Shown here: positions 1 to 64,000 of the stretch, piece after piece
Layout of the letters: every line of letters starts with the position of its first letter
How positions within the stretch are numbered: position 1 is the first letter of the stretch
Assembly: GCA_030619885.1 (NCBI GenBank)
Contig: JAUXAN010000001.1
Location: 11,474-75,473 of the forward strand
Source: a bacterium
Lineage (GTDB): Bacteria; Hydrothermota; DG-26; JAUXAN01
Direction of reading: 5' to 3'
DNA length: 64,000 bases
Notes under the pieces: model-generated
What the model saw: the letters and a program-made list of their open reading frames with translations, nothing else
Database searches by the model: none
What the model was told of the DNA's origin: nothing
Made by a program: the position numbers and the translations under genes

Positions 1-2747
1 TAATCGCTAAAAAGGAAGCCAAACCGGAGGAGATACTCGCACTCACCTTTACAGATAAAGCCGCAGAGGAAATGGAAGAACGGGTGGATTTACTCGTTCC
101 ATACGGATATGTGAATGTATGGATTTCAACATTCCATTCCTTCGGTGCTAAAATTTTACGAGACTATGGACTCGAAATCGGTCTTGACACGGGTTTCCGA
201 ATCCTCACACCACCAGAGGCTGTAATCTTTGTAAGAGAACATCTCTTCGACCTTCCTCTATCTTACTACCGCCCATTAGGAAACCCAACCAAGTTCATAA
301 ATGCATTGGTAAATCTGATAAGCAGGACGAAGGATGAAGATGTTACCCCGGAAGAATACCTGAACTATGCGAATAGTATCTCTTGTAGGGAACAGGCATG
401 CCTGTTTCCTACAGATGACTTTGCAGAAAAGTCACTCGAGATTGCAAAATGTTATGCGGATTATGAAAGACTACTCGCCGAAAATGGTCTGGTTGATATG
501 GCGGGTCTCATCACCTTGCCTTTAAAACTTCTCAGAACAAGACCGAATATCCTGGAAAAACTTCAAAACAGATTTAGATATATTCTTGTTGACGAATTTC
601 AGGATACCAATTATGCCCAATTTCAATTGGTGAAACTTCTGTCCGCAAAGCATCGAAATATAACAGTCACTGGAGACGATGACCAGTCCATCTACAAGTT
701 CAGAGGTGCAGCCATATCAAACATCCTTTCTTATACAGAAGAGTATCCAGATACGAAAGAGGTGGTTTTGAAAAAGAACTACAGGAGCACACAGATTATC
801 CTCGATACCGCCCGTCGTCTTATCACTCAGAATACCAATAGACTGGAGACCAAAAGAAATATTGACAAGCGTATAATTGGAAGAAAAGCCGAGGGACTAA
901 AGGTAGAACACTTCCATTATGATACGATAGAATCAGAGGCGGATAGTGTGGCAAGGATGATTGAAGAAAGGAAGAATGATCGCGGGTATTCCTACAATGA
1001 CTTTGCCATATTAGTCCGAACCAATTTCATTGCCGACCCCTTTTTGCGGTCATTGAATATGAGAGATATCTCATGGAAGTTCACAGGTAATCAGGGACTG
1101 TATGATACCGAGGAGATAAAACTGTTGATGAACTTTCTTCATGTCATTTCCAACATAAATGATACATCGAGCCTCTATGGGGTAGCCTCATCTGATCTAT
1201 ATGGAATAGACCCTGTAGACCTTGTTAGGTGTATCGGATATGCAAATAGAAAAAAACGGTCTCTGTGGTATGTTTTTAGCCGAGTTGACGACAACGGAGA
1301 TATATCCGATACATGTAAAGAAAAGATAAAACACCTTCTAAAAGATATGGAATACCACATTAGATTGAGCACCACCTCATCTGCAGGTAAGGTCATCTAC
1401 GAGTTTTTGCATCGAACAAAATGGCTTAAAACGCTGGCGACTGACCCCAAAAATGAGAGAATTCTGAAGAATATTGCAAAGTTTTTGGAAATCGTTCAGA
1501 GGCTTGGTGAAACGATAAAAAGAGATAGAGTTCCATTTATGAGTAGTTATCTTGACTTGCTTAAAGAGTCTGGTGACAATCCACCTGTTGCGGAAGCTGA
1601 GTTTGATGTAGATGCGGTAAATGTGCTCACAGTGCATAAGGCGAAAGGACTGGAGTTCAAAGTGGTCTTCCTCGCATCTTTGGTCTCCCAGATATTCCCG
1701 CATGACCGGAAATCAGAACAGATAGAACTACCCGATGAATTGATAAAAGAACCCATTCCTGGCGGAGATTTTCATATTGAAGAGGAGAGGAGGCTCTTCT
1801 ATGTAGGTATGACCAGGACGAAGGATGAACTGATACTCACATCGAGCAGAGACCATGGAGGGAAAAAACCGAAGAAGGTGAGTCAGTTTGTGATAGAAGC
1901 TTTGGATCTGAGAAAGGAAGAGATCATTCCACAAAAGACCACACCACTAAAGATGATAGAAAGGTATGGACTGGTTAAAGAGAAAGAAGTTGACTATATC
2001 ACTGTTAGTGGGGGGATGTTGGTCCTTTCACCCCTGCAGATAGATGATTACCTCACCTGTCCCTTGAAATATAAATATATTCATAGAATCAGAATGCCTC
2101 TGCCCAAACATCACGCCATAATATATGGGAGTGCAATCCATAAGAGCGTTGCAAATTATTTCAAATTAAGAATGGAAGGGAAGAGAGTGAGTTTTGAAGA
2201 CATTGTGAGAGTTTTTGAAAACTCATGGGTGAGTGAGGGTTTTCTGACAAGAGAACATGAGGAGAGACGTTTTGCACAGGGGAAGGAGACACTGCGTAGA
2301 TTTTTTGAAAAAGAGGAGAAGAAAACCACACTGCCTACTTATGTAGAAGAGAGATTTTCTTTTAGACTTGACGATGTAAAGATTGAAGGAAGATGGGACA
2401 GGGTGGATATGTTGGATGAAGGTGGGGTCATCATAGATTACAAAACAGGAGATGTGAGGGATAAGAAGAAGGCAGATACCAAAGCGAGACAGTCTGTTCA
2501 ACTTTCAATCTATGGTCTCGGATACAAAGAACGATTCGGAACCTTTCCTCTACGGCTTGAACTCCACTTCTTGGACACAGGTGTAGTAGGTGAGTTAAAG
2601 AAAGTAGAAAAGTATACAGAAAAAGTGAAGGAGACTATTGCTGAAGTAGTCAAGGGGATAAGAGAGAAGGAATTTGACCCTTCTCCAGGTTACTTTGCCT
2701 GTGAATACTGTGCATATAGGGGTATCTGCTCCTATTCGAAGGGGTAA
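1..2747 (+). CDS. UvrD/PcrA-type SF1 helicase fused to a C-terminal PD-(D/E)XK nuclease with a Cas4/AddB-like Cys cluster (5' partial)
   Basis: The ORF is open to the window start. It carries helicase motifs (VLTVHKAKGLEFKVVFL, DEFQDTNYAQF). The C-terminus has IIDYKTG, a QLSIYG element and CEYCAYRGIC with an upstream CPLKYKY, typical of an Fe-S RecB-family nuclease. Confidence 0.8.
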   Translation, partial: IAKKEAKPEEILALTFTDKAAEEMEERVDLLVPYGYVNVWISTFHSFGAKILRDYGLEIGLDTGFRILTPPEAVIFVREHLFDLPLSYYRPLGNPTKFINALVNLISRTKDEDVTPEEYLNYANSISCREQACLFPTDDFAEKSLEIAKCYADYERLLAENGLVDMAGLITLPLKLLRTRPNILEKLQNRFRYILVDEFQDTNYAQFQLVKLLSAKHRNITVTGDDDQSIYKFRGAAISNILSYTEEYPDTKEVVLKKNYRSTQIILDTARRLITQNTNRLETKRNIDKRIIGRKAEGLKVEHFHYDTIESEADSVARMIEERKNDRGYSYNDFAILVRTNFIADPFLRSLNMRDISWKFTGNQGLYDTEEIKLLMNFLHVISNINDTSSLYGVASSDLYGIDPVDLVRCIGYANRKKRSLWYVFSRVDDNGDISDTCKEKIKHLLKDMEYHIRLSTTSSAGKVIYEFLHRTKWLKTLATDPKNERILKNIAKFLEIVQRLGETIKRDRVPFMSSYLDLLKESGDNPPVAEAEFDVDAVNVLTVHKAKGLEFKVVFLASLVSQIFPHDRKSEQIELPDELIKEPIPGGDFHIEEERRLFYVGMTRTKDELILTSSRDHGGKKPKKVSQFVIEALDLRKEEIIPQKTTPLKMIERYGLVKEKEVDYITVSGGMLVLSPLQIDDYLTCPLKYKYIHRIRMPLPKHHAIIYGSAIHKSVANYFKLRMEGKRVSFEDIVRVFENSWVSEGFLTREHEERRFAQGKETLRRFFEKEEKKTTLPTYVEERFSFRLDDVKIEGRWDRVDMLDEGGVIIDYKTGDVRDKKKADTKARQSVQLSIYGLGYKERFGTFPLRLELHFLDTGVVGELKKVEKYTEKVKETIAEVVKGIREKEFDPSPGYFACEYCAYRGICSYSKG

Positions 2748-2922
2748 AAAATAATTCCGAAAAAGTCGGCTAACCACATATCAATTCAAGGAGAAATGGA
2801 GAGAATTCTCCTGTGTTTCAATCTGTTTTAATCTGTGTTCATCTGTGGTTAGTTTCCGTAATCTCTGTATTATCTGTGGTTTCTTTTCTCTTGACATAGT
2901 CCTATATTTTTTGTCTAGTTTA

Positions 2923-3771
2923 ATGGAGATGTCCAGTAATTTCGATCTCACTTTTGGAAGGTTCAATCTGAAACTCTCAGAGCGCACACATATCATGGGT
3001 GTTCTGAATGTTACACCCGACTCCTTCTCAGACGGAGGGCTCTACATAGATAAGAATGAAGCTGTCGATAGAGCACTTACGATGGTTGAAGAGGGTGCGG
3101 ATATAATAGATGTAGGTGGTGAGTCTACAAGACCGGGTGCAAAACCAGTTCCATTAGACGAAGAGTTAAAAAGGGTAATCCCTGTGATAGATGCGATTGC
3201 ACCAGAAATTAAAGTCCCTGTTTCGATCGATACTTATAAGTCAGAGGTTGCAGAAGAGGCTATAAGTGCAGGTGTCAGTATGGTGAATGAGATAAGTGGG
3301 TTGAGATTTGATGAGAAGATGGGCAAAGTCCTATCCAATGCAGATATACCTGTAGTTATCATGCATATAAAAGGAACACCGAGAGATATGCAGGTCAATC
3401 CACAATATACAGACCTTATAGGAGAGATAAAAGAATATCTTGATAGACAGACGGAGTTTGCCCAAAAAAATGGTATAGATAAGACGATAATAGACCCCGG
3501 AATAGGATTTGGGAAAAAACATGAAGATAATCTTGTGATTTTGAAAAGACTCGACGAATTCAAAAGCATTCGAAGGCCCATACTTGTCGGGCCATCGAGA
3601 AAGTCTTTCATAGGTTATGTGCTGGACCTACCGGTAGAGGAGAGGCTCGAAGGAACACTCGCTGCTTGTGCGGTTGCAATTTTAAATGGGGCGAATATAT
3701 TGAGGGTTCACGATGTGCGTGAAACGGTGAGGGTTACAAGATTAGTGGATGCAGTGAGGAATGTAGAATGA
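2923..3771 (+). CDS. folP: dihydropteroate synthase
   Basis: The MGVLNVTPDSFSDGG motif and the pterin-binding fold sequence are present. The start is taken at the internal ATG at 2923, because the upstream part of ORF 2845.. is hydrophobic and non-conserved. Confidence 0.85.
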   Translation: MEMSSNFDLTFGRFNLKLSERTHIMGVLNVTPDSFSDGGLYIDKNEAVDRALTMVEEGADIIDVGGESTRPGAKPVPLDEELKRVIPVIDAIAPEIKVPVSIDTYKSEVAEEAISAGVSMVNEISGLRFDEKMGKVLSNADIPVVIMHIKGTPRDMQVNPQYTDLIGEIKEYLDRQTEFAQKNGIDKTIIDPGIGFGKKHEDNLVILKRLDEFKSIRRPILVGPSRKSFIGYVLDLPVEERLEGTLAACAVAILNGANILRVHDVRETVRVTRLVDAVRNVE

Positions 3772-4526
3772 GTTTTATTCAGTTCAGACCCATAGATATA
3801 CTTGATGTTATAATCGTTTCCTTCATCTTTTATTATATTTTAAAACTGATACGAGGAACGAGGGCAACCCCGATGTTGCTCGGTCTTCTCTTCATCCTGT
3901 TCTTCTCAATATTGGCAAGTTGGTGGGGGTTAGAAGGACTCGAGTGGCTTGTAACCAGTGTCAAAACAGTATGGCTGGTGGCCTTTGTCATAGTTTTTCA
4001 ACCAGAGATACGGAGAGTGCTCACCGAACTTGGCACAAACAAGTTCGTCCGTTTTTTTGTGAGATATGAGAAAAAAAGCGGTATAATAGAGGATATAGTG
4101 GATGCATCTAACCGATTGAGAGAGAGGGGTATCGGCGGGTTAATTTGCATGGAGAGAGAGACAGGACTGAAAGAATATGCAGAAACCGGAACCAGACTCG
4201 ATGCCAAAGTTACCCCGGATCTGATTACCACAATTTTCACACCAAACTCAACTCTGCACGATGGTGCAATCATAATAAGTAATGGAAGAATCGCATCGGC
4301 GGGGTGTATCTTACCTGTGAGTAGAAATCCCGAACTGAAACCAGAACTTGGAATGAGACACAGGGCGGCGATCGGGATAACGGAAGAGACAGATGCCCTC
4401 TGTATAGTGGTGTCAGAAGAGACCAGAACAGTCTCAATAGCTGTGGCAGGGAAATTACTCAGAAATCTCGATGCAACTCCTTTTAAGAGAAATCTTGAAT
4501 CTATGCTAAGGAGGATTTATGTATAA
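3768..4526 (+). CDS. cdaA: diadenylate cyclase CdaA (N-terminal TM helices + DAC domain)
   Basis: It has three N-terminal TM segments followed by a DAC domain with LHDGAIIISNGRIASAGCILPVS and GMRHRAAIGITEETDALCIVVSEETRTVS. Its ATG overlaps the folP stop (ATGA). Confidence 0.85.
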   Translation: MSFIQFRPIDILDVIIVSFIFYYILKLIRGTRATPMLLGLLFILFFSILASWWGLEGLEWLVTSVKTVWLVAFVIVFQPEIRRVLTELGTNKFVRFFVRYEKKSGIIEDIVDASNRLRERGIGGLICMERETGLKEYAETGTRLDAKVTPDLITTIFTPNSTLHDGAIIISNGRIASAGCILPVSRNPELKPELGMRHRAAIGITEETDALCIVVSEETRTVSIAVAGKLLRNLDATPFKRNLESMLRRIYV

Positions 4527-7296
4527 CGAAAAGAAGATAAGATTGTATCTTTTTGGAGGTGTATTCGTACTCGTTGGGTTTTTCTACCTCATAACCTGTG
4601 CACCGACTGCATCTTTCTGGGATTGCGGCGAGTTTATAGGATGTGCTTATATCCTCGGTGTCCCACATCCACCAGGTACACCGTTGATGGTTCTTGTGGG
4701 CAGGCTCTTCTCATTTTTGCCGGTTTCTAAAGAGATAGCATTCAGGGTAAATCTATTTTCTGTCTTAACGGGCGCTCTCACATGTGCCTTCGTATATTAT
4801 ATTACAGTCAGACTGATCGGAATCTATCGAAAAAAGAGTGCACTCCCAGATTTGATATTGACCCACGCAGTTGGGATTGGTGCTGCACTTCTTCTGGCAT
4901 TTTCCGAAAGTCACTGGAGTAATTCAATAGAGACAGAGACATATTCCCCTGCTGCATTTTTCATAGGACTGGCTGCATACCTTACTTTTATATGGTATGA
5001 TAATGTGGGTAAGAAACATAATAAGAAGACGCTGTTGCTCATCGCATACCTCCTTGTTCTTTCCACAGGTATCTATCTTGCACCTATAGCTATTGCACCC
5101 GCTATTTTACTCTTTGTCATCATTGCAGACTGGAGGAGTCTACTCGATTCAAAGTTTATCATTGCGGCTATACTTCTGCTCGCTCTTGCACCTACGACCA
5201 ATCTCTATCTATTCATAAGGGCGCATCACGATCCCGGAATAAACGAATGCGACCCACGCACCCGTCAGGCGATCTACGATGTGTTGACGAGAAAACAGTA
5301 TGGTCCTATGAATATGCTACCCCGAAAAACACAGATGGAAACGGGTATGTCCTTAATCCCTGCATATATCGAACAGGTGAAACTCTACCTCCGATACCTC
5401 TCATGGCAGTTCGTACCCACCCAGATACAGACCAAACCTTTTAACTCATTTCCAATAGGGTGGAGATTTATCGTGATTCTCTTTTTTGCCGTTGGGATTT
5501 TAGGTATGTGGGTCTCCTATAAAAGCGACAAACGAACATTTGTGCTCATCTTTTTTATGTTTCTATTATTGAGTCTTGGCTTCGTCACCTATCTCAATAT
5601 GAGGTTTTCTCCATCGGACCCAAACCCTGCACATCAACCAAGGGAGGTGAGGGAGAGGGACTACTTCTTTCCCCTATCCCATATATTCTTAACTGTCTTC
5701 TATGGGATCGGTTTCTGGTATATATTGATGAGACTTGGAAGGTATTTCAACCATAGAAGGAAGTTGATCTATACATACACCTCATCGGCAGTCGTCATCC
5801 TAATATCTTTCTCTTTATGTGCAGTGCATTTCCATACACACGACAGACACGATGACTGGATACCATCCGACTATGGAGAGAATATGCTCAATTCCTGCGA
5901 TGATAACAGTATAGTCTTCACCAACGGCGATAACGATACATTCCCATTATGGTTCGTTCATGAGGTGAAAAAAGTCAAACCATCTGTTACCGTTGCCAAT
6001 TTATCCCTTTTAAATACAAACTGGTATATAAAGCAATTGAAACGGAGGGGTATACCAATCAGTTTCACAAACGATGAGATAGACAAGCTGAGACCTATCC
6101 CCGTGACAGAGAATGGTGAACCTCTCTTTCCTTTTATGAGATTTGGCAGACTGCTCTATGTGACAAGAAATGGTGAGGTAGTAGAACATGTGAAAAAGGA
6201 TAAGAAGGACTACTGTAAAATGAAGGATGGGAGCTTGTTGGAAGTTAAAACATTCCATGTTAAAGATTTTGCTGTGAGGGACATAATCGCCACGAATGCT
6301 GGGAAAGAATTCAAAGTAGATGAATATTTTGACTTAACGAGGTTCGTTGGTTTGAGAATGCCCGCTCTATACTTTGCACCCCCTGAAGAATTTATGGAAA
6401 GGGTGATAAAAGGTTATGAGGGGAAGATACCCGTCTATTTTGCGGTAACCTGTTCAAGAGAAAATTTAGGTGGGTTTGACCCTTATCTCCGGTTGGAGGG
6501 GATGGTCTATCGGCTGATTGGACACAAAAACGATAATTTTAACCTTGAGCGCACAGAAGAACTACTCTATAATGTATATAAATTCGAATCCGTCTTCAAC
6601 GATAAACTTTACAAGAACGCGAATACATTGAAATTGCTATCGAACTATGCTGCAGCCTACTTCAGACTTGGGCTCGAATACCGCAAACAGGGGAATTTGG
6701 ACAAGGCTATTGCGATGCTTGAAGAAGGTAAGCGGTTCAGACCATCTGAGATATTGCCCTTTGCCTATAATCTTTCCACCCTATACGCTGAGAAAGGAGA
6801 TTTTACAAAATCCATATCCTATCTAAAAGATGCGATTGAGAAAGATCCTAATAATATCTTTTTCTACAACCGTTTAGGTCTCATACACCAGCATACTGGA
6901 GATATTGAGAAGGCGAAGTATGTATTCAGAAAGGCGATTGAGGTCGTTCCGTCACATCCAGAAGCTTATGCAAATCTTCACTTTCTCTATAGTTCAATTA
7001 AGGATACAACTTCAGCACTGAAGATCATTCAGGAATGGTTTCTTCAAAATCCAAAAAACAGCGGTATATACGCCGCTCTCGCATCCCTCTATCAAATGCG
7101 AGGCAAGACTTCCATTGCAGAGAAGTATCTTCTGAAATCGCTGGAAGTGGATCCCAAAAATCCACGGAACTATGGGATTCTGTTCAACTTTTATAAGAAG
7201 GCAGGTAGAATTAAAGATGCCAAAGCCATTTTGGGAAAATGGCTCAAAATTCAACCAGAGGATAAGACCGCAAGCGATTTATTGAAAAGTTTATGA
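4519..7296 (+). CDS. polytopic membrane protein, DUF2723 / GT39 (PMT-like) glycosyltransferase-like N-domain with C-terminal TPR repeats
   Basis: There are more than 10 TM helices at the N-terminus, and the region FWDCGEFIGCAYILGVPHPPGTPL is typical of DUF2723. The C-terminal roughly 300 aa are TPR-like (e.g. AYFRLGLEYRKQGNLDKAIAMLEE). The start overlaps cdaA by 8 nt. Confidence 0.7.
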   Translation: MYNEKKIRLYLFGGVFVLVGFFYLITCAPTASFWDCGEFIGCAYILGVPHPPGTPLMVLVGRLFSFLPVSKEIAFRVNLFSVLTGALTCAFVYYITVRLIGIYRKKSALPDLILTHAVGIGAALLLAFSESHWSNSIETETYSPAAFFIGLAAYLTFIWYDNVGKKHNKKTLLLIAYLLVLSTGIYLAPIAIAPAILLFVIIADWRSLLDSKFIIAAILLLALAPTTNLYLFIRAHHDPGINECDPRTRQAIYDVLTRKQYGPMNMLPRKTQMETGMSLIPAYIEQVKLYLRYLSWQFVPTQIQTKPFNSFPIGWRFIVILFFAVGILGMWVSYKSDKRTFVLIFFMFLLLSLGFVTYLNMRFSPSDPNPAHQPREVRERDYFFPLSHIFLTVFYGIGFWYILMRLGRYFNHRRKLIYTYTSSAVVILISFSLCAVHFHTHDRHDDWIPSDYGENMLNSCDDNSIVFTNGDNDTFPLWFVHEVKKVKPSVTVANLSLLNTNWYIKQLKRRGIPISFTNDEIDKLRPIPVTENGEPLFPFMRFGRLLYVTRNGEVVEHVKKDKKDYCKMKDGSLLEVKTFHVKDFAVRDIIATNAGKEFKVDEYFDLTRFVGLRMPALYFAPPEEFMERVIKGYEGKIPVYFAVTCSRENLGGFDPYLRLEGMVYRLIGHKNDNFNLERTEELLYNVYKFESVFNDKLYKNANTLKLLSNYAAAYFRLGLEYRKQGNLDKAIAMLEEGKRFRPSEILPFAYNLSTLYAEKGDFTKSISYLKDAIEKDPNNIFFYNRLGLIHQHTGDIEKAKYVFRKAIEVVPSHPEAYANLHFLYSSIKDTTSALKIIQEWFLQNPKNSGIYAALASLYQMRGKTSIAEKYLLKSLEVDPKNPRNYGILFNFYKKAGRIKDAKAILGKWLKIQPEDKTASDLLKSL

Positions 7297-9365
7297 ATAG
7301 ATTTGCTAAATATTACGATACGGGTAAAGTCTTTGCTACGCTTGCCATTATCCTTTTTGAAGTAATACGAGCAGGTGTAAACCTTACTAATTGGTACTGG
7401 TCTCTGATCCTTGCAGCAGCGATCATACCAATCAGGAGATTCTCCATTCCCCTTGTAAAATATTCCTTTCTAACCTTTACATTCATAGTCTGCATATTTT
7501 CTTTTTTAGTTTTCGGTTTTCTTGAAGCAGGGCTGATCGTCCTGTTGGGGGTAACTGTAGCAGATACGATTTTTCTGCGTCGCGGGTTTAAAAGGGCGAT
7601 TGGGAATGCTACCAGTTTCACACTCAGCATTCTAATCTCTGGAATAGTATATAAACATATGAACGGGTACTTTGGTATACATTCTGTGGCGGCAGAAAAT
7701 GCACTACCATTAATCAGTTTTCTGATCTTGCTATTCGGACTCCTGCCCATTACATTCTGGCTCTCAGATATTTTGAGAAGGGGACTGAAATTGAAAGAAG
7801 TCGGATTCATATTTAAATGGGAGTTCATAATCTATCTCATCAGTACTTTGATTGCACTTTTTGCAATCGTGGCTATACACTCTTTCGGCATAGGTTCACT
7901 TCTAATATATATTCCAGTCGTTTTAATCTTCTTACTTTTTATGAGACCCGTTATCGACGAAAGCATAACGGCGAGGTCGTTGAAGACTATCATAGAACTG
8001 GAACGGACTATATCAACTGGTTTAAGTTTAGAAGAGATTATAGAGCGGATAAGGAAACTCTCGCTGGAATTAGTCGACTGGTCGTTGCTGCAGATAAATA
8101 AGGTTGATAGAAAAAAAGGAGAGACAGTTCTAATCTACGATTCTGATACCGGAATGCAGGATGGTTCACTCAGGGTTAAAATTGGGGAAGGAATTATAGG
8201 TGCATGTGTAGCACAAGGTGAACCCATTCTTATTAACGATGTGACTGCCGATAAAAGATATATCTGTTTGAAGGAAACGACCGGTTCGGAACTCACTATA
8301 CCATTGAAGTTTGAAAATGAGATAGTCGGCGTTTTAAATTTAGAATATAAACAGAAAAACAGTTTCTCGAAAAAGGACATTGAACATACTTCCATCTTTG
8401 CCGAACAACTTGCCCGTGCCATTAAAATAAATGAAACATTAGAACCATTGATGATTTCGAGTGAGAAACTTTCTGAAAGTGAAGGGAAACTTTCGGTTTC
8501 TATTCAACAATTGGATGCAACTTCAGATGAGATAACAGCGAATATACAGAAAATGTATGAGGATTTCAAAAAAGAGAAAACGGTCGAGCAACAGAGATTG
8601 ATTTTTTTTGAGAAGATATTCGACTTCTCTAAAAACCTTTCCAACTCGTCTATGCAAGTGAGGGAGCAGAGCAGAGATATAAGGAGATTTATTGAAGAAG
8701 ACAAAAAGAAGATAGAGTCCATACTTGATACACTGTCTGAAATTCAAAATTTCACAAAAAGAATCAGAGGGCTTGTGACAGAATTTCAGTTAGCACACAG
8801 AAAAGTTGAAGAGTTCGCTGAAGCCATAAGAAAGATTGCAGTTAAAACAAACTTTTTATCTTTTAACGCTTCATTGGAAGCAGCGAGGGCAGGAGAATCT
8901 GGACGTGGATTCACGCTTGTAGCAAATGAGATAAACAGGCTGGCTGAGGATTCAAGGGAATCGAGTTCAAATATCACCCACACGATTCAGGGAATAAGTA
9001 AGGAGATTGAAAACATAATAGCCGCCATCAAAGAAGTTGAGAAAAAGATAGGTAATGTTGCAGATATTTCTACTCCCACTATGCAGGCATTCAATGAGAT
9101 ATTAAAATCGGTGAACGAGACGATTCCACTCATTGAGAATAACGCTGCTCTTGCAAGGAATCATGTAGAAGGAGTTGAAACATCAGTGCGTCAAATGAGA
9201 CAGTCCATTGAGATGGTAGAGAGGAATGCGAAATCTGCAGAAGGTGTAGTGCATTCAATAAGCACACAGAACTTTTCAATAGAAGCTATAAGTGAGCACA
9301 CACGGGAACTGTCTGAAATATCAAAGGAATTGAAACGGGTAATTTCCGAATTTCGTATAGGATAA
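7293..9365 (+). CDS. methyl-accepting chemotaxis-like protein with N-terminal multi-TM region and GAF domain
   Basis: About 6 TM helices precede a GAF-like region (GIIGACVAQGEPILINDV...EIVGVLNLEY). An MCP signalling domain follows (FLSFNASLEAARAGESGRGFTLVANEINRLAEDS). The ATGA overlap with the upstream gene is 4 nt. Confidence 0.75.
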   Translation: MNRFAKYYDTGKVFATLAIILFEVIRAGVNLTNWYWSLILAAAIIPIRRFSIPLVKYSFLTFTFIVCIFSFLVFGFLEAGLIVLLGVTVADTIFLRRGFKRAIGNATSFTLSILISGIVYKHMNGYFGIHSVAAENALPLISFLILLFGLLPITFWLSDILRRGLKLKEVGFIFKWEFIIYLISTLIALFAIVAIHSFGIGSLLIYIPVVLIFLLFMRPVIDESITARSLKTIIELERTISTGLSLEEIIERIRKLSLELVDWSLLQINKVDRKKGETVLIYDSDTGMQDGSLRVKIGEGIIGACVAQGEPILINDVTADKRYICLKETTGSELTIPLKFENEIVGVLNLEYKQKNSFSKKDIEHTSIFAEQLARAIKINETLEPLMISSEKLSESEGKLSVSIQQLDATSDEITANIQKMYEDFKKEKTVEQQRLIFFEKIFDFSKNLSNSSMQVREQSRDIRRFIEEDKKKIESILDTLSEIQNFTKRIRGLVTEFQLAHRKVEEFAEAIRKIAVKTNFLSFNASLEAARAGESGRGFTLVANEINRLAEDSRESSSNITHTIQGISKEIENIIAAIKEVEKKIGNVADISTPTMQAFNEILKSVNETIPLIENNAALARNHVEGVETSVRQMRQSIEMVERNAKSAEGVVHSISTQNFSIEAISEHTRELSEISKELKRVISEFRIG

Positions 9366-9516
9366 TATGATTCAGATAGTAGACACTGATTTACACTGAT
9401 GGCCGCAGATTATAAAAAATATTCAATCAGTGAACATCTGTCCATTCCATACGGTCGCAGACCCGTATGGAATGCTGCGCAACGGATTCTGAGATGATAA
9501 TCAGTGTCTGAATTAC
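9366..9516 (-). repeat. intergenic repeat family Rep-A, copy 1 (reverse orientation; includes palindromic core CCATACGG-n8-CCGTATGG)
   Basis: The reverse complement aligns nearly base-for-base with 16734-16928 and 36463-36666 (AATTCAGACACTGATTA...CGTTGCGCAGCAT(C/T)CCATACGGGTCTGCGACCGTATGGAATGGACAG...CTACTATCTGAATCATA). Confidence 0.8.
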
Positions 9517-9526
9517 TGAAAGGATA

Positions 9527-10276
9527 ATGGTTAAGTTGCGTAAGATATTAAAGGCCGTTTTAGTAGCAGTGGGTGTATGCGCTGGAGCATTTGTAGGCGG
9601 TGCATTGTTCTTCAACTTTCTATTTATGCCGTGGTTTGTTAAGTTGGGTAAAGAAGTCGAAGTTCCGGATGTGTGCGGCAAGAGTCTGGTAGAAGCCAAG
9701 ACTCTTTTAAGGGATATGAAGCTAAATTACTATATAAAATCATACATCCCTGACCCGGTCTTTCCTAAGGATTTCGTAATTAGACAGGGACCTTCTCCTA
9801 ATAAGATTGTCAAAGTTGGAAAGAAAGTGGGATTGATTATAAGTCTTGGACCTGAATTGATTAAAATGCCACATTTAGAAGGGTTGGATAAGGAACTTGC
9901 TGTTAAGATGCTCCAGTCTAAAAATTTGAAAGTCGGCACGATTCGCCAGAATTATTCTGATTATACTATTAAAGGTCGTGTCATAAGAACCGACCCTCCA
10001 GCAGGTAGTGAGGTTAAGATGGGGGAAGAGATAGACTTGATTGTCAGTGGAGGGAAGCTGGAAAAGAAATTTGATATGCCAAATCTTCTCGGAGTGGAAC
10101 TTGATGATGCGAAGACGACTATTGAAGAGAAAGGGCTGGTAATAGGTTCGATACAATATATAGAAAGTGATGGTGAGGAGGGAATAGTCCTTTTACAAGG
10201 ACCTCTGCCCGGTGTGAGGATTTCAAGAGGTGATACAATAGAACTTGGTGTTAGTTCGAAGATTGGAACCCAGTAG
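9527..10276 (+). CDS. membrane-anchored protein with three PASTA domains
   Basis: An N-terminal TM helix is followed by three ~65-aa repeats with the PASTA pattern (VPDVCGKSLVEAKTLL...; MPHLEGLDKELAVKML...; MPNLLGVELDDAKTTI...). No kinase or transpeptidase domain is present. Confidence 0.7.
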   Translation: MVKLRKILKAVLVAVGVCAGAFVGGALFFNFLFMPWFVKLGKEVEVPDVCGKSLVEAKTLLRDMKLNYYIKSYIPDPVFPKDFVIRQGPSPNKIVKVGKKVGLIISLGPELIKMPHLEGLDKELAVKMLQSKNLKVGTIRQNYSDYTIKGRVIRTDPPAGSEVKMGEEIDLIVSGGKLEKKFDMPNLLGVELDDAKTTIEEKGLVIGSIQYIESDGEEGIVLLQGPLPGVRISRGDTIELGVSSKIGTQ

Positions 10277-10360
10277 TGAACCACTGTCGCAGAGCCGTAT
10301 GGGAGGACACAGAGAAAAAAGAAACCACGAATTTCATTATAGATTTAAAAAGGGGGAAGT

Positions 10361-11818
10361 ATGGCAGAAGTTTGGAGTGGTCGTTTAGAAAAGATTGGCG
10401 ATTGTAAATGGCTGCTGCCCAAGTCCTATAAATCTGGAATGAGGACAGATGGTCTCATCTTTGCCGATGAGGAGATGTTAAAACAAATTTGCAGCGACCG
10501 GGCGCCAGAGCAGGTTGCCAATGTTGCCTGCTTACCGGGTATAGTCGGAAGATCGATGGCGATGCCCGACATACATTGGGGATACGGTTTTTGCATAGGT
10601 GGTGTTGCTGGTTTCGATGTGAAAAATGGGATAGTATCACCAGGTGGAGTAGGATATGATATTAACTGTGGGGTGAGAATGTTGCGCACCGACTTGAGAT
10701 TAAAGGATATAGAGAATAAACTTTCTGAACTGATAAATGCCCTTTATGAGAATATTCCATGCGGTATTGGTTCAAAGGGAAAATTGAGATTTTCAGAGCA
10801 CGAGATCAGGGAGGTGTTGGTTGAAGGTGCACGCTGGGCACAGAAAAAGGGGCTTGGATGGAAAGAAGACATTCTCCATACGGAAGAAGAGGGAAGATTG
10901 GAAGGTGCTGACCCTGATAGGGTGAGTCGAAGGGCGATGGAGAGGGGGAGACCTCAACTCGGCTCTTTGGGTGCAGGTAACCATTTCTTGGAGATACAAA
11001 TCGTTGAAGAGATATACGAGAAAGAGGCTGCAAACATTTTGGGACTCGAGTCCGGGCAAATCACCGTTATGATTCATACAGGTTCAAGAGGGCTCGGCTA
11101 TCAGGTATGTGATGATTGGGTGAAGAGTCTGGTGAATGCATTGAGAAAATACCATATTGATGTCCCGGATAGGCAGCTTGCATGTGCACCGATAGACTCA
11201 AAAGAAGGTAAAGATTACTTCGCTGCTATGGCATGTGCTGCGAATTATGCATGGACGAATCGCCAGTTTATCGTCCACTGGGTGCGAGAGAGTTTCGAGC
11301 GCGTTCTGAAAAAAAGTGCGGAAACGCTCGGTATGAGACAGATTTATGATGTTGCACATAATATCGCCAAGTTTGAAGAACATACAGTAGACGGCAAAAA
11401 ATTGAAATTATGTATACACAGAAAAGGCGCTACGAGGGCATTTGGACCCGGCAGTCCATATATACCAGAAGATTACAGGTCTGTAGGTCAGCCTGTCTTG
11501 ATTCCTGGAGATATGGGGACAAACTCATATATCTTGCTCGGAACCGATAAGGCGATGTCAGAGACCTTTGGCTCTACCTGTCACGGTGCAGGTAGGGTGA
11601 TGTCGAGGCATAAGGCAATTAGTGTTACCGCTGGCAGGTACATAAAGGATGAACTGAAAGAAAAAGGCATACTCGTTAGGGCGAAGGAGGTAAAGACACT
11701 GAGAGAAGAGATGCCAGATGCCTACAAGGATGTGAACAAGGTCGTTGATATAGTGGATAGAGCAGGCATTTCAAAAAAGGTTGCAAAGCTAAGACCTGTG
11801 GGTGTTGTAAAGGGATGA
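10361..11818 (+). CDS. rtcB: RNA-splicing ligase RtcB
   Basis: RtcB motifs are present: GVGYDINCGVRM, GAGNHFLEIQ, HNIAKFE and STCHGAGRVMSR. An AGGGGGAAG Shine-Dalgarno site lies upstream. Confidence 0.9.
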   Translation: MAEVWSGRLEKIGDCKWLLPKSYKSGMRTDGLIFADEEMLKQICSDRAPEQVANVACLPGIVGRSMAMPDIHWGYGFCIGGVAGFDVKNGIVSPGGVGYDINCGVRMLRTDLRLKDIENKLSELINALYENIPCGIGSKGKLRFSEHEIREVLVEGARWAQKKGLGWKEDILHTEEEGRLEGADPDRVSRRAMERGRPQLGSLGAGNHFLEIQIVEEIYEKEAANILGLESGQITVMIHTGSRGLGYQVCDDWVKSLVNALRKYHIDVPDRQLACAPIDSKEGKDYFAAMACAANYAWTNRQFIVHWVRESFERVLKKSAETLGMRQIYDVAHNIAKFEEHTVDGKKLKLCIHRKGATRAFGPGSPYIPEDYRSVGQPVLIPGDMGTNSYILLGTDKAMSETFGSTCHGAGRVMSRHKAISVTAGRYIKDELKEKGILVRAKEVKTLREEMPDAYKDVNKVVDIVDRAGISKKVAKLRPVGVVKG

Positions 11819-11901
11819 ACTATTAATTAAGTAACTATTCAGCCTACGAAATGCATGAAAGAAACAGACGAAAGGGAACAAAATCTGTATAAAAGAAGAA
11901 A

Positions 11902-11932
11902 TTTTCGTGATCTTTCGTGTTTTTCGTGGGTT
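11902..11932. repeat. triplicated TTTCGTG motif (copy of a short repeat also found at 45252-45290)
   Basis: ATTTTCGTGATCTTTCGTGTTTTTCGTGGGTTT is compared with GTGTTTTTCGTATGTTTTCGTGGGCTG at 45258-45284. Confidence 0.5.
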
Positions 11933-12366
11933 TATTTCTGTTTTAATATTCTCGCTGCCAGGAGTGCACCATTGTATGCACCGCCCTTCCCAATCCCCAT
12001 CGTTGCAACGGGAATACCCTTGGGCAGTTCTGCTATGGAGAGAATCGAATCTATTCCCTTCAATGGTGAACTTGGTATAGGTACTCCTATCACTGGCAAG
12101 TCTGTAAGTGATGCGATGAAACCTGGAAGTGCCGCTGCATAACCTGCACCTGCAACTATGACCTTTATTCCCCTCTTTTTTGCATTCATCGCATACTCCC
12201 TTGTCTTCTCAAAGTCTCTATGGCAGGAGGTGACGACCACTTCGTAGGGGATCTTCAATTGGGTTAGCAATTTGGTGCACTCACCCATCACATCTTCATC
12301 CGTCTTACTTCCCATTACAATAGAGACTACTGGTAGAGGTTCGTTCTTTTTTGGTTTTTTTAACAT
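11932..12366 (-). CDS. purE: N5-carboxyaminoimidazole ribonucleotide mutase
   Basis: The PurE fold motifs IVMGSKTD and VIVAGAGYAAALPGFIASLTDLPVIGVP are present. Confidence 0.9.
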   Translation of the reverse strand: MLKKPKKNEPLPVVSIVMGSKTDEDVMGECTKLLTQLKIPYEVVVTSCHRDFEKTREYAMNAKKRGIKVIVAGAGYAAALPGFIASLTDLPVIGVPIPSSPLKGIDSILSIAELPKGIPVATMGIGKGGAYNGALLAARILKQK

Positions 12367-12556
12367 ACCAGTTCTATTTTAATTTAAAATTTTGATGTGT
12401 CAAGAGAAAAATTGCAACCACAGAAATCTGAAAGGCTGAACCCAAATTCTGACCCTTGTTCGGTAAGTCTTTCTTTGAGAACTTTCCTGGAGTTTATCTC
12501 ATCATAAACTATCAGGATGGTGTTGGGCATGGTATCCTCACTCTCATCGTTGTTCC

Positions 12557-15500
12557 TTACCCAACTTTACTCTCTGCCTCTATATCCCATTCATGCAGGT
12601 CTAAAATTCTTTTCGCTACCGCAAGCCCGAGCCCTACCCTTTTCAATCGTGTAGTGAAGAAAGGAGAAAATATTTTTGCAATGTTTTCTTCTGCAATTCC
12701 ATCTCCTGTATCTGTTATATCCACAACTATATCTCCATCCGAGTTAATATCTGTAGTAATCGTCAGTGTTCCACTGTTCTTCATCGCCTGAACACTGTTC
12801 TCTATCAGCTTCGCGAAAACATCGCCAATCTTTTCTTTGTCATAGACGAAATCTTTTATCTGTGGATTGAATTTTTTCACTACCCTCACCCTATTTTTCT
12901 CAATACCCCTTACGCAGATATTCAACGCATGAACGATCGTTTTATGGAAAGAAGAGATTGAAAGATCCAGTTTCATAGGATGGGTGAAAGTGAGAAGCTC
13001 CTCGATCAAACCCGAAACCCGCGTTGACTCCTCTATAAGGGTATCCGCTATCTCTTTCGCTTTCTTATTCTTTTTAAATTTGAAGGCGAGCAGTTCGGTT
13101 GAACCGATTATTCCGGAGAGTACATTTTGTAACTCATGGGCGAAGGTAGATGCCGTCTTACCAACAGCGGCAAGCTTCTCCCTTTCTAATAATTGTTGCT
13201 CCAGTTTTCTCACTGCTGAAAGGTCTCTGAACATAACTATATATTCCTTCTCTCCCTTTTCGTCACTAACCGTTGCCGTCGAATAACCGATAGGAATCTT
13301 TGTCCCATCCTTCTTTGGGAGTTCTATCTCTTCCCCCGTAATCTTCCTTTCAAACAATAATTGATCTATCAATACCTCCTTCACATCGAGTCCAAACACC
13401 TCTTCAATATCCTTACCAACCACTTCTTTCTCTCTGTAGCCTGTAATAGCCTCAGCGGTCTTATTGAAAACGGAGATCTCGCCGTCTTCGGTGGTTGATA
13501 AGAGTCCTGTTGGCATATGCTGGATGATGGTCTCTTGATGCTGGTGGAGGAGTTGGAGTGCTTTATTTCGAGCCACCAAGTCTGCGGTTGCCTCATTCAC
13601 CATCGTCTCTAAATGCAATGCGGTATCTCTGATTTGCTCATATAATAGTGCATTCTTCATAGCGATTGCCAGTTGATCTGCAATCGTCTCCATAGTTACC
13701 CTATCCTCTTCAGTAAAACTATTTGGCTGGGGATTCCCTACATCTAAAATAGCCTCAACCCTGCCGTCAATTTTTATTGGAACGGTCAGCTCTGAAAGCG
13801 CTTCTGCACCGGTGACTTCGAGATATCTCGGTTCCAACCTCGTATCATTCACTAAAGAAGATTTCCCCTCTCTGTATACCCATCCAACTATTCCATCTGA
13901 GAATTTCTGTCTGTATCCTTTCTCGAGTGAGTAAGGTCGCTTCCCTACATTGGCGACTACCACCAATTCCTTCCGTTCAAAGTTTGGTATGAGGATCTCT
14001 GCATATCCATAACCAAATCTTTTCTGAATAATCTCTACACTCTTAGAGAATAACTTATCGATGTCCAGCATTGCGAGTACATCTCTGCCAACCTCATTTA
14101 TCATAGCAAGTCTTTCTGCCCTTTCCCTAACCTTGCTTAATAGATTCGCATTCTCGTATGCAACGGCAAACTCCTTCGCAATGAGTTCGGCTAAATAGAG
14201 ATCTTCAGAAGAAAAACCATCTTTTCTTCGAGCACCTATATCTAACACACCCAACAACTTCTCAGCCGTTTTTACAGGAACAGCCATCTCGGCACCTACA
14301 TTTTTTATCCCTTCCACATATCTGGCGTCTTTATTTATATCGTTTACGAAGACAGATTTCCCAGTTTCGGCAGCACTTCCGACGAGCCCTTTACCTACTT
14401 CAATTTTGAGATTAACAGGCTCAACCCCTTCTGCTCCTGTATAACCTTTCATCACCAATTCAGAGTCCTCCAGTTCAAAAAATCCTACATAATAGTAATC
14501 CAGATAGACCTTGGTCGTCTCCACAAACTTCTCTACCAGTTTTTTCCTGTCTTCTGTCTGTGTGATCAAGAGCCCTGAAGTGTATGCGGCAGATAGGGAA
14601 ACTATCCTCTGCTGATTCTTTTTGAACAGCTCCGCATTCTCAATCGCAATAGCGAGTGGACCGGCAAGCCCTGAAAGGAAGTCAATATCCTCCTCTGTGA
14701 AGGCATCCAAAATTTTATTTTCAACATTTATCGCACCAATCACTTCAGTTTTTGTGATGAGAGGGACGATCATTTCAGAGCGTGTATGAAAAGGGCCTGC
14801 TATATACCCTTTCTCTTTTCTCGTGTCGGGAATGAGCATGGGCTTTCCAGTTCTTATAACCTTTCCCACTGCCCCATCTGAGATCTTAAATCTCGAATTT
14901 ACCCATCCGGAGTGTTCGTCAGGATAGTATCCTGGAGATACATACCACTCATCAGTCTTTCTGTCAAAGAGTATGATACCACATGTATGGTATCCCATAG
15001 TCTGTGCCAGGTCATAGACAGTAGACTTCAAAAGGTCGTTTAATTCTATCGTCGAAACTATGTCTTTACTCAGTTTATACTGAATTGAGAGTTGGGTAGC
15101 CTCTTTCTTAATCTGGCTGAATAGTTGCGCATTCTGGATTGCCACAGACCCCTGATTTGCAAATAGCTCAAGTAGCTTTACCTCACTCTCATCTGGGATA
15201 TTTCCATTTATGGGTGAATCTACCTGAATCATCCCCACCAATTTGCCATCCTTTCTCTTGAGTGGCACTACGAGGGTATCTTCAGGATGCCATCTACCCT
15301 TAGCTTCAATCTTTTCAACAGGAGGAATATGGGCTTTGCCCTCCTTCTTCGATTTCTCCCATAGTTTGTACTTGTGCGAGATGAAAAAGGAGTTGCTTAT
15401 TTTGAATTCATCTCGCATAAGGCTCTTCATCTTGGCAAGAGATGTCTCTTTTGAAGACAACTTTTTGGCAACATCCTCTGAAACGCCAGAAAACCCTTTC

Positions 15501-16744
15501 AGTCGAAAAGTTTTTCCATCCACCAGACCAACAGCAACAACGCCAAAGCCTAGGCTCTTACTCACAGAAGAAGCGATTGTATTCAAGATCTCGTCTATAT
15601 TTATATCGGAAACGATGGTATTTCCAACCTTCACCATCTCTTCAAGCAAATTTGCTTTTTCTTCTATCACCTTCCCTTGGTGCAAAATCTGTTCCAAATA
15701 TCTTGCATTCTCCATGGCGATAGCCGCCTGCTCAGATAAGGCAACAAGAAAATCTCTGTCTTCCTCACTGAATCCGTCCAATCTTTCTGATTCGAGATTT
15801 ATCACACCCAATACATCTTCCTTACCCTTCACAGGCACACAGAGTTCTGATCTTGTCTCTTTTCTTCTAATAAGATACCTACTATCTTTCGTAACATCAG
15901 GGACGAGAATAGGTTTTCCCGTTCGCACCGTCGCACCAACTATTCCTTTTGTAATCGATAACCCTTTTCTTTCGAGTCTGTCCACATCATTCAATCTACT
16001 CCCCTGGTAGGAGTGTAAAAACAGTCTCTTCTTCTCTTTATCATACCTTAGAAAGGCTGATGATACAGTACCGGGAACCATCGAATGGGTGGTGGAGAGG
16101 GTGAATCTTATGACCCTCTCGATGTCGAATGTGGTGGTGAACTGTTTTGTAATGTTGGTTAAGGATGCAAGCCTCCAGTCGACTGTCATAATCTTTCTCT
16201 TCAACTTTTCGGTTCCCCGAAATATGAGATGCACTATATTGAAAGTGATGAAAAAGAAGGCAATCCGTAAGCAGAGCGGGAATACAGTATCTGAAGAAAA
16301 GCCATTTTGAAACCCCACGATTAAAAGATATAACACAGCAGCCAAGAAGGTGACCAAGAGGCATCCTTTATATTTTCTGTAGACACTATTAAATGCGATG
16401 ACTACTAAATAGAGCAAGAAGAAATCGGATTCGATGCCACCCAGGGAATAGACGAATATAGAGATGAGGCAGAGATCGAAGCCATTGTCTACAGATAGAG
16501 GAAAATCGAAGAATAACTTATAGGTGTTGCCCCTGATGAGACCGTATCTGAGCAAAATGTGTGTGATGATATTGTATCCTGCCATTATGGCAAAGAGGGT
16601 ATAGATAATATTGAGATTGGCTATCTCTGTCCGTTTAAGAAGAATCAATCCAAAACAGACCGTCCAGGTCATCCACCTTATGTAAATAGCGGTTATCCTG
16701 TTGGGGTCTATCTGGCTTTTTCTCATAATCTTTAATTCAGACAC
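12557..16744 (-). CDS. multidomain sensor histidine kinase (N-terminal multi-TM sensor, at least 4 GAF domains, PAS, HisKA, HATPase_c)
   Basis: It is 1395 aa. There are about 6 N-terminal TM helices and repeated GAF signatures (GIVGATVRTGKPILVPDV; GAVGKVIRTGKPMLIPDT; GLVGSAAETGKSVFVNDI; GIVGWVYREGKSSLVNDT). The H-box is FAHELQNVLSGIIG, and the C-terminus has the G-boxes of an ATPase. Confidence 0.85.
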   Translation of the reverse strand: MSELKIMRKSQIDPNRITAIYIRWMTWTVCFGLILLKRTEIANLNIIYTLFAIMAGYNIITHILLRYGLIRGNTYKLFFDFPLSVDNGFDLCLISIFVYSLGGIESDFFLLYLVVIAFNSVYRKYKGCLLVTFLAAVLYLLIVGFQNGFSSDTVFPLCLRIAFFFITFNIVHLIFRGTEKLKRKIMTVDWRLASLTNITKQFTTTFDIERVIRFTLSTTHSMVPGTVSSAFLRYDKEKKRLFLHSYQGSRLNDVDRLERKGLSITKGIVGATVRTGKPILVPDVTKDSRYLIRRKETRSELCVPVKGKEDVLGVINLESERLDGFSEEDRDFLVALSEQAAIAMENARYLEQILHQGKVIEEKANLLEEMVKVGNTIVSDINIDEILNTIASSVSKSLGFGVVAVGLVDGKTFRLKGFSGVSEDVAKKLSSKETSLAKMKSLMRDEFKISNSFFISHKYKLWEKSKKEGKAHIPPVEKIEAKGRWHPEDTLVVPLKRKDGKLVGMIQVDSPINGNIPDESEVKLLELFANQGSVAIQNAQLFSQIKKEATQLSIQYKLSKDIVSTIELNDLLKSTVYDLAQTMGYHTCGIILFDRKTDEWYVSPGYYPDEHSGWVNSRFKISDGAVGKVIRTGKPMLIPDTRKEKGYIAGPFHTRSEMIVPLITKTEVIGAINVENKILDAFTEEDIDFLSGLAGPLAIAIENAELFKKNQQRIVSLSAAYTSGLLITQTEDRKKLVEKFVETTKVYLDYYYVGFFELEDSELVMKGYTGAEGVEPVNLKIEVGKGLVGSAAETGKSVFVNDINKDARYVEGIKNVGAEMAVPVKTAEKLLGVLDIGARRKDGFSSEDLYLAELIAKEFAVAYENANLLSKVRERAERLAMINEVGRDVLAMLDIDKLFSKSVEIIQKRFGYGYAEILIPNFERKELVVVANVGKRPYSLEKGYRQKFSDGIVGWVYREGKSSLVNDTRLEPRYLEVTGAEALSELTVPIKIDGRVEAILDVGNPQPNSFTEEDRVTMETIADQLAIAMKNALLYEQIRDTALHLETMVNEATADLVARNKALQLLHQHQETIIQHMPTGLLSTTEDGEISVFNKTAEAITGYREKEVVGKDIEEVFGLDVKEVLIDQLLFERKITGEEIELPKKDGTKIPIGYSTATVSDEKGEKEYIVMFRDLSAVRKLEQQLLEREKLAAVGKTASTFAHELQNVLSGIIGSTELLAFKFKKNKKAKEIADTLIEESTRVSGLIEELLTFTHPMKLDLSISSFHKTIVHALNICVRGIEKNRVRVVKKFNPQIKDFVYDKEKIGDVFAKLIENSVQAMKNSGTLTITTDINSDGDIVVDITDTGDGIAEENIAKIFSPFFTTRLKRVGLGLAVAKRILDLHEWDIEAESKVG

Positions 16745-16928
16745 TGATTATTATCTCAGGATTCGTTGCGCAGCATCCCATACGGGTCTGCGACCGTATG
16801 GAATGGACAGATATTCACTGATCGAATATTCCCTTTTTATCTGCTCCTATTATCTTTTCCGTAATGTCGCTATGTTTATAATCTGTGCTCATCTATGTTA
16901 ATCAGTGTCTACTATCTGAATCATAGTT
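16734..16928 (+). repeat. intergenic repeat family Rep-A, copy 2 (full-length, forward)
   Basis: It fills the gap between two minus-strand genes. It shares head AATTCAGACACTGATTA, the palindromic core and tail CTACTATCTGAATCATAG with the other copies. Confidence 0.8.
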
Positions 16929-16936
16929 TCATAATG

Positions 16937-19747
16937 TTATTCGAGTACTATTCTATACTTTCCGAGCACGAACTCGTCAATCTCATCTGCCATACGAGTG
17001 CGAAGCATCGCTCTTATCTCTTCAGTTCCAAGTCTGCCGAGCGCTTCAACCGCATAACCTCTTAATAGCTTATCTTCGCTATCAAGAAATGGGAGAATCG
17101 CCTTTTTTATCCTTATCCTCTCTACCCTTGCGTCTTTCAGTTTTTCGCCAATCCTACCGAGTGCGCTTAAAAGATGCGGTTTAGACTTTACATTCTTCTT
17201 CTCCAAAGCATTGAGGAGGTTTGAAAGACTTTGGGCTGAAAATTCTACGATTGCCCATTCTGCCGCTGCCCTGACAGAAAAGTAGCTATCTTTCAGACCA
17301 TTGATTAGGTAGGGGATCGCTTGCTCATCCTTAATTCTTCCAAGTGCTTCACAGGCAGCGACCCTGTTTCTTTCAACTTTGTCTTTCAGATATGGGATGA
17401 TTTTAGGGACAGCGGCTCTGTTTCCAATCTTACCGAGTGCAAGGATTATCGTTCTTTTCAATGATTCGTTCTCTTTTCTTTCAAGGGCACAGATGAGAGA
17501 ATCTGTCGCATCTTTCTGTTCTATCTCACCCAACAGCCATATTGCATTCGCTCTCGCTTCTTTCCGTTCATCCCTCAATGTGCGTAAAAGGTATGGACTC
17601 ATCGAGTCTGGAAGTGACTTGGCCAGTTCTTTTATAGCACGCAATTCGAGTCCACTCTCCGTATCAATCTTTTCGTTGAAGATATATCTAACCGCTACCA
17701 TACCCAACTCTTTTAATCTCTCTCTCGCTATCCTCACCTTCTTTCTATTCTCACCCACCTCCCATAGAGATGCGGTTTCGAAGATTTCTCTGACCGTAAT
17801 GCCTACAGTCGTATCACCTTCTACAATATCTTCAATTTCTTCAGTTTTCAAATCAATCCCCACGCCGAAAGTTCCCTGTGTCCACACTCCGCTATTCTCT
17901 GCAGGACTTCTCTTCCCATAAGTATCTTCTCCGCCGAGGTCTAAGAAGATTCCAATCCCACCAAAATGTCTTTTCCAGTTTCCATCACCCTGACCGAGTG
18001 TTTCAGAGGTTATGTAGATATCATCGCCTTGTGAGTCTATGAAGATACCACAAGAGTTGGTAAGACCTATCCCTTGCCCTCCGCTGACACAGTAGGAATC
18101 ATCTCCACTTTTATCTATGAGCCATCCTACAGAGAGATCGTGCCCTTCACCCTGTGATGGTCCAAATCTTGAGAAGTAGTGGTCGTTACCGCTACGGTCG
18201 ATGAGGATACCAACAGACAGATGTATACCAGCACCCTGTGCATATTCGGCTGCATTGTAATAATCGTTCCCCCCACCGTCGTATAAAGCTCCAAAAGAGT
18301 ACCAGTAACTCGTCCCCTGCCCATATACCTCTGCATTGTAGAAATCATTCCCGTCTCTATCGTATAGAAAACCAATACCACCACCACCATCTGGACGGGC
18401 CCCAATACCGAAACCCTGGGCAAAACTTCTGTAGTCTTCTGGCAAAAGCGGGTTATGGGTATATCTCCCACCTGCATAGTAGCTATCGTTACCACCAAAA
18501 TCACAGAGGAGTCCATATCCAAAAGTCGCACCCATCCCCTGCGCATAATTAAATGATTTGTATGTATCATTTCCTTCTCTATCTAAAAGCATGGCAAGAC
18601 CGAAATTTGCAGAACCCTGAATAAAATAGCCACCACTGTAAAAGTCATTTCCATCTCCATCGATAAGAACCCCTGTTCCAAACAGGGTAGACCCAAGAGA
18701 ATAGTGTGAACTTTTATAAATATCGTCGCCTTTTTCATCGATGAGGATTCCAACACCGAAGATGGAGCTACCGAAATTAAAAATCTTATCCGATCTATAA
18801 AGGTCATCGCCATCAAAATCTATGACGACGGAAAATGGGAAGCTGAGTATACCAACTCCTCCTCCAACCCTTTTATTGTAAACATCGTTGCCGCCAAAAT
18901 CAATGATTATACTGTAGTTATCTTCATATACATCATCTCCACACCCTCCGACTGCTACCTTACCCCACTTCGTATCACATACCCAGACACCATCCATCTC
19001 ATTAAGACCCGACTCCAAGCATTCTTTTGCTAATTGAACCCCCAAAGAGACGGAGATCCCAGATAATGCGAGTGATCTTCTATCAACTCTTTTAGCATAC
19101 TCTAAAATAGTGTCGTTATCCACTTCCATTGAGGTATCAACTTCGGCTCCGAACTCTCTGTGTAACTCGCCTTTGAGCCAGTTGTCTGTAGAATCGTCCT
19201 TATCACCCCACAAAACAGGTGCAACGAGTAGAATTTTATCTATCTCTTCTTCTGTAAGATATTCAGTCGCCTTCTTCAAATATTCATCAGCAACATCGAA
19301 GGAAGTAAGAATGTATGAAAGTGAAAGTGAAATATCTTCGGGTAACTTTCTAATGTCTTCCTTCAGTAGGGACCCGTACGGGTTCCCTACCTTTATTCTA
19401 TTTCTAATCTTCGACACTTCTTTTGGACTAATTTTCACATCGATCTGTTCTGCCTCAAACAAAAGCAGAGAAGGCATATCGGTTCGGAGAGATTCAACGA
19501 GTGCTGCGCAGGAGTCAATATATCTGGGGCAGCGCAGAGGATTATTCAAAAGGTCATCCACCACATTCAGTCTAAAGATACTATCTTCCTTCCATTTCTT
19601 TTCAAAGCTCAAATCAAGTTCGCTCATATTCATCATTTTGAGTGCAGAATGTAAATATTCGCTTTCTTTTGGACCAAAGGATGGTTCAGCCATTGCACAG
19701 CATCCTGCGGAAAAAACAGAAAATAAAATCACCACATACACATTCAT
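16937..19747 (-). CDS. secreted protein with about 12 tandem ~27-aa 'FG-x-G-(I/L)L-(I/L)D-x-x-GND-x-Y' repeats and C-terminal PBS-lyase/HEAT-like repeats
   Basis: An N-terminal signal peptide is present (MNVYVVILFSVFSAGCCAMA). The middle has periodic repeats (GGNDVYN, GDDLYRS, GDDIYKSS, GNDFYSGG, GNDTYKSF, GGNDSYYAGG, GNDFYNAE, GGNDYYNAAEYAQG, GNDHYFSR, GDDSYCVSGGQG, GDDIYITSE, GEDTYGK). The C-terminus carries HEAT_2-like repeats (LLGEIEQKDATDSLICALE...ALGKIGNRAAVPKIIPYL...). Confidence 0.7.
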   Translation of the reverse strand: MNVYVVILFSVFSAGCCAMAEPSFGPKESEYLHSALKMMNMSELDLSFEKKWKEDSIFRLNVVDDLLNNPLRCPRYIDSCAALVESLRTDMPSLLLFEAEQIDVKISPKEVSKIRNRIKVGNPYGSLLKEDIRKLPEDISLSLSYILTSFDVADEYLKKATEYLTEEEIDKILLVAPVLWGDKDDSTDNWLKGELHREFGAEVDTSMEVDNDTILEYAKRVDRRSLALSGISVSLGVQLAKECLESGLNEMDGVWVCDTKWGKVAVGGCGDDVYEDNYSIIIDFGGNDVYNKRVGGGVGILSFPFSVVIDFDGDDLYRSDKIFNFGSSIFGVGILIDEKGDDIYKSSHYSLGSTLFGTGVLIDGDGNDFYSGGYFIQGSANFGLAMLLDREGNDTYKSFNYAQGMGATFGYGLLCDFGGNDSYYAGGRYTHNPLLPEDYRSFAQGFGIGARPDGGGGIGFLYDRDGNDFYNAEVYGQGTSYWYSFGALYDGGGNDYYNAAEYAQGAGIHLSVGILIDRSGNDHYFSRFGPSQGEGHDLSVGWLIDKSGDDSYCVSGGQGIGLTNSCGIFIDSQGDDIYITSETLGQGDGNWKRHFGGIGIFLDLGGEDTYGKRSPAENSGVWTQGTFGVGIDLKTEEIEDIVEGDTTVGITVREIFETASLWEVGENRKKVRIARERLKELGMVAVRYIFNEKIDTESGLELRAIKELAKSLPDSMSPYLLRTLRDERKEARANAIWLLGEIEQKDATDSLICALERKENESLKRTIILALGKIGNRAAVPKIIPYLKDKVERNRVAACEALGRIKDEQAIPYLINGLKDSYFSVRAAAEWAIVEFSAQSLSNLLNALEKKNVKSKPHLLSALGRIGEKLKDARVERIRIKKAILPFLDSEDKLLRGYAVEALGRLGTEEIRAMLRTRMADEIDEFVLGKYRIVLE

Positions 19748-19981
19748 CTATGCTTTACATTGTATCAAAAAAATGATTATAGTCAAGCAAAAATTAATCA
19801 CAGAGGACACAGATTACCTTCTCACCAAATACCTCGTCTTCCTTGACCAAAACTTGTGTAATTGATACAATGGAAAACGGAGGAGAGAATTGGGAAGAGG
19901 ATGGATTGGAGAGAAAAAAAAAGTATTTTCGTATCAAGCATCTTAAAATCAATTATTAGTTAGCTGAGTTGTCACATTCTA

Positions 19982-20612
19982 TCATTGGACAGTAGGTTTT
20001 TTACGAATTACTGAATTTGTTTCATCAATTTCGAGATCTTCAAAAACTGTAGGAGCATGTTTCTTTAATATTTCGAGAATCTCTATTGCAATTTTCCGAA
20101 TTTCCCACTGTGCTTCAGGACTGCCTCGGAGCTCAGCAATATGACGCCATTCCCTGAAATTTGCAGTGACAACGATTTCGCTTTCAACTGCATTAGGCAG
20201 AACAAATCTTGCGTCTTGATTCTCAATTCCTAATCTTTGAAGCTCATGATAGGTTTTTTTTGAAATGCTCAATAAGATTGAGAAACATCTTATGTGCTTG
20301 TTTATTTCCTTTAATTGAGTCAGGTTCAACATACTCAAAATTGCTTTCATTAACGTACCGCTGAGACTGCTGAGTGTAGGAACAAAGTCTGTGTCTGACC
20401 AATTGATGTGTGAATGCTCTTGAGCCTCCTTTAATCCTAAAAGTTGCATAGGCATGTTCTAAGACGTAAAGGTGTCCACTTTTGATAAGCATTTTTATAA
20501 ATTTCTTTTCACTGCCTTTCTTCTGTTTTTCAAATGATAAATAAGCAGTCCTGCCAACATTTTCTATCAATTTTTCTGCATTTGGGGTAATAGAAAGCAA
20601 CTCTACTTTCAT
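19982..20612 (-). pseudogene. thyX: flavin-dependent thymidylate synthase ThyX, interrupted by a 1-nt frameshift in an A8 homopolymer (20254-20261)
   Basis: The N-terminal frame (20244..20612) carries the ThyX signature LVRHRLCSYTQQSQRY. The C-terminal frame (19982..20455) continues YHELQRLGIENQDARFVLPNA...AQWEIRKIA. The two frames switch at the T8/A8 run. Confidence 0.8.
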
Positions 20613-20621
20613 TTTAAAATC

Positions 20622-21509
20622 TCACAATTTGAATCTTTTCACTTCTTGAATTCCTTTACTTAACCACCCGCTGAATTTATCAGGAAACGAATAAACAACT
20701 TGAACATCTGGGTTTTCTTCACAAGCAAGGTACAGTCCGACTGTCTGAAGTTTAGTGTTTAGCGGTGATGTTATTATATTATAGTCGTGTGCATTCTCAT
20801 TAAAAATGCTCCTGAGTATCTGTACAGCTTTATGGGGATCATCCGCAGGTGCTTTTTTAATCTCCGCTCCGTAAATTGAATCGCTTAATTCCTTAACAGC
20901 TTTTCTGTTTCTCTCTAAGAAACTTGCATCGGTAGGCTCCTCCCCTTGAACTAGGATTACCTTGGACGGTTCTATTACTTTAAAAAGATACAGTGGTCTG
21001 TCAATCTCATATCCTATCAGAAGAATGAGCAGTTTTTCTTTATCTTTAGAAAATATGCCGCCGAAGAAAGGGATAGTAGAAAAACCTTTTGCGCCTTTCG
21101 ATATTTTAGGATTGTATTTTCCAGGGACTGTGTAAAATACGTCTAATGATTTGACGCAGTATTTCTTCCTGAGCAACCACATTAAAACAAGTAAATTTTG
21201 TCTGTTGAAGTTTGAAACATCCAAAAAGAACTTTGAGGATTTAATATCCAACTTCTTATCAAACACATACCGATTGAAGCCACGCACAATTTCAAATGGA
21301 TCATAGTATGAAGCTTTTAGAAATTGAAATTTTTTTGCTTGCAGAAACTTACTTGCGATCTCATTACGGATATTTACTACTCGTTGATCATTTTCAAATT
21401 CTTGGTTTATAAATAATATATGATCGTCAATTTTAAAATCCCATTTCTCTTTAAAAAAACCCAGGCCTCTTTCTTCAAGACCAATCATCGAGATAAATAT
21501 GTTGCTCAT
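20622..21509 (-). CDS. hypothetical protein (295 aa), third gene of the candidate defence module; no recognisable motifs
   Basis: The ORF starts with ATG 11 nt after the upstream stop. It lies in a tight operon with the NTPase and HD genes. No domain is identifiable by eye. Confidence 0.6.
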   Translation of the reverse strand: MSNIFISMIGLEERGLGFFKEKWDFKIDDHILFINQEFENDQRVVNIRNEIASKFLQAKKFQFLKASYYDPFEIVRGFNRYVFDKKLDIKSSKFFLDVSNFNRQNLLVLMWLLRKKYCVKSLDVFYTVPGKYNPKISKGAKGFSTIPFFGGIFSKDKEKLLILLIGYEIDRPLYLFKVIEPSKVILVQGEEPTDASFLERNRKAVKELSDSIYGAEIKKAPADDPHKAVQILRSIFNENAHDYNIITSPLNTKLQTVGLYLACEENPDVQVVYSFPDKFSGWLSKGIQEVKRFKL

Positions 21510-21520
21510 TTCTTCACTCT

Positions 21521-23401
21521 TTACATATCAAATAGAGGTAGTTGCTTTTCTTCTTTTTCAGCGATTTTTTGTCTTCTTTTAAACCAAGAAACGAATTTTT
21601 TTGGGTTGTCCAATGCGAGAAAAAGATGTTCCTGAGAAATTTCGATTCTGCCTTGGAATCCTGAAAGATCAAGTTTGTATCGCGGACACAATCTCTTATT
21701 TAGAATGAAACATTCAAGCATTTCATAACCCGATTTGCCGCGGTACCATTTTTTGTGAAAAAAGCATTCTCTCAGAGCTTTGTGCAGAATTCTTTCTAAT
21801 CGGGAATCTCTTAATGTCTCTTTTACTGAAAAAGAAATAATCCTTGGATACCGGCTGTTTTTGTTATCAAGCCTAATTTTAAAAGCCTGACCCAATGCTT
21901 CTATTAAATTGAAAAGTTCTTCCAGAAGTTTTCGTTCTTCAGATTCAGTTGCTCTTCTTCTGATGGGCTGCAGTATTTCTGTATCAATAAAGCTGTTTGA
22001 GTAGAATTTCACTGCATTCTTCTGCATTTCAAACGGAATAAATTCTATGTCTCTATTACTTATCTCGGAATCCTTTTGCCTATATTCAATAACCATATGA
22101 AAACAAGCATCCAAAAATGCTCGTGTGATTCCTGAAGAAAAATGCACAAGATTATCAAACCCTGTATAGCCGTATTCTGTTTTCTCCAAGAATTTTTGGA
22201 AAAATCTTGCTCTTGCATACTTATTGATGTAATTTTGCTTACTTCCTATCTTTTTGTCTTCCGGAAGCTTGTCATACTCGTCAGCCGTATATTGTATTGC
22301 CTTTTTCATTTTGTTTATTTCGGTTAGGTTTTCTGGAAGAAACTCTACAATATTATTGACTTTCCATTGTGCTATTTCAAGCCTCCTATTTGCTATTTGC
22401 TTGATTCTGCGGTAATAATTTTCTTGGTTATTCGTATATAGGCTGTCCAAATTCACGACATAGTAATCATGTATTTCTTCAATTGCTCTGCCATTAATGT
22501 CGACATCTGTACTATATGATTCGTGGCACGCGGAGACTTTTGTACACACAAGATTCTGAACTCTCTGAGAAATAAAGGTATTGATGATTTGCTGATGAAA
22601 CTTAATAATAGGCTCGATTCCTTCAATTTCAGTAACCTCATCGAAAAGCAAAAAGAATGGTGTGTCGGCCACACCTATAAGCTTGCGCAGTTCATCGAAA
22701 AAGGTATAAAGAAAGCTCCCACTTTGGCAAGATGGATCTGTAAAGTTCCCTGTATATTTTAGGCGATTGCTGGGAGTACCATAGTTTGATTGATAATCCT
22801 GAATGGAAGAAAGAGTTTTATTTTTTTCTTTTTTCATTATGCCTTTCAGTGTTTTTAGATTCCTTTCCTTTTCAGGAATGTCATCATATATCTTTTTCTT
22901 ATCCAATGCTGAAATTACTTTACTCACAGCTTCTTTTTCTTTATCAGATATTATTTTCTGCTTGAGCTGCCCCAGAATAGTATTTAATGTCCAGTCCGCA
23001 ATATCCATGATGAAATAGTGCATAATTATTCTTTTAGAAACATTAAGAGGAACCTCCTTGTCAGCTAATAATTTACAAAATTCTGTTTTCGTGTAATCAC
23101 CTGTATTGTAGCCTATACATATACCAATGAAGGAATCTGGCTGATTGAAGAATTTCTCCAGACTGCCGTATTCTATGACTTGGCAGGCAGGTTCAAGAAA
23201 CTTGAACAACATTGTCTTCCCAGAACCCCTACTGCCAAATACAAATGTATGTGTGTAAGCGGTCAGCGCGTTGTATTCTGTATACTCCTTGACGAAGAGG
23301 TCGACGATGTTCTTTGGACTCAACTGCTGGTCTGGATAGAAATGCTGAAATACGTTCTCTTTAATCTTCGTCTCAAATTTATCCTGTTTTTCTTCATTCA
23401 T
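21521..23401 (-). CDS. P-loop NTPase (626 aa), ABC/AAA_21-like spacing of Walker A and B; candidate defence ATPase
   Basis: Walker A FGSRGSGKTM lies near residue 55. Walker B FFLLFDEVTE lies near residue 248, followed by a possible H-loop histidine. The C-terminal ~370 aa are uncharacterised. The ATG directly abuts the upstream TAA (TAAATG). Confidence 0.7.
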   Translation of the reverse strand: MNEEKQDKFETKIKENVFQHFYPDQQLSPKNIVDLFVKEYTEYNALTAYTHTFVFGSRGSGKTMLFKFLEPACQVIEYGSLEKFFNQPDSFIGICIGYNTGDYTKTEFCKLLADKEVPLNVSKRIIMHYFIMDIADWTLNTILGQLKQKIISDKEKEAVSKVISALDKKKIYDDIPEKERNLKTLKGIMKKEKNKTLSSIQDYQSNYGTPSNRLKYTGNFTDPSCQSGSFLYTFFDELRKLIGVADTPFFLLFDEVTEIEGIEPIIKFHQQIINTFISQRVQNLVCTKVSACHESYSTDVDINGRAIEEIHDYYVVNLDSLYTNNQENYYRRIKQIANRRLEIAQWKVNNIVEFLPENLTEINKMKKAIQYTADEYDKLPEDKKIGSKQNYINKYARARFFQKFLEKTEYGYTGFDNLVHFSSGITRAFLDACFHMVIEYRQKDSEISNRDIEFIPFEMQKNAVKFYSNSFIDTEILQPIRRRATESEERKLLEELFNLIEALGQAFKIRLDNKNSRYPRIISFSVKETLRDSRLERILHKALRECFFHKKWYRGKSGYEMLECFILNKRLCPRYKLDLSGFQGRIEISQEHLFLALDNPKKFVSWFKRRQKIAEKEEKQLPLFDM

Positions 23402-24394
23402 TTATGTCCTCCTCGGCCTATATTTCTCAAGTGTTGTTCTAACACCATTATCGCCAAAAAATTCATTATATTCATTGCGGTCATCGAAAACGAAACTAAT
23501 CTTATCTATCGCGCTCTCTCCATCGTAAATGTCTATGCATAAATCAATACCGTCGATCATACGGAAATAGAAGGTATCTGTTAAGAAGTTATTGCAGTAT
23601 TTTCTCTCTTGATTGATTTTGTCTATACGTCTTACATATTCTTCAATTCCTTTGGTTGTCATAGAATTCTTCCCCCAATCAGCCCAAATCTCATTTTTCT
23701 CGAATTTCGCAGATATCTTGATTTTTAGAGACGTCTCGGTTCTACCTCCATAAGTGCGTTGGTTATACAAGAGGCCGATGGATTGATTCATTATACAAAA
23801 CTTCCAGTAAGCTTCATATTGCTTGGGAACGTTAGAAATCATTCTTTCTTCAACTCGTCTGGAGTCTTCTTCGAGTTCATCGGAAATCCTGAGGAGAGCA
23901 GCTAAAAACCGTGGGTATAGAATTTTGTTATGAACAAGCACCTTTTCTCTATCGATTGCGAGGCTGATTGCATCTCTACCAGAGTGAGCTTCTGCAATTT
24001 TCACAATCCATTCTGCATAGTATTCATCGTAAAGGAAGTTTTTCACTGGGTCAAAGATATACTTTATGTTTTTCTCATGTCCTACACGCTGACCGTAGAT
24101 ATTCCCTATATCATGCCATAGAGAAGCATTCATCAAAAGATTTAGATTTGTTAGATCTATGGTTCTTTCTTTGGATACATTTTCGAGTGGGAGATGGGGC
24201 TTAAGCAAATCGTATAGTTTCTCCAATATCCGGGTCACGTGTCCGATACCATGATCAGTTCTGTACGGCAATGCATCGCGTGTAAAAGGAAAATAGGATT
24301 TCTCTAATCTTGACCTAACAGTTGCGTATACGTGCCAATGTTCAGGGGCTTCGGATTCACACATTCTTCTAAATTCACCATCTAAGTCATTCAT
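23402..24394 (-). CDS. HD-domain metal-dependent phosphohydrolase (330 aa) with uncharacterised C-terminal half
   Basis: The HD signature H..H/HD/H/D is present: HGIGHVTRILE, LWHDIGN, EAHSG and RISDELE. The start overlaps the upstream methyltransferase gene by 8 nt. Confidence 0.75.
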   Translation of the reverse strand: MNDLDGEFRRMCESEAPEHWHVYATVRSRLEKSYFPFTRDALPYRTDHGIGHVTRILEKLYDLLKPHLPLENVSKERTIDLTNLNLLMNASLWHDIGNIYGQRVGHEKNIKYIFDPVKNFLYDEYYAEWIVKIAEAHSGRDAISLAIDREKVLVHNKILYPRFLAALLRISDELEEDSRRVEERMISNVPKQYEAYWKFCIMNQSIGLLYNQRTYGGRTETSLKIKISAKFEKNEIWADWGKNSMTTKGIEEYVRRIDKINQERKYCNNFLTDTFYFRMIDGIDLCIDIYDGESAIDKISFVFDDRNEYNEFFGDNGVRTTLEKYRPRRT

Positions 24395-25583
24395 ACTGAT
24401 CCCTCAGTGAGTTCAAAATCCCTACTGCAATTCTCTGCCCTAAGATCGGCGGCACAGCATTTGCTACTTGTTGTTGTTGGTAACCAAGTGGACCGTAGAA
24501 AATATAGCAGTCAGGAAAAGATTGAAGCCGTGCTGCTTCTCTTACAGACAAACCTCTGTCTTGGACAGGATGGATAAGCATGCACTTCCTAAAATTACTT
24601 ATAACTATTGAAGGCTCGTCCCACTTTAGCCTCTTATATATTCCGCTGTGGCAGTTATTTTTGTTTTTATAGTTCTTCATTAGATAGCATGGAATATTTT
24701 CCCAGTTTCCACCCTGCGGGATAAATCGATATCGTTTGAGCACAAGATTAGTATTCTTGCTTACAAGGTTATTCCCGCAGTATGAGTTCCCCCAATTGGC
24801 ACGCATTCTTTTCTGGTAATCAGTTAAAGAGCCGTTAGACTTTGCATATCTCATAAGGTCCGTTTGATTTCCATTTTCAAGCACCGGAAGATCTGAAATC
24901 GCTTCCTTAACTGTAATGCAAGATCTTTTCCCATCACCGTGAGTTGCATTTGAGAAGATGTAGTCCGCACCAATTCTGTTTCCTATTATAAAGATTCTGC
25001 GCCGAATTTGAGGAATTCCGTAGTCAGCGGCATTTAATATTTTAGATTTGCAAAAGTATCCCACATTTTCTAACTCCCCAATTATCGCATTTTTTACCAA
25101 GCCGCCTTTAAAGCTATTCATGCCAGCAACATTTTCCAGCAACAACCACTTAGGCATTAAACCCTTTATTAATCTAATAAATTCTTTATACAAGTGATTT
25201 TCAGAATTGTCAAGAGTACGAGTCCGCATGTTTGAAGTTGAAAACCCTTGACACGGCAGACCACCCATTACAATATCAATTTTTCCTCTCTTAACTCTCA
25301 GTATCCTTAATATTTCTAAGGGATTCAACTCTGCAATGTCTTTCACTAAAACCATCTTTTTTTTGCTTCTCCTATTTTTTATGTAAGTTTCAGCACTGCA
25401 GAGCTCTTTTTCTACAGCAAGTAAAACTTGGAATCCTGCTTCTTCAAAACCTAAAGAAAGCCCTCCTGCTCCAGCACAGATATCAACTGCAGTTGGTTTG
25501 TCCTTTCCCTTTTTCACCTTGGCTTCTCCTTTTCTTTTGAGTGAGTATCCGCATAAGACTTGCATATTGAAATAATAGGGCAT
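24387..25583 (-). CDS. DNA (cytosine-5)-methyltransferase
   Basis: Motif I is DICAGAGGLS, motif IV GGLPCQGFS, motif VI ENV, motif VIII QIRRRIFIIG and motif X REAARLQSFPD. The true start may be the ATG 6 codons downstream. The gene overlaps the 3' end of the upstream glycosylase gene. Confidence 0.9.
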   Translation of the reverse strand: MPYYFNMQVLCGYSLKRKGEAKVKKGKDKPTAVDICAGAGGLSLGFEEAGFQVLLAVEKELCSAETYIKNRRSKKKMVLVKDIAELNPLEILRILRVKRGKIDIVMGGLPCQGFSTSNMRTRTLDNSENHLYKEFIRLIKGLMPKWLLLENVAGMNSFKGGLVKNAIIGELENVGYFCKSKILNAADYGIPQIRRRIFIIGNRIGADYIFSNATHGDGKRSCITVKEAISDLPVLENGNQTDLMRYAKSNGSLTDYQKRMRANWGNSYCGNNLVSKNTNLVLKRYRFIPQGGNWENIPCYLMKNYKNKNNCHSGIYKRLKWDEPSIVISNFRKCMLIHPVQDRGLSVREAARLQSFPDCYIFYGPLGYQQQQVANAVPPILGQRIAVGILNSLRDQYE

Positions 25584-26212
25584 TCACTACATAATGGATG
25601 TCTTTTTTTACAGATTAGTGCACTGAAGTCTAACAGTGCCCAGTTAAACTTTTTGGGATTTCTTTGGGGTACAAGTTTTGATGCGGCATCCCACAATAAC
25701 TTGTCATTTCTTGGTCGATTCTTCTCAGACTTGATGCCAAACACCCTATCAAGCACCCTTATAACATTTGTATCTACAATAGGCACCCTTTTATTGAAAC
25801 CAAAGCATAAGGTTGCTGAGGCAATGTATTTTCCTATTCCTTTGAGTCTTAAAAGTGCTTTTTCCTCATCTGGTATACTCCCTTTATACTGGTTGAGTAT
25901 CTGTGAACCCATTTCTGTTAATCTCGATGCTTTATAATGCAAACCTAATGGTCTAATTGCTTCCCTCACTGCAGGAACATCCGCATCTGAAAGCTTTTCT
26001 GGAGTTGGACAGTAGGTCGTCAGTTTTTTATAAACTGGTTGTACTTTTTCTACATTCGTTTTCTGAAGGAGCACTTCAGCAAGCAAAATCTTGAATGGAT
26101 CTTTTTCTCTTCTCCAAGGAAAGTCTCTGTTGTTATTTTTATACCACATAAAAAGTTTCTTCTGGAATTCCCTTATCTTATTTAACTCGACTTTTGTTTC
26201 TATCTTAAGCAT
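25514..26212 (-). CDS. HhH-GPD DNA glycosylase with 4Fe-4S cluster (EndoIII/MutY family; Mig-like T:G mismatch glycosylase paired with the C5-MTase)
   Basis: The helix-hairpin-helix LLRLKGIGKYIASATL, the VDTNVIRVLDR element and the C-terminal Cys4 cluster CKKRHPLCSECPIISIC are present. Confidence 0.8.
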   Translation of the reverse strand: MLKIETKVELNKIREFQKKLFMWYKNNNRDFPWRREKDPFKILLAEVLLQKTNVEKVQPVYKKLTTYCPTPEKLSDADVPAVREAIRPLGLHYKASRLTEMGSQILNQYKGSIPDEEKALLRLKGIGKYIASATLCFGFNKRVPIVDTNVIRVLDRVFGIKSEKNRPRNDKLLWDAASKLVPQRNPKKFNWALLDFSALICKKRHPLCSECPIISICKSYADTHSKEKEKPR

Positions 26213-26219
26213 TATTCAG

Positions 26220-26468
26220 TCAGTGTTTTCCCATCCCTAAAATCCAATCCCTCTTCACTACCCCATTTCTTATAGCAGAGGAGCGACTTATTGAATAGGA
26301 ACGGATTATGTTGGCAAATGTAAAGTTTTTTTTGAAGCCTATCCTTTCCCCCTGAAGCATTAAAGACTTTGGCGTAGACACTAAAATCCTTTGATAATAA
26401 CTTCCATTTATCTCAATTTTGCTTCCGGGGTTCAAAACCTTGTGCGTATCCTTTGATATTGTTTCCAT
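26220..26468 (-). CDS. small hypothetical protein (82 aa)
   Basis: It is first in the operon and ends 8 nt before the glycosylase start. No motif is recognised. Confidence 0.4.
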   Translation of the reverse strand: METISKDTHKVLNPGSKIEINGSYYQRILVSTPKSLMLQGERIGFKKNFTFANIIRSYSISRSSAIRNGVVKRDWILGMGKH

Positions 26469-26637
26469 ATCCTTGAAAAGCTTATAAATAGTATAAACTT
26501 TTTTTTACTTTTGTCAAGTATTTTTTGCGAAAAAAATTCGGTTGCGCATATTCTGATCTGATTTCAGAAATTCAAATTTAACAATAGTTTAGATACAAGT
26601 GCGGAACTTGGTTTTTTTGAAGCAATAAAATCAATCA

Positions 26638-29496
26638 TTATCTTTCTATAATTTTGATTTCTTCCTCTGTCAAGCCATAGAGTTTATAGGCGAGGGAGTC
26701 TATTTGCTGATCAAGGAGGTCTATCTGAGTCTTATACAACTTTTTGTCCTGCTCCAATCTGGCAGAATGATATTTTTTCTGCAACTCCAACATTTGCTCC
26801 ACCATTGCCACCAAATCATCGTGCATCTTCTTCTCGTGAGGATTGGAAAAATCAATGGTGTGAATGGGGAGTTGCTCAATCTGATAGCCTTTAATCTTGG
26901 GAAAGGTTTGCTTAGTATCACTGCTCGTTTTTAGAAAATAGAAAGCAATAAGTGAAGAGGTAAGTATCCCAAGCAGGTATTTGGGTGAGTATACTTCACT
27001 TGTTTTAGGGAGGAGCAAATAGATTGACTGGTCTGCATAGAAACCTTCTTGATCAAGGGAACAATAGATTCTTTTGCCCATTACTTGACGAATCAATAAT
27101 TTTGGAAAAATCTGAAAAATCCATTCTTCCCTGAATGCCTGACTACTATACTTACTTTCCAGTTTTTTATCATAACAAACCCACAGATTATTCCAGTTAA
27201 TATGGAAAGGCACTATATTTCTACCAAGAAGAAATTTATGGTAACGATTATCTTCGTAATCACTTGAACATAACTCCTTACGAATTTTCATTCCATTTCG
27301 TACTTTAACCAAATTAGAAAGCTTTGTACTTACTGTTGAAATCTTCTGGATAAGAGCAATCGCCTGAGTATCAATGGCTGTATTGAAAGTAAAACTATTT
27401 TGAGAGGTCAGATACTTTTGAGGCAGGATATTGTGTGGAGTTGTGACTTGTTGTTGCTGTGCTGCCAAGCACATGCCTATTGCAAAATTATGATTATGTC
27501 TTATGGTTTGGCTTTTTTCTCTTTGGACTACAATTATATTTGTGTCCACAGCAACATTTTTGAAAATACCTTCTTTTAAATCAACAATTATTTCTATGCA
27601 GGTATTCTCTACTATGAACTGCCGAATCTTTTCGCTGTCTTTATTGGTTAATATGCCATTAGGAATGATGAAGGAAAGACGCCCACTGTCGCGGAGTAAT
27701 TTAATCCCTTTCTCTAAGAAAAGATAATAAGTATCAAGAAGACGACTTGCTGAAAAGAAATGCTGCATATAATAGGTCTTGTCATTTTGTGGAATATTAC
27801 GACTTCTTACATACGGTGGATTTCCTATTACTACATCAAATCCACCGTTCTGAAAAATGTTAGGGAAGGCAGTTTTCCAGTCAAAAACATTAATGCGTCT
27901 CATCTCGGCTTCATCAAAAAGAGTTGTTTGCTGTGTGTCGTAAAAATCGGGACTAATCAGGGAGTTTCCACATTTGATATTGTTTGATAGATCGGGCAAG
28001 AGCTTCAACTGAGTATATCTGAATAGCTGTCTGGTTGACTCCTCAGTTTCTCCCTCTAAAAGTTTGAGAAGGAGAGAAAGTTTAGATACCTCCACTGCCT
28101 GAGTATCTATGTCCACTCCAAATATATTATTGAGAAGAATTCGCTGTTTCTCTGCAATAGTTAATTGAAAACTATCTTTTTCTGTTTGTATAATTTGACC
28201 TTTCTTTAATGCCTTCTTGCGATTTTCATTTTTGGAATACCAGTCCAGGTGATAGTTCAAGAGACATTGATAGGCACTGAGAAGAAAACTTCCTGAGCCG
28301 CAGGCAGGGTCAAGGAGCTTTATCTTATCAATCTGTTTTGGCGTTTTGCCTTTTATAATTTTTCCGACAGTGTTTTTAACAATATAGTCAACGATGTATT
28401 TGGGGGTATAATACACACCTCCCGCCTTTTTTACTTCAGGCTTTTCTTCTACCTTCACCTGATGAGCAGGGGTTAGACGAATGGTCTTGCCCAGAAATTG
28501 TTCGTAGATGTTTCCAAGAATCTCTACATCTAAAACAGAAAATTCATAAGGGGATTCTGGATAGTATACGGATTTTAGAATTTCCTTTATTATTTCATCG
28601 TCAATGGAAAGAACTGGGGTAATCTCGTCTTTTTCAAAATCAAACAATCCGCTGTTATATTTTTTGTCGGAGTGAAGGAATATCTCCATCAATCTTCTGT
28701 ATGTGTTGGTTCCGTTTAGGAGTATCTTAAGTTTCCCGTAGTCCTCAATCTGTCTGGCTTCTGCTATACGCAGGAATATAATTCTATCAACAATTTTCTG
28801 GACAGCAAAATTCAATTCATACAAGGACAAACTCTTATTCCGAAGGGCGATATTCTTTGCAAGTTTCTCCCTCCACCTATCAATAAGTTTCAAAAATTCT
28901 TTATCTACCTCTGATGTGCCCCTTTTATTCTTGGTTGACTCTATATATCGGTCAAAACTGCCTATTAGAATGCCCTCTTTTGAGAATGTATCATATATGA
29001 AATCAAAATTTTCGAGATAATCTTTATATCCACAGTAGAAAATGCGGACACAGGAAGCCAAATCCTTTGCTGTGGGTTTAATTCTTGTGTCATACACGGA
29101 GAATTCCTCAAAGTCTGTAAGAATAGAGAGGGGTAATTTGGCAGTGTAGGCATACCGCCTTAACTGGTATGCAGGCGATACTTCGGACTTGAGGACAATA
29201 GATGGTCTTTTTGCCTCCACGAAGAACTTTCGTATCCCACCGATACGGAAGGAGTAATCGGGCGCCTTATGCTTGCCTGTAATAATAACCTTTGCCTCTC
29301 TTACAACCTCACGATACTGCTCGGCATAACCCTGTTTGTTAGCAACATCCCAGCCCAGGCTTTCAAAGAATGGGTCTATAAAATCGGCACGGGTATTTGC
29401 CTCATCGTAATCCCGCCTTTTGTATTGAGAGATATTTTCTCCAAACCTCTGTATCAACTTTTTAATCTGTCCTTTTGCTTCTATTTTCTTGTCCAT
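26638..29496 (-). CDS. Type IIG/IIL restriction-modification enzyme (MmeI-like fused endonuclease + N6-adenine methyltransferase + TRD)
   Basis: The N-terminus has ANTRADFIDPFFESLGW and PDYSF...FVEAKR (a PD-ExK endonuclease). The MTase has motif I LDPACGSGSFLL and motif IV VIGNPPYV. At 952 aa it is comparable to MmeI-family enzymes. Confidence 0.85.
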   Translation of the reverse strand: MDKKIEAKGQIKKLIQRFGENISQYKRRDYDEANTRADFIDPFFESLGWDVANKQGYAEQYREVVREAKVIITGKHKAPDYSFRIGGIRKFFVEAKRPSIVLKSEVSPAYQLRRYAYTAKLPLSILTDFEEFSVYDTRIKPTAKDLASCVRIFYCGYKDYLENFDFIYDTFSKEGILIGSFDRYIESTKNKRGTSEVDKEFLKLIDRWREKLAKNIALRNKSLSLYELNFAVQKIVDRIIFLRIAEARQIEDYGKLKILLNGTNTYRRLMEIFLHSDKKYNSGLFDFEKDEITPVLSIDDEIIKEILKSVYYPESPYEFSVLDVEILGNIYEQFLGKTIRLTPAHQVKVEEKPEVKKAGGVYYTPKYIVDYIVKNTVGKIIKGKTPKQIDKIKLLDPACGSGSFLLSAYQCLLNYHLDWYSKNENRKKALKKGQIIQTEKDSFQLTIAEKQRILLNNIFGVDIDTQAVEVSKLSLLLKLLEGETEESTRQLFRYTQLKLLPDLSNNIKCGNSLISPDFYDTQQTTLFDEAEMRRINVFDWKTAFPNIFQNGGFDVVIGNPPYVRSRNIPQNDKTYYMQHFFSASRLLDTYYLFLEKGIKLLRDSGRLSFIIPNGILTNKDSEKIRQFIVENTCIEIIVDLKEGIFKNVAVDTNIIVVQREKSQTIRHNHNFAIGMCLAAQQQQVTTPHNILPQKYLTSQNSFTFNTAIDTQAIALIQKISTVSTKLSNLVKVRNGMKIRKELCSSDYEDNRYHKFLLGRNIVPFHINWNNLWVCYDKKLESKYSSQAFREEWIFQIFPKLLIRQVMGKRIYCSLDQEGFYADQSIYLLLPKTSEVYSPKYLLGILTSSLIAFYFLKTSSDTKQTFPKIKGYQIEQLPIHTIDFSNPHEKKMHDDLVAMVEQMLELQKKYHSARLEQDKKLYKTQIDLLDQQIDSLAYKLYGLTEEEIKIIER

Positions 29497-29754
29497 CTCT
29501 ATATTTTTTCCTTATTAGAATTTTTACCTATCTTAATTCATCTATCTTTAAAAAATCAATATTTCAAAACCACAATCGCAAGGCTGAAGCCTTGCCCTAC
29601 AATAATTCGGCAGATTCCGTGTATTATTTGGGATAAATATAATAATTTAGTTTCAGAAGTCAAGTTTTTTTCTTGAGATCTGGGTGGAACATATGTAATA
29701 CTATTCAGCAGAAGGGGGTGGAGAGATGAAGTATAATGAAAGAGGTGTAAACGC

Positions 29755-30504
29755 CTAGAGCCTCCCTTCCAATATAACTCCATATCCTTTAATTCTTAGA
29801 TATATAAAAAGAGTTACAAGCAGACCAAAGGAGAAAAAAATAAGATAGTCCCAAAATCGTAGTTTAGAATCTATATAATAGGTTCTGTGAGGAGTAAAAC
29901 CCTTTCCTTCTAAAGCCATACTAAGATTGTCGGTATTCCTTATTGCAGAGACGAATATAGGTATGATGAGTGGGACATATTTTTTCACCCTTTTTATTAT
30001 GTTACCACTCTCCAAATCGAGACCTCTTGACCGTTGTGCCTGAACTACCGTGCTGGTAGTGCCAAGAAATGTAGGAACTAATCTGAAAGCCATGGAAAGG
30101 GCAAAACTAATTGGGTAAGGTAGACCAAATTTCTTCAATCCCCAACATAATTCTTCAATCATAGTTGTAGATAAAAATAGGATTCCTGCCACTATCATCA
30201 CATCAAGTCTTATTCCCATTCCGATGCCATAAAGTACCGATTTTAGTCCTCTTCTCAAAAAAAGTGGCCAGAGCACACTGCAAAATAGAAAAAGCAGGAT
30301 AATTACAAGTCTAAATTTAAAGATGTTTATCATTGATTTAGAAAGGATGACAGCTGTTATGATAAATAAGAATAGTGTCAATAGATATACTGGATGGTTA
30401 AAACTCATACTAATGATAAAAATTGAAAGCAGTCCAAAAATTTTTGTTCTTGGATCCATACGGTGAATTACAGTCTTTTTATTTGTGTATAAAAAAAGTC
30501 CCAT
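29755..30504 (-). CDS. ecfT: ECF transporter transmembrane (T) component, EcfT/CbiQ family
   Basis: It has 5 to 6 TM helices and CbiQ-like sequence (RMDPRTKIFGLLSIFIISM). It lies next to the duplicated ABC ATPase. Confidence 0.75.
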   Translation of the reverse strand: MGLFLYTNKKTVIHRMDPRTKIFGLLSIFIISMSFNHPVYLLTLFLFIITAVILSKSMINIFKFRLVIILLFLFCSVLWPLFLRRGLKSVLYGIGMGIRLDVMIVAGILFLSTTMIEELCWGLKKFGLPYPISFALSMAFRLVPTFLGTTSTVVQAQRSRGLDLESGNIIKRVKKYVPLIIPIFVSAIRNTDNLSMALEGKGFTPHRTYYIDSKLRFWDYLIFFSFGLLVTLFIYLRIKGYGVILEGRL

Positions 30505-30507
30505 AGT

Positions 30508-32151
30508 TCAGTTCAGACATTTTTTCAACTCTTCAACTGAGAGAAAAGTTTTCCCAAGCAGTCTGGAGAATCTTGTGATTTGAGGTGGTTTGAGTTTAGT
30601 ACTTCTGAGCAAATCTTCTTTAGAAAATACTTCTCTCGTCTTACCATCTAAGACTACCCTTCCACTATCCATCACCACGACCCTGCTCGAGTATTCACAG
30701 ACTACCCACATTGAATGTGTGATGATTATAATTGTATATCCTGCTCTATTTAGCTTCGTTAAAAGATTCATCATCGAGCGTGTCTCATAATAATCAAGAC
30801 CTGTTGTTGGTTCATCTAAAATTAAGATAGAAGGTCGTGATGCTAAAATTGATGCAACTGCTACTTTTTGCCTCTCACCTTTCGTTAGAGAGAAAGGGTC
30901 AAAGGTCTCATACCCTTCGAGTCCAACAGATTGAAGTGATTCTTTAACCCCGAGTTCGAGTTCCTCTTTTGGAACTCCAAAATTTCTTGGGCCGAAAGAG
31001 ACCTCATCTTTAACTGTCTCTGCAAAGAGTTGGTGATCTGGATTCTGAAATACATAACCTACCTCTCTCGCCAGATTCGACCTCTTCCACTGACTTATAT
31101 CTACACCATTTATTTTAATCTCTCCCCTATCTGGAAGCAAAAGACCATTAAGATGCTTTGCAAATGTTGTCTTGCCTGAACCGTTCTGTCCCACTATTGC
31201 TACAAACTCTCCTTTTCTAATAGTGAGGCTAATTTTCTCAATTGAAAATTGTGGTCCGTAAGAGTATGTAAGATCTTTTATTTCGAGAACAGGTCTGCCA
31301 TAGGACTTTTTATGCTTTAAATTTTCATACAACTTATCAGAAATAGAAAATCTCTTTTTCTTAAAGAGGTCTATACCTTCTTTAATAGAGAAGACAGGTT
31401 CATTTTTAAATAATCTGCATAAATCAAGTGGTCTCACACCGTTTTTTTCTAATAGTTCTACATCAGAGAGTAAATCTTTCGGACTACCATCTGCAACAAT
31501 CTTTCCTCCATTCATTATGAGCATTCTATCGGCATTTAAAATCTCTTCTGTCTCGTGTTCAACAAAAATCAGAGTATGATTCTTCTTCAATTCTTTTGTA
31601 ATTGTAAATATCTTCTCTTTCCCTGCCGGGTCCAAGTCTGTTGTTGGCTCATCCATCACTATTATCTCAGGAGAACCTGATAGGATAGATGCTATTGCTA
31701 CCAACTGTTTTTCACCTCCAGAGAGGAGAGCAGGGTTTCTATCTCTATATTTAGAGAGACCAACAAGAGAAAGAGAACTCTCTATTCTACTTTCTATCTC
31801 TTTTTTTGAAAAGTTAAAGTTCTCTGGAGTGAAAGCAACTTCCAGTTCTACATTGGTAGAAAAGAGTTGCGAATCAAAGTCCTGAAAGACAACTCCAACT
31901 TTTTTTGCCAATTCAGAAACTTTATTATTTTTTACATCTTTATTTAAGACCGAGACAGAGCCACGAAACTCGCCTTTTAAAAATTTTGGAATCAACCCAT
32001 TCAAACTGAGACAGAGAGATGATTTACCAGCGCCACTCTTTCCAGTTATGACAACAAATTCTCCTTTGGGTATGGAGAGAATAATACCATTAAGTGCTTC
32101 AGTTCCATCTTTATATTTAAAATTGAGGTCTGTGATTTCGACTGCTTTCAT
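30508..32151 (-). CDS. ECF transporter ATPase, fused EcfA1-EcfA2 (two ABC cassettes)
   Basis: There are two Walker A sites (GKSGAGKSSL; GQNGSGKTTF), two signatures (LSGGEKQLVAIA; LTKGERQKVAVA) and two Walker B sites (IIVMDEPT; ILILDEPT). Confidence 0.9.
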   Translation of the reverse strand: MKAVEITDLNFKYKDGTEALNGIILSIPKGEFVVITGKSGAGKSSLCLSLNGLIPKFLKGEFRGSVSVLNKDVKNNKVSELAKKVGVVFQDFDSQLFSTNVELEVAFTPENFNFSKKEIESRIESSLSLVGLSKYRDRNPALLSGGEKQLVAIASILSGSPEIIVMDEPTTDLDPAGKEKIFTITKELKKNHTLIFVEHETEEILNADRMLIMNGGKIVADGSPKDLLSDVELLEKNGVRPLDLCRLFKNEPVFSIKEGIDLFKKKRFSISDKLYENLKHKKSYGRPVLEIKDLTYSYGPQFSIEKISLTIRKGEFVAIVGQNGSGKTTFAKHLNGLLLPDRGEIKINGVDISQWKRSNLAREVGYVFQNPDHQLFAETVKDEVSFGPRNFGVPKEELELGVKESLQSVGLEGYETFDPFSLTKGERQKVAVASILASRPSILILDEPTTGLDYYETRSMMNLLTKLNRAGYTIIIITHSMWVVCEYSSRVVVMDSGRVVLDGKTREVFSKEDLLRSTKLKPPQITRFSRLLGKTFLSVEELKKCLN

Positions 32152-32921
32152 AGAAGAAGTGCAGCAATTGCAATTAAGCAGATAGAAGGGAGCATTCCTA
32201 ATGTGAGACCAATTTCGCCACTCACACCTCTGCTGAAGCCATAAGAGAGTAAGGCAGATTTATATATACCAATAGATAACAGATTACCTATAATAATACC
32301 GCTTACCCCTCCAATCCACAAAAAAATTTTGCCAAGCAAAGAAAATTTTGAAGTAGAGAGGTCTTTTCTATCCATAATATCCTTATACATAATACCCCAT
32401 CTTTCAATTCTTGGGTAAAGAGATTTAATCAGTATCGGACATAAAATCAGAGAGACGATGAGGTTATTCAGAAAGATTATATTACCAAGAGCGGCAAAGG
32501 GGATGAGTCCTATTGCATCGACACCCCAGCCGATAACAACACCGCAGACAAGACTTGAAATTAAACAGACAGGAATCAGTCTTAAAGCTTTATGTGTAGA
32601 ATCTATCTTATATGAAAAGATTTTATAAGGGATATAGCCGTAGAGAAAATTGCCGAACAATCCAAAAATGCTACCCAGTCCTAATGTTCCACCGAGTGTA
32701 TCGCCTATCAGGTTTCCTATAGCCGCACCCCAGGCTGCGGCAGGTCCAAAAAATATTGAGCACAGAATTGGTATCGCGTTTGCCGGTCGCAGTTCTGTAA
32801 AGCCTGGAATAAGGGGTATAATAACTTTAAAGGGGATAAGAATGGCAGCATAGAGGGAGGCTGAAAGTGCTGTTAAGACTATCATTCTAGTATATTTCCA
32901 CATTGTAAAAATCTCTCTCAT
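32148..32921 (-). CDS. polytopic membrane protein, putative ECF substrate-specific (S) component (QueT/HmpT-like)
   Basis: It is 257 aa with 6 to 7 TM helices, and its stop overlaps the start of the ECF ATPase gene. Confidence 0.5.
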   Translation of the reverse strand: MREIFTMWKYTRMIVLTALSASLYAAILIPFKVIIPLIPGFTELRPANAIPILCSIFFGPAAAWGAAIGNLIGDTLGGTLGLGSIFGLFGNFLYGYIPYKIFSYKIDSTHKALRLIPVCLISSLVCGVVIGWGVDAIGLIPFAALGNIIFLNNLIVSLILCPILIKSLYPRIERWGIMYKDIMDRKDLSTSKFSLLGKIFLWIGGVSGIIIGNLLSIGIYKSALLSYGFSRGVSGEIGLTLGMLPSICLIAIAALLL

Positions 32922-33033
32922 ACTTAAATTATAACTTCAGTTTGGGATCAGCCTTTCAGATTTTGTGTTAAATTTCCTGATCAGTTCTGTAACTTGTGAA
33001 TCCTCCCGTGTAGTCTTTTCCAAGATTCAAGAT

Positions 33034-34446
33034 TTATTCCTTCTCACTGAATACTTCGGCGGAGAAGATGTAGAGTTCGGTCTCTTTATCTTTCCATTCA
33101 TCAGGAGATAAACCTGCTTTGTGTGAACAGAGATTGGATAGGAATTCTTCTTTCGTCCAACCGGTCTCTGTCGCTACTTGCGGCAGGAAGACACCTTGAT
33201 TATATCCCCGCTTAACAATCACTCCATGCTTTCCTAAAACGATCTCTTCAACCTTTGCACGGACAGGAACGGTTAAAACAGAAATCTCAATCTCTATTTT
33301 CTTCAGTTCCTCTTCAGTAACAGAAGGAAATCGCGGATCAGCGGTTGAAGATTGTACCGCCATATCCGGGACAGCCTGATATAGAGGTTTTATAGGCTGA
33401 ATATAACCAATACATCCACGCAGTTGCCCGTCCTTCTTTAATGTAACAAATACTCCCCTCTCCTCTTCTAATGTTTTTGTCAGTGGGGTAAATTTTGGAA
33501 TAGGCTTCCCTTTGATTTTATGCTCAATGGTTTCCCTCGCTATTCTGATCAGTTCTTTTTTTTCCTCTTCAGACAGCCCTTCGGATGTTCCCCCATTATG
33601 CATTGTTTTCGATTCTGATTTGTAGATACAGAAAGAAGAGTAGCCAACCACATATCCGCCCTTGCTTCCTGCCACATCAGCAGAGTTGGTATATCTGAGC
33701 AGTTTTGCACTCTCTGCGCCCAATTTGCGACATGCAAACAGGAGTGAGATGATTGGACCACCACCACAGGCCTGGGATTCCGATGTAGCAAGTGCACGGA
33801 GTAAACCATCAGGGTCCATCTTTTTAATGTAGGAAAGTGTGCGTTTGTCCGTTTTCACGCATTCTTCGTATAAGTCACCATGGTAGAGGTCAGAACTCGC
33901 CAAAATCAATACATCCTTATCCTTTGCAACATTCGCTATTGCATCACCTAATATTTTGCAGTTTTGTTCATTCTGTTCACACATCATAACAGGAACTATC
34001 TTCGCATTAGGTTTTACCCTCTGTAAGAAAGGGATTTGCACCTCGATAGAATGTTCTCCTATGTGAGGAGATGGATCCGCTCTAATCGCTTTGTTTTGAA
34101 CGATCAAGTCTTTGGCAAGTTTTTTGTCAATATCTACAGTCCCCAGTGGTGTCTCCCATCCCCCTTTATCGTAGACTGCAAGCCCCTCAAAATATGCACG
34201 ATGAGAAGGGCCTATCAATATAACGGCATCTACGGTCTCATCTTCAATTTGCTTAAAAGAACGGGCTGCTACAGCACCTGAATATGGGTATCCAGCATGT
34301 GGACAGATAATACCAACTATCTTCCCTTCGATCTCCTCCTTTTTTGCCGATTCCAAAAAACCATCCACTTCTTTCTGCAGTTCATTAAGATTGCCCGGAT
34401 AAAATTTACCCGCCACTGCGGGACGCCGAATGTTTCCTTTATCCAT
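33034..34446 (-). CDS. fusion protein: Memo1-like (AmmeMemoRadiSam system protein B) + AMMECR1 (protein A) domains
   Basis: The Memo part has AGKFYPGN, ICPHAGYPYSG and LIGPSH. The AMMECR1 part has LRGCIGYIQP. The start is chosen at the internal ATG (34444-34446), preceded by AAAGGAGGATAAG; the longer ORF from 34533 would add a hydrophobic N-terminus and overlap rpsH. Confidence 0.75.
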   Translation of the reverse strand: MDKGNIRRPAVAGKFYPGNLNELQKEVDGFLESAKKEEIEGKIVGIICPHAGYPYSGAVAARSFKQIEDETVDAVILIGPSHRAYFEGLAVYDKGGWETPLGTVDIDKKLAKDLIVQNKAIRADPSPHIGEHSIEVQIPFLQRVKPNAKIVPVMMCEQNEQNCKILGDAIANVAKDKDVLILASSDLYHGDLYEECVKTDKRTLSYIKKMDPDGLLRALATSESQACGGGPIISLLFACRKLGAESAKLLRYTNSADVAGSKGGYVVGYSSFCIYKSESKTMHNGGTSEGLSEEEKKELIRIARETIEHKIKGKPIPKFTPLTKTLEEERGVFVTLKKDGQLRGCIGYIQPIKPLYQAVPDMAVQSSTADPRFPSVTEEELKKIEIEISVLTVPVRAKVEEIVLGKHGVIVKRGYNQGVFLPQVATETGWTKEEFLSNLCSHKAGLSPDEWKDKETELYIFSAEVFSEKE

Positions 34447-34517
34447 CTTATCCTCCTTTTTGGGATTTGTGCAAAAGAGTACAAACAGAAGGAGAGGCAG
34501 AAAAAGTTTCATCCTTA

Positions 34518-34916
34518 CTACCATATATAACATAGTACTTCGCCGCCTATACCAAATTTCCTACAATCTCTATCTGTCAAAATGCCCTTTGAAGTTGATA
34601 TGATTGCTATACCTAATCCACTAAGAACTTTGGGAAGCTCTCTTTTTGATTTGTATATTCTTAAACTCGGCTTTGATACCCTCTTCAAACACGTTATTGG
34701 CGACTTACCTTCACTGTCATATTTCAACTTTATATTTATTGATCCATGTATCTCGTCCTCGTTGAATTTGAAAGAGTCGATAAATCCTTCATTTTCTAAT
34801 ATTTGAGTAATCTCCAATTTTACCCTCGAAGAAAGGACATTAACCTCTTTATGATACGCACTTATTGCATTTCTAATCCTCGTGAGATAATCTGCAATTG
34901 GGTCATGTGTCGGCAT
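34518..34916 (-). CDS. rpsH: 30S ribosomal protein S8
   Basis: The sequence [11 protein letters not shown]...[14 protein letters not shown] matches S8. Confidence 0.95.
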
Positions 34917-34937
34917 ATAAACCTCCTTGCCCTTTTT

Positions 34938-35123
34938 CTACCAAGTAGCCTTTCTTACCCCGGGGATTTCGCCTTTTAGAGATAGTTCTCTGAAGCATAT
35001 CCTGCAGAGTCCAAATCTTCGCAGGTATCCTCTCTGTCTCCCACATCTTGAGCATCTGAAATATCTCCGAGTACTGAATTTAGGCTCTTTTTTTGATTTC
35101 ACCCACAGTGATTTTCTTGTCAT
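34938..35123 (-). CDS. rpsZ: 30S ribosomal protein S14 type Z (zinc-binding)
   Basis: It is 61 aa with a [20 protein letters not shown] zinc ribbon. Confidence 0.95.
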
Positions 35124-35132
35124 AGTCTAATC

Positions 35133-35765
35133 CTACTTCCTAAAGGGCACCCCCAATGCTGATAGAAGTTCATGACTTTCCTCATCTGTTCTGGCACTTG
35201 TCACTATCGTTATATCCATACCGAATATTTTCTTTACTTTATCGATCCTGATTTCGGGAAAGATCGTATGTTCGGTTACACCGAATGTAAAATTTCCTCT
35301 CCCGTCGAAAGAATCGCGCGAAACTCCTCTGAAATCTCTGATGCGCGGCATAGAAAAATTTACCAGCCTATCAAAGAATTCGTACATCCTCACACCCCTT
35401 AGACTAACTTTACAACCTATGGGGTTGCCCTTCCTCACTTTGAATTGAGAAACTGCCTTTTTGGCTCTTGTAATCGCAGGCTTTTGTCCTGTGATTATTG
35501 AGAGGTCAGCAGATGCGATATCGAGCAATTTCGGGTCTTGAGTAGCTTGCCCTACCCCCATATTGACAACTATCTTGACCAATTTCGGGACCTGATGCAC
35601 ATTCTTATACGAAAATTTCTTCCTCAGAGAAGGGATAACCTTCTCTTTGTAAAAGTCTTTTAATCTTGTAGACCTGTGCACAATATCTTTTTGGGAAAGT
35701 GCCTGTGCTTCTGGTTTAGTTTCAGTCCGTGTTTCAGTCTTGGTTTTACCTTTTGCCTTTGCCAT
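35133..35765 (-). CDS. rplE: 50S ribosomal protein L5 (with ~35-aa Lys/Thr-rich N-terminal extension)
   Basis: The L5 core is [19 protein letters not shown]...; the N-terminus [22 protein letters not shown] is an extension. Confidence 0.95.
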
Positions 35766-35767
35766 AA

Positions 35768-36082
35768 TTAATCTTCTATCATCTCCTCACATCGTTTACA
35801 AATTCGCACCTTCCGTTTGTCTTTTAGAATTTTGACACCGACTTTAGTATGCTTTCCGCACTTGGGGCATATTAAAGATAGGTTCGAAAGGTGAACGGGT
35901 GCTTCTTTTTCTATTATTCTCGATTGCTCGCCTGATCTTCTGGCTTTGGAGTGTCTGTGTATGAAATTTATCCCCTCAACTATCGCCTTCTTCTCTTTAG
36001 CAAAAAGTTTGAGGATTTTACCCCGCTTACCCTTCTCATCGCCTGAAATCATAAGAACGGTATCACCCTTCCTTATCCTCAT
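35768..36082 (-). CDS. rplX: 50S ribosomal protein L24 with C-terminal C4 zinc-ribbon extension
   Basis: A KOW domain ([22 protein letters not shown]) is followed by a C-terminal [11 protein letters not shown]...ICKRCEE. Confidence 0.9.
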
Positions 36083-36450
36083 CAGATAACCTCACTCGCT
36101 AAAGATATTATCTTCATAAACTTACGGTCTCTCAGCTCCCTGCCTACAGGTCCGAGAATTCTTGTCCCCCTAGGTTCATATCTCTCATCCACAAGCACAC
36201 ATGCATTGTCATCGAATCTAACATACGACCCATTGCTCCGCTGTTGCTCCTTCTTTGTTCTAACTATTACAGCCTTCGTCACATCACCCTTTTTAATCTG
36301 GGTATTGGGTATTGCATCCTTTATTGTCACAACTATTATATCTCCTATCCTCCCATATCTTCTCTTCGATCCTCCAAGCACCTTTATACACATAGCAGTC
36401 TTGCCACCCGTATTATCGGCAACTCGCAGTCTTGTTAATTCCTGAATCAT
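36082..36450 (-). CDS. rplN: 50S ribosomal protein L14
   Basis: The sequence [17 protein letters not shown]...GPVGRELR matches L14. Confidence 0.95.
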
Positions 36451-36462
36451 CTAACATCCTAT

Positions 36463-36666
36463 CAATTCAGACACTGATTACCATCTCAGAATCCGTTGCG
36501 CAGCATCCCATACGGGTCTGCGACCGTATGGAATGGACAGATACTCACTGAGCAAATATCTTTCTTTTTATCCCTATATTTATAATCTGTGTTCACCCCG
36601 TTAGATAGTAAACATCTTACGGGGTTCATCAGTGTAAATCTGTGTATACTATCTGAATCATAATTC
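36463..36666 (+). repeat. intergenic repeat family Rep-A, copy 3, containing an inserted CCCCGTTAGA hairpin; fills the whole rpsQ-rplN spacer
   Basis: Head CAATTCAGACACTGATTA, the core palindrome and tail CTATCTGAATCATA are all present. The hairpin at 36596-36624 is CCCCGTTAGATAGTAAACATCTTACGGGG. Confidence 0.85.
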
Positions 36667-36915
36667 CTACTGTGTTGATTTCAGAATGCCGGCAACACGC
36701 CATCGCTTTAGCTTACTCAACGGTCTTGTCTCTACTATCCGTACCTGGTCACCCACTTTACACCTGTTTTCTTCATCGTGAGCGTAGAATTTCTTTTTTG
36801 TTTTAATAGTCTTTTTATAAAGAGGGTGGATATGTCTCCTTTCTACTATTACTATTACAGTCTTATCACATTTATCTTTGACAACAACGCCTATTCTACT
36901 TTTCCTTTTCTCCAC
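36667..36915 (-). CDS. rpsQ: 30S ribosomal protein S17
   Basis: The sequence [27 protein letters not shown] matches S17. Confidence 0.95.
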
Positions 36916-37108
36916 GTTTACTCCTTCCTTTCTCTTTCAACAATGTCTTTATCCTTGCAATCTCCCTTCTCTGTGTTCTCAATCTTAAGGGATTTGTTAG
37001 TTCCTGTGTCACATGTTTAAATCTCATATTAAATATATCTTCTATCAATTCAAAAAGTCGAGAACTCAATTCCTGTTCAGTCAAATCTCTCAGCTCTCCT
37101 GCTTTCAT
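36896..37108 (-). CDS. rpmC: 50S ribosomal protein L29
   Basis: It is 70 aa; the sequence [17 protein letters not shown]...NMRFKH matches L29. Confidence 0.9.
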
Positions 37109-37518
37109 ACCATCTTCCTCGACACGAATCTGGTACGAATGGGCAATTTCGATGCACCCAGCCGAAACGCCTCCTTGGCCTGTTCTTCAGGTACACCTTC
37201 CAGTTCAAACATCACTCTACCGGGTTTTACAACAGCGACCCAGTATTCGGGTGGGCCTTTACCCTTACCCATTCTCGTCTCCGCAGGTTTTTTGGTTACA
37301 GGTTTATCCGGAAATATTCTTATCCAAAATTTACCAGCCCGTTTAAGAAATCTTGTTATAGCAACCCTTGCAGCCTCGATTTGACGGGCAGTTATCCATC
37401 CAGGTTCAAGTGATTGGAGTCCATACTCACCAAAATCCAGTTTTCTCGCTCCTTTCGATTTTCCTCTCATCCTTCCCCTCTGCTGTTTGCGATACTTCAC
37501 TTTCTTTGGCATCAACAT
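37105..37518 (-). CDS. rplP: 50S ribosomal protein L16
   Basis: The sequence [19 protein letters not shown] matches L16. Confidence 0.95.
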
Positions 37519-37523
37519 CTTTC

Positions 37524-38159
37524 TTATCTTCCTTTCTTCAAAACATCGCCTTTATATATCCATACCTTCACACCTATACATCCGTATGTAGTAATGGCGG
37601 TAGAAGTTGCATAGTCTATATCTGCACGCAGGGTATGGAGAGGAACTCTGCCCTCTTTGTACCATTCCATACGGGCGATTTCAGCGCCAGCAAGTCTACC
37701 CTTACATACAACCTTGATACCCTGTCCACCGAATCTCATAGCCTGTGAGACAGCCTTCTTCATAGCCCTTCGAAAAGAAATCCTTGCCACGAGTTGCCTT
37801 GCTAAATTATCTGCAACTAACTGGGCATCCAGTTCGGGCGTCTTCACTTCATATATATTGAGATCAATTTCCTTATCCGTTATATGTTTCAGTTCTGTCT
37901 TCAACCTCTCGACTTCAGTTCCTTTCCTGCCGATGACGATAGCAGGTCTACCTGTATGGAGGTTCACGATAACCTTCTTTGAAGTCCTTTCTATCTCTAT
38001 TTTCGAAACAGATGCCCTTTTATGTCGTTTCCTTATATACTTTCTTATGAGTGCGTCTTCTGCAATGAATGAAGCAAAATCTTTCTTTGTGAACCATCTT
38101 GAACTCCAGTTCTTCGTTATGCCCAGTCTAAAACCTATTGGATGTGTTTTCTGTCCCAA
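37524..38159 (-). CDS. rpsC: 30S ribosomal protein S3
   Basis: The sequence [23 protein letters not shown] matches S3. Confidence 0.95.
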
Positions 38160-38172
38160 GAGCTCCTCCTTT

Positions 38173-38520
38173 TCATTTTTTCTCTGCTACTATTATCGTT
38201 ATGTGACTTGTTCTCTTCCTTATCATCGATGCTCTGCCATATGCCCTCGCCCTGTATCGCTTCATCGTTGCCCCTTGAGTTACCCTCGCATCTTTCACAT
38301 ATAAAGAGTCCATATCCAGTTTATCCTTGCCAACGATGTCCACCGCATTCGCTGCTGCCGATCTCACCGTCTTTTCTATAAAGCGGCTCCCTCTCTGGGG
38401 CAAAAATTTCAAAATAGAGAGCGCTTCTGACACAGGCTTCCCATTTATTAGCTTGGCAACCTCATTCGCCTTTCTCGACGATATCCTTACGAACCTTGAA
38501 ATTGCCCTTGCTTCCATCAT
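38173..38520 (-). CDS. rplV: 50S ribosomal protein L22
   Basis: The sequence [25 protein letters not shown] matches L22. Confidence 0.95.
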
Positions 38521-38813
38521 CTTTTCCCTCTTATCCTCGTAGCTTTTTCAGCCTTGGTTCCAGAGTGTACACGGAAAATTCTTGTGCTAGAGAATTCTCC
38601 CAATTTATGTCCTACCATATTTTCCGTTATATAGACTGGCAGAAACTTCATTCCATTATGAATGGCGATAGTGTGTCCCACAAAATCCGGCGTTATGGTT
38701 GAACGTCTCGCATAGGTACGGAGCACCTTCTTCTCGTTTTTTTCATTTAACTGAAGTATCCTTTTCAATAACTTCAGATCTACATAAGGACCCTTCTTAA
38801 CAGACCTCGGCAT
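38517..38813 (-). CDS. rpsS: 30S ribosomal protein S19
   Basis: The sequence [12 protein letters not shown]...[11 protein letters not shown] matches S19. The start is set at the second ATG, which is preceded by GGAGG. Confidence 0.95.
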
Positions 38814-38835
38814 TTGAACCTCCACTTTTAATACT

Positions 38836-38992
38836 GCAATTCAGACACTGATTACTATAGATATTCACTGATTAAATATCTTCCTTTTTATCTTAATTTC
38901 CTTGTCAAAATTTATCAATAATCCTACTTCTATGTTTATGATCTATGCACATCTGTGTAAATCTGTGTCTACTGTTTGAATCACTGTTTTAG
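38836..38992 (+). repeat. intergenic repeat family Rep-A, copy 4 (lacks the ~55-bp palindromic core module); fills rplB-rpsS spacer
   Basis: It has CAATTCAGACACTGATTAC|TATAGATATTCACTGATTAAATATCTTCCTTTTTATC...CTACTGTTTGAATCACTG. Confidence 0.8.
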
Positions 38993-39001
38993 TATGTAAT
39001 C

Positions 39002-39832
39002 TCATTTTCTTCTCTTAACTATATACTTATCCGATAGTTTCTTCTTTCTCGTTCTCAAACCCTTGGCGAGAAGCCCATCGGGTGAACAGGGGTGTCTCCC
39101 CCCTGATGCCTTGCCTTCTCCACCACCCATAGGATGATCTACAGGGTTCATCGCTACTGCCCTCGTTCTTGGACGGAAACCCAGCCATCTCCTTCTTCCT
39201 GCCTTTCCATAAGAGATAGTGCCGTGCTCTATATTACTCACCTGACCAATCGTTGCTAGGCACTGAAGGGGTATGAGTCTTATCTCGTCCGAAGGCAGTT
39301 TTATATGTGCAAATTTTCCCTCTTTGGCTAATATTTGTGCACCTGTCCCAGCCCCTCTTACCAATTGACCACCTTTTCCTCTCCGAAGTTCTATGTTAAA
39401 GATCGGCATCCCAATGGGTATATCACTCAACGGGAGCGTATTTCCAATCTTAATGGTAGAACCTGGTCCGGACTGAACAACATCCCCCTTTCTCAAACCA
39501 TCGGGTGCAATGGTGTATCTCCGCTCACCATCTCTGTATAGTAGAAGGGCAATCCTTGCAGAACGATTTGGGTCGTATTCTATAGACTCAACCTTTGCAG
39601 GTATGTCAAACTTGTCCCTTTTGAAATCTATCACTCTGTATCTCCTTCTATGTCCACCGCCTCTATGCCTGGTAGTAATCCTTCCCTGATTATTCCTACC
39701 GCCTTTCTTTCTCAAGGATGAAAGAAGCGGTTTATGTGGTCTCTTCTTTGTAAGTTCAGAAAAGTCAGAAATATGCGTGAATCTTAAAGAGCTGGTAGTT
39801 GGTTTAAACTTTTTCATATTATGCACCCTCAA
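39002..39832 (-). CDS. rplB: 50S ribosomal protein L2
   Basis: The sequence [19 protein letters not shown]...HPMGGGEG matches L2. Confidence 0.95.
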
Positions 39833-40103
39833 ACAGTTCTATTCTGTGATCCTCCTTCAATGTGACAATCGCCTTTTTCCAATCGGCTCTCTTTCCTTCA
39901 AACCTACCGAGTCTTTTCACCTTTCCTTTTACCCGTTGTATATTTACATCTTTGACCTTGACTTTAAATATCTCTTCCACTGCCTTTTTCACCTCTACTC
40001 TATTCGTGTCGATTCGAACAGAGAAGAGGTATTTATTCTGTTCCCTCAACTTCGTTGCCCTCTCAGTTATTATCGGTTCCAGTATTAATTTTCTCGGATT
40101 CAT
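39819..40103 (-). CDS. rplW: 50S ribosomal protein L23
   Basis: It is 94 aa; the sequence ITERATKL...KVKDVNI matches L23. Confidence 0.9.
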
Positions 40104-40726
40104 ACAAATATCTTCTTCATACTATTCAATGCACTTTCTGTAAAGACGATAAATTTGTTCTTCAACACGGTGTAGCAATCGAGTTTCCATGCGTCAGTCA
40201 GTTGAAGCCATGGTATATTTCTGCCAGAGAGGAAGATATTTCTGTCATATTTGGACAAGACTATAAGGGTAGGCTCCAATTCAAGATTGAAATTTTTTAA
40301 AACTCCTACCAGCTTCTTCGTCTTCGGTTCTGAAAACTTGAAATCCTCAATAACTCTAATTTTCCGGTCTGCACATTTTTCTGACAATGCGGAAAAGAGT
40401 GCAAGCTGTCTAACTTTCTTTGGTAATTTCCATCCAAAATCCCTCGGTTTTGGTCCAAATGTGACACCACCACCAACCAGGATTGGTGAAGACTTTGTCC
40501 CCTGTCTTGCCCTGCCGGTTCCCTTCTGTCTATATGGCTTCGCTCCTCCACCTCTGACCTCAGCTCTCCCCTTCGTCGATGCCGTCCCTCTTCTCCGGTT
40601 TGCAAGGGTAGATCTGCATACTTCGTAAACAGCCACCTCATTGGGAACTATGGCAAATATCTCCTCTGGCAGATGTGCCACACCCTTATTCTCTCCAGAA
40701 ATTGTTCCTATATCTATTTCAGGCAT
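40100..40726 (-). CDS. rplD: 50S ribosomal protein L4
   Basis: The sequence RRGTASTKGRAEVRGGGAKPYRQKGTGRARQG matches L4. Confidence 0.95.
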   Translation of the reverse strand: MPEIDIGTISGENKGVAHLPEEIFAIVPNEVAVYEVCRSTLANRRRGTASTKGRAEVRGGGAKPYRQKGTGRARQGTKSSPILVGGGVTFGPKPRDFGWKLPKKVRQLALFSALSEKCADRKIRVIEDFKFSEPKTKKLVGVLKNFNLELEPTLIVLSKYDRNIFLSGRNIPWLQLTDAWKLDCYTVLKNKFIVFTESALNSMKKIFV

Positions 40727-40758
40727 AAATATTTACCATATAAAATAAAAAATTTTTG

Positions 40759-41370
40759 TCAAGTTTTTTTGATCAAAAGATAACCATTTCTCGCACCGGG
40801 AACTGCTCCTTTAATGAAGAGACGATTATTCTCGATGTCAACTTTTACAACGGTCAAATTTTTAATACACGTCTTGTCACCGCCATATCTGCCGGGCAGT
40901 CCTTTGCCTTTCCATACCCTACCAGGGTCAGTTGTTCCACCGATTGAACCTGGAACAGCGTGGGACATAGACCCGTGTGATTCTGGACCACCTGAATATC
41001 CGCATTTTTTAACCACACCGCTAAACCCTCTACCTTTTGAAAAACCTGTGACTCGAACCTTCTCTTCTTCTTTAAACAACTCGACCGTTAGTTTCTGTCC
41101 GCACTCGAAGTTTGCAATATCTTCCACTCTAAACTCAGTGAGCTTCCGTTTTGGAACCACTTTTGAGTTTTTAAAATGCCCTGCATAAGGTCTATTGGGT
41201 TTCTTCTTATCTTCAAATCCCAACTGTATTGCGTTGTAACCCTCCTTTTCTTTCGTCTTTTTTTGGATGACATAGCATGGGCCACAAACTACTACGGTTA
41301 CGGGGACCACATTGCCATTATCATCGAAAATCTGCGTCATATTCAACTTTTTACCTATCAATCCTAACAT
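40759..41370 (-). CDS. rplC: 50S ribosomal protein L3
   Basis: The sequence MLGLIGKKLNMTQIF matches L3. The start is set at the internal ATG, preceded by AAAAGGAGAG. Confidence 0.95.
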   Translation of the reverse strand: MLGLIGKKLNMTQIFDDNGNVVPVTVVVCGPCYVIQKKTKEKEGYNAIQLGFEDKKKPNRPYAGHFKNSKVVPKRKLTEFRVEDIANFECGQKLTVELFKEEEKVRVTGFSKGRGFSGVVKKCGYSGGPESHGSMSHAVPGSIGGTTDPGRVWKGKGLPGRYGGDKTCIKNLTVVKVDIENNRLFIKGAVPGARNGYLLIKKT

Positions 41371-41395
41371 ATAGCTCTCCTTTTTCAATTATTAG

Positions 41396-41462
41396 CAATT
41401 CAGACACTGATTACCACCCTGCACTTATGCATAAGTGCAGGGTCTACTATTTGAGTCACAGT
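41396..41462 (+). repeat. intergenic repeat family Rep-A, copy 5 (short form: head + perfect palindrome CCCTGCACTTATGCATAAGTGCAGGG + tail); rpsJ-rplC spacer
   Basis: It has CAATTCAGACACTGATTACC + ACCCTGCACTTATGCATAAGTGCAGGGT + CTACTATTTGAGTCACAG. Confidence 0.75.
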
Positions 41463-41495
41463 ATATAACAATCTTCCCCAATTCTCCTTTTCTCC

Positions 41496-41804
41496 TTACA
41501 ACTTTATTTCCACATCAACGCCTGTAGGGAGATCCATTTTCATCAATGCGTCTATAGTCTGTGGTGAAGATTCAGTGATTTCAATCAACCTCTTATGAAT
41601 TCTGATTTCAAACTGTTCCCTCGACTTTTTGTCAACATGTGGTGAACGGAGAACCGTATACAGAGATCGTTTAATCGGGAGCGGGATTGGGCCAGAAACT
41701 TTGGCACCTGTTCGTTTAGCCGTCATAACGATCTCCTTCGTTGACTGGTCTAGAATTGCATGGTCGTATGCCTTGAGTTTTATTCTGATTTTATCTTTTG
41801 GCAT
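41496..41804 (-). CDS. rpsJ: 30S ribosomal protein S10
   Basis: The sequence [12 protein letters not shown] matches S10; the ORF is 102 aa. Confidence 0.95.
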
Positions 41805-43871
41805 CTATCCCCCTTGAAATTTTTCTATTATCTTGTTCTGAATCTCCTCTGGTAATTCTTCATATTTTGCAAACTCCATCGTATAGGTTGCTCGTCCCTG
41901 TGAAATTGACCTCAGCCCAGTTGCATATCCAAACATAGTTGAGAGAGGACACATCGCATCTACCGCCTGTCCCTCAAGTTTCGAGAAAATGCTTAAAACT
42001 CTGCCTCTCCTTGAACCTATATCGCTTATTATCTCACCTAAAAATTCTTTAGGGGTAACAACTTCGAGTTTCATAATCGGTTCTAAAAGAAGCAATTTTG
42101 CCGATTTTAAAGCATTCTGGATTGAAAGGGATGTTGCAAGTTTAATTCCAATCTCCGATGTAGAATCATCGTAAGAGATGGATAAGAGGGTGATCCGAAC
42201 ATCTGTCATCGGGTAGCCAGCAAAAAATCCTGTTTCCATAGAGTCGTGAACGGTTCTGGACACAGATTCAACTATTTCATTTGGTAAGAATTCCACATTA
42301 TTTTCGAAGATAAAACCGCTGCCCCTTTTAAGTTGAGATATTTTCAATTCAACTTCAGCGTGTTCCTTTCGTCCACCAATTTCTTTATCAATCTTTGCAC
42401 TACCAGAGGAGGTTTTAGATATTGTCTCTCTATATGCCACCTGAGGTTTACCAACATTTGCCTTCACCCCGAAGTCTTTTGTCATTCTCTCCACCAGGAC
42501 CTCGAGGTGTAACTCACCCATACCTGCTATGATGGTCTGTCCTGTCTCATCATCTGTTCTCACCTCAAAAGTTGGGTCCTCTTCCTCCATCTTTTTCAAA
42601 CCGTATTTCAGTCTTTCCTCATCCGCTTTAGTCTTCGGTTCAATAGAAATGAATATGACCGGTTCGGGAAATTTCATAGACTCGAATATTATGGGGTGAG
42701 ATTGGTCACACAGGGTAGAGCCTGTTTTACTGTCTTTAATTCCCACAAAGGCACATATATCACCTGCAGAAACTTCGTTCAGTACCTCCCTTTTATTCGC
42801 ATGCATCCGCAAGATTTTAATGACTCTCTCCCGTTTCCTATTATTTGCGTCGTAAACAATGGAACCGTGATTTATCTTACCTGAGTAGACCCTTACATAA
42901 GAGAGTCTTCCAACATAGGAGTCAGAAGCAATTTTAAAGAGCAGACTCGAAAATGGTTCACCATCCTGGGTTTTCCGAAATTCTTTTTTGAGTGTGGCTG
43001 GGTTAACACCTTCGATTGGTGGAATGTCAGTAGGGGATGGCAAAAAATAGCAGATAGCATCGAGTAATTTCTGGATACCCTTATTTTTAATGGCAGAACC
43101 ACAGAGGACAGGAACCAATTTGCACGCAAGGGTAGCTTTCCTAATACTCCGTCTCATCTCTTCTTCAAGAACAGGTTTGCCGTGTAGAAATTTTTCGGCT
43201 ATCGAATCATCAAAATCTGAAATCGTCTCAAGCAAGAGCTCTCTATAGTGATTAAGTTCCTCTATATTATCTTCTACCTCAGATTCGGTAAAAGTGAGAC
43301 CTTCTGTAGTATCTTTCCAGAGATAGGTTTTCAATCTAATGAGGTCGACAACACCTTCAAAGCTATCTTCAGAGCCTACAGGGATCTGAATTGGACATGC
43401 CTCGCCTGTTAATTTTTCATTGATCATATCAACGGTTTTATAAAAGTCGGCGCCAATTCTATCCATCTTATTTACAAACCCTATTCTTGGTATACGGTAT
43501 CTATCCGCCTGTTTCCATACAGTTTCTGATTGTGGTTCTACTCCACCGACTCCGCAAAAAAGAGCAATCGCACCATCCAACACCCTTAAAGAACGCTCAA
43601 CCTCTGCGGTAAAATCCACATGTCCTGGGGTATCTATTAAATTCATTGTATGGTCCTTCCAGAAAAATGTGGTAGCAGCGGATGTAATGGTGATCCCCCT
43701 CTGTTTTTCCTGCTCCATCCAGTCCATAGTGGCCGAGCCTTCGTCTACTTCGCCCATACGATGTATCTTTCCTGAGTAGTAGAGCATCCTTTCGGTTGTA
43801 GTAGTCTTCCCCGCATCTATATGAGCCATTATACCGATGTTTCTCACTTTTGTTAACTCTGACTCTCTCAT
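41805..43871 (-). CDS. fusA: elongation factor G
   Basis: The G1 motif [21 protein letters not shown] is present and the length (~690 aa) fits EF-G. The ATG is taken at codon 4 of the ORF-track frame, whose first codon is GTG. Confidence 0.95.
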
Positions 43872-43892
43872 CCTTAACACCTGATTTTTCTT

Positions 43893-44363
43893 TTACCATC
43901 TAAAATGAGCAAAAGCTCTATTTGCTTCAGCCATCTTGTGAGTATCTTCTCTTTTCTTTATTGCAGCCCCTTCTTTCTTGTTGGCTCCAATAATTTCAGA
44001 AGCCAGTCTCTCTGCCATCGAATGTTCTGGTCTCGACCTTGCCGAGTACAATAGCCAGCGGATGGCTAAAGAATTTTTTCTATTCATTCTCACCTCTACA
44101 GGCACCTGGTAAGTCGCCCCGCCTACTCTTCTCGATCTAACCTCAACCACAGGTTTCACATTATTAACTGCCTGTTCAAAAACAGGGAACGGATCCGTAT
44201 TCAGTTTTGACTGAATCAAATCCATAGCAGTATAAAAGATCTTCTCAGCCACAGATTTCTTGCCACACCACATAATAGAGTTAATGAATTTTGTAACCAG
44301 AACAGAATTATACTTCGAATCTGGCAAAACTTTTCTTCTCTCTGCCCTTTTTCTTCTTGCCAT
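43893..44363 (-). CDS. rpsG: 30S ribosomal protein S7
   Basis: The sequence [18 protein letters not shown]...[20 protein letters not shown] matches S7. A GGAGG site lies upstream. Confidence 0.95.
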
Positions 44364-44470
44364 AAAACCTCCAAATTTGCGAATTTGATAATATAATTAA
44401 ATAATAAAGGATGTCAAGAAAAATCGAACCAAATGTTAAGTAAAAGATTGTATCTTGATGCTTGCAAGTC

Positions 44471-44500
44471 TTGACAGGCTGACATTTCTTGATCTATAAT
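44471..44500 (+). promoter_or_regulatory. near-consensus sigma70-type promoter (TTGACA-18 bp-TATAAT) on + strand with no downstream + strand ORF
   Basis: TTGACA is at 44471-44476 and TATAAT at 44495-44500. The downstream gene, thpR, is on the opposite strand. Confidence 0.35.
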
Positions 44501-44622
44501 GAAAATATAAACCATAAGATTAACCACAGAAAATAGAAATTAAGAAATTTATCCATTCAGGTTTCACAATTTCCATTTTCTTATTTTCTCTTTAGTATCT
44601 TGTGTTAATCTGTGGTTTCCAG

Positions 44623-45177
44623 TCAGAAGTTGATTTCTGAAAGTTTGGTGTAGATGGGGCCCTCTGGTGTCAGATCACTGCGCATTATCGCTATTTTTGA
44701 GACCTTAAAGGACGAGGACTGGTATTTTTTCTCTTTAATTAAATCTTTCAGTCTGTCTATATTCACCGGGGATTTTATTCTGCCAAAGGTTATGTGAGCT
44801 GAAAATTGCCTATCTTCTTTTTTAAAGCCTATCTTTTCAAGGTTTCCCTCTATACTTTCTGCAAGGTTCTTTATCCTCGCTTTACCCAATTCAACGCCAA
44901 CCCATATAACTTTTGGGCGACTCAGACTGGGAAATGCACCTATGTCTTTCAAATCGATGATAAATGGTGCTACTCCTTTTACCGATTCTTGTATAGATTT
45001 TTTTATCAGTTCAATCTTTTCCTCCTCCACATTCCCCAGAAATTTTAAAGTGAGGTGAATATTATCCGGCTTCACCCATTTTGCCACTGTTTTCGTCTCT
45101 TTCAATTCTTTTTCAATATCTGATAACTCTTTTTTAATAGATTCTGGCAATTCGATCGCTATAAAAGTTCTAATCAT
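44623..45177 (-). CDS. thpR: RNA 2',3'-cyclic phosphodiesterase (2H family, LigT/ThpR)
   Basis: It carries two H-x-T/S-x motifs: HLTLKFLG and HITFGR. Confidence 0.85.
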   Translation of the reverse strand: MIRTFIAIELPESIKKELSDIEKELKETKTVAKWVKPDNIHLTLKFLGNVEEEKIELIKKSIQESVKGVAPFIIDLKDIGAFPSLSRPKVIWVGVELGKARIKNLAESIEGNLEKIGFKKEDRQFSAHITFGRIKSPVNIDRLKDLIKEKKYQSSSFKVSKIAIMRSDLTPEGPIYTKLSEINF

Positions 45178-45227
45178 AATATAAAATCTACAGCGAAAAT
45201 ACTAAGTGTCAAGAGAAAAGAAGCGTC

Positions 45228-45300
45228 CTCTCCGCGTTTATCCGTATCCTTTATTCGTGTTTTTCGTATGTTTTCGTGGGCTGTTTTTTTCTTGACAAAG
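45228..45300 (+). promoter_or_regulatory. conserved upstream module (TCCG(C/T)GTTTATCCGT...TTTCGTG x3...CTTGACAA) preceding rpmE; paralogous to 51783-51840 upstream of atpH
   Basis: TCCGCGTTTATCCGTATCC...CTTGACAAAGG is compared with TCCGTGTTTATCCGTCTC...CCCTTGACAAGG. Both lie 35 to 60 bp upstream of + strand start codons. Confidence 0.45.
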
Positions 45301-45351
45301 GGAAAATTTTATGGTAGTAGAATTATCGTATTAAAAATCAGGAGGTTATGA

Positions 45352-45555
45352 ATGAAGAAAGATATTCATCCAAAGTATTTCGATACGACTGCAACCTGTG
45401 CATGTGGAAATGTGATACATACACGCTCTACAATGAAAGATATAAGGGTAGAAATCTGTTCTAAATGTCATCCTTTTTACACGGGGAAACAGAAGATTAT
45501 CGATACAGCAGGTAGAGTAGAGAAATATAGAAGAAAATATAGCAAGAAGAAATAA
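45352..45555 (+). CDS. rpmE: 50S ribosomal protein L31
   Basis: The sequence MKKDIHPKY...CACGNV...[13 protein letters not shown] matches L31. A CAGGAGG Shine-Dalgarno site is present. Confidence 0.95.
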
Positions 45556-45599
45556 AAATCTTCGCAGAGGCAGTTGAAAAAGAGGGGTCTCAATCAGGT

Positions 45600-46436
45600 T
45601 TAATGAAAGAAGATTGAAAAGAGGGTGCCAGTGATAGAAAATAAAAACAGCAGTAATTTTTTCCCCAGTCCTATATTATAATGTTTTTTAAAGAATTTAT
45701 ACATTCCCCTGTAATGATTGAGAATCACTCCTTCTCTCTTTCCTGCCCTGCTTCTACCCAAGTAGTGTATTATAGATGCGTTCGGATTGTAGTAGACTCT
45801 ATACCCAAATTGTTTTGCCCTGTAACAGAAATCCGTGTCTTCAACATATAGAAAGAAAGATTCATCAAATCCGCCGCATCTATGAAAGAGTTCTCTTCTT
45901 ATAATCATAAATGCACCTGCAACCGCATCTACCTCTGTTATCTTATTGTAAGAGTCTCTCATCAGATACTTTTTTGAGAACCTGTTGTCAGGGAACAGTG
46001 AAGTGAGTGGTGATTCTCTCCCAAAGAATAGAAGCGGCAGGTCGGGAAAAGAACGGCAGGTAAGTTGAAGAGTTCTATCTGGATTTAAAACCCTTCCACC
46101 TGTTATACCTGCATCCCTGTGGTTGTTCATAAAACTGACCAGCTCATCGATCGCACCTTCATTGACGATGGTATCTGGATTCAAAATTAGAATGTATACG
46201 CCTTTTGCAGATTTTATTCCCTTATTCAATGCAACAGCGAAGCCAGAGTTTCTGTCATTAATTATGAGTTTGACTTGAGGAAAATTTCTTTTGACCATCT
46301 CAACACTGGTGTCAGAAGAGTTATTATCAATAACTATAATCTCAAAAGCCACTCCGGGATTTGTTCTGTATATGGAGGTGAGACAACTTTGAAGGTATTG
46401 TCTCGTATTATAATTGACAATGACGATGCTTATCAT
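45600..46436 (-). CDS. family 2 glycosyltransferase
   Basis: The GT2 sequence IVIVNYNTRQYL...IIVIDNNSSD...ILNPDT is present. Confidence 0.85.
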   Translation of the reverse strand: MISIVIVNYNTRQYLQSCLTSIYRTNPGVAFEIIVIDNNSSDTSVEMVKRNFPQVKLIINDRNSGFAVALNKGIKSAKGVYILILNPDTIVNEGAIDELVSFMNNHRDAGITGGRVLNPDRTLQLTCRSFPDLPLLFFGRESPLTSLFPDNRFSKKYLMRDSYNKITEVDAVAGAFMIIRRELFHRCGGFDESFFLYVEDTDFCYRAKQFGYRVYYNPNASIIHYLGRSRAGKREGVILNHYRGMYKFFKKHYNIGLGKKLLLFLFSITGTLFSIFFH

Positions 46437-46448
46437 TGAAAAAAGTTT

Positions 46449-46930
46449 AATAGGACGCAGATTTCCACAGATAAACGCAGATTTTTCATGACTTCCTCAA
46501 ATTATCAAATGCCTTGCGCTTAACTTCTGGTTCAGGACCAAAGTTAAGTAACAAACCAACTTCTATCTCAGTTGCTTTCAAGTAATTCAATAATTGTGCT
46601 TCATGCCCTTCCGCCAGACTTTTTGCTGATTTAATCTCAACTATTACCTTCTCATCTACTAATATATCTGCAAAATATTCCCCAATTATTTGTTCTTCAT
46701 AATATACTTTGACTGGAAATTGTGGAGTAGCAGTAAGACCTAATTTTCTCAGTTCTATTAACATTGCATTCTCGTACACTTTTTCTAAGAATCCATAGCC
46801 GAGTGTATTATAGACTTGGTAAAAAGCTTTGATGATTTTCTCGGTTATATCTTTATACTTAAAATCCGGGAAATCTGCGTTCACCCCGTTAGATAGTAAA
46901 CATCTAACGGGGTTCATCTGCGTCCCTATT
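46449..46930. mobile_element. TIR-flanked cassette (14-15 bp inverted repeats AATAGG(G)ACGCAGAT) carrying a GxxExxY gene, inserted 25 bp from tRNA-Val
   Basis: The left inverted repeat is at 46449-46462 and the right at 46916-46930 (ATCTGCGTCCCTATT). A CCCCGTTAGAT hairpin lies at the right end. A second ACGCAGATTT copy is at 46466-46475. Confidence 0.55.
46486..46917 (-). CDS. GxxExxY family protein (PD-(D/E)XK nuclease superfamily)
   Basis: The GFLEKVY (G-x-x-E-x-x-Y) and VDEKVIVEIKS motifs are present. The start codon and first ~14 codons (MNPVRCLLSNGVNA) are encoded by the hairpin repeat. Confidence 0.8.
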   Translation of the reverse strand: MNPVRCLLSNGVNADFPDFKYKDITEKIIKAFYQVYNTLGYGFLEKVYENAMLIELRKLGLTATPQFPVKVYYEEQIIGEYFADILVDEKVIVEIKSAKSLAEGHEAQLLNYLKATEIEVGLLLNFGPEPEVKRKAFDNLRKS

Positions 46931-46954
46931 TACAAAGTGACTTATATCACAAAA

Positions 46955-47029
<75 letters not shown>

Positions 47030-47166
47030 TTTCTTCATTCTACAATTCAGACAAAAATTGTCAAGGTAAAAGAAACCACGAATCACACTCACCCCGTTAG
47101 ATAGCAAACATCTAATTTTCAATAGTCACTTCGGGCTATTTTTTGTATACATTAGAAATAAAGACT

Positions 47167-47400
47167 TCATACATCTTCTTTGACTTCAGACCACTTTTTG
47201 AATCGGCCTGTCCTGAAATCCTCATCGCCTCTCATAATACTTTTAAGAAAATCTTTATCTCTCAAAATCTCTTTTGTAGCGTTTAACTCTTCTTTTGCTC
47301 TCAAGTAAACAACAAAGTCTGCCACCTCTTTTTTGTGTTCTTTTGAGAGCTTTTCAAAGTCAGCAAAAACTCTCTCTTCAATCACCGTCTTTGCGCCCAT
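47167..47400 (-). CDS. small hypothetical protein (77 aa), charged/helical
   Basis: The ORF is flanked by a degenerate hairpin repeat (47092-47124) and by a GGATCC-containing repeat fragment (47488-47520). No motif is recognised. Confidence 0.4.
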   Translation of the reverse strand: MGAKTVIEERVFADFEKLSKEHKKEVADFVVYLRAKEELNATKEILRDKDFLKSIMRGDEDFRTGRFKKWSEVKEDV

Positions 47401-47552
47401 TCTGACCTCCTTTATCGGTCATTTTTTGTTTATTTCCATCCGCTGACAATAATTAAAGAACACTTGCGCACAGCGTTCTACAAATAATTTCCATGCGGAT
47501 CCGTAGGGATAGGGGATCCTGAGATGTCAATCTGTGGTTTGAATTTGTATTT

Positions 47553-49010
47553 TTAAACTGTTTGTGTAACCTTTGGCGGATTTCCGAAAACCCGTTCATA
47601 GATTTCTGGATACCTGTCTTTTCCACCAATCAACAAGAAGGTTAAAGGCATTATCTTTCTCGCCAGTTCTGTCATTTTTTTCGCCCTTTCCCGTATATCC
47701 CACTGGGCATGTGCATCTTCCCGCAGTCTTGAAATATGATAGAGTTCGCGTCCGTTTACACTGAGCAGTACCCTCTTTCTGTGCGCATTGGTTAAAATGT
47801 ATTGTGCCACTCGAGGAAGTTTTTTGTCTATCTTATCGTATGTCTGTTCTGTCTTACTAATAATTTGTTGAAATTTTTTATCCATACCTGTTTCGTAAAT
47901 AGATTCTGGAATTGTAACTCCGAGATTTGGGTCATATCTCTGGGATGTGATAGTTGCCATACGGTGACGTTTTAACTGGGCGAAGCAGGAAGCCGAAACA
48001 ACAATATCATAACTTAGATGCACATGTTCGTATTCACGCAGTACAGCATCATAGAACTCCATATATCGAAACGAAGTCTTTATAACCTCCCGTTGCTTAT
48101 CGAAACTCATTGAGGAAGCAAACTTCAAACACTCGGCAAATGACATATTTGAAGATTTATGCAGAATAGCGGCTATTGTGATATTATCACCGTTATGCGT
48201 ATAATTTACAAGTTCAACTCCATCTTTTCCTTTACCCATTTTCCCCTCGGTGAATTTTCTGAGTGCAGGATGGGTTTTCTGGTCGTATTCGTTCGCATCA
48301 AAAAATAAAATTATGGAAGGAGCTACCTTCTCCACCAGATCATACATTCTCTGACCTAATTCTCTTATCTCGCCCAATTCGTTAGAAGCAAATCGCCGAA
48401 ATAAGAGTTCAAGATTGCGTGCATTTATGGTTTCACCAAGTTGAGTCTGGGTAGCCAATGATGCGATATAACGGGCATCCTCTTTAGCCCACCCATCAAG
48501 CATACTATGATTCTTATGATTTTCAGCCATTTTCTTATATTTTCTAAAAACATACTCTTTCAGTTTCTGATAGAGTCTGTGATAGAACTCGTTTTGGAGT
48601 CTTATGGTTTTGACGAAAATGGTTTTAAATTCAGAATTCTCAATCTCTGGTGGAACCACAAAATCATTTTTTAGCGTAACATATCTTTGAGACTTTTCCG
48701 TATAGGAGCAAATTCGAAATTTTTCTATCTCTTCAACTGCCAGGCGTGAAACTCCGATAATATCGAAGTTGAAGACCGCATGTTCTGCAATGGAGTGGTG
48801 TCCCATATCAAAAATAATCTTCTTATTTGAAGAGCGTGCTTTTTCTACTTCCCTGCGGGCGATCTTTCGTAATTCATCAACAGATTTCGGACTGCGACTT
48901 ATCCTTGCATAGGCAGCAGATATCGTTTCGGGGGTGAAGTTGGATATATCTGTTTTTAATTCTTTCAGTATCTCGATATCTACATTGAAACCCGCTAACA
49001 GCACTTTCAT
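47553..49010 (-). CDS. tandem-duplicated ThyX-like protein (two flavin-dependent thymidylate synthase domains in one 485-aa chain)
   Basis: Half 1 has ISRSPKS, HHSIAEHAVFNF and a degenerate FRICSYTEKSQRY. Half 2 has LKRHRMATITSQRY. Confidence 0.75.
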   Translation of the reverse strand: MKVLLAGFNVDIEILKELKTDISNFTPETISAAYARISRSPKSVDELRKIARREVEKARSSNKKIIFDMGHHSIAEHAVFNFDIIGVSRLAVEEIEKFRICSYTEKSQRYVTLKNDFVVPPEIENSEFKTIFVKTIRLQNEFYHRLYQKLKEYVFRKYKKMAENHKNHSMLDGWAKEDARYIASLATQTQLGETINARNLELLFRRFASNELGEIRELGQRMYDLVEKVAPSIILFFDANEYDQKTHPALRKFTEGKMGKGKDGVELVNYTHNGDNITIAAILHKSSNMSFAECLKFASSMSFDKQREVIKTSFRYMEFYDAVLREYEHVHLSYDIVVSASCFAQLKRHRMATITSQRYDPNLGVTIPESIYETGMDKKFQQIISKTEQTYDKIDKKLPRVAQYILTNAHRKRVLLSVNGRELYHISRLREDAHAQWDIRERAKKMTELARKIMPLTFLLIGGKDRYPEIYERVFGNPPKVTQTV

Positions 49011-49083
49011 GGTTGCATTATACCTTCTCCAACTTCCCCGTCAAGTAAAAATTAACCACAGAGAAAAAAGAATAAAAATGGGG

Positions 49084-49436
49084 ACGCAGATGAACCCCGT
49101 TAGAGGCGTCGTCTCTAACGGGGTAGAGACACAAAGAGAATTTCGTTAAGCGTTTGTCCGCAGGATCCGTATGGAACGGCAACGAAGCCCGTATCGTGGA
49201 GTGGCCAACGGTTACGGTTATGAAAAAAGAATATCAGAAAATCAGAATACCAGGTGGAGAATTCAGATATCAGAGTATTAGACTAATGATTAGGAAAGAC
49301 GCGATTTACGTAGCCGTCAGACGAAACGGGCATCGTAACCGATTAACGTAAACGAGTGTCTTTGTGCCTTGTCCGCAGGATCCGTATGGAGTGGCAAAAT
49401 TTATCTGCGGTTATCAGCGAAAATCTGCGTCCTATT
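49084..49436 (+). repeat. MITE-like element Rep-G (TIR-like ends GACGCAGAT / ATCTGCGTCCTATT, internal 21-bp direct repeats, CCCCGTTAGAG hairpin)
   Basis: The ends match the TIRs of the 46449-46930 cassette. The internal direct repeats TGTCCGCAGGATCCGTATGGA lie at 49155 and 49370. A shorter inverted paralogue is at 63540-63720. Confidence 0.7.
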
Positions 49437-51651
49437 AAAAGGATAATCTTTCCAAAAGAGATAGTTTCGGTCGGATGAATACCAACTCCGGCTTCTTTTT
49501 TATTTTCGCCAACTCGCAGGCTACCCTTACTGCCTCATCCAATCCCCCGAGATAGTCTACGAGTTTTAAACCCAGTGCCTGACTTCCCGTGTATATCCTT
49601 CCTCCTGCCATTTCCAACACTTCCTCATAACCGAGCCCCCTTCCTTCTGCCACTTTCTCAACGAATTTACGGTAGAAATACTGGATATAATTATCGAAAT
49701 CCTCAAGTTCCTCCTCTGTGAATCTCCTCGTTTCGGAAAACATATCCGCATGTTCTCCTCTTTTTATTATCTCAGGGTTTATCCCAATCTTGTCATAGGT
49801 TTTTGCAAGAACAGGTTTGAGACCTAAAACTCCTATACTGCCGGTTATCGTTCCCGGGTTGGTAACTATCTTATCAGCCGGGCAGGCAATATGATAACCA
49901 CCTGACCCCGCTACATCAACCATAGAAACGACTACCGGTTTCCCACTTTTTTTTGTTTCTCTCACCTCTCGCCATATCAGATCGGATGCGAGTCCACTCC
50001 CACCGCCAGAGTCAATCCTCAATATAATCGCCTTTATAGATCTGTCACTTTTCAATTTCTTAATTTGTTTCACTACCGTCTCCGACCCGATCGTGCGCTC
50101 ACCATATAAGAAATCTGAACCGCTCTTACCTGTGACTATCAGTCCAGTCAACTGTAAAACCGCTATTTTAGGAGGTACTGCCCATCCATATCTTTTCAGC
50201 CTTCCCTTTATACTTGCAGTTTTGAACTTTTTTTCATCACCTTTAATACCGCATTCCTCCATTATAGTCTTCTTCGCATCTTCATAGAATCCAATCTTGT
50301 CTATAAGACCTTTATCTCTGGCTACTTCGGGTATCATCAATCCATAATCTAATAGCTCAGGAGAAATTTTTCTGTCTTCTACTATACCAGAAACTAACTG
50401 ATTATGAAAATCGTCAACTACCGATTGATATTGCTCTCTTGCTTCATCTGACAGTGTATCCCTTGTAAGTGGTTCGAACGCAGATTTGTATTTCCCTGCC
50501 CTCGAACCTTCGAACTCAACCCCGAGTTTTCCAAACATCTCTTTCATCATATATACTTTGAAGTAAGGACCCACCATCCAGAGGTCACTCATAGGTGTGA
50601 CCACTATACGGTCAGCACACGATGCAAGGTATAGGTCGCCGACATCACACCCGTATTCAAAATATACTACAACTTTTTTCTCTTTCTTCAATTTTTTAAT
50701 TTCATTCCTCAATTCCTGAAATGTCCCAAATCCTGCCCTTAAATTCTTGATTTTGAAAAGCACACCTTTTACCGTTTTGTCAACTCTTGCTCTTTCGATC
50801 TCTTTCAATTTATTGTTCAAACCCTTTGAACTCCTACCGAACAGGCTAAATCCTTTTGGCATATCTTCTATCTCACCACTCAGATCGATCTCCACTATTT
50901 TTTTCTTCTTGAATACTGTTCGCTGAATTTCAGATGAGGAGGATAGATGGATAAAATGGGATGTGTCCCTATTTACGAAATTATATCCTATTGAAGAGTA
51001 TGTAAAGTTAAGGCCAATTCCGACACTAAAGTCATCCTCATCCTTAAATCTACCAGAGAGCACCACACCGTCTACCAGTTCTAATTCAGCGCCGTAACTC
51101 ATCGTTATGTCCTCGCTTTTTCTTTCACCTTCTGCCTCGGCAAAAAGGGTTATCCTGTCCCCAAACGGTCTTAATCCAACCCCTCCAATATATCTCTTCA
51201 GTATTTTCACTCCACTTCCATATTCCGGTTCATTGATATTCTCAACTACCCCACCTATGGAGAGAAAGTCTTTTGGCCGAAAAAGGAACCCTCCGTCTAT
51301 GGAATAGATGGTCCATTCGGGAGACTTCTGCCATCTATTTCTAAAACCAGCATAGAGATTGCCCGACATTCTGAATCCAGAAGAGAGGTTGAAATCCTGA
51401 ACATCCCTTTCGTATCGTGCATATCCAAATCCTAAACTATGGGCACTTAAGAGCAGGTTCCAGTGTTTGTTTTTTTCCTCCAACTTCATAGAGAATAGCA
51501 AAAAAGATCCTTTTTCAACACCAAGCCCTGCCGGATTTACAAGGATTGCAGATGCTTCATCACTCGTAGCAACTGAAATGCCTGATGTATATTGTGAATA
51601 ACCTTGAGTAGAGAGGAGTATCCCTGTAATGAAAATAAAACTTTTTTTCAT
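49435..51651 (-). CDS. sppA: signal peptide peptidase SppA (S49, 67K-type tandem domains) with N-terminal beta-rich extension and signal peptide
   Basis: An N-terminal signal peptide is present. Tandem ClpP-fold domains include VVSMVDVAGSGGYHIACPADKIVTNPGTITGSIGV. Confidence 0.75.
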   Translation of the reverse strand: MKKSFIFITGILLSTQGYSQYTSGISVATSDEASAILVNPAGLGVEKGSFLLFSMKLEEKNKHWNLLLSAHSLGFGYARYERDVQDFNLSSGFRMSGNLYAGFRNRWQKSPEWTIYSIDGGFLFRPKDFLSIGGVVENINEPEYGSGVKILKRYIGGVGLRPFGDRITLFAEAEGERKSEDITMSYGAELELVDGVVLSGRFKDEDDFSVGIGLNFTYSSIGYNFVNRDTSHFIHLSSSSEIQRTVFKKKKIVEIDLSGEIEDMPKGFSLFGRSSKGLNNKLKEIERARVDKTVKGVLFKIKNLRAGFGTFQELRNEIKKLKKEKKVVVYFEYGCDVGDLYLASCADRIVVTPMSDLWMVGPYFKVYMMKEMFGKLGVEFEGSRAGKYKSAFEPLTRDTLSDEAREQYQSVVDDFHNQLVSGIVEDRKISPELLDYGLMIPEVARDKGLIDKIGFYEDAKKTIMEECGIKGDEKKFKTASIKGRLKRYGWAVPPKIAVLQLTGLIVTGKSGSDFLYGERTIGSETVVKQIKKLKSDRSIKAIILRIDSGGGSGLASDLIWREVRETKKSGKPVVVSMVDVAGSGGYHIACPADKIVTNPGTITGSIGVLGLKPVLAKTYDKIGINPEIIKRGEHADMFSETRRFTEEELEDFDNYIQYFYRKFVEKVAEGRGLGYEEVLEMAGGRIYTGSQALGLKLVDYLGGLDEAVRVACELAKIKKKPELVFIRPKLSLLERLSF

Positions 51652-51865
51652 CGCTACCTCCTTTTTTAGTGGTAAAAAACATACAAACCTATCATATCAA
51701 GTCAAGGAAAAAGAAACCACATATTACACTGATTAACACAGATTTTAGGGCAAGGCTAAAGTTCATTGCCTTATGAGATTTTTCCGTGTTTATCCGTCTC
51801 AACATCAGTGGTACTCCGTGTCATTTTCCCTTGACAAGGAGTCTTGTTTATTTTAATTTCGAAAT

Positions 51866-52177
51866 ATGGGTGTAGAGATTATAAAAAAGATAAAAGAGGC
51901 GGAGAAGAAGGCAGAACAGATGATCGAAAAAGCATCCGTTGAAGCAGAAAAGATAATAACCGATGCAGAAGAGGAGGCGAAAAGAGCGGTTAAAGAGGCT
52001 GAAGAGAAGGGTAAGAAGCTTCTCGAAGAATCTATAACAGAAGCAAAAAGAGAAGCCGGAGATGAAAAACTCAAGATTAAAAAAGAGAAAGAGAAAGAGA
52101 TCAAAGATATACAGAAGAAAGCGAAACCAAAACTCGTTCACGCAGTGGAACTCGTTGTGAAAAAGCTAACCGGATAG
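51866..52177 (+). CDS. A/V-type ATPase peripheral-stalk subunit (H/G-like, coiled-coil, Lys/Glu-rich)
   Basis: It is 103 aa, highly charged and alpha-helical. It immediately precedes the I, K and E subunits. Confidence 0.6.
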   Translation: MGVEIIKKIKEAEKKAEQMIEKASVEAEKIITDAEEEAKRAVKEAEEKGKKLLEESITEAKREAGDEKLKIKKEKEKEIKDIQKKAKPKLVHAVELVVKKLTG

Positions 52178-52179
52178 AT

Positions 52180-54150
52180 ATGGCAATTGTTCCTATGGAT
52201 AAGGTTGTCCTTCTCACGCACAAAAGTGAGAAGGAAGGGCTTTTGAAAGAACTACAGAGAGAAGGCATTGTCCACATAAGTGACCTCAAAGAATCTAATC
52301 TCATAAAGGATTACCCGGAATTTTCCCCTCCCGAAATAACACCAGAGTTGGAAGAAATCTCCTCAAATCTCTCAAGGACAATAACCTTTCTTTCTAAATA
52401 TGAAGAGAGGGGAGGAGTGCTGTCAGGATTATTAAAACCGAAGATTCTTTTAAATAGCGAAGAGTTCGAAAAGATAGTTAACAAATTCGACCCAATTCCA
52501 ATAATAAAAAAATGTGCGGAGTATGAACAGAGACAGAGAGAAATCGCAACAGAAGAAAATCACATCCATTCTTTAATTGAGCTAGTCTCCAATTGGATAG
52601 AATTGGATTATCCTTTAGAAGAGATTAAATCTACTGATAAGACCAGAATTGTTTCAGGGTTCATACCAAATCATATCAATGTATCAAAAGTTAAAGAATC
52701 TGCTCACAAGATAGAAGCTTTCTCTTTTGAGATCGTCACTGAAACTCCAGAAGAGATTTACTGTATCGTAGCATATTTAAAAGAAGCAGCCCAGGATGCT
52801 GAAGAGTTTCTCTCCGCGTTCGATTTTGAGATTGTTGATTTTGGCGAATTGAAGGGGAAACCAAAAGATATTGTGTCAGAACTTGAAAAAGACCTCTCCA
52901 AGTTGAGGGATGAACTCGATACCATATCCAGGTCTTGCAGTGAACTGGTTAATAATTTACCAAAACTTAGAATCCTTTCTGACCATTATACAAATCTTAT
53001 ATCTCAAAAAACCGCGGAGAATAATTCCATTGCAACAAAGGAGGCTGTATATATTGAGGGATGGGCAAGAAGGCGGGATTATAAAAAGTTGGAATCTCTG
53101 TTAGAGAAGTTTACCTCAGTGAGTATGAGTAAAGTCAGCCCCGAAGTGGATGAGGAACCACCTACAGATTTAGAGAATAAGAAGCCTTTCAGACCATTTG
53201 AGTTTATCACAGAGTTATATGGGATGCCCCACTCTTATGAACTTGACCCTACTCCTCTTTTAGCACCGTTCTTTGCGATATTTTTTGGACTCTGCCTTAC
53301 AGATGCAGGATATGGAATAATCCTTGCCGTACTCTCTTTCATAATGATGAAGAAATTTCCAGGTGGGAAGAAACTGCTCCAACTCCTGTTTATAAGTGCG
53401 ATAGCAACAGTAGTAATGGGTGCGATAACAGGGGGATGGTTCGGTGATGCCTTCAAACGGATCCCATTTTCTTCTGTGAGATCTTTTAGGAAATCGGTTA
53501 TGCTTTTTGACCCGATGGAAACACCGATGCTCTTTTTCCTCATTGCGGTAGGGCTCGGATATTTTCAAATAATGTTTGGATTATGTTTAGCCCTTTACGA
53601 TAATTTGAGGAAAAGAGAATACCTGCCAGCATTATTCTCACCAATTATGTGGTTGGTCCTTTTGAACTCGTTGGTTCTTTTGGGCCTCTCTGCCGCCGGA
53701 ATTATTCCTAAAACATTCATTTCTTACTGTAAAATAATCGCACCTGTAGCAGGTCTGTGCATCTTCTTCTTCAAATTTTTATATGAGAAGGAAGAATCTT
53801 TATTTGCTCGATTTGTGCTGGCAGGATTCACCATTTTTTCTGTTGTATTCTATGTTGGTGATGTACTATCCTATCTCCGTCTTATGGCACTTGGAATGGT
53901 TACAGCAGGTATAGCGATGGCTGTAAATATCATTGCAGGAATCGTTGGTGGAGTACCGATTGTTGGTGTTATCTTTGCAGTGATCGTACTCATTGGAGGA
54001 CATCTTTTTAATTTGGCAATAAATACACTCGGTGCTTTTGTTCACACCCTGCGTCTTCAGTATGTTGAATTTTTTCCCAAATTCTTTCAAGGGGGTGGTA
54101 AACAGTTCAAACCATTAAGAATAGAAAATAAATATGTAATAATAACTTGA
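52180..54150 (+). CDS. ntpI: A/V-type ATPase subunit I (a-subunit, membrane)
   Basis: It is 656 aa with a hydrophilic N-terminal half and a polytopic C-terminal half carrying the conserved Arg helix (VHTLRLQYVEFF). Confidence 0.8.
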   Translation: MAIVPMDKVVLLTHKSEKEGLLKELQREGIVHISDLKESNLIKDYPEFSPPEITPELEEISSNLSRTITFLSKYEERGGVLSGLLKPKILLNSEEFEKIVNKFDPIPIIKKCAEYEQRQREIATEENHIHSLIELVSNWIELDYPLEEIKSTDKTRIVSGFIPNHINVSKVKESAHKIEAFSFEIVTETPEEIYCIVAYLKEAAQDAEEFLSAFDFEIVDFGELKGKPKDIVSELEKDLSKLRDELDTISRSCSELVNNLPKLRILSDHYTNLISQKTAENNSIATKEAVYIEGWARRRDYKKLESLLEKFTSVSMSKVSPEVDEEPPTDLENKKPFRPFEFITELYGMPHSYELDPTPLLAPFFAIFFGLCLTDAGYGIILAVLSFIMMKKFPGGKKLLQLLFISAIATVVMGAITGGWFGDAFKRIPFSSVRSFRKSVMLFDPMETPMLFFLIAVGLGYFQIMFGLCLALYDNLRKREYLPALFSPIMWLVLLNSLVLLGLSAAGIIPKTFISYCKIIAPVAGLCIFFFKFLYEKEESLFARFVLAGFTIFSVVFYVGDVLSYLRLMALGMVTAGIAMAVNIIAGIVGGVPIVGVIFAVIVLIGGHLFNLAINTLGAFVHTLRLQYVEFFPKFFQGGGKQFKPLRIENKYVIIT

Positions 54151-54254
54151 AAGTAAACCACAGAGAACATCTCAGGACTTGTATGGACAGATTTCAACAA
54201 GATAAAAATAATTCTGAAAATAAAAGACAAATCTGGTGTTAATCTTGTGGTTAA

Positions 54255-54770
<516 letters not shown>

Positions 54771-54775
54771 GGTGA

Positions 54776-55375
54776 ATGATGGGGACTGAAAAGGTAACCG
54801 CCAGGATACTTGAAGAAGCAAAGAAGGAAGCTTCTGAAATAAAAAAAGAGGCAGAGGAAAAGGCAGCCCACATAAGTGAAGATGCACATCTGAAAGCTAA
54901 AGAGATTGAAAAAAAGAACCGAGAACAGGCAAAAAAATTATTCAAAGAAGAAAAAAGTAAAATTCTCGCCCTCTCTAAGATGCACATGAGAAACGAGATT
55001 TTGAAAGAGAAAACAGTTATAATCGATGATGCCTTCAAAAGGTCAATTGAGAGTCTCGTTAACAGACCGAAAAAGGAATATCAGACCATAATCAGAAATT
55101 TGATTTTAAAATCCTGCGAAGTGGGCGATGAGGAAGTCATAATTGCGAAAAAGGATAGGGATAAACTCGATACGAAATTTCTCTCAAAGATAAACAAAGA
55201 GATAAAAAAAGCCGGTAAGAAGGGCACGTTGCAATTCTCAAATGAGGGTGGAAATTTCAGTGGGGGGGTCATTCTGCGAAAGGGGAATGTAGAAATGAAC
55301 GCTACATTTGAGACACTTCTTGAAGGGACGAGAGATGAATTGGAAATGGAACTGGCAAAGATACTTTTTAAGTAA
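54776..55375 (+). CDS. ntpE: A/V-type ATPase subunit E
   Basis: It is 199 aa with an N-terminal coiled coil (ARILEEAKKEASEIKKEAEEKA) and a globular C-terminus. Confidence 0.8.
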   Translation: MMGTEKVTARILEEAKKEASEIKKEAEEKAAHISEDAHLKAKEIEKKNREQAKKLFKEEKSKILALSKMHMRNEILKEKTVIIDDAFKRSIESLVNRPKKEYQTIIRNLILKSCEVGDEEVIIAKKDRDKLDTKFLSKINKEIKKAGKKGTLQFSNEGGNFSGGVILRKGNVEMNATFETLLEGTRDELEMELAKILFK

Positions 55376-55455
55376 AAAAAACTTAAAATAGCCACAGGTA
55401 AGATTATCGAACTCGATGCAGGTATAATTCAAATAGCAATAAAAGGAGAGTCTTT

Positions 55456-56730
55456 TTGAAGATGGTTAGGCCGGATGTGCTCGCCATTATAATCTTTCTC
55501 TGTGTCTATACCTTTCTTGCCCTTTCAACCAAACACAGGGCAATTGCTGTATGGATCGGCGGCATCCTCTTTTTTATATTTAAAATCATTACACCACAGT
55601 ATGGATTTCTATTTATAAATTGGAATGTAATAGGTATCTTCTGTGGAACGCTTCTGGTCTCGGAACTTTTCATCCACTCAAAGGTCCCTGCATATCTGGC
55701 AGACCTGCTTGTCAACCGCTCAAATAGTGTTGGGGTGGCGATGCTTTTGGTCTGCATTCTGTCTGGTTTCATCTCCATGTTCGTTGAGAATGTCGCCACC
55801 GTGTTGATAGTAGCACCGGTTGCATTGGAGATTGCAAAAAAAATTCGCACATCACCCGTGCCTTTCATAATAGGCATCGCTGTCTCATCAAATCTGCAGG
55901 GAACGGCTACTCTCATAGGCGACCCGCCGAGTATGATACTGGCAGGCTTTTTAAAAATGAGATTCAACGATTTCTTTTTCCTGCTCGGCAGACCGAGTAT
56001 ATTCTTCTCCGTCGAAATTGGAGCAGTTGCATCCTTTGTTGTCCTCTATTTGATTTTCAAAAAATATAGACAAAGAGTCAGGAAGGTTGAAAAGACTAAA
56101 ATCGAGAGCTGGACGCCCAGTTGTTTTTTGATTGGAATGATAGTACTACTTGCACTCTCATCTTTTGTAGATGTTGAGTTCTCCTACCTTGCAGGTATTA
56201 TCTGCATGATATTTGGAGTTATCGGTCTTCTCTGGCAGGGTAGAAGAGACAAGACCGTTGCAATTGGTCTTTTAAAAAATTTCGACTGGGAGACTACATT
56301 CTTTCTGATGGGAATCTTCGTTATGGTCGCCGGGTTAAAAAATTCAGGATGCATCGATGAGATAGCCAGTTTCATAAAGAAAGCTGGTGTGAGTAATACA
56401 TTTATCGTATATACCATACTCGTATGGTTTTCGGTTTTCGTCTCTGCATTTGTAGATAATGTCCCTTATGTAACTGCTATGATCCCTGTCGGTCAGACCC
56501 TTGCTAATGGATTTGACATTCCACCATTTCTCTTCCTATTCGGAATCTTGATTGGAGCATGTTTAGGTGGAAACATAACACCCATAGGTGCATCGGCAAA
56601 TATAGTGGGGATTGGATTGTTGAAGAAAAAGGGTTACGAATGTAGTTTCTGGGATTTTATGCGCATAGGACTCCCTTTTACAATATTCGCGGTTATAGCA
56701 GCATACATATTTACATGGATCATATGGTAA
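55456..56730 (+). CDS. ArsB/NhaD-superfamily permease (anion transporter-like)
   Basis: It is 424 aa with ~12 TM helices. A LIGDPPSMILAGF-type motif is duplicated in the two halves. Confidence 0.6.
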   Translation: MKMVRPDVLAIIIFLCVYTFLALSTKHRAIAVWIGGILFFIFKIITPQYGFLFINWNVIGIFCGTLLVSELFIHSKVPAYLADLLVNRSNSVGVAMLLVCILSGFISMFVENVATVLIVAPVALEIAKKIRTSPVPFIIGIAVSSNLQGTATLIGDPPSMILAGFLKMRFNDFFFLLGRPSIFFSVEIGAVASFVVLYLIFKKYRQRVRKVEKTKIESWTPSCFLIGMIVLLALSSFVDVEFSYLAGIICMIFGVIGLLWQGRRDKTVAIGLLKNFDWETTFFLMGIFVMVAGLKNSGCIDEIASFIKKAGVSNTFIVYTILVWFSVFVSAFVDNVPYVTAMIPVGQTLANGFDIPPFLFLFGILIGACLGGNITPIGASANIVGIGLLKKKGYECSFWDFMRIGLPFTIFAVIAAYIFTWIIW

Positions 56731-56788
56731 AATGGCGGAATTTTTGGGATTGACAAGTTCCAAAATTACTGCATAATATCGTCTAAGG

Positions 56789-58000
56789 ATGGGTTTGAAT
56801 AAAACAGAAAGATGTTCTTATATAGGACCAAGAGGGGAGAGATGTGAGAAGTTAGCACTCAGTTTAACACATTTCTGCTGGCAACACCTGAAAGATAAGA
56901 AGAGTTATATTAAAAGGATAAAACAGAGTAAAAGTTTGGAAAGATTTTGTTTGGAGGGGATTCAGTTGAAAGGTGCGAACCTTGCAGGTGCTAATATGAA
57001 GAAGGTCAATCTACACGACGCAAATTTAGAAGGCGCCGATTTGACGAATGCAAATTTGGAAAAGGCAAATTTAACTGGAGCGAATTTTCAAAGGACTGTC
57101 TTCGCATACGCAAATTTGTATAATGCCGATCTGTGGCGGGCAAATCTTCGAGAGGCAAAGCTATGGAACTCCAATCTCAAAGGTGCCTCATTGAAAGAGG
57201 CCTGCGTTCAGGAAGCAAGACTGAGAGAGGCGAATTTAGAAGGTGCCAATTTGCTGAGAGCCAATTTTCATCGAGCCAGTCTCATCGGAACAAACCTCAA
57301 AGATGCGAATTTATATCAGACAGATTTGAGAGGTGCAGATCTGTGGGTGGCTGAAACTGGCGATAATCTCCCACAGGAGAAAGAGAAGGATTTTCTCAAA
57401 GCGAAACAGATATATAGAACATTGAAAGAGACCTGTAATCAGGCGGGTTTCTACACAGAGGCTGGCGAATATCTCTATCGTGAGATGAACTGTCAGCGAA
57501 TGGCTTATCGATATTTCCACAAATTTTTCAAAAGTGAGCGGCCAAAATCTAAATTCAAGAATTGGAAACGAATTTTTGACCTCAAATACTTGCTCCAGAC
57601 GAGTAAATGGGTTTTGAAATACAACCTCAAGTATCTGTGGTCGTGGGTGGTATATATGATATGTGGATATGGTGAGCGTCCACTCAATGTATTCGGAACC
57701 GCTGGAGTAATAGTCCTCCTTTTTTCCATTTTGTATATTCTCACTCCACTATTGAGTTCTCTTGCAGGTGTGTATGATAACGAGATACTTTTAAAAATCA
57801 ATCTCTCGGGCCCGTTCGGGGAGAATGTGAAAACTTTCTTTAATTCCGTCTATTTCAGCACCATCACCTTCGTAACAGTAGGCTATGGAGACCTCGTGCC
57901 GATTGGAATAGCAAGACTCTTCGCTATGCTCGAGAGTTTTATAGGTGCGTTTATGATAGCGGTCTTTGTCTTAACATTCGGCAGGAAGATGCTGAGATGA
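56789..58000 (+). CDS. fusion protein: N-terminal Cys-cluster, ~20 pentapeptide repeats, and C-terminal 2-TM K+-channel pore (TVGYGD)
   Basis: The pentapeptide repeats include ANLAGANMKKVNLHDANLEGADLTNANLEKANLTGANF. The C-terminus is a channel pore helix and filter (FSTITFVTVGYGDLVP) flanked by TM helices. Confidence 0.8.
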   Translation: MGLNKTERCSYIGPRGERCEKLALSLTHFCWQHLKDKKSYIKRIKQSKSLERFCLEGIQLKGANLAGANMKKVNLHDANLEGADLTNANLEKANLTGANFQRTVFAYANLYNADLWRANLREAKLWNSNLKGASLKEACVQEARLREANLEGANLLRANFHRASLIGTNLKDANLYQTDLRGADLWVAETGDNLPQEKEKDFLKAKQIYRTLKETCNQAGFYTEAGEYLYREMNCQRMAYRYFHKFFKSERPKSKFKNWKRIFDLKYLLQTSKWVLKYNLKYLWSWVVYMICGYGERPLNVFGTAGVIVLLFSILYILTPLLSSLAGVYDNEILLKINLSGPFGENVKTFFNSVYFSTITFVTVGYGDLVPIGIARLFAMLESFIGAFMIAVFVLTFGRKMLR

Positions 58001-58015
58001 GAATGTGTCGTTAAA

Positions 58016-58558
58016 ATGAAGTGGATAAAAATTGTTTTTTTCATTTTGCTGATAACGAATTGTGCAAAAAAGGAAGAGAAGAAGAGTGCTGATGCGAATT
58101 CTAATTATTATGCCAGAATACATTTTAGACAGGGAAGGGCACATTTTTATAATCGTGAATATAACAAGGCAATTGAGAGTTATCAAAAGGCTATCAGGTG
58201 CAACCCGGATTTTACAGAAGCGCATTATTATTTAGGATATGTGTGGCATACATTAGGAGAATATGACAGCGCATCCGTTGAATACAGGAAGACAATCGAA
58301 CTGGATTCTAAATATGCAAGCGCACATTTTCTTCTGGGCAGGATTTATGACAGAAAAGAAATGGTGGATAAAGCAATTAAAGAATATGAACAAACGATTA
58401 AAATTGAACCAAAATATACAGCAGCCCATTACTATCTCGGTAAAGATTATGAAAGAAGCGGCAACTACAAAAAAGCCATCAAATTTTATAAGAAATATCT
58501 TGACTCTTCACCGAATGGCAGACATGCTGAAGAGATCAGAAAAATTTTAAAATTATGA
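58016..58558 (+). CDS. TPR-repeat lipoprotein
   Basis: A lipobox LLITNC is followed by 4 TPR units (AIESYQKAIRCNPDFTEAHYYLG...). Confidence 0.75.
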   Translation: MKWIKIVFFILLITNCAKKEEKKSADANSNYYARIHFRQGRAHFYNREYNKAIESYQKAIRCNPDFTEAHYYLGYVWHTLGEYDSASVEYRKTIELDSKYASAHFLLGRIYDRKEMVDKAIKEYEQTIKIEPKYTAAHYYLGKDYERSGNYKKAIKFYKKYLDSSPNGRHAEEIRKILKL

Positions 58559-60024
58559 GACGGTTGAAATTTAGATGGCTCATTTTTTTATTATCGATAC
58601 TTTCATGCTCAAATTTTAAGCCTGGATTAAGAAAAACTATCATTAATAGTAGGATTGAGAACCTACAAGAAGCGATTGATAGTCTTCTTTCAGATTCCCT
58701 CCTCGCGAGGGCAAATGTAGGGGTAAAGGTTATTTCTGTTAAGACAGGAAAGACTCTGTATGCTCGAAATGCACACAGATTGTTCAATCCTGCATCCAAT
58801 ATGAAACTTCTGACCACTGCTACATCCCTTTCAGTATTGAAACCTGATTATAGATTCAAGACCATTGTGTATGGGGACGGTCAACTCAGTAATGGAATAA
58901 TGGAAGGGAGCCTCTATATTAAAGGGTTTGGTGACCCTTCTTTGACAACAGAAGACCTCATATCTATAGCGAAGAGATTGAAAAGGCAGGGTATTTTAAG
59001 AATTACAGGTAATCTTATTGCAGATGATACCTATTTCGACAATATCCGTCTTGGCGAAGGATGGATGTGGGATGAGAAACCTCGAAAGTATAGTGCAAGG
59101 ATAGGTGCTTTATCTGTAAATGAGAATTCAATATCTATCTTTTTGAAGCCTGGCAAAAAGGCGAAAGACCCATTATATACGGAGTTTGACCCCAAAACAG
59201 AATTCGTTCTCTTTCAAAACTATGGAATGAGTGGAAGTCAAGATAGTGTGGAAGTTGACAGAATCTTTGCACAGGGTAAGAACATAATAGTAGTGAGAGG
59301 GATTATATCAGTTACAAATCCTGGAAGATATTACACCCGTAACCTTGAAGACCCACCTATGTATACCGCAACTCTCTTTAAAGAATGTCTTGAAAAAGAG
59401 GGGATAAATTTGGATGGGATAATTCAGTTAGGAAAACTTCAAGAAGAGAAGGTTTTTAAACTTGCGATTCACTACTCAAAACCTCTGTTCGAGATTCTAT
59501 ATTATATGGAGAAAGAGAGTTCGAATTTTGTGGCTGAACAACTTCTCAAGACCATTGGCGCTTCAGTTAAGGGTGAGCCGGGAACATCAAAAAAGGGGTT
59601 GGAAGCGATAGAGGAATTTCTGATGACCATAGGAATTCTACCCGATAGGTATAAAGGTGCTGATGGCTCAGGACTTTCAAGGTATAATCTCATCTCTCCT
59701 TCGGATATAGTGACTTTGTTAAAATATATGTATAGGGACTTTGAGCTTCAGCCTGAATATACGAGTCTATTACCTATAGGAGGCATCGACGGCACACTAA
59801 AAAACCGAATGCACACCATCCAAAGAAAGGTGAGAGCGAAAACAGGCACTATGAGGGGAGTGAGTTGTCTCTCTGGATATGTGGTGACTTCCGACAGTGA
59901 AGTGCTCGCTTTTTCTATGATGATGAATAACTATTTAGGAAGGGCAGAATCTATCCAGAAAATTCAAGATGAGATCGTCTATCTACTCGCCACTTTTTCA
60001 AGAAAGAAGAAACCACGGAACTAA
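58555..60024 (+). CDS. dacB: D-alanyl-D-alanine carboxypeptidase/endopeptidase (PBP4, S13 family)
   Basis: The SxxK motif NPASNMKLLTT is present, the length is ~490 aa, and a signal peptide is present. Confidence 0.85.
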   Translation: MRRLKFRWLIFLLSILSCSNFKPGLRKTIINSRIENLQEAIDSLLSDSLLARANVGVKVISVKTGKTLYARNAHRLFNPASNMKLLTTATSLSVLKPDYRFKTIVYGDGQLSNGIMEGSLYIKGFGDPSLTTEDLISIAKRLKRQGILRITGNLIADDTYFDNIRLGEGWMWDEKPRKYSARIGALSVNENSISIFLKPGKKAKDPLYTEFDPKTEFVLFQNYGMSGSQDSVEVDRIFAQGKNIIVVRGIISVTNPGRYYTRNLEDPPMYTATLFKECLEKEGINLDGIIQLGKLQEEKVFKLAIHYSKPLFEILYYMEKESSNFVAEQLLKTIGASVKGEPGTSKKGLEAIEEFLMTIGILPDRYKGADGSGLSRYNLISPSDIVTLLKYMYRDFELQPEYTSLLPIGGIDGTLKNRMHTIQRKVRAKTGTMRGVSCLSGYVVTSDSEVLAFSMMMNNYLGRAESIQKIQDEIVYLLATFSRKKKPRN

Positions 60025-60181
60025 CCACAGATTCCACAGATTAGTGCAGATTTCATAAACCGAAGCAAAGGAGAAAGATATTGGGGTCAAATCTTAACAA
60101 AATTGAGCTACTACGAAAATTTTAAATTGAGATTGACCCTAATGGAATGCATGGTCTTAAGGATTTTTAATCTCTACTATT

Positions 60182-60237
60182 TGTCACAGTAGATGTCACA
60201 GTATTGTCACAGTAAAATGTCACAGTAATTCATAGTG
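60182..60237 (+). repeat. iteron-like array: 4 perfect + 1 degenerate copies of TGTCACAGTA at 11-13 bp spacing
   Basis: Perfect copies start at 60182, 60194, 60205 and 60218. A degenerate TTCATAGTG copy is at 60229. Confidence 0.8.
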
Positions 60238-60442
60238 CCTTGTAGGATCTGTCTTGCTTTTTGCTATCTCCTTTATTAAGCCTAAATTAACTAATTTTGT
60301 TAGGTCAAGCTGAACGGTCCTTCTAACTAGATTAAACTTCTGCCTGATTTCTTCTACAGAAGCTCTTTGTTTACTCTTTTTCCCCTCTCATGTAGACCTA
60401 TTTAAAGTATCCTTGAATACCTCAAGTACATCTTTAAACTCC

Positions 60443-60853
60443 CTAAGAATAGTAGATAATGACAGGGATAATTCCTTGAATCTTTCCCATAAGTTCAAAA
60501 CCATAAATGTGCCTGAATAGATGACGGAAGCGTAAATATTCTTTAAATCTTTCCAGTAAATTCTTGCTGATCACTGCATCACGAATTCCTTTAATGGGTT
60601 GTGCCATTTTTAAAAGAAGTTCTGTATGCCAATCCTCACCCTTGGGAAGTTTACCATCTATATGAACTGCAATCCTTTCAAAAATCTTTTCCACACCACA
60701 GTAAAAATCGTGGAGGATACTTCCAGCGGCTCTTGTTTCTATAAAATCTAATTTATTGGCAGATTTATCAGTTATCTCTTCCATTTCTTTGACCAACCTT
60801 TCCAGATTCTCTATTTCAATTTCTATTTCTTTCTCCAAGCTTACTTTATCCAT
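60443..60853 (-). CDS. HEPN-domain toxin (HepT-like)
   Basis: An R-x4-HxxR-type motif (RFRHLFRHIYG) is present near the C-terminus. The gene overlaps the upstream MNT gene by 8 nt. Confidence 0.75.
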   Translation of the reverse strand: MDKVSLEKEIEIEIENLERLVKEMEEITDKSANKLDFIETRAAGSILHDFYCGVEKIFERIAVHIDGKLPKGEDWHTELLLKMAQPIKGIRDAVISKNLLERFKEYLRFRHLFRHIYGFELMGKIQGIIPVIIYYS

Positions 60854-61142
60854 ATATGAGTTCTCCTTCTTTGAGGGTTTTCTCTTTTAAACTTTCAAAT
60901 GCATCCTCAAATGGAATAAGATTTAGATCTATCTTGGCAGGGAGAAGATCCCACAATTCTGTTAGGGCTTTTATATAGAGATTTGGGGGTAAGCCCTCTA
61001 CTACCAAGTCAATATCTGATCTTTCGTGAACAACTCCTTTAACTAACGATCCAACAAGGAATACTCTTCTCACTTTGTATTTATCTTTTAAGACTTTGGT
61101 ACAATTTTTTGCCAATTTTTGTAATTCTTCTTCCTTATTCAT
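60846..61142 (-). CDS. minimal nucleotidyltransferase antitoxin (MntA-like)
   Basis: The nucleotidyltransferase-fold signature GSLVKG...SDIDLVV is present. Confidence 0.8.
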   Translation of the reverse strand: MNKEEELQKLAKNCTKVLKDKYKVRRVFLVGSLVKGVVHERSDIDLVVEGLPPNLYIKALTELWDLLPAKIDLNLIPFEDAFESLKEKTLKEGELIYG

Positions 61143-61389
61143 TATTTCTCTCCCTAAGCGTAAAATTTAGACAATCTTAATACTTTCTCCTTATTCGGAA
61201 GTTTTTCAAACATCCCTGCAGATTTTTCAGCACATACGGATTGTTCGATGGTTTTGATTTCTTTGACAGACTCGATTATTTTTATCTTTGCATATTAGAG
61301 AAGAAAAACAGATAAAAGTCAAGCGAAATCAAAACCGCTAATGGGGTCACTTCCCCGATTCTTTCTATGTAGGCAAGAGTTATATGACG

Positions 61390-63204
61390 CTATGTATTGG
61401 TCTTATGTAGGGACGTATATACCCTTTCTGCAAGGGATTTGCCCACACCATCCACCTTTTCGAGTTCCTCTACACTCGCTTCCTTTATTTTTTGAATAGA
61501 CCCAAAATATCTTATCAATGCTATTTTTTTACTCTTACCAATCCCAGGAATCTCATCCATAATGGATTTCTTTAACCTTTTGCTCCTCAATATTCGATGA
61601 TAGGAGAGTGCAAATCTGTGTGCCTCATCCCTTATCCTCTGCAATAACCTCAATGCATAAGAAGATGGCGGTAACATCAATGTTTTACCATCGGGCAAGA
61701 CCAACTCGTCAAGCCTCTTGGCAAGTCCATAAACAGGCACGGTTCTAATCCCCGTATCCTGCAACACCCTCTTTGCCACATTGACCTGCCCTATTCCACC
61801 ATCTATCAGTATTAAATCTGGCATACTCTTTTTCTCTTTAATCATTCTTCTATATCTTCTTCCAACTACTTCCTGTATCATCGCATAGTCGTCTATAGAT
61901 TCGACGGTCTTGATCTTGAATCTTTTGTAGTTGCTTTTCTTCGGTCTGCCAAATTCAAATACTACCAAAGACCCGCATGCATCCTTACCAAACAGGTCTG
62001 ATATGTCAAAGGCATCAATTGTGATGGGTGGTTTTTCAAGAGATAGTACTTTTTGAAGTTCCTTTATTGGGAATGGAAGGCGAGCCTTATCCTTCATCTC
62101 CTTTTCTTCAAGTATTACTAAACCATTTCTTCTGGCAAAGTCAACGAGTTTTAGCTTCTCGCCTCTTTTGGGTAAAATCAATTTTGCCTTATGCCCCTTT
62201 TTATCGGAGAGCCAGCGAGCAATGAGTGGGGTGTCTTCTATCTTCGTGGGTATCACAATCTCGTTGGGTATGAAATATGCACTCTTATAATATTGTTTTA
62301 TAAATGTAGCAACCACTTCCGCATCATCTGTAAATTTAGTCTGAGTTAATATGTAGTGTTCCTGGCCGGTTAACTTCCCATCCCTTATCTGTAAAAGAAC
62401 TACACAACTTGTATTCTTAATCCTTGCCAGACCCAAAATGTCCCGATCAAGTTCATCTTTAAACACCACCCTCTGACGTCTCACCACCTCCCTTACAGCC
62501 AACAGCTGGTCACGAATCCTGGCAGCTTCTTCAAATCGAAGTTCATTCGATGTGCTTTCCATAGATTTAGAAAGTTCATTCTCTACCGTCCTATTTTTGC
62601 CTGATAGAAATTTGCAGACTTCTTCTATCATAGACCTGTATTCTTCTTTGGAAATATATCCCTGGCAGGGTCCGTAACATCGTTTTATATAAAAGTTCAA
62701 ACAGGGTCTCTTTGCAGAGGGGATAGTTTGTTTACAGTTCCTTACAGGGAAGATTTTTTTGACTGTGCGGAGTGCCCTCTTCATTGTTTTCACATTGGTA
62801 TAGGGGCCAAAGAGTATGGAACCATCCTTTTTCAAGTTTCTCGTTGGAAATACCTTCGGAAAATCTTCATTGACAGTTACCTTGATATAAGGATACTTTT
62901 TATCATCCTTCAGTCTCACATTATATCTTGGGAGATGCATCTTTATGAGATTTGCCTCAAGGATGAGGGCTTCCATTTCCGTATCCGTCGGGATATAGTC
63001 AAAATTGGAGATTTTCGACCAGAGTGAACGGAGACGCGGATGTTCAGAAGGGGAACCGATGAGATGTGTTTTTAACCTGTTTTTTAAATTCTTAGCCTTC
63101 CCTATGTAGATGATTTTTTTATGCTTATCTTTTAAGAGATAAACACCGGGTCTTTCAGGGATGGTCGATACCCTTTTTTTTACTGTTTCAGAGGGATGAA
63201 GCAT
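61390..63204 (-). CDS. uvrC: excinuclease ABC subunit C
   Basis: There is an N-terminal GIY-YIG domain (PGVYLLKDKHKKIIYIGKAKNLKNRL), a UvrBC region and a C-terminal RNaseH-like/HhH domain. Confidence 0.9.
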   Translation of the reverse strand: MLHPSETVKKRVSTIPERPGVYLLKDKHKKIIYIGKAKNLKNRLKTHLIGSPSEHPRLRSLWSKISNFDYIPTDTEMEALILEANLIKMHLPRYNVRLKDDKKYPYIKVTVNEDFPKVFPTRNLKKDGSILFGPYTNVKTMKRALRTVKKIFPVRNCKQTIPSAKRPCLNFYIKRCYGPCQGYISKEEYRSMIEEVCKFLSGKNRTVENELSKSMESTSNELRFEEAARIRDQLLAVREVVRRQRVVFKDELDRDILGLARIKNTSCVVLLQIRDGKLTGQEHYILTQTKFTDDAEVVATFIKQYYKSAYFIPNEIVIPTKIEDTPLIARWLSDKKGHKAKLILPKRGEKLKLVDFARRNGLVILEEKEMKDKARLPFPIKELQKVLSLEKPPITIDAFDISDLFGKDACGSLVVFEFGRPKKSNYKRFKIKTVESIDDYAMIQEVVGRRYRRMIKEKKSMPDLILIDGGIGQVNVAKRVLQDTGIRTVPVYGLAKRLDELVLPDGKTLMLPPSSYALRLLQRIRDEAHRFALSYHRILRSKRLKKSIMDEIPGIGKSKKIALIRYFGSIQKIKEASVEELEKVDGVGKSLAERVYTSLHKTNT

Positions 63205-63536
63205 AGCAGCCTCAACTTGTCTTTTGTATTCGTGATCTGGTGTTCTTTATTGGGTGGGATGAAGATGAAATCCCCTTTTTTGAATTCATACTCTTTCTTT
63301 TCATATGTGAGCACACCTTCACCCTCGAGGATGAAGATTTCATGTTCGTAGTTGTGGGTATGCAACGGGGTATGTCCTTTCGGTTCGAACTCGAACATCC
63401 TCATCGCAAAATTTGGAGCATCTTCTTCTGATATGAGCCAGCGAACCTTTACATTCTCCGCACCCTCCATCTCCACATCAGTTGCTTCTATCTTTTCATA
63501 ATGTTTTAACTTTAATTCCATACTGCCTCCTTTCAA
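63180..63536 (-). CDS. cupin-domain protein
   Basis: The cupin motifs HTHNYEHEIFILEGEG and FIFIPPNKEHQ are present. Confidence 0.7.
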   Translation of the reverse strand: MKGGSMELKLKHYEKIEATDVEMEGAENVKVRWLISEEDAPNFAMRMFEFEPKGHTPLHTHNYEHEIFILEGEGVLTYEKKEYEFKKGDFIFIPPNKEHQITNTKDKLRLLCFIPLKQ

Positions 63537-63539
63537 TAA

Positions 63540-63720
63540 ACAGTCACTCGTTTATGTTAATCGGTTACGATACCCGCCCCGTTAGAAAACAAGCATTTCT
63601 AACGGGGCCCGTTTCTCCGTCTTTTTTGATCGTTCTTCATAACCGTAACCGTTGACCGCTTTACGATACGGGCTTCGTTACCGTTAAACTCCTAACGAAA
63701 TTTCCTTTGCTCATTTAGGA
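63540..63720 (-). repeat. Rep-G paralogue (inverted, shorter) with CCCCGTTAGAAA hairpin at 63577-63607
   Basis: Its reverse complement aligns with 49130-49230 and 49310-49360 (AACGAAGCCCGTATCGT..CAACGGTTACGGTTATGAA...CGTAACCGATTAAC.TAAACGAGTG). Confidence 0.7.
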
Positions 63721-63783
63721 TATTAAGAAAATAGAACTTGTCAACCCTCTTGACATAATAGATATGTATGCTATAATAGGAAT

Positions 63784-64000
63784 ATGGGTATTCTGAATAA
63801 AATCAACAGTCCTTCCGAGTTAAAGTCCCTCAATATGGAAGATTTGAAAGTTCTTGCAAAAGAAATCAGGAAAAAGATAATCGAAGTAGTAGAAAAATCA
63901 GGGGGACATCTTGCACCGAATCTGGGAGTTGTCGAACTGACTATAGCACTCCACAGGGTCTTCGATGCACCGAAGGACAAAATAATCTGGGATGTAGGAC
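63784..64000 (+). CDS. dxs: 1-deoxy-D-xylulose-5-phosphate synthase (N-terminal fragment, continues past window)
   Basis: The sequence [16 protein letters not shown]...[33 protein letters not shown] matches Dxs. Confidence 0.85.

Follow-up and report, generated by a model that had tools for sequence, protein, structure and literature searches.

Genes of the island

In the 64,000-nucleotide stretch of DNA analysed here (the window), a block of genes lying without exception on the minus strand separates two sets of housekeeping or core genes. One flank holds an ECF transporter, a ribosomal cluster and a Memo/AMMECR1 gene; the opposite flank encodes a 936-aa HEAT-repeat protein and a GAF/PAS histidine kinase. 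The first-pass annotation had recognised this setting and the single-strand arrangement, and had listed a Type IIG restriction-modification (RM) enzyme, Dcm, a Mig glycosylase, an HD protein, an ATPase, an unknown protein and a disrupted thyX; domain matches confirm this content. The block carries two systems, a Type IIG enzyme (system A) and a seven-gene operon (system B).

System A is a single-chain Type IIG/IIL RM enzyme of 952 aa (26638–29496), with matches to the Pfam models Eco57I (3e-45), N6_Mtase, TaqI_C, MmeI_Mtase and HSDR_N and to PADLOC REase_MTase_IIG (5e-208). The translation reads as an N-terminal PD-ExK nuclease (PD78...E93-A-K95), followed by the gamma-class N6-adenine methylase motifs DPACGSG and NPPY and then by a TaqI_C-type target-recognition domain. 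The enzyme is intact; the one polypeptide would methylate host adenines and cut unmodified DNA. Among the cassette loci compared, the gene occurs only in the window and in L008, whose homologue is 65% identical, with DNA homology lost over 26856–27815, the specificity part.

System B comprises, in order, a small ORF, a Mig-like HhH-GPD glycosylase, Dcm, an HD-CE protein, an ORC/Cdc6-like ATPase, a tandem-CARF protein and ThyX, and from the small ORF to thyX the genes overlap or lie at most 11 nt apart. The small ORF (26220–26468, 82 aa) starts the operon, ending 7 nt before the glycosylase gene begins; it has no family match in profile searches, and a 49%-identical ORF takes the same position in L008. 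Upstream of it, a minus-strand site at 26490–26517 (TTGACA, 16 nt, TATACT; 11/12) is a possible operon promoter, such promoter-like sites being as numerous in the region as expected from shuffled sequence. The glycosylase (25514–26212; MutY/Nth/Mig-like, PF00730 at 1e-19) contains a 4Fe-4S Cys cluster; PADLOC labels it a 'Type II nicking endonuclease' (5e-45), and TIGR01084 mutY matches below its cutoff. Dcm (24387–25583) is a C5-cytosine DNA methyltransferase by PF00145 (2e-60), TIGR00675 and PADLOC MTase_II (1e-110).

The HD-CE family HD-superfamily phosphohydrolase (23402–24394, 330 aa, PF24391 at 7e-13) combines a helical HD domain with a beta domain at its C-terminus and has invariant residues H48, H52, H94-D95, H106, H137 and D172. 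Its AF2 model (pLDDT 91) retrieves nothing from the PDB beyond weak, generic HD matches, among them HD-superfamily dNTPases such as SAMHD1. The protein is predicted to be the effector, and because it has no close structural relative, a nuclease and a nucleotide hydrolase are indistinguishable here. The 626-aa ORC/Cdc6-like AAA+ ATPase (21521–23401), the core NTPase of the cassette, matches PF24389 over its full length (2e-64) and carries invariant Walker A (G56-S-R-G-S-G-K62) and Walker B (D254-E255) motifs; the active sites of both proteins are conserved. The ATPase family counts 355, 1,078 and 2,234 clusters of 50% identity at E ≤ 1e-30, 1e-10 and 1e-3, respectively. Other members carry N-terminal fusions to HD-CE (P0197), metallophosphatase or caspase domains, and effectors are swapped within the family.

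The protein formerly left as unknown is a stand-alone tandem-CARF (SAVED-like) protein of 295 aa (20622–21509), with PADLOC CARF6 matches down to 2e-38 and a weak Pfam match to HFX_2341_N. Its AF2 model (pLDDT 94) consists of two Rossmann-like halves that are homologous to each other (hhalign, 130 columns). Foldseek aligns the model with the CARF domains of Can2, Cam1, Csm6 and Card1 (probability 1.0, rmsd 2–4 Å) and with SAVED proteins along the full length, and a D97-x-S99-xxx-R103 motif follows beta-4. The protein is a predicted nucleotide-ligand sensor; a nucleotide cyclase of the CD-NTase or Cas10 type that could supply the ligand was not found in the cassette.

The last gene, thyX (flavin-dependent thymidylate synthase, 19982–20612), is indeed disrupted. 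A +1 frameshift in an A8 homopolymer (20254–20261) splits it into two ORFs (20244–20612 and 19982–20455), both matching PF02511; the closest homologue, in L008, has A7 at this site and scores over the TIGR02170 cutoff. Deletion of one A restores a ThyX of 209 aa in which the RHR-X7-S-X-R motif is intact. This repaired product shares 78–87% identity with the undamaged ThyX encoded by the cassettes of L008–15 and L022, and thyX is intact in all relatives that have it. The frameshift inactivates the island thyX, although it could be an assembly error; because of it, system B may be impaired in this genome. The previously noted second, tandem ThyX-like gene (47553–49010) encodes a 485-aa protein that matches TIGR02170 in two stretches and is 29–31% identical to the island ThyX.

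A conserved operon and its proposed working

Homologue searches place three uncharacterised families on the same contigs. The genes for Dcm, HD-CE, ATPase and CARF are adjacent and keep their order in every one of the 17 lineages, whatever the phylum or replicon type, in a small sample of neighbourhoods that was not drawn systematically; ATPase identity ranges from 82% down to about 25%. Among the carriers are plasmids of Rhizobium, Agrobacterium and Yoonia as well as IMG/VR contigs. Cassette copies have RM, Abi and TA genes as neighbours and are occasionally struck by IS elements. These comparisons show most of the island to be one conserved operon of phages, plasmids and chromosomes; all the genes of the first-pass list except the Type IIG enzyme belong to it and are not separate defence genes.

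Eleven of the 17 lineages have a thymidylate synthase next to this core, ThyX in nine and a ThyA-superfamily enzyme in two (L027–30 and L031–32), the latter keeping the catalytic Cys, the RSxD motif and the uracil-specifying Asn. In the other six the synthase is missing, some of these loci being incomplete or beside an IS. The linkage is recurrent, with non-orthologous displacement by the unrelated ThyA-type enzyme, and the island thyX is therefore a component of the system. The earlier view of a foreign, redundant copy stands, the host having a ThyX of its own, but not that of an incidental phage remnant.

The front of the operon is more variable. DNA homology of dcm to L010/L013 begins only at 24581, this part having been swapped independently of the HD-to-thyX block, and the catalytic and specificity part of Dcm is exchangeable. 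Such independent exchange fits Dcm as a specificity subunit and equally a looser association. The glycosylase is fused to Dcm in L010–14, L022 and L027, and Vsr takes its place in L019, L018, L024 and L035; the glycosylase is predicted to be the repair partner of Dcm at T:G mismatches.

We infer for system B a defence function with RM-like logic, and consider the whole to be probably a defence islet in which the Type IIG enzyme accompanies a cytosine-methylation-linked, NTPase-driven, nucleotide-sensor-gated HD effector system. Dcm would mark self DNA and provide sequence recognition, and the Mig-like glycosylase (Vsr elsewhere) would repair the T:G mismatches that arise from 5mC deamination. 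The ORC/Cdc6-like ATPase might act as a DNA-engaging motor or switch, with the HD-CE protein as an effector of putative nuclease or nucleotide phosphohydrolase activity and the stand-alone tandem-CARF protein as a gate that responds to a bound nucleotide ligand. The thymidylate synthase, whether ThyX or ThyA-type, may link system B to the pool of pyrimidine deoxynucleotides: it could produce or clear the nucleotide being sensed, or else compensate for what the effector does to dTMP supply.

Some of the same features would also suit a system of abortive-infection type that acts on the nucleotide pool and not on DNA, a reading we regard as unlikely though worth serious consideration. Here the CARF protein would sense an aberrant pyrimidine nucleotide of phage takeover, the ATPase would activate HD-CE to hydrolyse dNTPs or dNMPs, the synthase would make or clear the signal, and Dcm would only protect or mark the carrier element. 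Depletion defences built on dCTP deaminase or dGTPase, and nucleotide-signal systems, are established concepts. The weak structural matches of HD-CE to dNTPases such as SAMHD1, the CARF/SAVED fold of the sensor, the analogous displacement of the recurrent synthase and the DCD-like and Nudix-like genes adjoining the cassette in L010–14 agree with this reading, as does the thymidylate-synthase domain of an E. coli defence unit that DefensePredictor recently validated (PMC13092281), which likewise supports the defence role in the favoured reading. Against it, Dcm is the most invariant partner, universal in the cassette (17/17 lineages), whereas the synthase is missing in about a third, and ATPases of the ORC/Cdc6 type are typically DNA-bound.

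It is quite improbable that the cassette serves maintenance, replication or anti-restriction of a mobile element instead of host immunity, with an initiator of Orc1/Cdc6 type, Dcm for self-protection and ThyX for nucleotide supply, the window copy being the remnant of a decayed element. Archaeal plasmids and viruses do use Orc1/Cdc6 initiators, the cassette occurs on plasmids and in a prophage, and phages often encode Dcm and ThyX (PHROG thymidylate synthase matches). However, apart from these candidates the 10-kb island holds no genes for replication or partition and no structural or integrase genes, and the L018 copy sits as a moron between prophage tail genes, outside the replication module. 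The fusions of the ATPase family to caspase, metallophosphatase and HD effectors are typical of conflict systems, and a CARF sensor with an HD effector has no obvious replication role.

Limits and acquisition of the island

Blastn breakpoints and junction sequences place the island proper at 19804–29755 (9,952 bp); the interval first proposed, 19982–29496, gives the outer CDS limits but not the true indel. Two related metagenomic contigs, L005 and L025, whose flanks are 98.5–99.8% and 98.3–98.9% identical to the window, lack the island, and in both the HEAT-repeat gene directly adjoins ecfT, the synteny that the first-pass annotation had suggested checking. Homology ends at identical points in the two contigs (window 29756 and 19796–19803), with 197 bp in L005 and 179 bp in L025 at the position of the island. 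The AT-richness noted by eye is real but modest, at 36.9% GC against 40.6% for the remainder of the window (equal-sized windows outside the island: mean 40.6%, sd 1.1, minimum 38.8), and by itself not decisive, because the adjoining core genes ecfT (34.5%) and ecfA (37.2%) are just as AT-rich. Across hosts, the module has 31–37.5% GC in every case, compared with 39–55% for its flanks.

The segment is a horizontally acquired defence islet of about 10 kb in the intergenic spacer between ecfT and the HEAT-repeat gene. It replaced 179–197 bp of intergenic sequence, which differs from a simple insertion, and neither an integrase nor a tRNA was found with it. The search for att-like direct repeats that the first-pass annotation had suggested found none at its borders, where the longest common k-mer (10 nt) is within the range of shuffled sequence. 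Arrival was most likely by flank-mediated recombination, not by site-specific integration.

The reverse course, an ancestral island deleted in the L005 and L025 lineages, is very improbable. It could draw on the comparison being one of three genomes with no rooted phylogeny, and on the left side of the spacer, which differs between the two empty sites. Yet these sites have in common a 66-bp REP-like spacer (94% identical) that is absent from the window, and the deviant GC, the presence of the IIG-to-thyX block at 83–90% nucleotide identity in the unrelated chromosomal context of L008 and the cassette copies in hosts of 50–55% GC all speak for gain. The view implicit in the first-pass annotation, of independent defence and mobile genes gathered loosely at a hotspot, is largely refuted and barely credible: unrelated systems do often share a defence island, the IIG enzyme is in fact independent and thyX is frameshifted here, but the order and adjacency of the four core genes hold in every lineage, gene junctions overlap or abut, HD-CE::ATPase fusions exist and relatives keep thyX intact.

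Comparison with known systems

System A resembles enzymes of the MmeI/Eco57I type in its complete architecture and motifs and shows nothing unusual; its specificity region is unlike that of its L008 homologue. The Dcm/HD-CE/ATPase/CARF/thymidylate synthase operon is apparently an undescribed system, its description being absent from PADLOC, NCBIfam and the literature covered by a limited search; two of its families, PF24389 and PF24391, are already catalogued, since Pfam has models for both.

Parts of the operon recall known systems. The pairing of a C5-methylase with a T:G mismatch enzyme, fused in relatives, is that of the very-short-patch repair pairs Dcm-Vsr and M.MthTI-Mig, but here the pair is the mere front end of a larger conserved operon. 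The tandem CARF fold, the CARF-type D-x-S-xxx-R motif and the adjoining putative hydrolase effector are shared with the CARF/SAVED-gated effectors of type III CRISPR-Cas and CBASS (Csm6, Can2, Card1, Cap4/Cap5). Unlike these, the cassette has no Cas10 or CD-NTase, its sensor is not fused to the effector, and its partners Dcm, AAA+ ATPase and thymidylate synthase are unknown there. With the dCTP deaminase and dGTPase defences it has in common the recruitment of deoxynucleotide-metabolism enzymes into immunity; those known depletion systems each consist of one enzyme, with no methylase, ATPase or CARF protein alongside, and for the DefensePredictor unit (PMC13092281) the text, as far as it shows, mentions no ORC, CARF or cytosine-methylase partners.

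In overall design the operon parallels the multi-gene modification-based systems of the BREX, Ssp and DISARM type. BrxC of BREX and SspC of Ssp are ORC/Cdc6-clade ATPases that anchor their systems (PMC12839542, PMC10853773), and the cassette, like these systems with their ORC/Cdc6-clade or other large ATPases, couples a DNA-modifying enzyme to an ATPase and effectors, is mobile, resides in defence islands and presumably tells self from non-self by modification. PglZ, BrxA/B/L, DrmA/B/C and SspABD are all absent from it; of such system parts, PADLOC matches only the methylases. Its modification is instead C5-cytosine, its effector HD-CE, and its stand-alone tandem-CARF protein and thymidylate synthase are foreign to those systems.

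Presence and absence of the island in close relatives

The first-pass annotation had proposed a defence island between the HEAT-repeat/kinase locus and the ECF/ribosomal cluster, and comparison with two near-identical relatives bears this out, as both are empty at the same locus. The first, a 10-kb metagenomic contig (L005), was found via the exact ecfT protein, and the second, a 67-kb contig (L025), was reached via an L5 protein in the same 90%-identity cluster as that of the window. Gene order on both contigs matches that of the window across the ribosomal cluster, the Memo/AMMECR1 gene, QueT, ecfA and ecfT, after which the gene of the 936-aa HEAT-repeat protein follows directly, the adjacency that the annotation had proposed to look for in related genomes. 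On L025, the GAF kinase follows as well. In the two flanks, L005 matches the window at 99.7-99.8% and 98.5% nucleotide identity, and L025 at 98.9% and 98.3%. Homology to both relatives ends at window position 29756, inside the ecfT stop codon, and restarts at 19803 or 19796, with 9,952 bp of the window (19804-29755) corresponding to 197 bp in L005 and 179 bp in L025. The two spacers have in common a 66-bp stretch (94% identical) that is missing from the window, and no copy of the 197-bp spacer is present within the island.

The att-like repeats suggested for the borders did not materialize: the longest repeat found there measures 10 nt, which is chance level. Neither Pfam nor PADLOC detects a recombinase domain in any island ORF, and no tRNA gene lies near the island, the sole one of the window being located at 46955. 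The island is a replacement-type islet, and its arrival is best explained by recombination across the flanking sequences. Among genome contigs, relatives of the 936-aa flank protein reach at most 33% identity, the best of them belonging to a Cloacimonadales MAG in which synteny is absent. The interval had also been described as AT-rich. Its GC content of 36.9% is indeed below the 40.6% of the remainder of the window and below that of every equal-sized window elsewhere (minimum 38.8%, sd 1.1), but the difference is modest and the adjoining ecfT (34.5%) and ecfA (37.2%) are as low as the island; base composition supports an insertion only mildly.

Gain of the island is favoured over loss, because the two empty sites share spacer sequence, because the same block from the Type IIG gene to thyX lies in another chromosomal context in L008, the contig with the closest homologous cassette (83-90% nucleotide identity), and because the cassette, the operon running from orf82 to thyX, is AT-rich (31-37.5% GC) even where the host flanks have 50-55% GC. 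There is little doubt that the island was acquired horizontally.

The surroundings of the island display several further features. Dispersed intergenic REP/MITE-like repeats of ~40-200 bp, with hairpins such as CCATACGGGTCTGCGACCGTATGG, occur at window positions 9358-9515, 16734-16928, 36464-36665, 38859-38988 and 46872-46923, at 6987-7061 in L005 and at 16116-16181 in L025. The ancestral spacer between ecfT and the HEAT-repeat gene, as seen at the empty sites, contains a piece related to these repeats; the arrival of the island removed it. At the QueT/ecfA junction, L005 has ~105 extra bases (4365-4470) relative to window ~32147-32150, and gene calling gives 583 aa for its fused double ECF ATPase, compared with 547 aa in the window and L025. 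The ribosomal cluster (window 33034-36500, L005 and L025) comprises L14, L24, L5, a small S14-like ORF and S8. The genes immediately next to S8 are a Memo-AMMECR1 fusion and an ECF transporter of the QueT type instead of L6, L18 and S5, and the spc operon appears broken at this point.

Gene content and conservation of the operon

Family searches and ORF strands agree with the earlier claim of restriction- and defence-type genes on a single strand: all family-supported ORFs of at least 80 aa in 19982-29496 lie on the minus strand. One occupant is a Type IIG restriction-modification enzyme of 952 aa (26638-29496), which matches Eco57I, N6_Mtase, MmeI_Mtase, TaqI_C and HSDR_N as well as the PADLOC model REase_MTase_IIG (5e-208), and displays PD...EAK, DPACGSG and NPPY motifs in one translated chain. 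At both ends, its DNA is 82-90% identical to that of L008, and the middle, TRD-proximal part is unalignable (window 26856-27815, L008 4068-4994). Such an arrangement suggests that the specificity of the enzyme was exchanged by recombination.

The cassette, likewise on the minus strand, starts with an 82-aa ORF without family matches (orf82, 26220-26468), followed by an HhH-GPD glycosylase of 232 aa (25514-26212; PF00730; PADLOC 'Type II nicking endonuclease', 5e-45), a Dcm of 398 aa (24387-25583; PF00145, TIGR00675), an HD protein of the family HD-CE (330 aa, 23402-24394; PF24391) and an ATPase of 626 aa matched over its full length by the Pfam family ORC-CDC6-like (21521-23401; PF24389, 2e-64). 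Next come a 295-aa protein (20622-21509), previously listed as unknown and here matched by ten PADLOC CARF6 models (best 2e-38), and a thyX gene split by a frameshift into two fragments (20244-20612 and 19982-20455). Consecutive cassette genes either overlap or are separated by no more than 11 nt, all the way from orf82 to thyX. Promoter and terminator scans gave site numbers not above shuffled expectation, and such sites therefore serve as a hint only.

Neither the Type IIG enzyme nor the Dcm-Mig pair is unusual. MutY/Nth-like NCBIfam models match the glycosylase below their cutoffs, and the PADLOC class assigned to it is the one used for Vsr-type repair partners. By their domains, the two genes form a Dcm and T:G repair pair, of which the T:G specificity is predicted. 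Read in different frames, the two ORFs share 70 nt (25514-25583), compared with 52 nt in L008; other lineages have both joined into a single fused protein of 591-599 aa. Since the split is kept in the window and L008, it is not an assembly error.

Homologues of the ATPase form just 72 clusters in a word-indexed search, and the contigs that carry them also encode homologues of the HD-CE and CARF6-like proteins; the homologue database contains a protein identical to the window ATPase (P0001), for which an exact look-up gave no contig. Gene calls and tblastn were used to inspect 17 lineages, with ATPase identities to the window ranging from 82% down to about 25%. They consist of chromosomal contigs, three plasmids of alphaproteobacteria (Rhizobium leguminosarum pRLG201, Agrobacterium salinitolerans pDG3-1c and Yoonia pSS15) and six IMG/VR contigs. 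Dcm, HD-CE, ATPase and CARF genes, the core of the cassette, are adjacent in all 17, and it is very likely that the cassette is one functional unit. For annotation, neighbouring PF24389 and PF24391 genes should be treated as one system. About 6.5 kb of the island belong to a single operon that is conserved and mobile, has apparently not been described as a system, and stands out by its thymidylate synthase, an unusual component.

The T:G repair partner is variable. It is a separate HhH-GPD gene in the window and L008, is fused to Dcm in L010-14, L022 and L027-30, is represented by Vsr in L019, L018, L024 and L035, or is absent. At the DNA level, the window and L010/L013 are homologous only in the HD-to-thyX genes and the final ~65 Dcm codons, indicating that the methylase/glycosylase front end is exchanged independently. 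Among the carriers, L018 is a true prophage that encodes portal, protease, major head, tail and tape-measure proteins, and its cassette is placed, moron-like, between tail genes. A viral scan with the CARF alignment returned no matches. An IS630-like DDE_3/HTH element splits HD-CE in L022 (8563-10004), and on the Yoonia plasmid (L023 8980-10362) IS1182 directly follows the CARF gene, with no thymidylate synthase seen there.

Eleven of the 17 lineages have a thymidylate synthase immediately next to the core. ThyX takes this position in the window, L008/9, L010-12, L013-15, L022, L016/17, L018, L024 and L033, and a ThyA-superfamily protein (PF00303, 235-239 aa) fills the same slot in L027-30 and L031-32. 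The nearest model for the latter is the short methanogen-type TS, below cutoff, and the catalytic Cys, the RSxD motif, the uracil-specifying Asn and the H-x-Y motif are all kept. A dCMP-specific activity of these proteins was provisionally rejected, the retained Asn being equivalent to E. coli N177. That ThyX can be replaced in its slot by a non-homologous enzyme of identical chemistry argues for a role of the reaction itself in the system, and offers strong comparative evidence for dTMP synthesis, or a closely related reaction, as a predicted part of cassette function.

In the island thyX, the reading frame shifts by +1 within a run of eight A residues (A8; minus strand, 20254-20261). The ORF as assembled is not intact, and deletion of one A yields a 209-aa ThyX with the RHR-X7-S-X-R motif and a family match; L008 has A7 at this position. 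If the frameshift is a real mutation and not an assembly error, the cassette may be partly disabled here. The first-pass annotation had correctly noted the disruption and the presence of a second, tandem ThyX at 47553-49010, and had taken the island copy for a redundant gene of phage or mobile origin. This resident 485-aa enzyme is 29-31% identical to the island copy, which marks the latter as a xenologue and not a duplicate. The view of the island gene as an incidental phage remnant is overturned by the ThyX/ThyA displacement together with the resident ThyX in the genome, and ThyX recurs beside the core in nine lineages. The resident protein is pseudo-dimeric, with the RHR motif (residue 348) kept in its C-terminal half only.

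Other neighbours of thyX vary. In L010 (7024-8484) and L013 (7712-9172), the strand opposite to the cassette thyX encodes beside it a Nudix-like product of 209 aa and a divergent dCTP-deaminase-like protein (PF22769) whose C-terminal tail is hydrophobic, both predicted to be further pyrimidine-nucleotide enzymes. On Agrobacterium pDG3-1c (L024 8748-12794), a convergent operon contains a second Dcm, a 363-aa unknown protein, vsr and, as its last gene, thyX, which is transcriptionally tied to the Dcm-Vsr pair and not to the ATPase operon.

Predicted sensor, ATPase and effector

The AF2 model of the CARF6-like protein (pLDDT 94) consists of two Rossmann-like halves, which align over 130 columns in a profile comparison, indicating a tandem-CARF pseudo-dimer with no fused effector. 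Foldseek matches it to the single CARF domains of Can2, Cam1, Csm6, Card1 and Csa3 (probability 1.0, rmsd 2-4 A) and to the full-length SAVED proteins Cap5, SAVED-CHAT and 3TM-SAVED. PADLOC, Foldseek and the internal duplication agree on a CARF/SAVED sensor domain, and the modelled protein is predicted to be a nucleotide sensor. The stretch D97-x-S99-xxx-R103 follows beta-4, and we take it to be the CARF signature of Makarova et al. 2014.

The ATPase aligns with PF24389 over residues 25-587, with the Walker A (GSRGSGK) and Walker B (DE) motifs invariant in 30 sequences. An exhaustive profile search over 50%-identity clusters returned 355 clusters at E<=1e-30, 1,078 at 1e-10 and 2,234 at 1e-3. 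Some members of the family carry an N-terminal HD-CE, calcineurin-like phosphoesterase or caspase domain, a pattern of swappable effectors that is typical of conflict-system NTPases. These fusions mark HD-CE as the predicted effector. Plasmid searches for fused variants re-found the same three plasmids and gave no fused-variant context.

In HD-CE, the HD metal ligands are conserved, with H48, H52, H94-D95, H106, H137 and D172 kept in 31 sequences. Its AF2 model (pLDDT 91) displays a helical HD domain and a beta-rich C-terminal domain, for which Foldseek against the PDB finds weak generic HD matches only (PPX/GppA, a tRNA-processing enzyme, SAMHD1, PDEs and HD-GYP). HD-CE forms an HD family of its own. 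Searching the PDB with the sequences of the ATPase, HD-CE and CARF proteins gave no matches. Pfam already catalogues the HD-CE and ATPase families, and neither has a model in PADLOC v2, NCBIfam or PHROGs.

Possible function and relation to known systems

The cassette is probably a defence system. Its neighbours point in this direction, as they include RM, AbiE, AbiTii/DpnII, Gp49/HTH toxin-antitoxin, MvaI/BcnI and Schlafen-like genes, and so do its carriage by a prophage and plasmids and its deviant GC content in every host. The specific mechanism that we prefer, an RM-like one, is proposed only tentatively. Dcm would mark self and provide sequence recognition, like Mod in Type III systems or PglX in BREX, and the ORC/Cdc6-like ATPase would engage DNA, for which BrxC and SspC set a precedent (PMC12839542, PMC10853773). 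HD-CE would execute the response, gated by the tandem-CARF protein via a nucleotide ligand, while the glycosylase or Vsr would offset the mutagenic cost of 5mC and the thymidylate synthase would couple the system to the pyrimidine deoxynucleotide pool.

The chief alternative to this RM-like mechanism is abortive infection through the nucleotide pool, in which HD-CE would hydrolyse nucleotides and the synthase would make or clear the signal. Neither of the two accounts for a cassette without a cyclase. A further reading, which we consider unlikely, takes the cassette as an unrecognised, widely mobile immune system, with thymidylate synthase (ThyX and ThyA being interchangeable) as a signalling or sensing component of a cyclase-free CARF pathway. 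The synthase would make, destroy or report a pyrimidine deoxynucleotide betraying phage takeover of nucleotide metabolism; the tandem-CARF protein would read this nucleotide and license the ORC/Cdc6-like ATPase and the HD effector, with Dcm methylation protecting self. If true, such a pathway would connect DNA methylation and dTMP synthesis with immunity.

As an island, the interval is unremarkable; the cassette in it is not, being a compact operon that crosses phyla on phages, plasmids and chromosomal islets. It joins four usually separate themes: C5 methylation paired with mismatch repair, an NTPase of the ORC/Cdc6 type whose effectors are swappable, a cyclase-free CARF/SAVED-type sensor and a thymidylate synthase. 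Should its role in defence be confirmed, the cassette would offer a tractable case for CARF-type sensing without a dedicated cyclase, for the reasons why nucleotide-biosynthesis enzymes enter immunity, and for the coupling of methylation-based discrimination to an HD effector.

A limited literature search by family names and component combinations found no description of the cassette as a system. The signature proteins of BREX (PglZ/BrxC), DISARM (DrmABC), Druantia (DruA-E) and MADS (MAD1-8) are not in the cassette, and the PADLOC models of these systems are matched by methylase genes only, which places it outside all four. Pfam, PADLOC and NCBIfam detect no CD-NTase or Cas10 Palm cyclase in any island ORF or in the related loci listed, and the cassette accordingly falls outside CBASS and type III CRISPR signalling. 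According to a 2026 study, a validated E. coli defence unit contains a thymidylate-synthase domain (PMC13092281), a precedent for the synthase component of the cassette but, as far as the text of that study shows, not for its architecture.

Follow-up and report, generated by a model that had tools for sequence, protein, structure and literature searches.

Several described systems contain parts comparable to those of the locus considered here. In the Type II restriction-modification (RM) systems Dcm-Vsr and M.MthTI-Mig, a C5 cytosine methyltransferase (C5-MTase) is coupled with a T:G mismatch repair enzyme. BREX includes the N6-adenine methylase PglX, the ATPase BrxC/PglY and the phosphatase PglZ, and Septu (PtuAB) and Gabija (GajAB) join an ABC/OLD ATPase to an HNH, TOPRIM or UvrD partner. 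MuB and TnsC are target-DNA AAA+ ATPases; swappable N-terminal effectors are found in the STAND, Avs and NLR-like NTPases. Can1, Can2 and Card1 are cOA-activated CARF nucleases of type III CRISPR, and the SAVED sensors of CBASS are linked to a CD-NTase.

The locus lies in a 64-kb stretch of bacterial DNA, referred to below as the window. A sequence-only reading had proposed that three genes following a C5-MTase, for an HD protein, an ABC-type ATPase and a protein without recognisable motifs, form a new methylation-linked defence module.

Gene content, distribution and genomic context

The open reading frames of the three genes (330, 626 and 295 aa, all on the minus strand), their junctions and their motifs were confirmed exactly by reading the sequence. 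The methylase and HD genes overlap by 8 nt (...TATGAATGA), the HD and ATPase genes abut at TAAATG, and 11 nt separate the ATPase from the third gene. The core of the proposed gene content was right; T:G repair genes (glycosylase or Vsr) and ThyX, which are recurrent members, had been missed. In the window, the operon extends upstream to a glycosylase gene and downstream to a frameshifted ThyX gene:

19982-20612, minus strand: ThyX (flavin-dependent thymidylate synthase), frameshifted; Pfam Thy1 on both halves
20622-21509, minus strand: stand-alone tandem-CARF protein, 295 aa; two CARF-like Rossmann domains, no fused effector
21521-23401, minus strand: ORC/Cdc6-like AAA+ ATPase, 626 aa; Pfam PF24389
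23402-24394, minus strand: HD-CE family metal-dependent phosphohydrolase, 330 aa; Pfam PF24391
24387-25583, minus strand: C5 cytosine DNA methyltransferase, DNMT1-like subfamily; Pfam DNA_methylase, PADLOC MTase_II
25514-26212, minus strand: HhH-GPD (MutY/Mig-like) DNA glycosylase with a 4Fe-4S loop; Pfam, NCBIfam and PADLOC matches
26638-29496, minus strand: Type IIG restriction-modification enzyme, a neighbour outside the conserved module; PADLOC REase_MTase_IIG and Pfam domains

The Type IIG neighbour matches PADLOC REase_MTase_IIG at 5.1e-208 and carries Pfam Eco57I, N6_Mtase, TaqI_C, MmeI_Mtase and HSDR_N domains. The GC content is 0.34-0.38 across 20-32 kb of the window and 0.41-0.44 in the flanks; the module and the Type IIG enzyme together make up a low-GC defence island. 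Scanning the window for promoters and terminators gave matches at chance level only. Its dinucleotide and palindrome statistics were uninformative about the methylase target, most 4-mer palindromes being depleted.

Relatives were recovered by an alignment-based scan of genome contigs, a single-protein scan having found none. The resulting set, which includes several plasmids, spans more than 12 phyla and comprises 37 non-redundant loci; 2276 cluster representatives were found at E <= 1e-3. The ATPase and CARF genes are adjacent in all 37 loci, the C5-MTase is present in 35 and the HD gene in 33. Loci missing the HD or the methylase gene are either truncated by the end of the contig or equipped with a different effector: two of the four HD-less loci are truncated in this way, and the other two have calcineurin-like or caspase fusions. 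The single caspase locus has no C5-MTase; it has an N6_N4 MTase 480 nt downstream and a linked ThyX. Since the gene order repeats in 37 non-redundant loci across many phyla, the arrangement is far beyond chance. The trio is co-inherited with the C5-MTase as one module, which supports the earlier reading. Co-evolution with the ATPase (Pearson) is 0.93 for the HD protein, 0.94 for the CARF protein and 0.56 for the methylase. The locus represents the core of a mobile, conserved module with four to six genes, namely the methylase, T:G repair, HD-CE, the ORC/Cdc6-like ATPase, tandem CARF and, in about half of the loci, ThyX.

The distribution is patchy, and the module has spread horizontally. The proposed defence setting is borne out by genomic contexts that are defence- or mobile-element-like: Type ISP RM, AbiEii, Mrr, helicase-PLD and UvrD-PDDEXK genes, and three integrases with a TraG/VirD4-like gene. 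The module also occurs on a conjugative plasmid of Agrobacterium, where a second Dcm-Vsr system is its neighbour. Plasmids carrying it are known from Agrobacterium, Rhizobium, Yoonia and Spirosoma, all of them cultivable, which opens it to direct testing. RefSeq labels all three core genes on plasmids of cultured bacteria as 'hypothetical protein'.

The mismatch with known systems also held. The HD protein and the ATPase matched none of 5027 PADLOC models, none of the three proteins scored above an NCBIfam cut-off, and no PADLOC or NCBIfam system fits. The trio had no match in PHROGs, and PDB sequence searches with each of the three proteins gave nothing useful. For the ATPase of the window, no record of identical sequence was found. 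No description of the module was found in the literature covered, which included conflict-system, CARF/WYL and EVE papers. The component families are already catalogued (ORC-CDC6-like and HD-CE in Pfam, 'CARF6' in PADLOC); only the whole system is uncharacterised.

The ATPase and its CARF and HD partners

The ATPase has Walker A (GSRGSGKT) at residue 56 and Walker B (LFDEVTE) at residue 252, and the residues of both are invariant among homologues. Their separation of 196 residues had been taken as a sign of an ABC/AAA_21-type ATPase such as PtuA or GajA. This assignment was rejected: the protein matches Pfam PF24389 (ORC-CDC6-like) almost end to end (profile positions 9-570 of 571, 218.7 bits against a cut-off of 27, E 2.1e-64), it matches neither AAA_15 nor AAA_21, and PF24389 is present in 72 of 72 homologues. 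The long spacing arises from a large helical insertion of about 140 residues (approximately residues 104-241) between strands beta2 and beta3 of the predicted structure. The initiator clade carries its insertion between these same strands. The AF2 model resembles archaeal AAA+, Cdc6, ORC, MuB and TnsC proteins; its fold relatives are the AAA+ initiator/loader group and include BrxC of the methylation-based BREX. As modelled, the ATPase has the AAA+ ORC/Cdc6 (initiator/loader) fold, and a helix/beta-hairpin element near its C-terminus is read as a winged helix. A DNA-binding sensor or switch is the predicted role.

According to the sequence-only reading, the trio would be a methylase-coupled relative of Septu or Gabija, in which an ABC/AAA_21 ATPase works with a metal-dependent nuclease and HD replaces HNH. 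Apart from the Walker spacing, this draws only on the presence of a P-loop ATPase together with a metal-dependent hydrolase, which is a generic combination. It is contradicted by the Pfam assignment and by the insertion that accounts for the spacing, and no PADLOC Septu or Gabija model matches the HD protein or the ATPase at E <= 0.1; such a kinship is hardly credible.

The likeness to ORC/Cdc6, MuB and TnsC, together with the occurrence on plasmids and next to integrases, could also suggest that the ATPase serves an integrative element or a plasmid as its initiator or loader, with the methylase and HD protein as an addiction module. However, a separate RepC is encoded on the Agrobacterium plasmid within a few kb of the module, and the loci share no element backbone, their flanks being different. 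Replication initiators are not known for TIR or caspase fusions, nor for a CARF partner. Viral contigs seldom contain the module (4 loci among 2.9 million), and isolated phage genomes yielded just one truncated fragment. A role in maintenance or replication of mobile elements is therefore considered very improbable.

Members of the ATPase family carry N-terminal fusions to HD-CE, Peptidase_C14 (caspase), Metallophos or TIR domains, the TIR fusion occurring in the wider family. The CARF gene is kept downstream of the effector-swapped variants.

The 295-aa protein, in which no motif had been recognised, proved to have a tandem CARF fold and matches the PADLOC 'CARF6' models. It belongs to the CARF superfamily by its Rossmann-like fold and the conserved loops after beta1 and beta4, and these signature loops are invariant in both halves. 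An effector domain is absent. Judging by its fold, the protein is predicted to be a ligand sensor or regulator; loop conservation and fold similarity are compatible with binding of cyclic oligoadenylate or another nucleotide in the cleft. The 64-kb window contains no CRISPR array, Cas10-like protein or CD-NTase, and there are no cas families among the conserved neighbours of the module. Together with the missing effector domain, this rules out an ancillary CARF effector of type III CRISPR. Neither the conserved neighbourhood nor the window includes an enzyme able to produce a CARF ligand.

The HD protein contains HGIGH at residue 48, WHDIG at 93 and ISDELE at 170. It matches Pfam PF24391 (HD-CE) at 6.7e-13 (49.4 bits against a cut-off of 27), and all 43 homologues compared retain H48, H52, H94, D95, H106, H137, D172 and E173. 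By this match and the conserved H...HD...H...H...D metal ligands, its sequence places it in the HD-CE family of the HD superfamily. Profile comparison with the PDB gave weak matches only, to the PPX/GppA HD domain (0.025) and class-1 PDE (0.4-0.8); this weak likeness is to PPX/GppA-type HD and cyclic-nucleotide PDE and not to the HD nucleases of Cas3 and Cas10. Among the relatives, the HD domain of P0189/L043 is fused to the ATPase N-terminus. The protein is a predicted effector, either a nuclease or a phosphoesterase.

Methylase, T:G repair and ThyX

The C5-MTase matches Pfam DNA_methylase at 2.3e-60 and PADLOC MTase_II at 1.1e-110, and its best match among solved structures is DNMT1 (1.9e-38). 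Its probable start is a GTG at 25517; this in-frame codon (25517-25515) is preceded by AGGAG and overlapped by the glycosylase stop TGA. In related loci, the target-recognition region is conserved about as strongly as the catalytic core.

The glycosylase matches Pfam HhH-GPD (1.4e-19), NCBIfam mutY (4.9e-55, under the cut-off) and a PADLOC REase_II 'nicking endonuclease' model (4.7e-45), and by these similarities its role is probably T:G or U:G mismatch repair. Most relatives having the glycosylase encode a single HhH-GPD-MTase protein of 569-593 aa with the glycosylase N-terminal. The two are separate genes in the window and in L043, and tblastn places the glycosylase and methylase halves in frames 2 and 1. 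HhH-GPD accompanies the module in 9 loci, either as a fusion or as its own gene; at least 5 loci have Vsr.

ThyX directly adjoins the module in 20 of the 37 loci. In the window it is split by a +1 frameshift at an A8 run (20254-20261), the halves matching Pfam Thy1 at 3.6e-32 and 9.4e-25. Deleting one A gives a 209-aa protein collinear with the ThyX of a related locus (L001) and carrying the RHRx7S motif (RHRLCSYTQQS). By domain and motif the gene would encode a ThyX, with its reading frame broken in the window. This copy of the module may be partly decayed, or the break may be a homopolymer error of the assembly. A second, intact ThyX lies at 47553-49010; the module is therefore not the thymidylate supply of the cell.

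ThyX was also considered as a host housekeeping gene beside an insertion and was rejected, being found to travel with the module in different flanks. The different ThyX subfamilies, the plasmid occurrence and the other intact ThyX likewise speak against this. ThyX is regarded as a recurrent accessory gene of the module, recruited repeatedly and independently.

A wider metabolic role is suggested by the ThyX linkage and by a dCTP-deaminase-like gene near the module in L001. The HD families include dNTPases and 5'-nucleotidases. The locus would then be a housekeeping module for pyrimidine C5-methylation (Dcm, ThyX and T:G repair), with the HD protein as a nucleotidase or dNTPase and with the ATPase and CARF protein in control of thymidylate or dNTP pools. 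This is improbable in view of the patchy, horizontal spread, the plasmids, the RM and Abi neighbours and the state of the two ThyX genes; swaps to caspase and TIR effectors do not fit metabolism.

Proposed function and comparison with known systems

The module is tentatively interpreted, with a probability of about 0.45, as an immune system that depends on ATP, is gated by methylation and has a nucleotide-sensing regulator. The methylase, which 35 of the 37 loci carry and whose target-recognition region is conserved, would mark the host's own DNA, as its near-obligatory presence suggests. The AAA+ ATPase could bind or assemble on unmarked DNA, in line with its kinship to ORC, Cdc6, MuB, TnsC and BrxC, and this assembly would switch on the attached effector. 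Physical coupling of the two is demonstrated by the HD-ATPase fusions, and an effector role of HD is suggested by its replacement with a calcineurin-like phosphoesterase, caspase or TIR in sister proteins. In its pseudo-dimer cleft, which is Can1/SAVED-like, the tandem CARF may bind a ligand of nucleotide type, and it might gate or amplify the activation. The T:G repair gene would limit mutations from 5-methylcytosine deamination, following the established Dcm-Vsr and M.MthTI-Mig logic. DNA is not the target of caspase and TIR effectors, so methyl-directed 'restriction' is excluded as the output in those variants. The strong ThyX linkage counts against the interpretation, as it has no place in simple restriction. 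The PPX/GppA- and PDE-type likeness of HD-CE, the missing producer of a CARF ligand, the caspase locus devoid of a C5-MTase and the frameshifted ThyX of the window weigh in the same direction.

A rival explanation is an abortive-infection switch. Here the ATPase and tandem CARF would sense an infection cue, for instance a nucleotide signal, and unleash an effector that damages the cell. This effector would be the HD protein, with dNTPs, nucleic acids or signalling nucleotides as substrates, or elsewhere a caspase, TIR or calcineurin-like domain. The methylase, T:G repair and ThyX would have other functions, such as preventing auto-activation, conditioning nucleotide pools or serving as a guarded target. 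The TIR and caspase effectors fused to the same ATPase family, the CARF/SAVED fold typical of signal-activated suicide effectors, the weak HD-CE likeness to PPX/GppA and PDE-type HD, and the ThyX linkage, including the caspase variant without C5-MTase, are in its favour. However, the near-universal C5-MTase is hard to explain without DNA self-marking, no signal-producing cyclase is conserved nearby, and the ATPase falls in a DNA-binding AAA+ group. A switch of this kind is judged rather unlikely.

Similarly speculative is an uncharacterised immune family in which the ATPase reads methylation, the CARF protein reads a nucleotide signal produced by neither a CRISPR nor a CBASS cyclase, the effector is interchangeable (HD, calcineurin-like, caspase or TIR) and ThyX is a working part. 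ThyX could then condition a thymidylate-related ligand pool, or serve as a guarded target or a decoy when phages take over pyrimidine metabolism.

If the module is an immune system, it would combine in one operon methylation self-marking as in RM and BREX, a nucleotide sensor of CARF/SAVED type, and an AAA+/STAND-like switch whose suicide or nuclease effectors can be exchanged. These three ideas, usually studied apart, would be united without any known signal synthase, and the range of what CARF domains are thought to sense would be widened. It would also be a case of a bacterial ORC/Cdc6-type protein used for recognition of non-self DNA, together with a DNMT1-like methylase and T:G glycosylase, a pairing that recalls eukaryotic 5mC maintenance and repair. 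The strong convergent linkage to ThyX suggests that thymidylate metabolism and immunity are connected in a way not recognised so far.

Compared with the described systems, the module differs from Septu and Gabija in its AAA+ initiator-like ATPase and lacks their HNH, TOPRIM or UvrD partners; the likeness ends at the generic pairing, with no HMM match. Unlike BREX, it has a C5-cytosine methylase and is devoid of PglZ, BrxA, BrxB and BrxL. PADLOC BREX models miss the HD protein and the ATPase, the PglX models matching only the Type IIG neighbour, and to our knowledge neither a CARF partner nor ThyX occurs in BREX. The transposase partners of MuB and TnsC are missing, and the ATPase has a much bigger helical insertion and C-terminal region. 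Whereas effector swapping recalls STAND, Avs and NLR-like NTPases, the best matches of the ATPase are ORC/Cdc6 and archaeal AAA+ proteins and not STAND, a C-terminal repeat sensor is absent, and a separate CARF subunit and the methylase are obligatory. The CARF protein is distinguished from Can1, Can2 and Card1 by the lack of a fused effector, from the SAVED sensors by the absence of a CD-NTase from the window and the conserved neighbourhood, and from all of these by its AAA+ ATPase partner. With Dcm-Vsr and M.MthTI-Mig the module shares the coupling of a C5-MTase to T:G repair, but in place of a conventional restriction endonuclease it carries the HD, AAA+ and CARF trio.

Gene block and its surroundings

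The sequence-only reading had placed three genes on the minus strand, 3' of a C5-methyltransferase, and the ORF listing returned them at the same coordinates. The junctions it described (an 8-nt overlap, TAAATG and an 11-nt gap) were read in the sequence, and the motifs it named were found in the proteins, with the Walker A of the ATPase at residue 56, its lysine being K62, and the Walker B at residue 252. The block and its upstream neighbour comprise the following genes:

19982-20612, ThyX gene, downstream of the CARF gene; reading frame broken
20622-21509, minus strand, CARF gene, 295 aa
21521-23401, minus strand, ATPase gene, 626 aa
23402-24394, minus strand, HD gene, 330 aa
24387-25583, minus strand, C5-methyltransferase, the ORF upstream of the trio
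25514-26212, HhH-GPD (MutY/Mig-like) glycosylase, upstream of the methylase
26638-29496, minus strand, intact Type IIG restriction-modification enzyme, directly upstream of the block

GC content is 0.34-0.38 across ~20-32 kb, which includes the module block, versus 0.41-0.44 in the flanks. The Type IIG enzyme consists of an HSDR_N/MmeI_N nuclease, an Eco57I/N6 methylase and a TaqI_C specificity domain, and the enzyme and the module make up a low-GC defence island of ~9.5 kb.

An 82-aa ORF (26220-26468, minus strand) between the Type IIG and glycosylase genes matches no family. Ahead of it stands the site that most resembles a promoter in this region, TTGACA-16-TATACT (26490-26517). The related loci L001-L007 have no gene call at the equivalent position, and the ORF may be spurious. 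Outside the island, housekeeping or repair genes are represented by an AddA-like UvrD-type helicase with a C-terminal PD-(D/E)XK nuclease (72-2747, plus strand), probably cut by the window start, and by an RtcB RNA ligase (10361-11818, plus strand). An intergenic tandem repeat of ~4 copies of the 12-nt unit TGTCACAGTAAA (60181-60228) is unrelated to the module.

Conservation of the module and its accessory genes

Homologues of the HD, ATPase and CARF proteins originate from the same contigs. Loci were gathered by exact look-up, by an alignment-based scan (one genome per species) and from plasmids and viral contigs, and were annotated with HMMs made from our own alignments; 37 non-redundant loci formed the base of the tally. 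The ATPase and the CARF gene are present in 37/37, the latter in every case immediately 3' of the former. The C5-methylase is found in 35/37, so the proposed linkage of the trio to this enzyme is borne out as a real module. HD, separate or fused, occurs in 33/37 loci, ThyX in 20 and HhH-GPD in nine. Loci without HD or methylase are either cut by contig ends (L014, L022, L026) or carry a different effector (L044, L045). The order HD-ATPase-CARF is invariable, with the methylase on either side. The hosts of these loci belong to Ignavibacteria, Actinomycetes, Planctomycetota, Dehalococcoidia, Armatimonadota, Verrucomicrobiota, Thermodesulfovibrionales, Acidobacteriota, Lachnospiraceae/Ruminococcus, Bacteroidales, Rhodobacterales, Rhizobiaceae, Trueperaceae and Syntrophales. 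The trio has co-evolved: pairwise identities of HD and CARF closely track those of the ATPase (Pearson 0.93 and 0.94, respectively). Tracking is looser for the methylase (Pearson 0.56) and absent for ThyX (Pearson 0.37; Spearman 0.03). An all-against-all neighbour comparison revealed no other recurrent families but integrases and Vsr.

Among solved structures, the methylase is matched best by eukaryotic DNMT1 (1.9e-38), followed by M.HaeIII and M.HhaI. Across 35 loci, the conservation of its target-recognition region roughly equals that of the catalytic core, which suggests that these methylases share one specificity; k-mer statistics of the window did not reveal the target. In most glycosylase-carrying relatives, the HhH-GPD glycosylase and the methylase form one fused protein of 569-593 aa, while in L043 the glycosylase is again a separate gene. 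The window has them as two genes whose stop and start overlap in GTGA (25514-25517), with AGGAG 8 nt upstream; the arrangement resembles a gene fission/fusion accompanied by translational coupling. Loci without the HhH-GPD fusion may encode a Vsr T:G mismatch endonuclease, as found in L014 (4896-5384), L016, L020, L025, L035 and L041 (9856-10251); T:G repair therefore recurs in two non-homologous forms. The combination of a C5-methylase with a T:G repair gene corresponds to the familiar pairing with repair of deaminated 5-methylcytosine.

ThyX directly adjoins a module gene in 20/37 loci with a gap of at most 198 nt, usually under 50 nt; the chance probability of such adjacency is ~1e-30 at a generous background of 1%. 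Its position varies: it lies on either strand, and it follows CARF, follows the methylase or separates the latter from HD. The module ThyX proteins belong to at least two subfamilies, of ~210 aa and ~300 aa. In the window, an A8 run (20254-20261) with one A too many divides ThyX into two ORFs. Removal of one A restores a 209-aa ThyX collinear with an intact orthologue and containing the RHRx7S motif; the extra base reflects either recent pseudogene formation or an assembly error in the homopolymer. A second, intact ThyX (47553-49010, minus strand; 485 aa, two Thy1 repeats), located beside tRNA-Val (46955-47029), probably has the housekeeping role in thymidylate synthesis. The copy in the module is thus additional, and not the sole thymidylate synthase of the cell. 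In the closest relative, L001, a dCTP-deaminase-like gene (8366-9172, minus strand; Pfam DCD, weak dUTPase) lies two genes 3' of the module ThyX, as a further pyrimidine-nucleotide enzyme near the module.

Proteins of the trio

The ATPase matches Pfam PF24389 'ORC-CDC6-like' along its entire length (2.1e-64), and AF2, given 45 homologues, modelled it with confidence (pLDDT 90.5). ABC, SMC and OLD proteins are lacking among its best 60 matches. A helical insertion of ~140 residues lies between strands beta2 (92-97) and beta3 (249-254) and accounts for the long Walker A-B distance. For these reasons, the analogy with AAA_21, PtuA and GajA, previously drawn from the Walker spacing, is unsupported, and this identity of the ATPase was rejected.

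The 330-aa protein belongs to Pfam PF24391 'HD-CE'. Its catalytic residues are intact: H48, H52, H94, D95, H106, H137, D172 and E173 are invariant among 43 homologues, down to ~20% identity. These residues make it probable that the protein is an active metal-dependent phosphohydrolase. The HD profile gave only marginal matches to the PDB (PPX/GppA HD domain, 0.025; class-1 PDEs, 0.4-0.8).

The 295-aa protein, in which no motif had been recognised, matches ten PADLOC 'CARF6' models (best 2.4e-38), and its model has two Rossmann-like domains (pLDDT 93.4). The halves align to one another (hhalign E 6.5e-4), and their ligand loops are intact, invariant and equivalent (MIGLEER to LIGYEIDR; DVSNFNRQN to TSPLNTKLQ). 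Loop residues include S99, N102, R103, T252 and K253. The protein is therefore a stand-alone tandem CARF of the sensor type, without an effector of its own. Further matches were obtained with Can2, Card1, Cam1, Csm6, Csa3, a ring nuclease and SAVED domains.

Effector swapping, proposed action and relation to known systems

When 1.84 billion cluster representatives were scanned in full by HMM, 2276 ATPase relatives passed E <= 1e-3, of which 362 also passed 1e-30. Fused to the ATPase N-terminus were HD-CE (protein P0189), caspase (P0217), calcineurin-like phosphoesterase (P0254, P0260, P0276) and TIR (P0264); other relatives carry unassigned N-terminal domains of ~200 aa. The loci of the fusion variants keep the CARF gene and, in most cases, the C5-methylase:

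L043: HhH-GPD, methylase, HD-ATPase fusion, CARF, ThyX
L044: methylase, calcineurin-ATPase, CARF
L051: unknown-domain-ATPase, CARF, methylase
L045: caspase-ATPase, CARF, ThyX, then an N6/N4 methylase; without C5-methylase

In L045 (5412-7353), the N6/N4 methylase and a LAGLIDADG endonuclease gene follow ThyX in place of the C5-methylase. The calcineurin-effector variant L052 lies between genes for an Mrr-type restriction nuclease domain protein and a DUF4365-TPR protein (1-1194, 5118-7040), and is therefore also in a defence-island context. Swappable effectors on a single NTPase scaffold are a hallmark of immune and conflict systems. Their natural fusion is an argument for HD and the ATPase acting as a complex.

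Directly shown are what the module is made of, how it is conserved and co-evolves, its intact catalytic and ligand-loop residues, the folds, the exchange of effectors and the surroundings of mobile-element and defence type. Beyond this, it may be proposed that the methylase marks self DNA and that the ORC-like ATPase responds to DNA without the mark, either by recognising it or by polymerising on it. Either event would activate the HD effector, with the tandem CARF gating the response via a nucleotide ligand. Under the main rival explanation, the module is an abortive-infection switch that does not discriminate by methylation; this rival is favoured by the caspase and TIR variants, by the ThyX linkage and by the fact that no signal synthase was found locally, and is opposed by the near-universal methylase and its conserved target-recognition region.

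No PADLOC v2 model matches HD or the ATPase, and NCBIfam offers no name for any of the three proteins, in agreement with the earlier view that the trio is unmatched by known systems. RefSeq annotates the three as hypothetical proteins (Agrobacterium and Yoonia plasmids). Copies of the module are encoded on Agrobacterium salinitolerans pDG3-1c (KHC17_RS25220-25240) and in Rhizobium leguminosarum WSM2304 (NC_011368, 580-582 kb). The trio has no match in PHROGs, and viral collections contain hardly any copies of the module. The literature search gave no description of the module; its gene neighbourhood may have been noted in family-defining papers beyond that search. Since Pfam 'ORC-CDC6-like' and 'HD-CE' and PADLOC 'CARF6' exist, the component families have already been catalogued computationally. 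The sequence-only reading was thus right in proposing a real, uncharacterised methylase-linked module; it misassigned the ATPase class, missed the CARF protein and drew the boundaries too narrowly, leaving out the HhH-GPD glycosylase and ThyX. The module is rated as a variant combining known kinds of system (restriction-modification-like, NTPase-effector and CARF sensing) and not as categorically new.

Follow-up and report, generated by a model that had tools for sequence, protein, structure and literature searches.

The DNA analysed here (the window; 64,000 nucleotides in its full length) contains a ribosomal-protein cluster in the order rpsG-fusA-rpsJ...rpsH. The cluster ends there and is followed by a gene for a Memo/AMMECR1 protein. 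The genes rplN, rpsQ, rpsS, rplB, rplC and rpsJ, which were identified by NCBIfam, flank three spacers. The initial annotation had described these spacers (rpsQ-rplN, rplB-rpsS and rpsJ-rplC; 216, 188 and 125 bp, respectively) as filled by copies of a repeat family, Rep-A, and we reproduced the lengths using the gene starts as called in same-species contigs. The features of this region are as follows.

36082 to 36450, minus strand: rplN, adjoining the head of copy 3
36463 to 36666, plus strand (head to tail): Rep-A copy 3, filling the rpsQ-rplN spacer (head and tail matches, alignment)
36667 to 36915, minus strand: rpsQ, whose stop codon is 3 nt away from the copy 3 tail
38517 to 38813, minus strand: rpsS, adjoining the head of copy 4
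38837 to 38986, plus strand: Rep-A copy 4, a basic copy (no micro-insertions) in the rplB-rpsS spacer
39002 to 39817, minus strand: rplB, adjoining the tail of copy 4
40759 to 41370, minus strand: rplC, adjoining the head of copy 5
41396 to 41461, plus strand: Rep-A copy 5, in the rpsJ-rplC spacer; a 66-nt deletion derivative consisting of head, perfect palindrome (41416-41443) and tail
41496 to 41804, minus strand: rpsJ, adjoining the tail of copy 5 and directly after fusA
44390 to 44417, minus strand: sigma-70-type promoter, near-consensus (TTGACA-16-TATATT), upstream of rpsG

From the start codon of rplN to AATTCAG, the head core of copy 3, the distance is 13 nt (12 nt to the C at 36463), and the SD sequence of rplN (AGGA) is located between copy 3 and the ATG. 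Judging from its sequence, the promoter upstream of rpsG is the likely source of a transcript that would run through copies 5, 4 and 3. Copies 3-5 must be co-transcribed with the ribosomal operon.

The initial annotation had reported five copies with a common head and tail, and both scans of the window and an alignment bear this out. The 18-nt head, (C/T)AATTCAGACACTGATTA, gave five matches at ≤1 mismatch (9498-9515 on the minus strand, 16733-16750, 36463-36480, 38837-38854 and 41396-41413), against a chance expectation of 0.07. The degenerate tail, CTACTRTYTGARTCAYAG, also gave five matches, at ≤2 mismatches (expectation, 0.67), and every tail was paired with a head. A relaxed search of the window found no sixth copy; a match near 1087 is spurious because it lies inside a coding region. 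The two copies outside the operon are as follows.

9365 to 9515, minus strand: Rep-A copy 1, between MCP-like and PASTA-domain genes, both on the plus strand; micro-insertion state C (described below); 8-nt flanking duplication ATTATCCT
16733 to 16926, plus strand: Rep-A copy 2, between HEAT-repeat and GAF histidine-kinase genes; state C; 7-nt flanking duplication TCATAAT

In the alignment of the five copies, the ends are common to all and the interior is variable. The termini are approximately TTGC-AATTCAGACACTGATTA ... TAATCAGTGTCTACTATCTGAATCA-CAG, and the outer bounds are TTGCAATTCAGACACTGATTA ... TAATCAGTGTCTACTATCTGAATCACAG. As read from the aligned copies, each end possesses three sub-terminal ACAC(T/A)GAT motifs at a spacing of 11-12 bp; these are probably transposase-binding sites. 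The interior parts named in the initial annotation were all recovered. The palindrome CCATACGG-GTCTGCGA-CCGTATGG was found in copies 1-3 by inverted-repeat search (36508 to 36531 in copy 3), and its hairpin recurs in other sequence contexts. Copy 5 possesses a different palindrome, which is perfect (14+14), and the inserted CCCCGTTAGA hairpin is in copy 3 at 36596-36624. The interior module of copy 4 is common to copies in a distant MAG (85-92% identity to loci L017, L030 and L032). Complete copies, 22 in number, range in size from 62 to 374 nt. Small ORFs (a mini-ORF starting from an ATG or GTG in the tail, and a 46-aa ORF in copy 4) conserve neither frame nor start codon. Moreover, indels of 17, 18 and 19 nt distinguish the strains, and therefore a conserved ORF in Rep-A is ruled out.

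The head pattern was scanned over genome and metagenome collections, and 34 stretches were returned from each. After de-duplication, the metagenome contigs represent approximately 33 distinct Rep-A loci in the population of the window. A family confined to the five copies, which the initial annotation had considered an argument against mobility, was thus not what we found. Seven further copies are present in a fragmented MAG (binchicken_co140_94) and one in a MAG labelled "Planctomycetia". In the genome collection, 24 of the 34 matches came from Breznakibacter; in these and in one Bacteroidales MAG, the match is a 20-mer inside an unrelated IS and the similarity ends there, so that, on sequence comparison, it is a chance match multiplied by the copy number of the IS. 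Matches in IMG/VR were rejected as chance matches of the same kind, and BLAST of plasmids with Rep-A gave no match. It should be mentioned that the host lineage is isolated: among non-self proteins, identity reaches no more than 55% for L4 and 57-58% for EF-G, and Zixibacteria and other named neighbours are no closer than many other phyla. For comparison of strains, we used same-population contigs (L001-L006), which were recovered by exact-protein look-ups and are 98-99% identical to the window.

Several lines of evidence suggest that Rep-A is mobile. First, the ends form terminal inverted repeats. The 12-nt arms AGACACTGATTA/TAATCAGTGTCT match at 100%, with the outer ATTCAGA/TCTGAAT in addition, and copy 4 has 30-nt arms at 70%. 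Second, A/T-rich flanking duplications of 7-11 bp are present close to the ends in 6 of the 22 complete copies (ATTTTAATCAT, AGTAAAAAAG, TGAAAAATT, TTCATATT, ATTATCCT and TCATAAT). As a control, the left and right flanks of the copies were re-paired at random and duplications of at least 7 nt were counted: the mean was 0.34, the maximum was 3, and none of 2000 permutations reached 6. Third, spacers are compact in L075-L077, which have the operon and are the nearest relatives to do so (53-55% identity in L4). Their L2-S19 spacer is 25 or 2 bp, their S17 and L14 gene calls overlap, and a search of their operon loci found no Rep-A copy. Long spacers shared by related genomes, the other argument against mobility that the initial annotation had named, were therefore not observed.

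Some observations count against a MITE. Sixteen of the 22 complete copies, including all three operon copies, have no flanking duplication, and both the length of the duplication (7-11 nt) and its offset from the conserved termini are variable. An autonomous partner, that is, a transposase gene bounded by Rep-A ends, was not found in the window or in approximately 80 loci. Tail-less copies (no tail within 6 kb) were considered as autonomous elements and rejected: they are solo or truncated heads beside ordinary genes, without a transposase. Same-species contigs, which were assembled from short reads, end inside repeats at the candidate empty sites. Because the contigs break at the repeat, exact-protein look-ups are uninformative on presence or absence at the strain level; none of the five window copies is missing from any same-species contig covering its site.

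Apart from a transposase-bearing parent, Rep-A has the defining features of a MITE. We therefore consider that Rep-A is probably a non-autonomous, transposon-derived MITE family of about 105-260 bp. The suggestion in the initial annotation that the operon tolerates MITE-like repeats is supported by the inverted repeats, the duplications, the approximately 33 loci and the compact spacers of the relatives. A MITE is a known kind of element; the place is unusual and the lineage essentially unstudied. If Rep-A is such a family, the most conserved bacterial operon has absorbed three transposon-derived inserts of 66-204 bp between its cistrons, and these bear on how far ribosomal operons depend on translational coupling and polarity.

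Comparable elements are known. Chunjie, a MITE from Geobacter uraniireducens, can sit inside an operon and leave the operon unbroken, and the Correia elements (CREE) of Neisseria and ERIC/IRU of enterobacteria are co-transcribed, their terminal-repeat stems being substrates of RNase III or RNase E (PMC10969869). Like these, Rep-A is small and non-coding, has inverted repeats and target duplications, and occurs as many intergenic copies of variable size; no sequence similarity to any of them was found. In contrast to them, Rep-A has three copies inside the S10/spc operon and a duplication length that seems variable (7-11 bp). Another difference, from Correia and ERIC, concerns orientation. Both orientations occur in Correia and ERIC, whereas every assessable Rep-A copy is in a single orientation to the downstream gene.

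In 19 of 19 co-directional contexts, the head of Rep-A points to the 5′ end of the gene or tRNA that comes next (by arithmetic on 19/19, a two-sided p of about 4e-6). At every assessable locus, a gene or tRNA begins 3-220 nt past the head on the same strand; six divergent contexts and five partial copies from the MAG are consistent with this rule. In the operon spacers, the start codon is 3-28 nt beyond the head and the upstream stop codon is within approximately 40 nt of the tail. At other loci, the head is 10-30 nt upstream of a resident CTTGACA -35 box. In other words, the copies occupy the short untranslated gap from a stop codon to the next SD sequence or start codon, or a site just upstream of a -35 box. 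Copies 1 and 2 are only 7 kb apart and oppositely oriented, each in line with its own genes; thus, the rule tracks transcription and not the replication arm. The initial annotation had described the operon copies as co-oriented with each other and antisense to the genes. The co-orientation holds and extends to all five copies, including the inverted copy 1, which are alike relative to the flanking transcription units, whereas "antisense" reflects only the naming convention of head and tail.

An orientation rule as strict as this is not usual among DDE-type MITEs, and this counts against the MITE account. We propose that a DDE-type transposase, supplied in trans, would insert Rep-A into A/T-rich DNA at the 5′ ends of genes, and that only one orientation would survive in a genome made of long co-directional strings of genes. 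Among approximately 55 junctions in the window, only a handful are convergent or divergent, and therefore nearly any insertion falls in a transcription unit. The opposite orientation would be removed by selection because it is presumably polar on the downstream genes, by intrinsic or Rho-dependent termination. The strand read from head to tail is rich in pyrimidines (GC skew, -0.16; AT skew, -0.09), so that the transcribed strand is purine-rich, like the coding strand of the operon (+0.21 and +0.17). A weak hairpin (-2.8 kcal/mol) followed by a T-run, TTTCTTTTT, is present only on the head-to-tail strand. The surviving orientation would thus give a purine-rich transcribed strand without a hairpin and U-run. 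The weakness of this candidate polar signal counts against selection as the cause of the orientation. In the rpsG-fusA-S10-spc operon, transcription from the rpsG promoter would read through the three copies passively; the polycistronic mRNA would gain hairpins from the terminal repeats and palindromes of the copies, and cleavage there is possible. The transcribed Rep-A RNA may be processed. The orientation rule is a natural experiment on the orientation-dependent polarity of intergenic inserts in long co-directional gene strings.

The genes downstream of Rep-A raise another explanation. Ten of 33 are translation-related (rplC, rpsS, rplN, rpmI-rplT, alaS, serS, tgt, tRNA-Trp, tRNA-Ala and tRNA-Cys), and three copies thus precede tRNA genes. 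Translation genes look enriched (p of about 1e-4 against a background of 7%, which is an assumption and not this genome's own figure), and simple tolerance does not predict such an enrichment. Rep-A, of whatever origin, might be a domesticated cis-acting element, which is kept because its DNA or its RNA affects the downstream gene. It could serve as an RNase III/E processing site that separates the cistrons, could enhance translation or stabilise the 5′ end, or could form an array bound by a regulator of translation-related genes. The strict head-to-gene orientation at 3-28 nt from start codons would suit this explanation, as would the presence of all five window copies in every same-species contig that covers their sites. 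Moreover, nucleotide identity of Rep-A between the window population and MAG co140_94 is 85-92%, and orthologous proteins are only about 55-62% identical (about 58%). Conservation above that of the proteins, which mere tolerance likewise does not predict, fits recent horizontal transfer and also functional constraint. Similar long terminal stems are RNase III substrates in the Correia elements of Neisseria (PMC10969869).

The other suggestion of the initial annotation, structured RNA elements such as RNase sites or r-protein mimics, may conceivably apply to the co-transcribed copies. The RNA analyses argue against domestication. In Rfam, its r-protein leaders included, the whole window had no match at gathering thresholds, and the spacers from 36 to 42 kb lacked one even at E≤1. 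Both strands of copy 3 fold equally well (z-scores of -3.1 for the gene strand and -3.0 for the other strand). No compensatory changes, and no double changes, were found in the central hairpin and terminal stem. Variable stem positions give G-U pairs on either strand (wobbles per strand: approximately 15 vs 8 in the central hairpin and 6 vs 4 in the terminal stem, the events not being independent), with no consistent strand preference. In addition, an element of 62-374 nt has its interior freely replaced or deleted, micro-insertions alter its sequence between strains with no constraint evident, the nearest relatives manage without it, and the enrichment depends on the assumed background of 7%. 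Therefore, we regard a domesticated element as rather unlikely, and a MITE family as the better account.

The orientation could also have been set at insertion instead of by selection, by a single-strand HUH/Y1 transposase (IS200/IS605-RAYT type) or by an integrase that recognises a motif where genes begin (5′ ends). This would suit the 19 of 19 co-directional contexts and the switch of orientation together with the coding strand within 7 kb (copy 1 vs copy 2); the elements are full of hairpins, and the population contains a frameshifted RAYT/IS200-like gene (L065). However, the REP on the flanks of the L065 RAYT is a different one, AATCCCACCCCnGGGGTGGGATT, and only A/T richness, not a conserved target motif, is seen beside the Rep-A ends. 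Terminal inverted repeats and duplications of 7-11 bp are a further difficulty: to our knowledge, IS200/IS605 and REP elements possess neither inverted repeats nor target duplications. On these grounds (inverted repeats, duplications and the different REP at L065), we rejected the identification of Rep-A as an IS200/IS605-derived PATE or a REP/REPIN, and insertion-set orientation in general appears improbable to us. Rep-A resembles REPIN/RAYT systems in its short GC-rich palindromes dispersed in intergenic DNA and in the RAYT-like gene of the population; it differs in that its nested hairpins are not the REP that flanks the L065 RAYT and its backbone has inverted repeats and duplications. No RAYT gene or homologue of the L065 RAYT was found in the window.

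That Rep-A is a mobile promoter or insulator, whose head holds a promoter directed outward or supplies hybrid promoters with a -35 box, is highly improbable: the head does always face a gene start, its tip (TTGCAA or TTGCAG) resembles a -35 box and several copies are 10-30 nt upstream of resident CTTGACA boxes, but a consensus scan found no conserved sigma-70-like promoter on the gene strand of the copies, whereas the resident promoters of the window match canonical TTGACA/TATAAT at 11-12 of 12 positions, and many start codons are 3-13 nt from the head, so that, with a -35 box at the tip, transcription would start downstream of the ATG. A search of the gene strand for a terminator was also negative; the lone terminator-like match is the palindrome of copy 5 on the plus strand, which is not the gene strand.

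The MITE backbone contains smaller units. The initial annotation called the copies modular, and modules do exist, but this description was incomplete, since each module is a secondary insertion, nested in the copy and variable from strain to strain. In copy 3, the following units are present.

36484 to 36537, plus strand: micro-insertion stack in state C (18 + 19 + 17 nt), between ...GATTACCA and CAGATAC...
36592 to 36628: GC-rich hairpin CCCCGTTAGA...TCTTACGGGG including its TTCA flanks (the hairpin itself is 29 nt, 36596-36624), nested in copy 3

No insert is present in the basic type, which reads ...GATTACCA|CAGATA... and comprises copy 4, L055 (110 nt), L061 and every copy from the MAGs. 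State A is the addition of the 18-nt TCTCAGGATCCGTATGGA at ..TTACCA^CAGAT... State B adds 19 nt (TGCGCAGCATCCGTATGGA) after CCGT, and within this addition the 11-nt core occurs for a second time. In state C, the stack is longer by another 17 nt, from which the CCATACGG-GTCTGCGA-CCGTATGG palindrome obtains its loop and left arm. The states at the three susceptible loci are as follows.

Copy 1: state C in the window; state C in L080/L081; state A in L074
Copy 2: state C in the window; state B in L001, L002, L004 and L043
Copy 3: state C in the window; state B (18 + 19 nt) in L001 and L005; state A (18 nt only) in L002, L003 and L006

Thus, the window strain possesses the full three-step stack at all three loci, and the nested states differ at fixed loci between strains that are 98-99% identical, in at least five independent assemblies. 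Such differences at the same locus point to ongoing change, by insertion or by gene conversion; at copy 1, a SNP linked to the change of state hints at gene conversion between copies. The site ..TTAC(C)A^C(A/T)GAT.. holds the 18-nt unit not only in Rep-A but also in L050, at the inverted right end, and in another repeat, one with AACCACAGAT ends. The GC hairpins (CCCCG...CGGGG, 29 nt) carry TTCA on both sides, and at this position the basic copies L055 and L061 read GTGTTCATCAG without a hairpin. The hairpin of copy 3 recurs in another repeat family at 46884-46912. Some MAG copies contain tandem arrays of a heptamer, which are embedded in L010 and L020. In the proposed mechanism, inserted copies would become landing pads or conversion partners for these smaller units, namely the 18-nt TCTCAGGATCCGTATGGA, the 19-nt and 17-nt additions nested inside it and the 29-nt GC hairpins with the TTCA duplication.

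Mosaic repeats built from modules are known in the pneumococcal BOX (boxA-boxB(n)-boxC) and the BIMEs/REP of E. coli. These resemble Rep-A in being modular, with hairpin-forming modules in transcribed intergenic spacers. Rep-A differs by its true inverted repeats and flanking duplications, and its modules are inserted into a MITE backbone instead of forming a linear string of boxes. A closer parallel is the small dispersed repeats (SDRs), which Elhai et al. reportedly described in 2008 (Genome Res 18:1484) as nested in minitransposons of Nostoc and other cyanobacteria. SDRs are said to be units of approximately 17-33 nt that occupy specific short sites in MITE-like hosts, form self-nesting stacks and occur in several unrelated hosts. 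Likewise, the Rep-A micro-units use a specific short site, occur in several host contexts and are self-nested, as in the 19-nt step that holds the 11-nt core. The TTCA-flanked hairpin is in two repeat families here, like an SDR unit spread over hosts, and we count the embedded heptamer repeats as a further likeness. The differences are the non-cyanobacterial lineage, the unit sequences, and a state that differs between 98-99% identical strains. The strain-variable micro-insertions are accordingly a second, independent system, after the cyanobacterial SDRs, for the spread of repeats of 17-30 nt.

A bolder reading combines two claims: that the 17-19-nt and 29-nt units are ultra-small mobile elements active now at specific Rep-A sites, in bacteria unrelated to cyanobacteria, and that the orientation-locked backbone is a mobile 5′ module preferentially kept before translation genes and not just tolerated there. 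We hold this combination to be possible but doubtful. Either claim, if true, would make the unsolved problem of the smallest mobile DNA testable on existing metagenome reads. The orientation rule, the possible bias to translation genes and the strain-variable micro-insertions are worth following up. The contigs often stop exactly within the micro-insertion stack, as is expected if one sample holds several states, and Rep-A repeats break the short-read assemblies of the host lineage exactly at gene boundaries.

A second family of repeats, distinct from the MITE-like family Rep-A, was found at two sites of the window and probably occurs at a third.

46446-46931: repeat whose TIRs read TAATAGG(G)ACGCAGAT and which contains sub-repeats of ACGCAGAT, surrounding one gene
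49076-49439: member without coding content, flanked by thyX and a peptidase S49 gene
63542-63685: probable further copy
63577-63607: extra CCCCGTTAGA hairpin

The single gene surrounded by the repeat at 46446-46931 encodes a PD-(D/E)XK protein of 143 aa (PF13366, PDDEXK_3), and the element could be a nuclease-carrying mobile cassette. At the equivalent site of L054, a contig from another strain, a 257-bp non-coding version is present instead, and its interior matches the second-family copy at 49127-49371. The member at 49076-49439 contains the modules CCCCGTTAGA and GGATCCGTATGGA, both of which are common to Rep-A. The segment at 63542-63685 pairs with 49175-49361 as inverted repeats (56 nt at 88% and 35 nt at 91%) and is probably one more copy of this family.

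Parts of Rep-A were also observed in two repeats that carry promoter-like sequences.

44471-44620: third repeat, upstream of rpsG, with the ends AACCACAGA/TCTGTGGTT
44471-44500, plus strand: perfect TTGACA-18-TATAAT, directed away from rpsG
47037-47064, minus strand: ...AACCACGAAT...CTTGAC-type repeat; similar repeats lie at 10309, 51701, 59997 and 2864

The ends of the third repeat differ from those of Rep-A; its interior is common to the Rep-A copies of the retrieved loci L041, L056 and L072. The repeat at 47037-47064 has a strong promoter-like site, TTGACA-16-TAGAAT, ahead of the tRNA at 46955-47029. In the spacer of this site, a 10-nt fragment (CAATTCAGAC, 47043-47052) is identical to the Rep-A head.

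Palindromes of the TCCATGCGGATCCGTAGGGA type are clustered at 47490-47509, downstream of thyX. L054 possesses approximately 220 nt more of the same palindrome type at this site. Therefore, 47490-47509 is another strain-variable site. In the same population as the window, contig L065 encodes the following gene, which has REP hairpins (AATCCCACCCCnGGGGTGGGATT) on its flanks.

L065, 1491-2299: frameshifted IS200/RAYT-like gene with the motifs YHVFAR, MPTHIHL and YIHLNP

On contigs L010 and L020 of the distant MAG binchicken_co140_94, Rep-A copies have tandem heptamer arrays straight after the head region, and the units of these arrays are repeated TGTTAGC and TAGGCTG-like heptamers.

The window also contains a 10-kb segment (19797-29755), in which the GC content falls to 0.36-0.37. 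This segment is bounded by cbiQ on one side and by a HEAT-repeat gene on the other, and it has no counterpart in any same-species contig. Its gene content, listed here, resembles that of a defence island specific to this strain.

19797-29755: Eco57I/MmeI-type RM enzyme, C5 DNA methylase, HhH-GPD glycosylase and split thyX
19797-29755, further: ORC-CDC6-like protein with an HD-CE protein

The gene arrangement of the r-protein cluster (34518-44363) is unusual: rpsJ directly follows fusA without tuf between them, and rpsL is absent upstream of rpsG. The last gene of the spc part is rpsH, after which a Memo/AMMECR1 fusion, queT and an ECF-type ABC/CbiQ set are encoded. In L075, a locus from one of the nearest relatives, the cluster likewise breaks off after rpsH. 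Within the cluster, the rplN start adjoins Rep-A copy 3 (36463-36666). In L003, a same-species contig, and L054, the site equivalent to window ~36441-36459 shows, for one strain, 19 nt duplicated in tandem (AATTCCTGAATCATCTAAC x2); this duplication spans the rplN start codon and the SD spacer and adjoins the copy 3 head. The sequence of the rplN start, ATGATTCAG, also matches the reverse-complemented Rep-A tail exactly.
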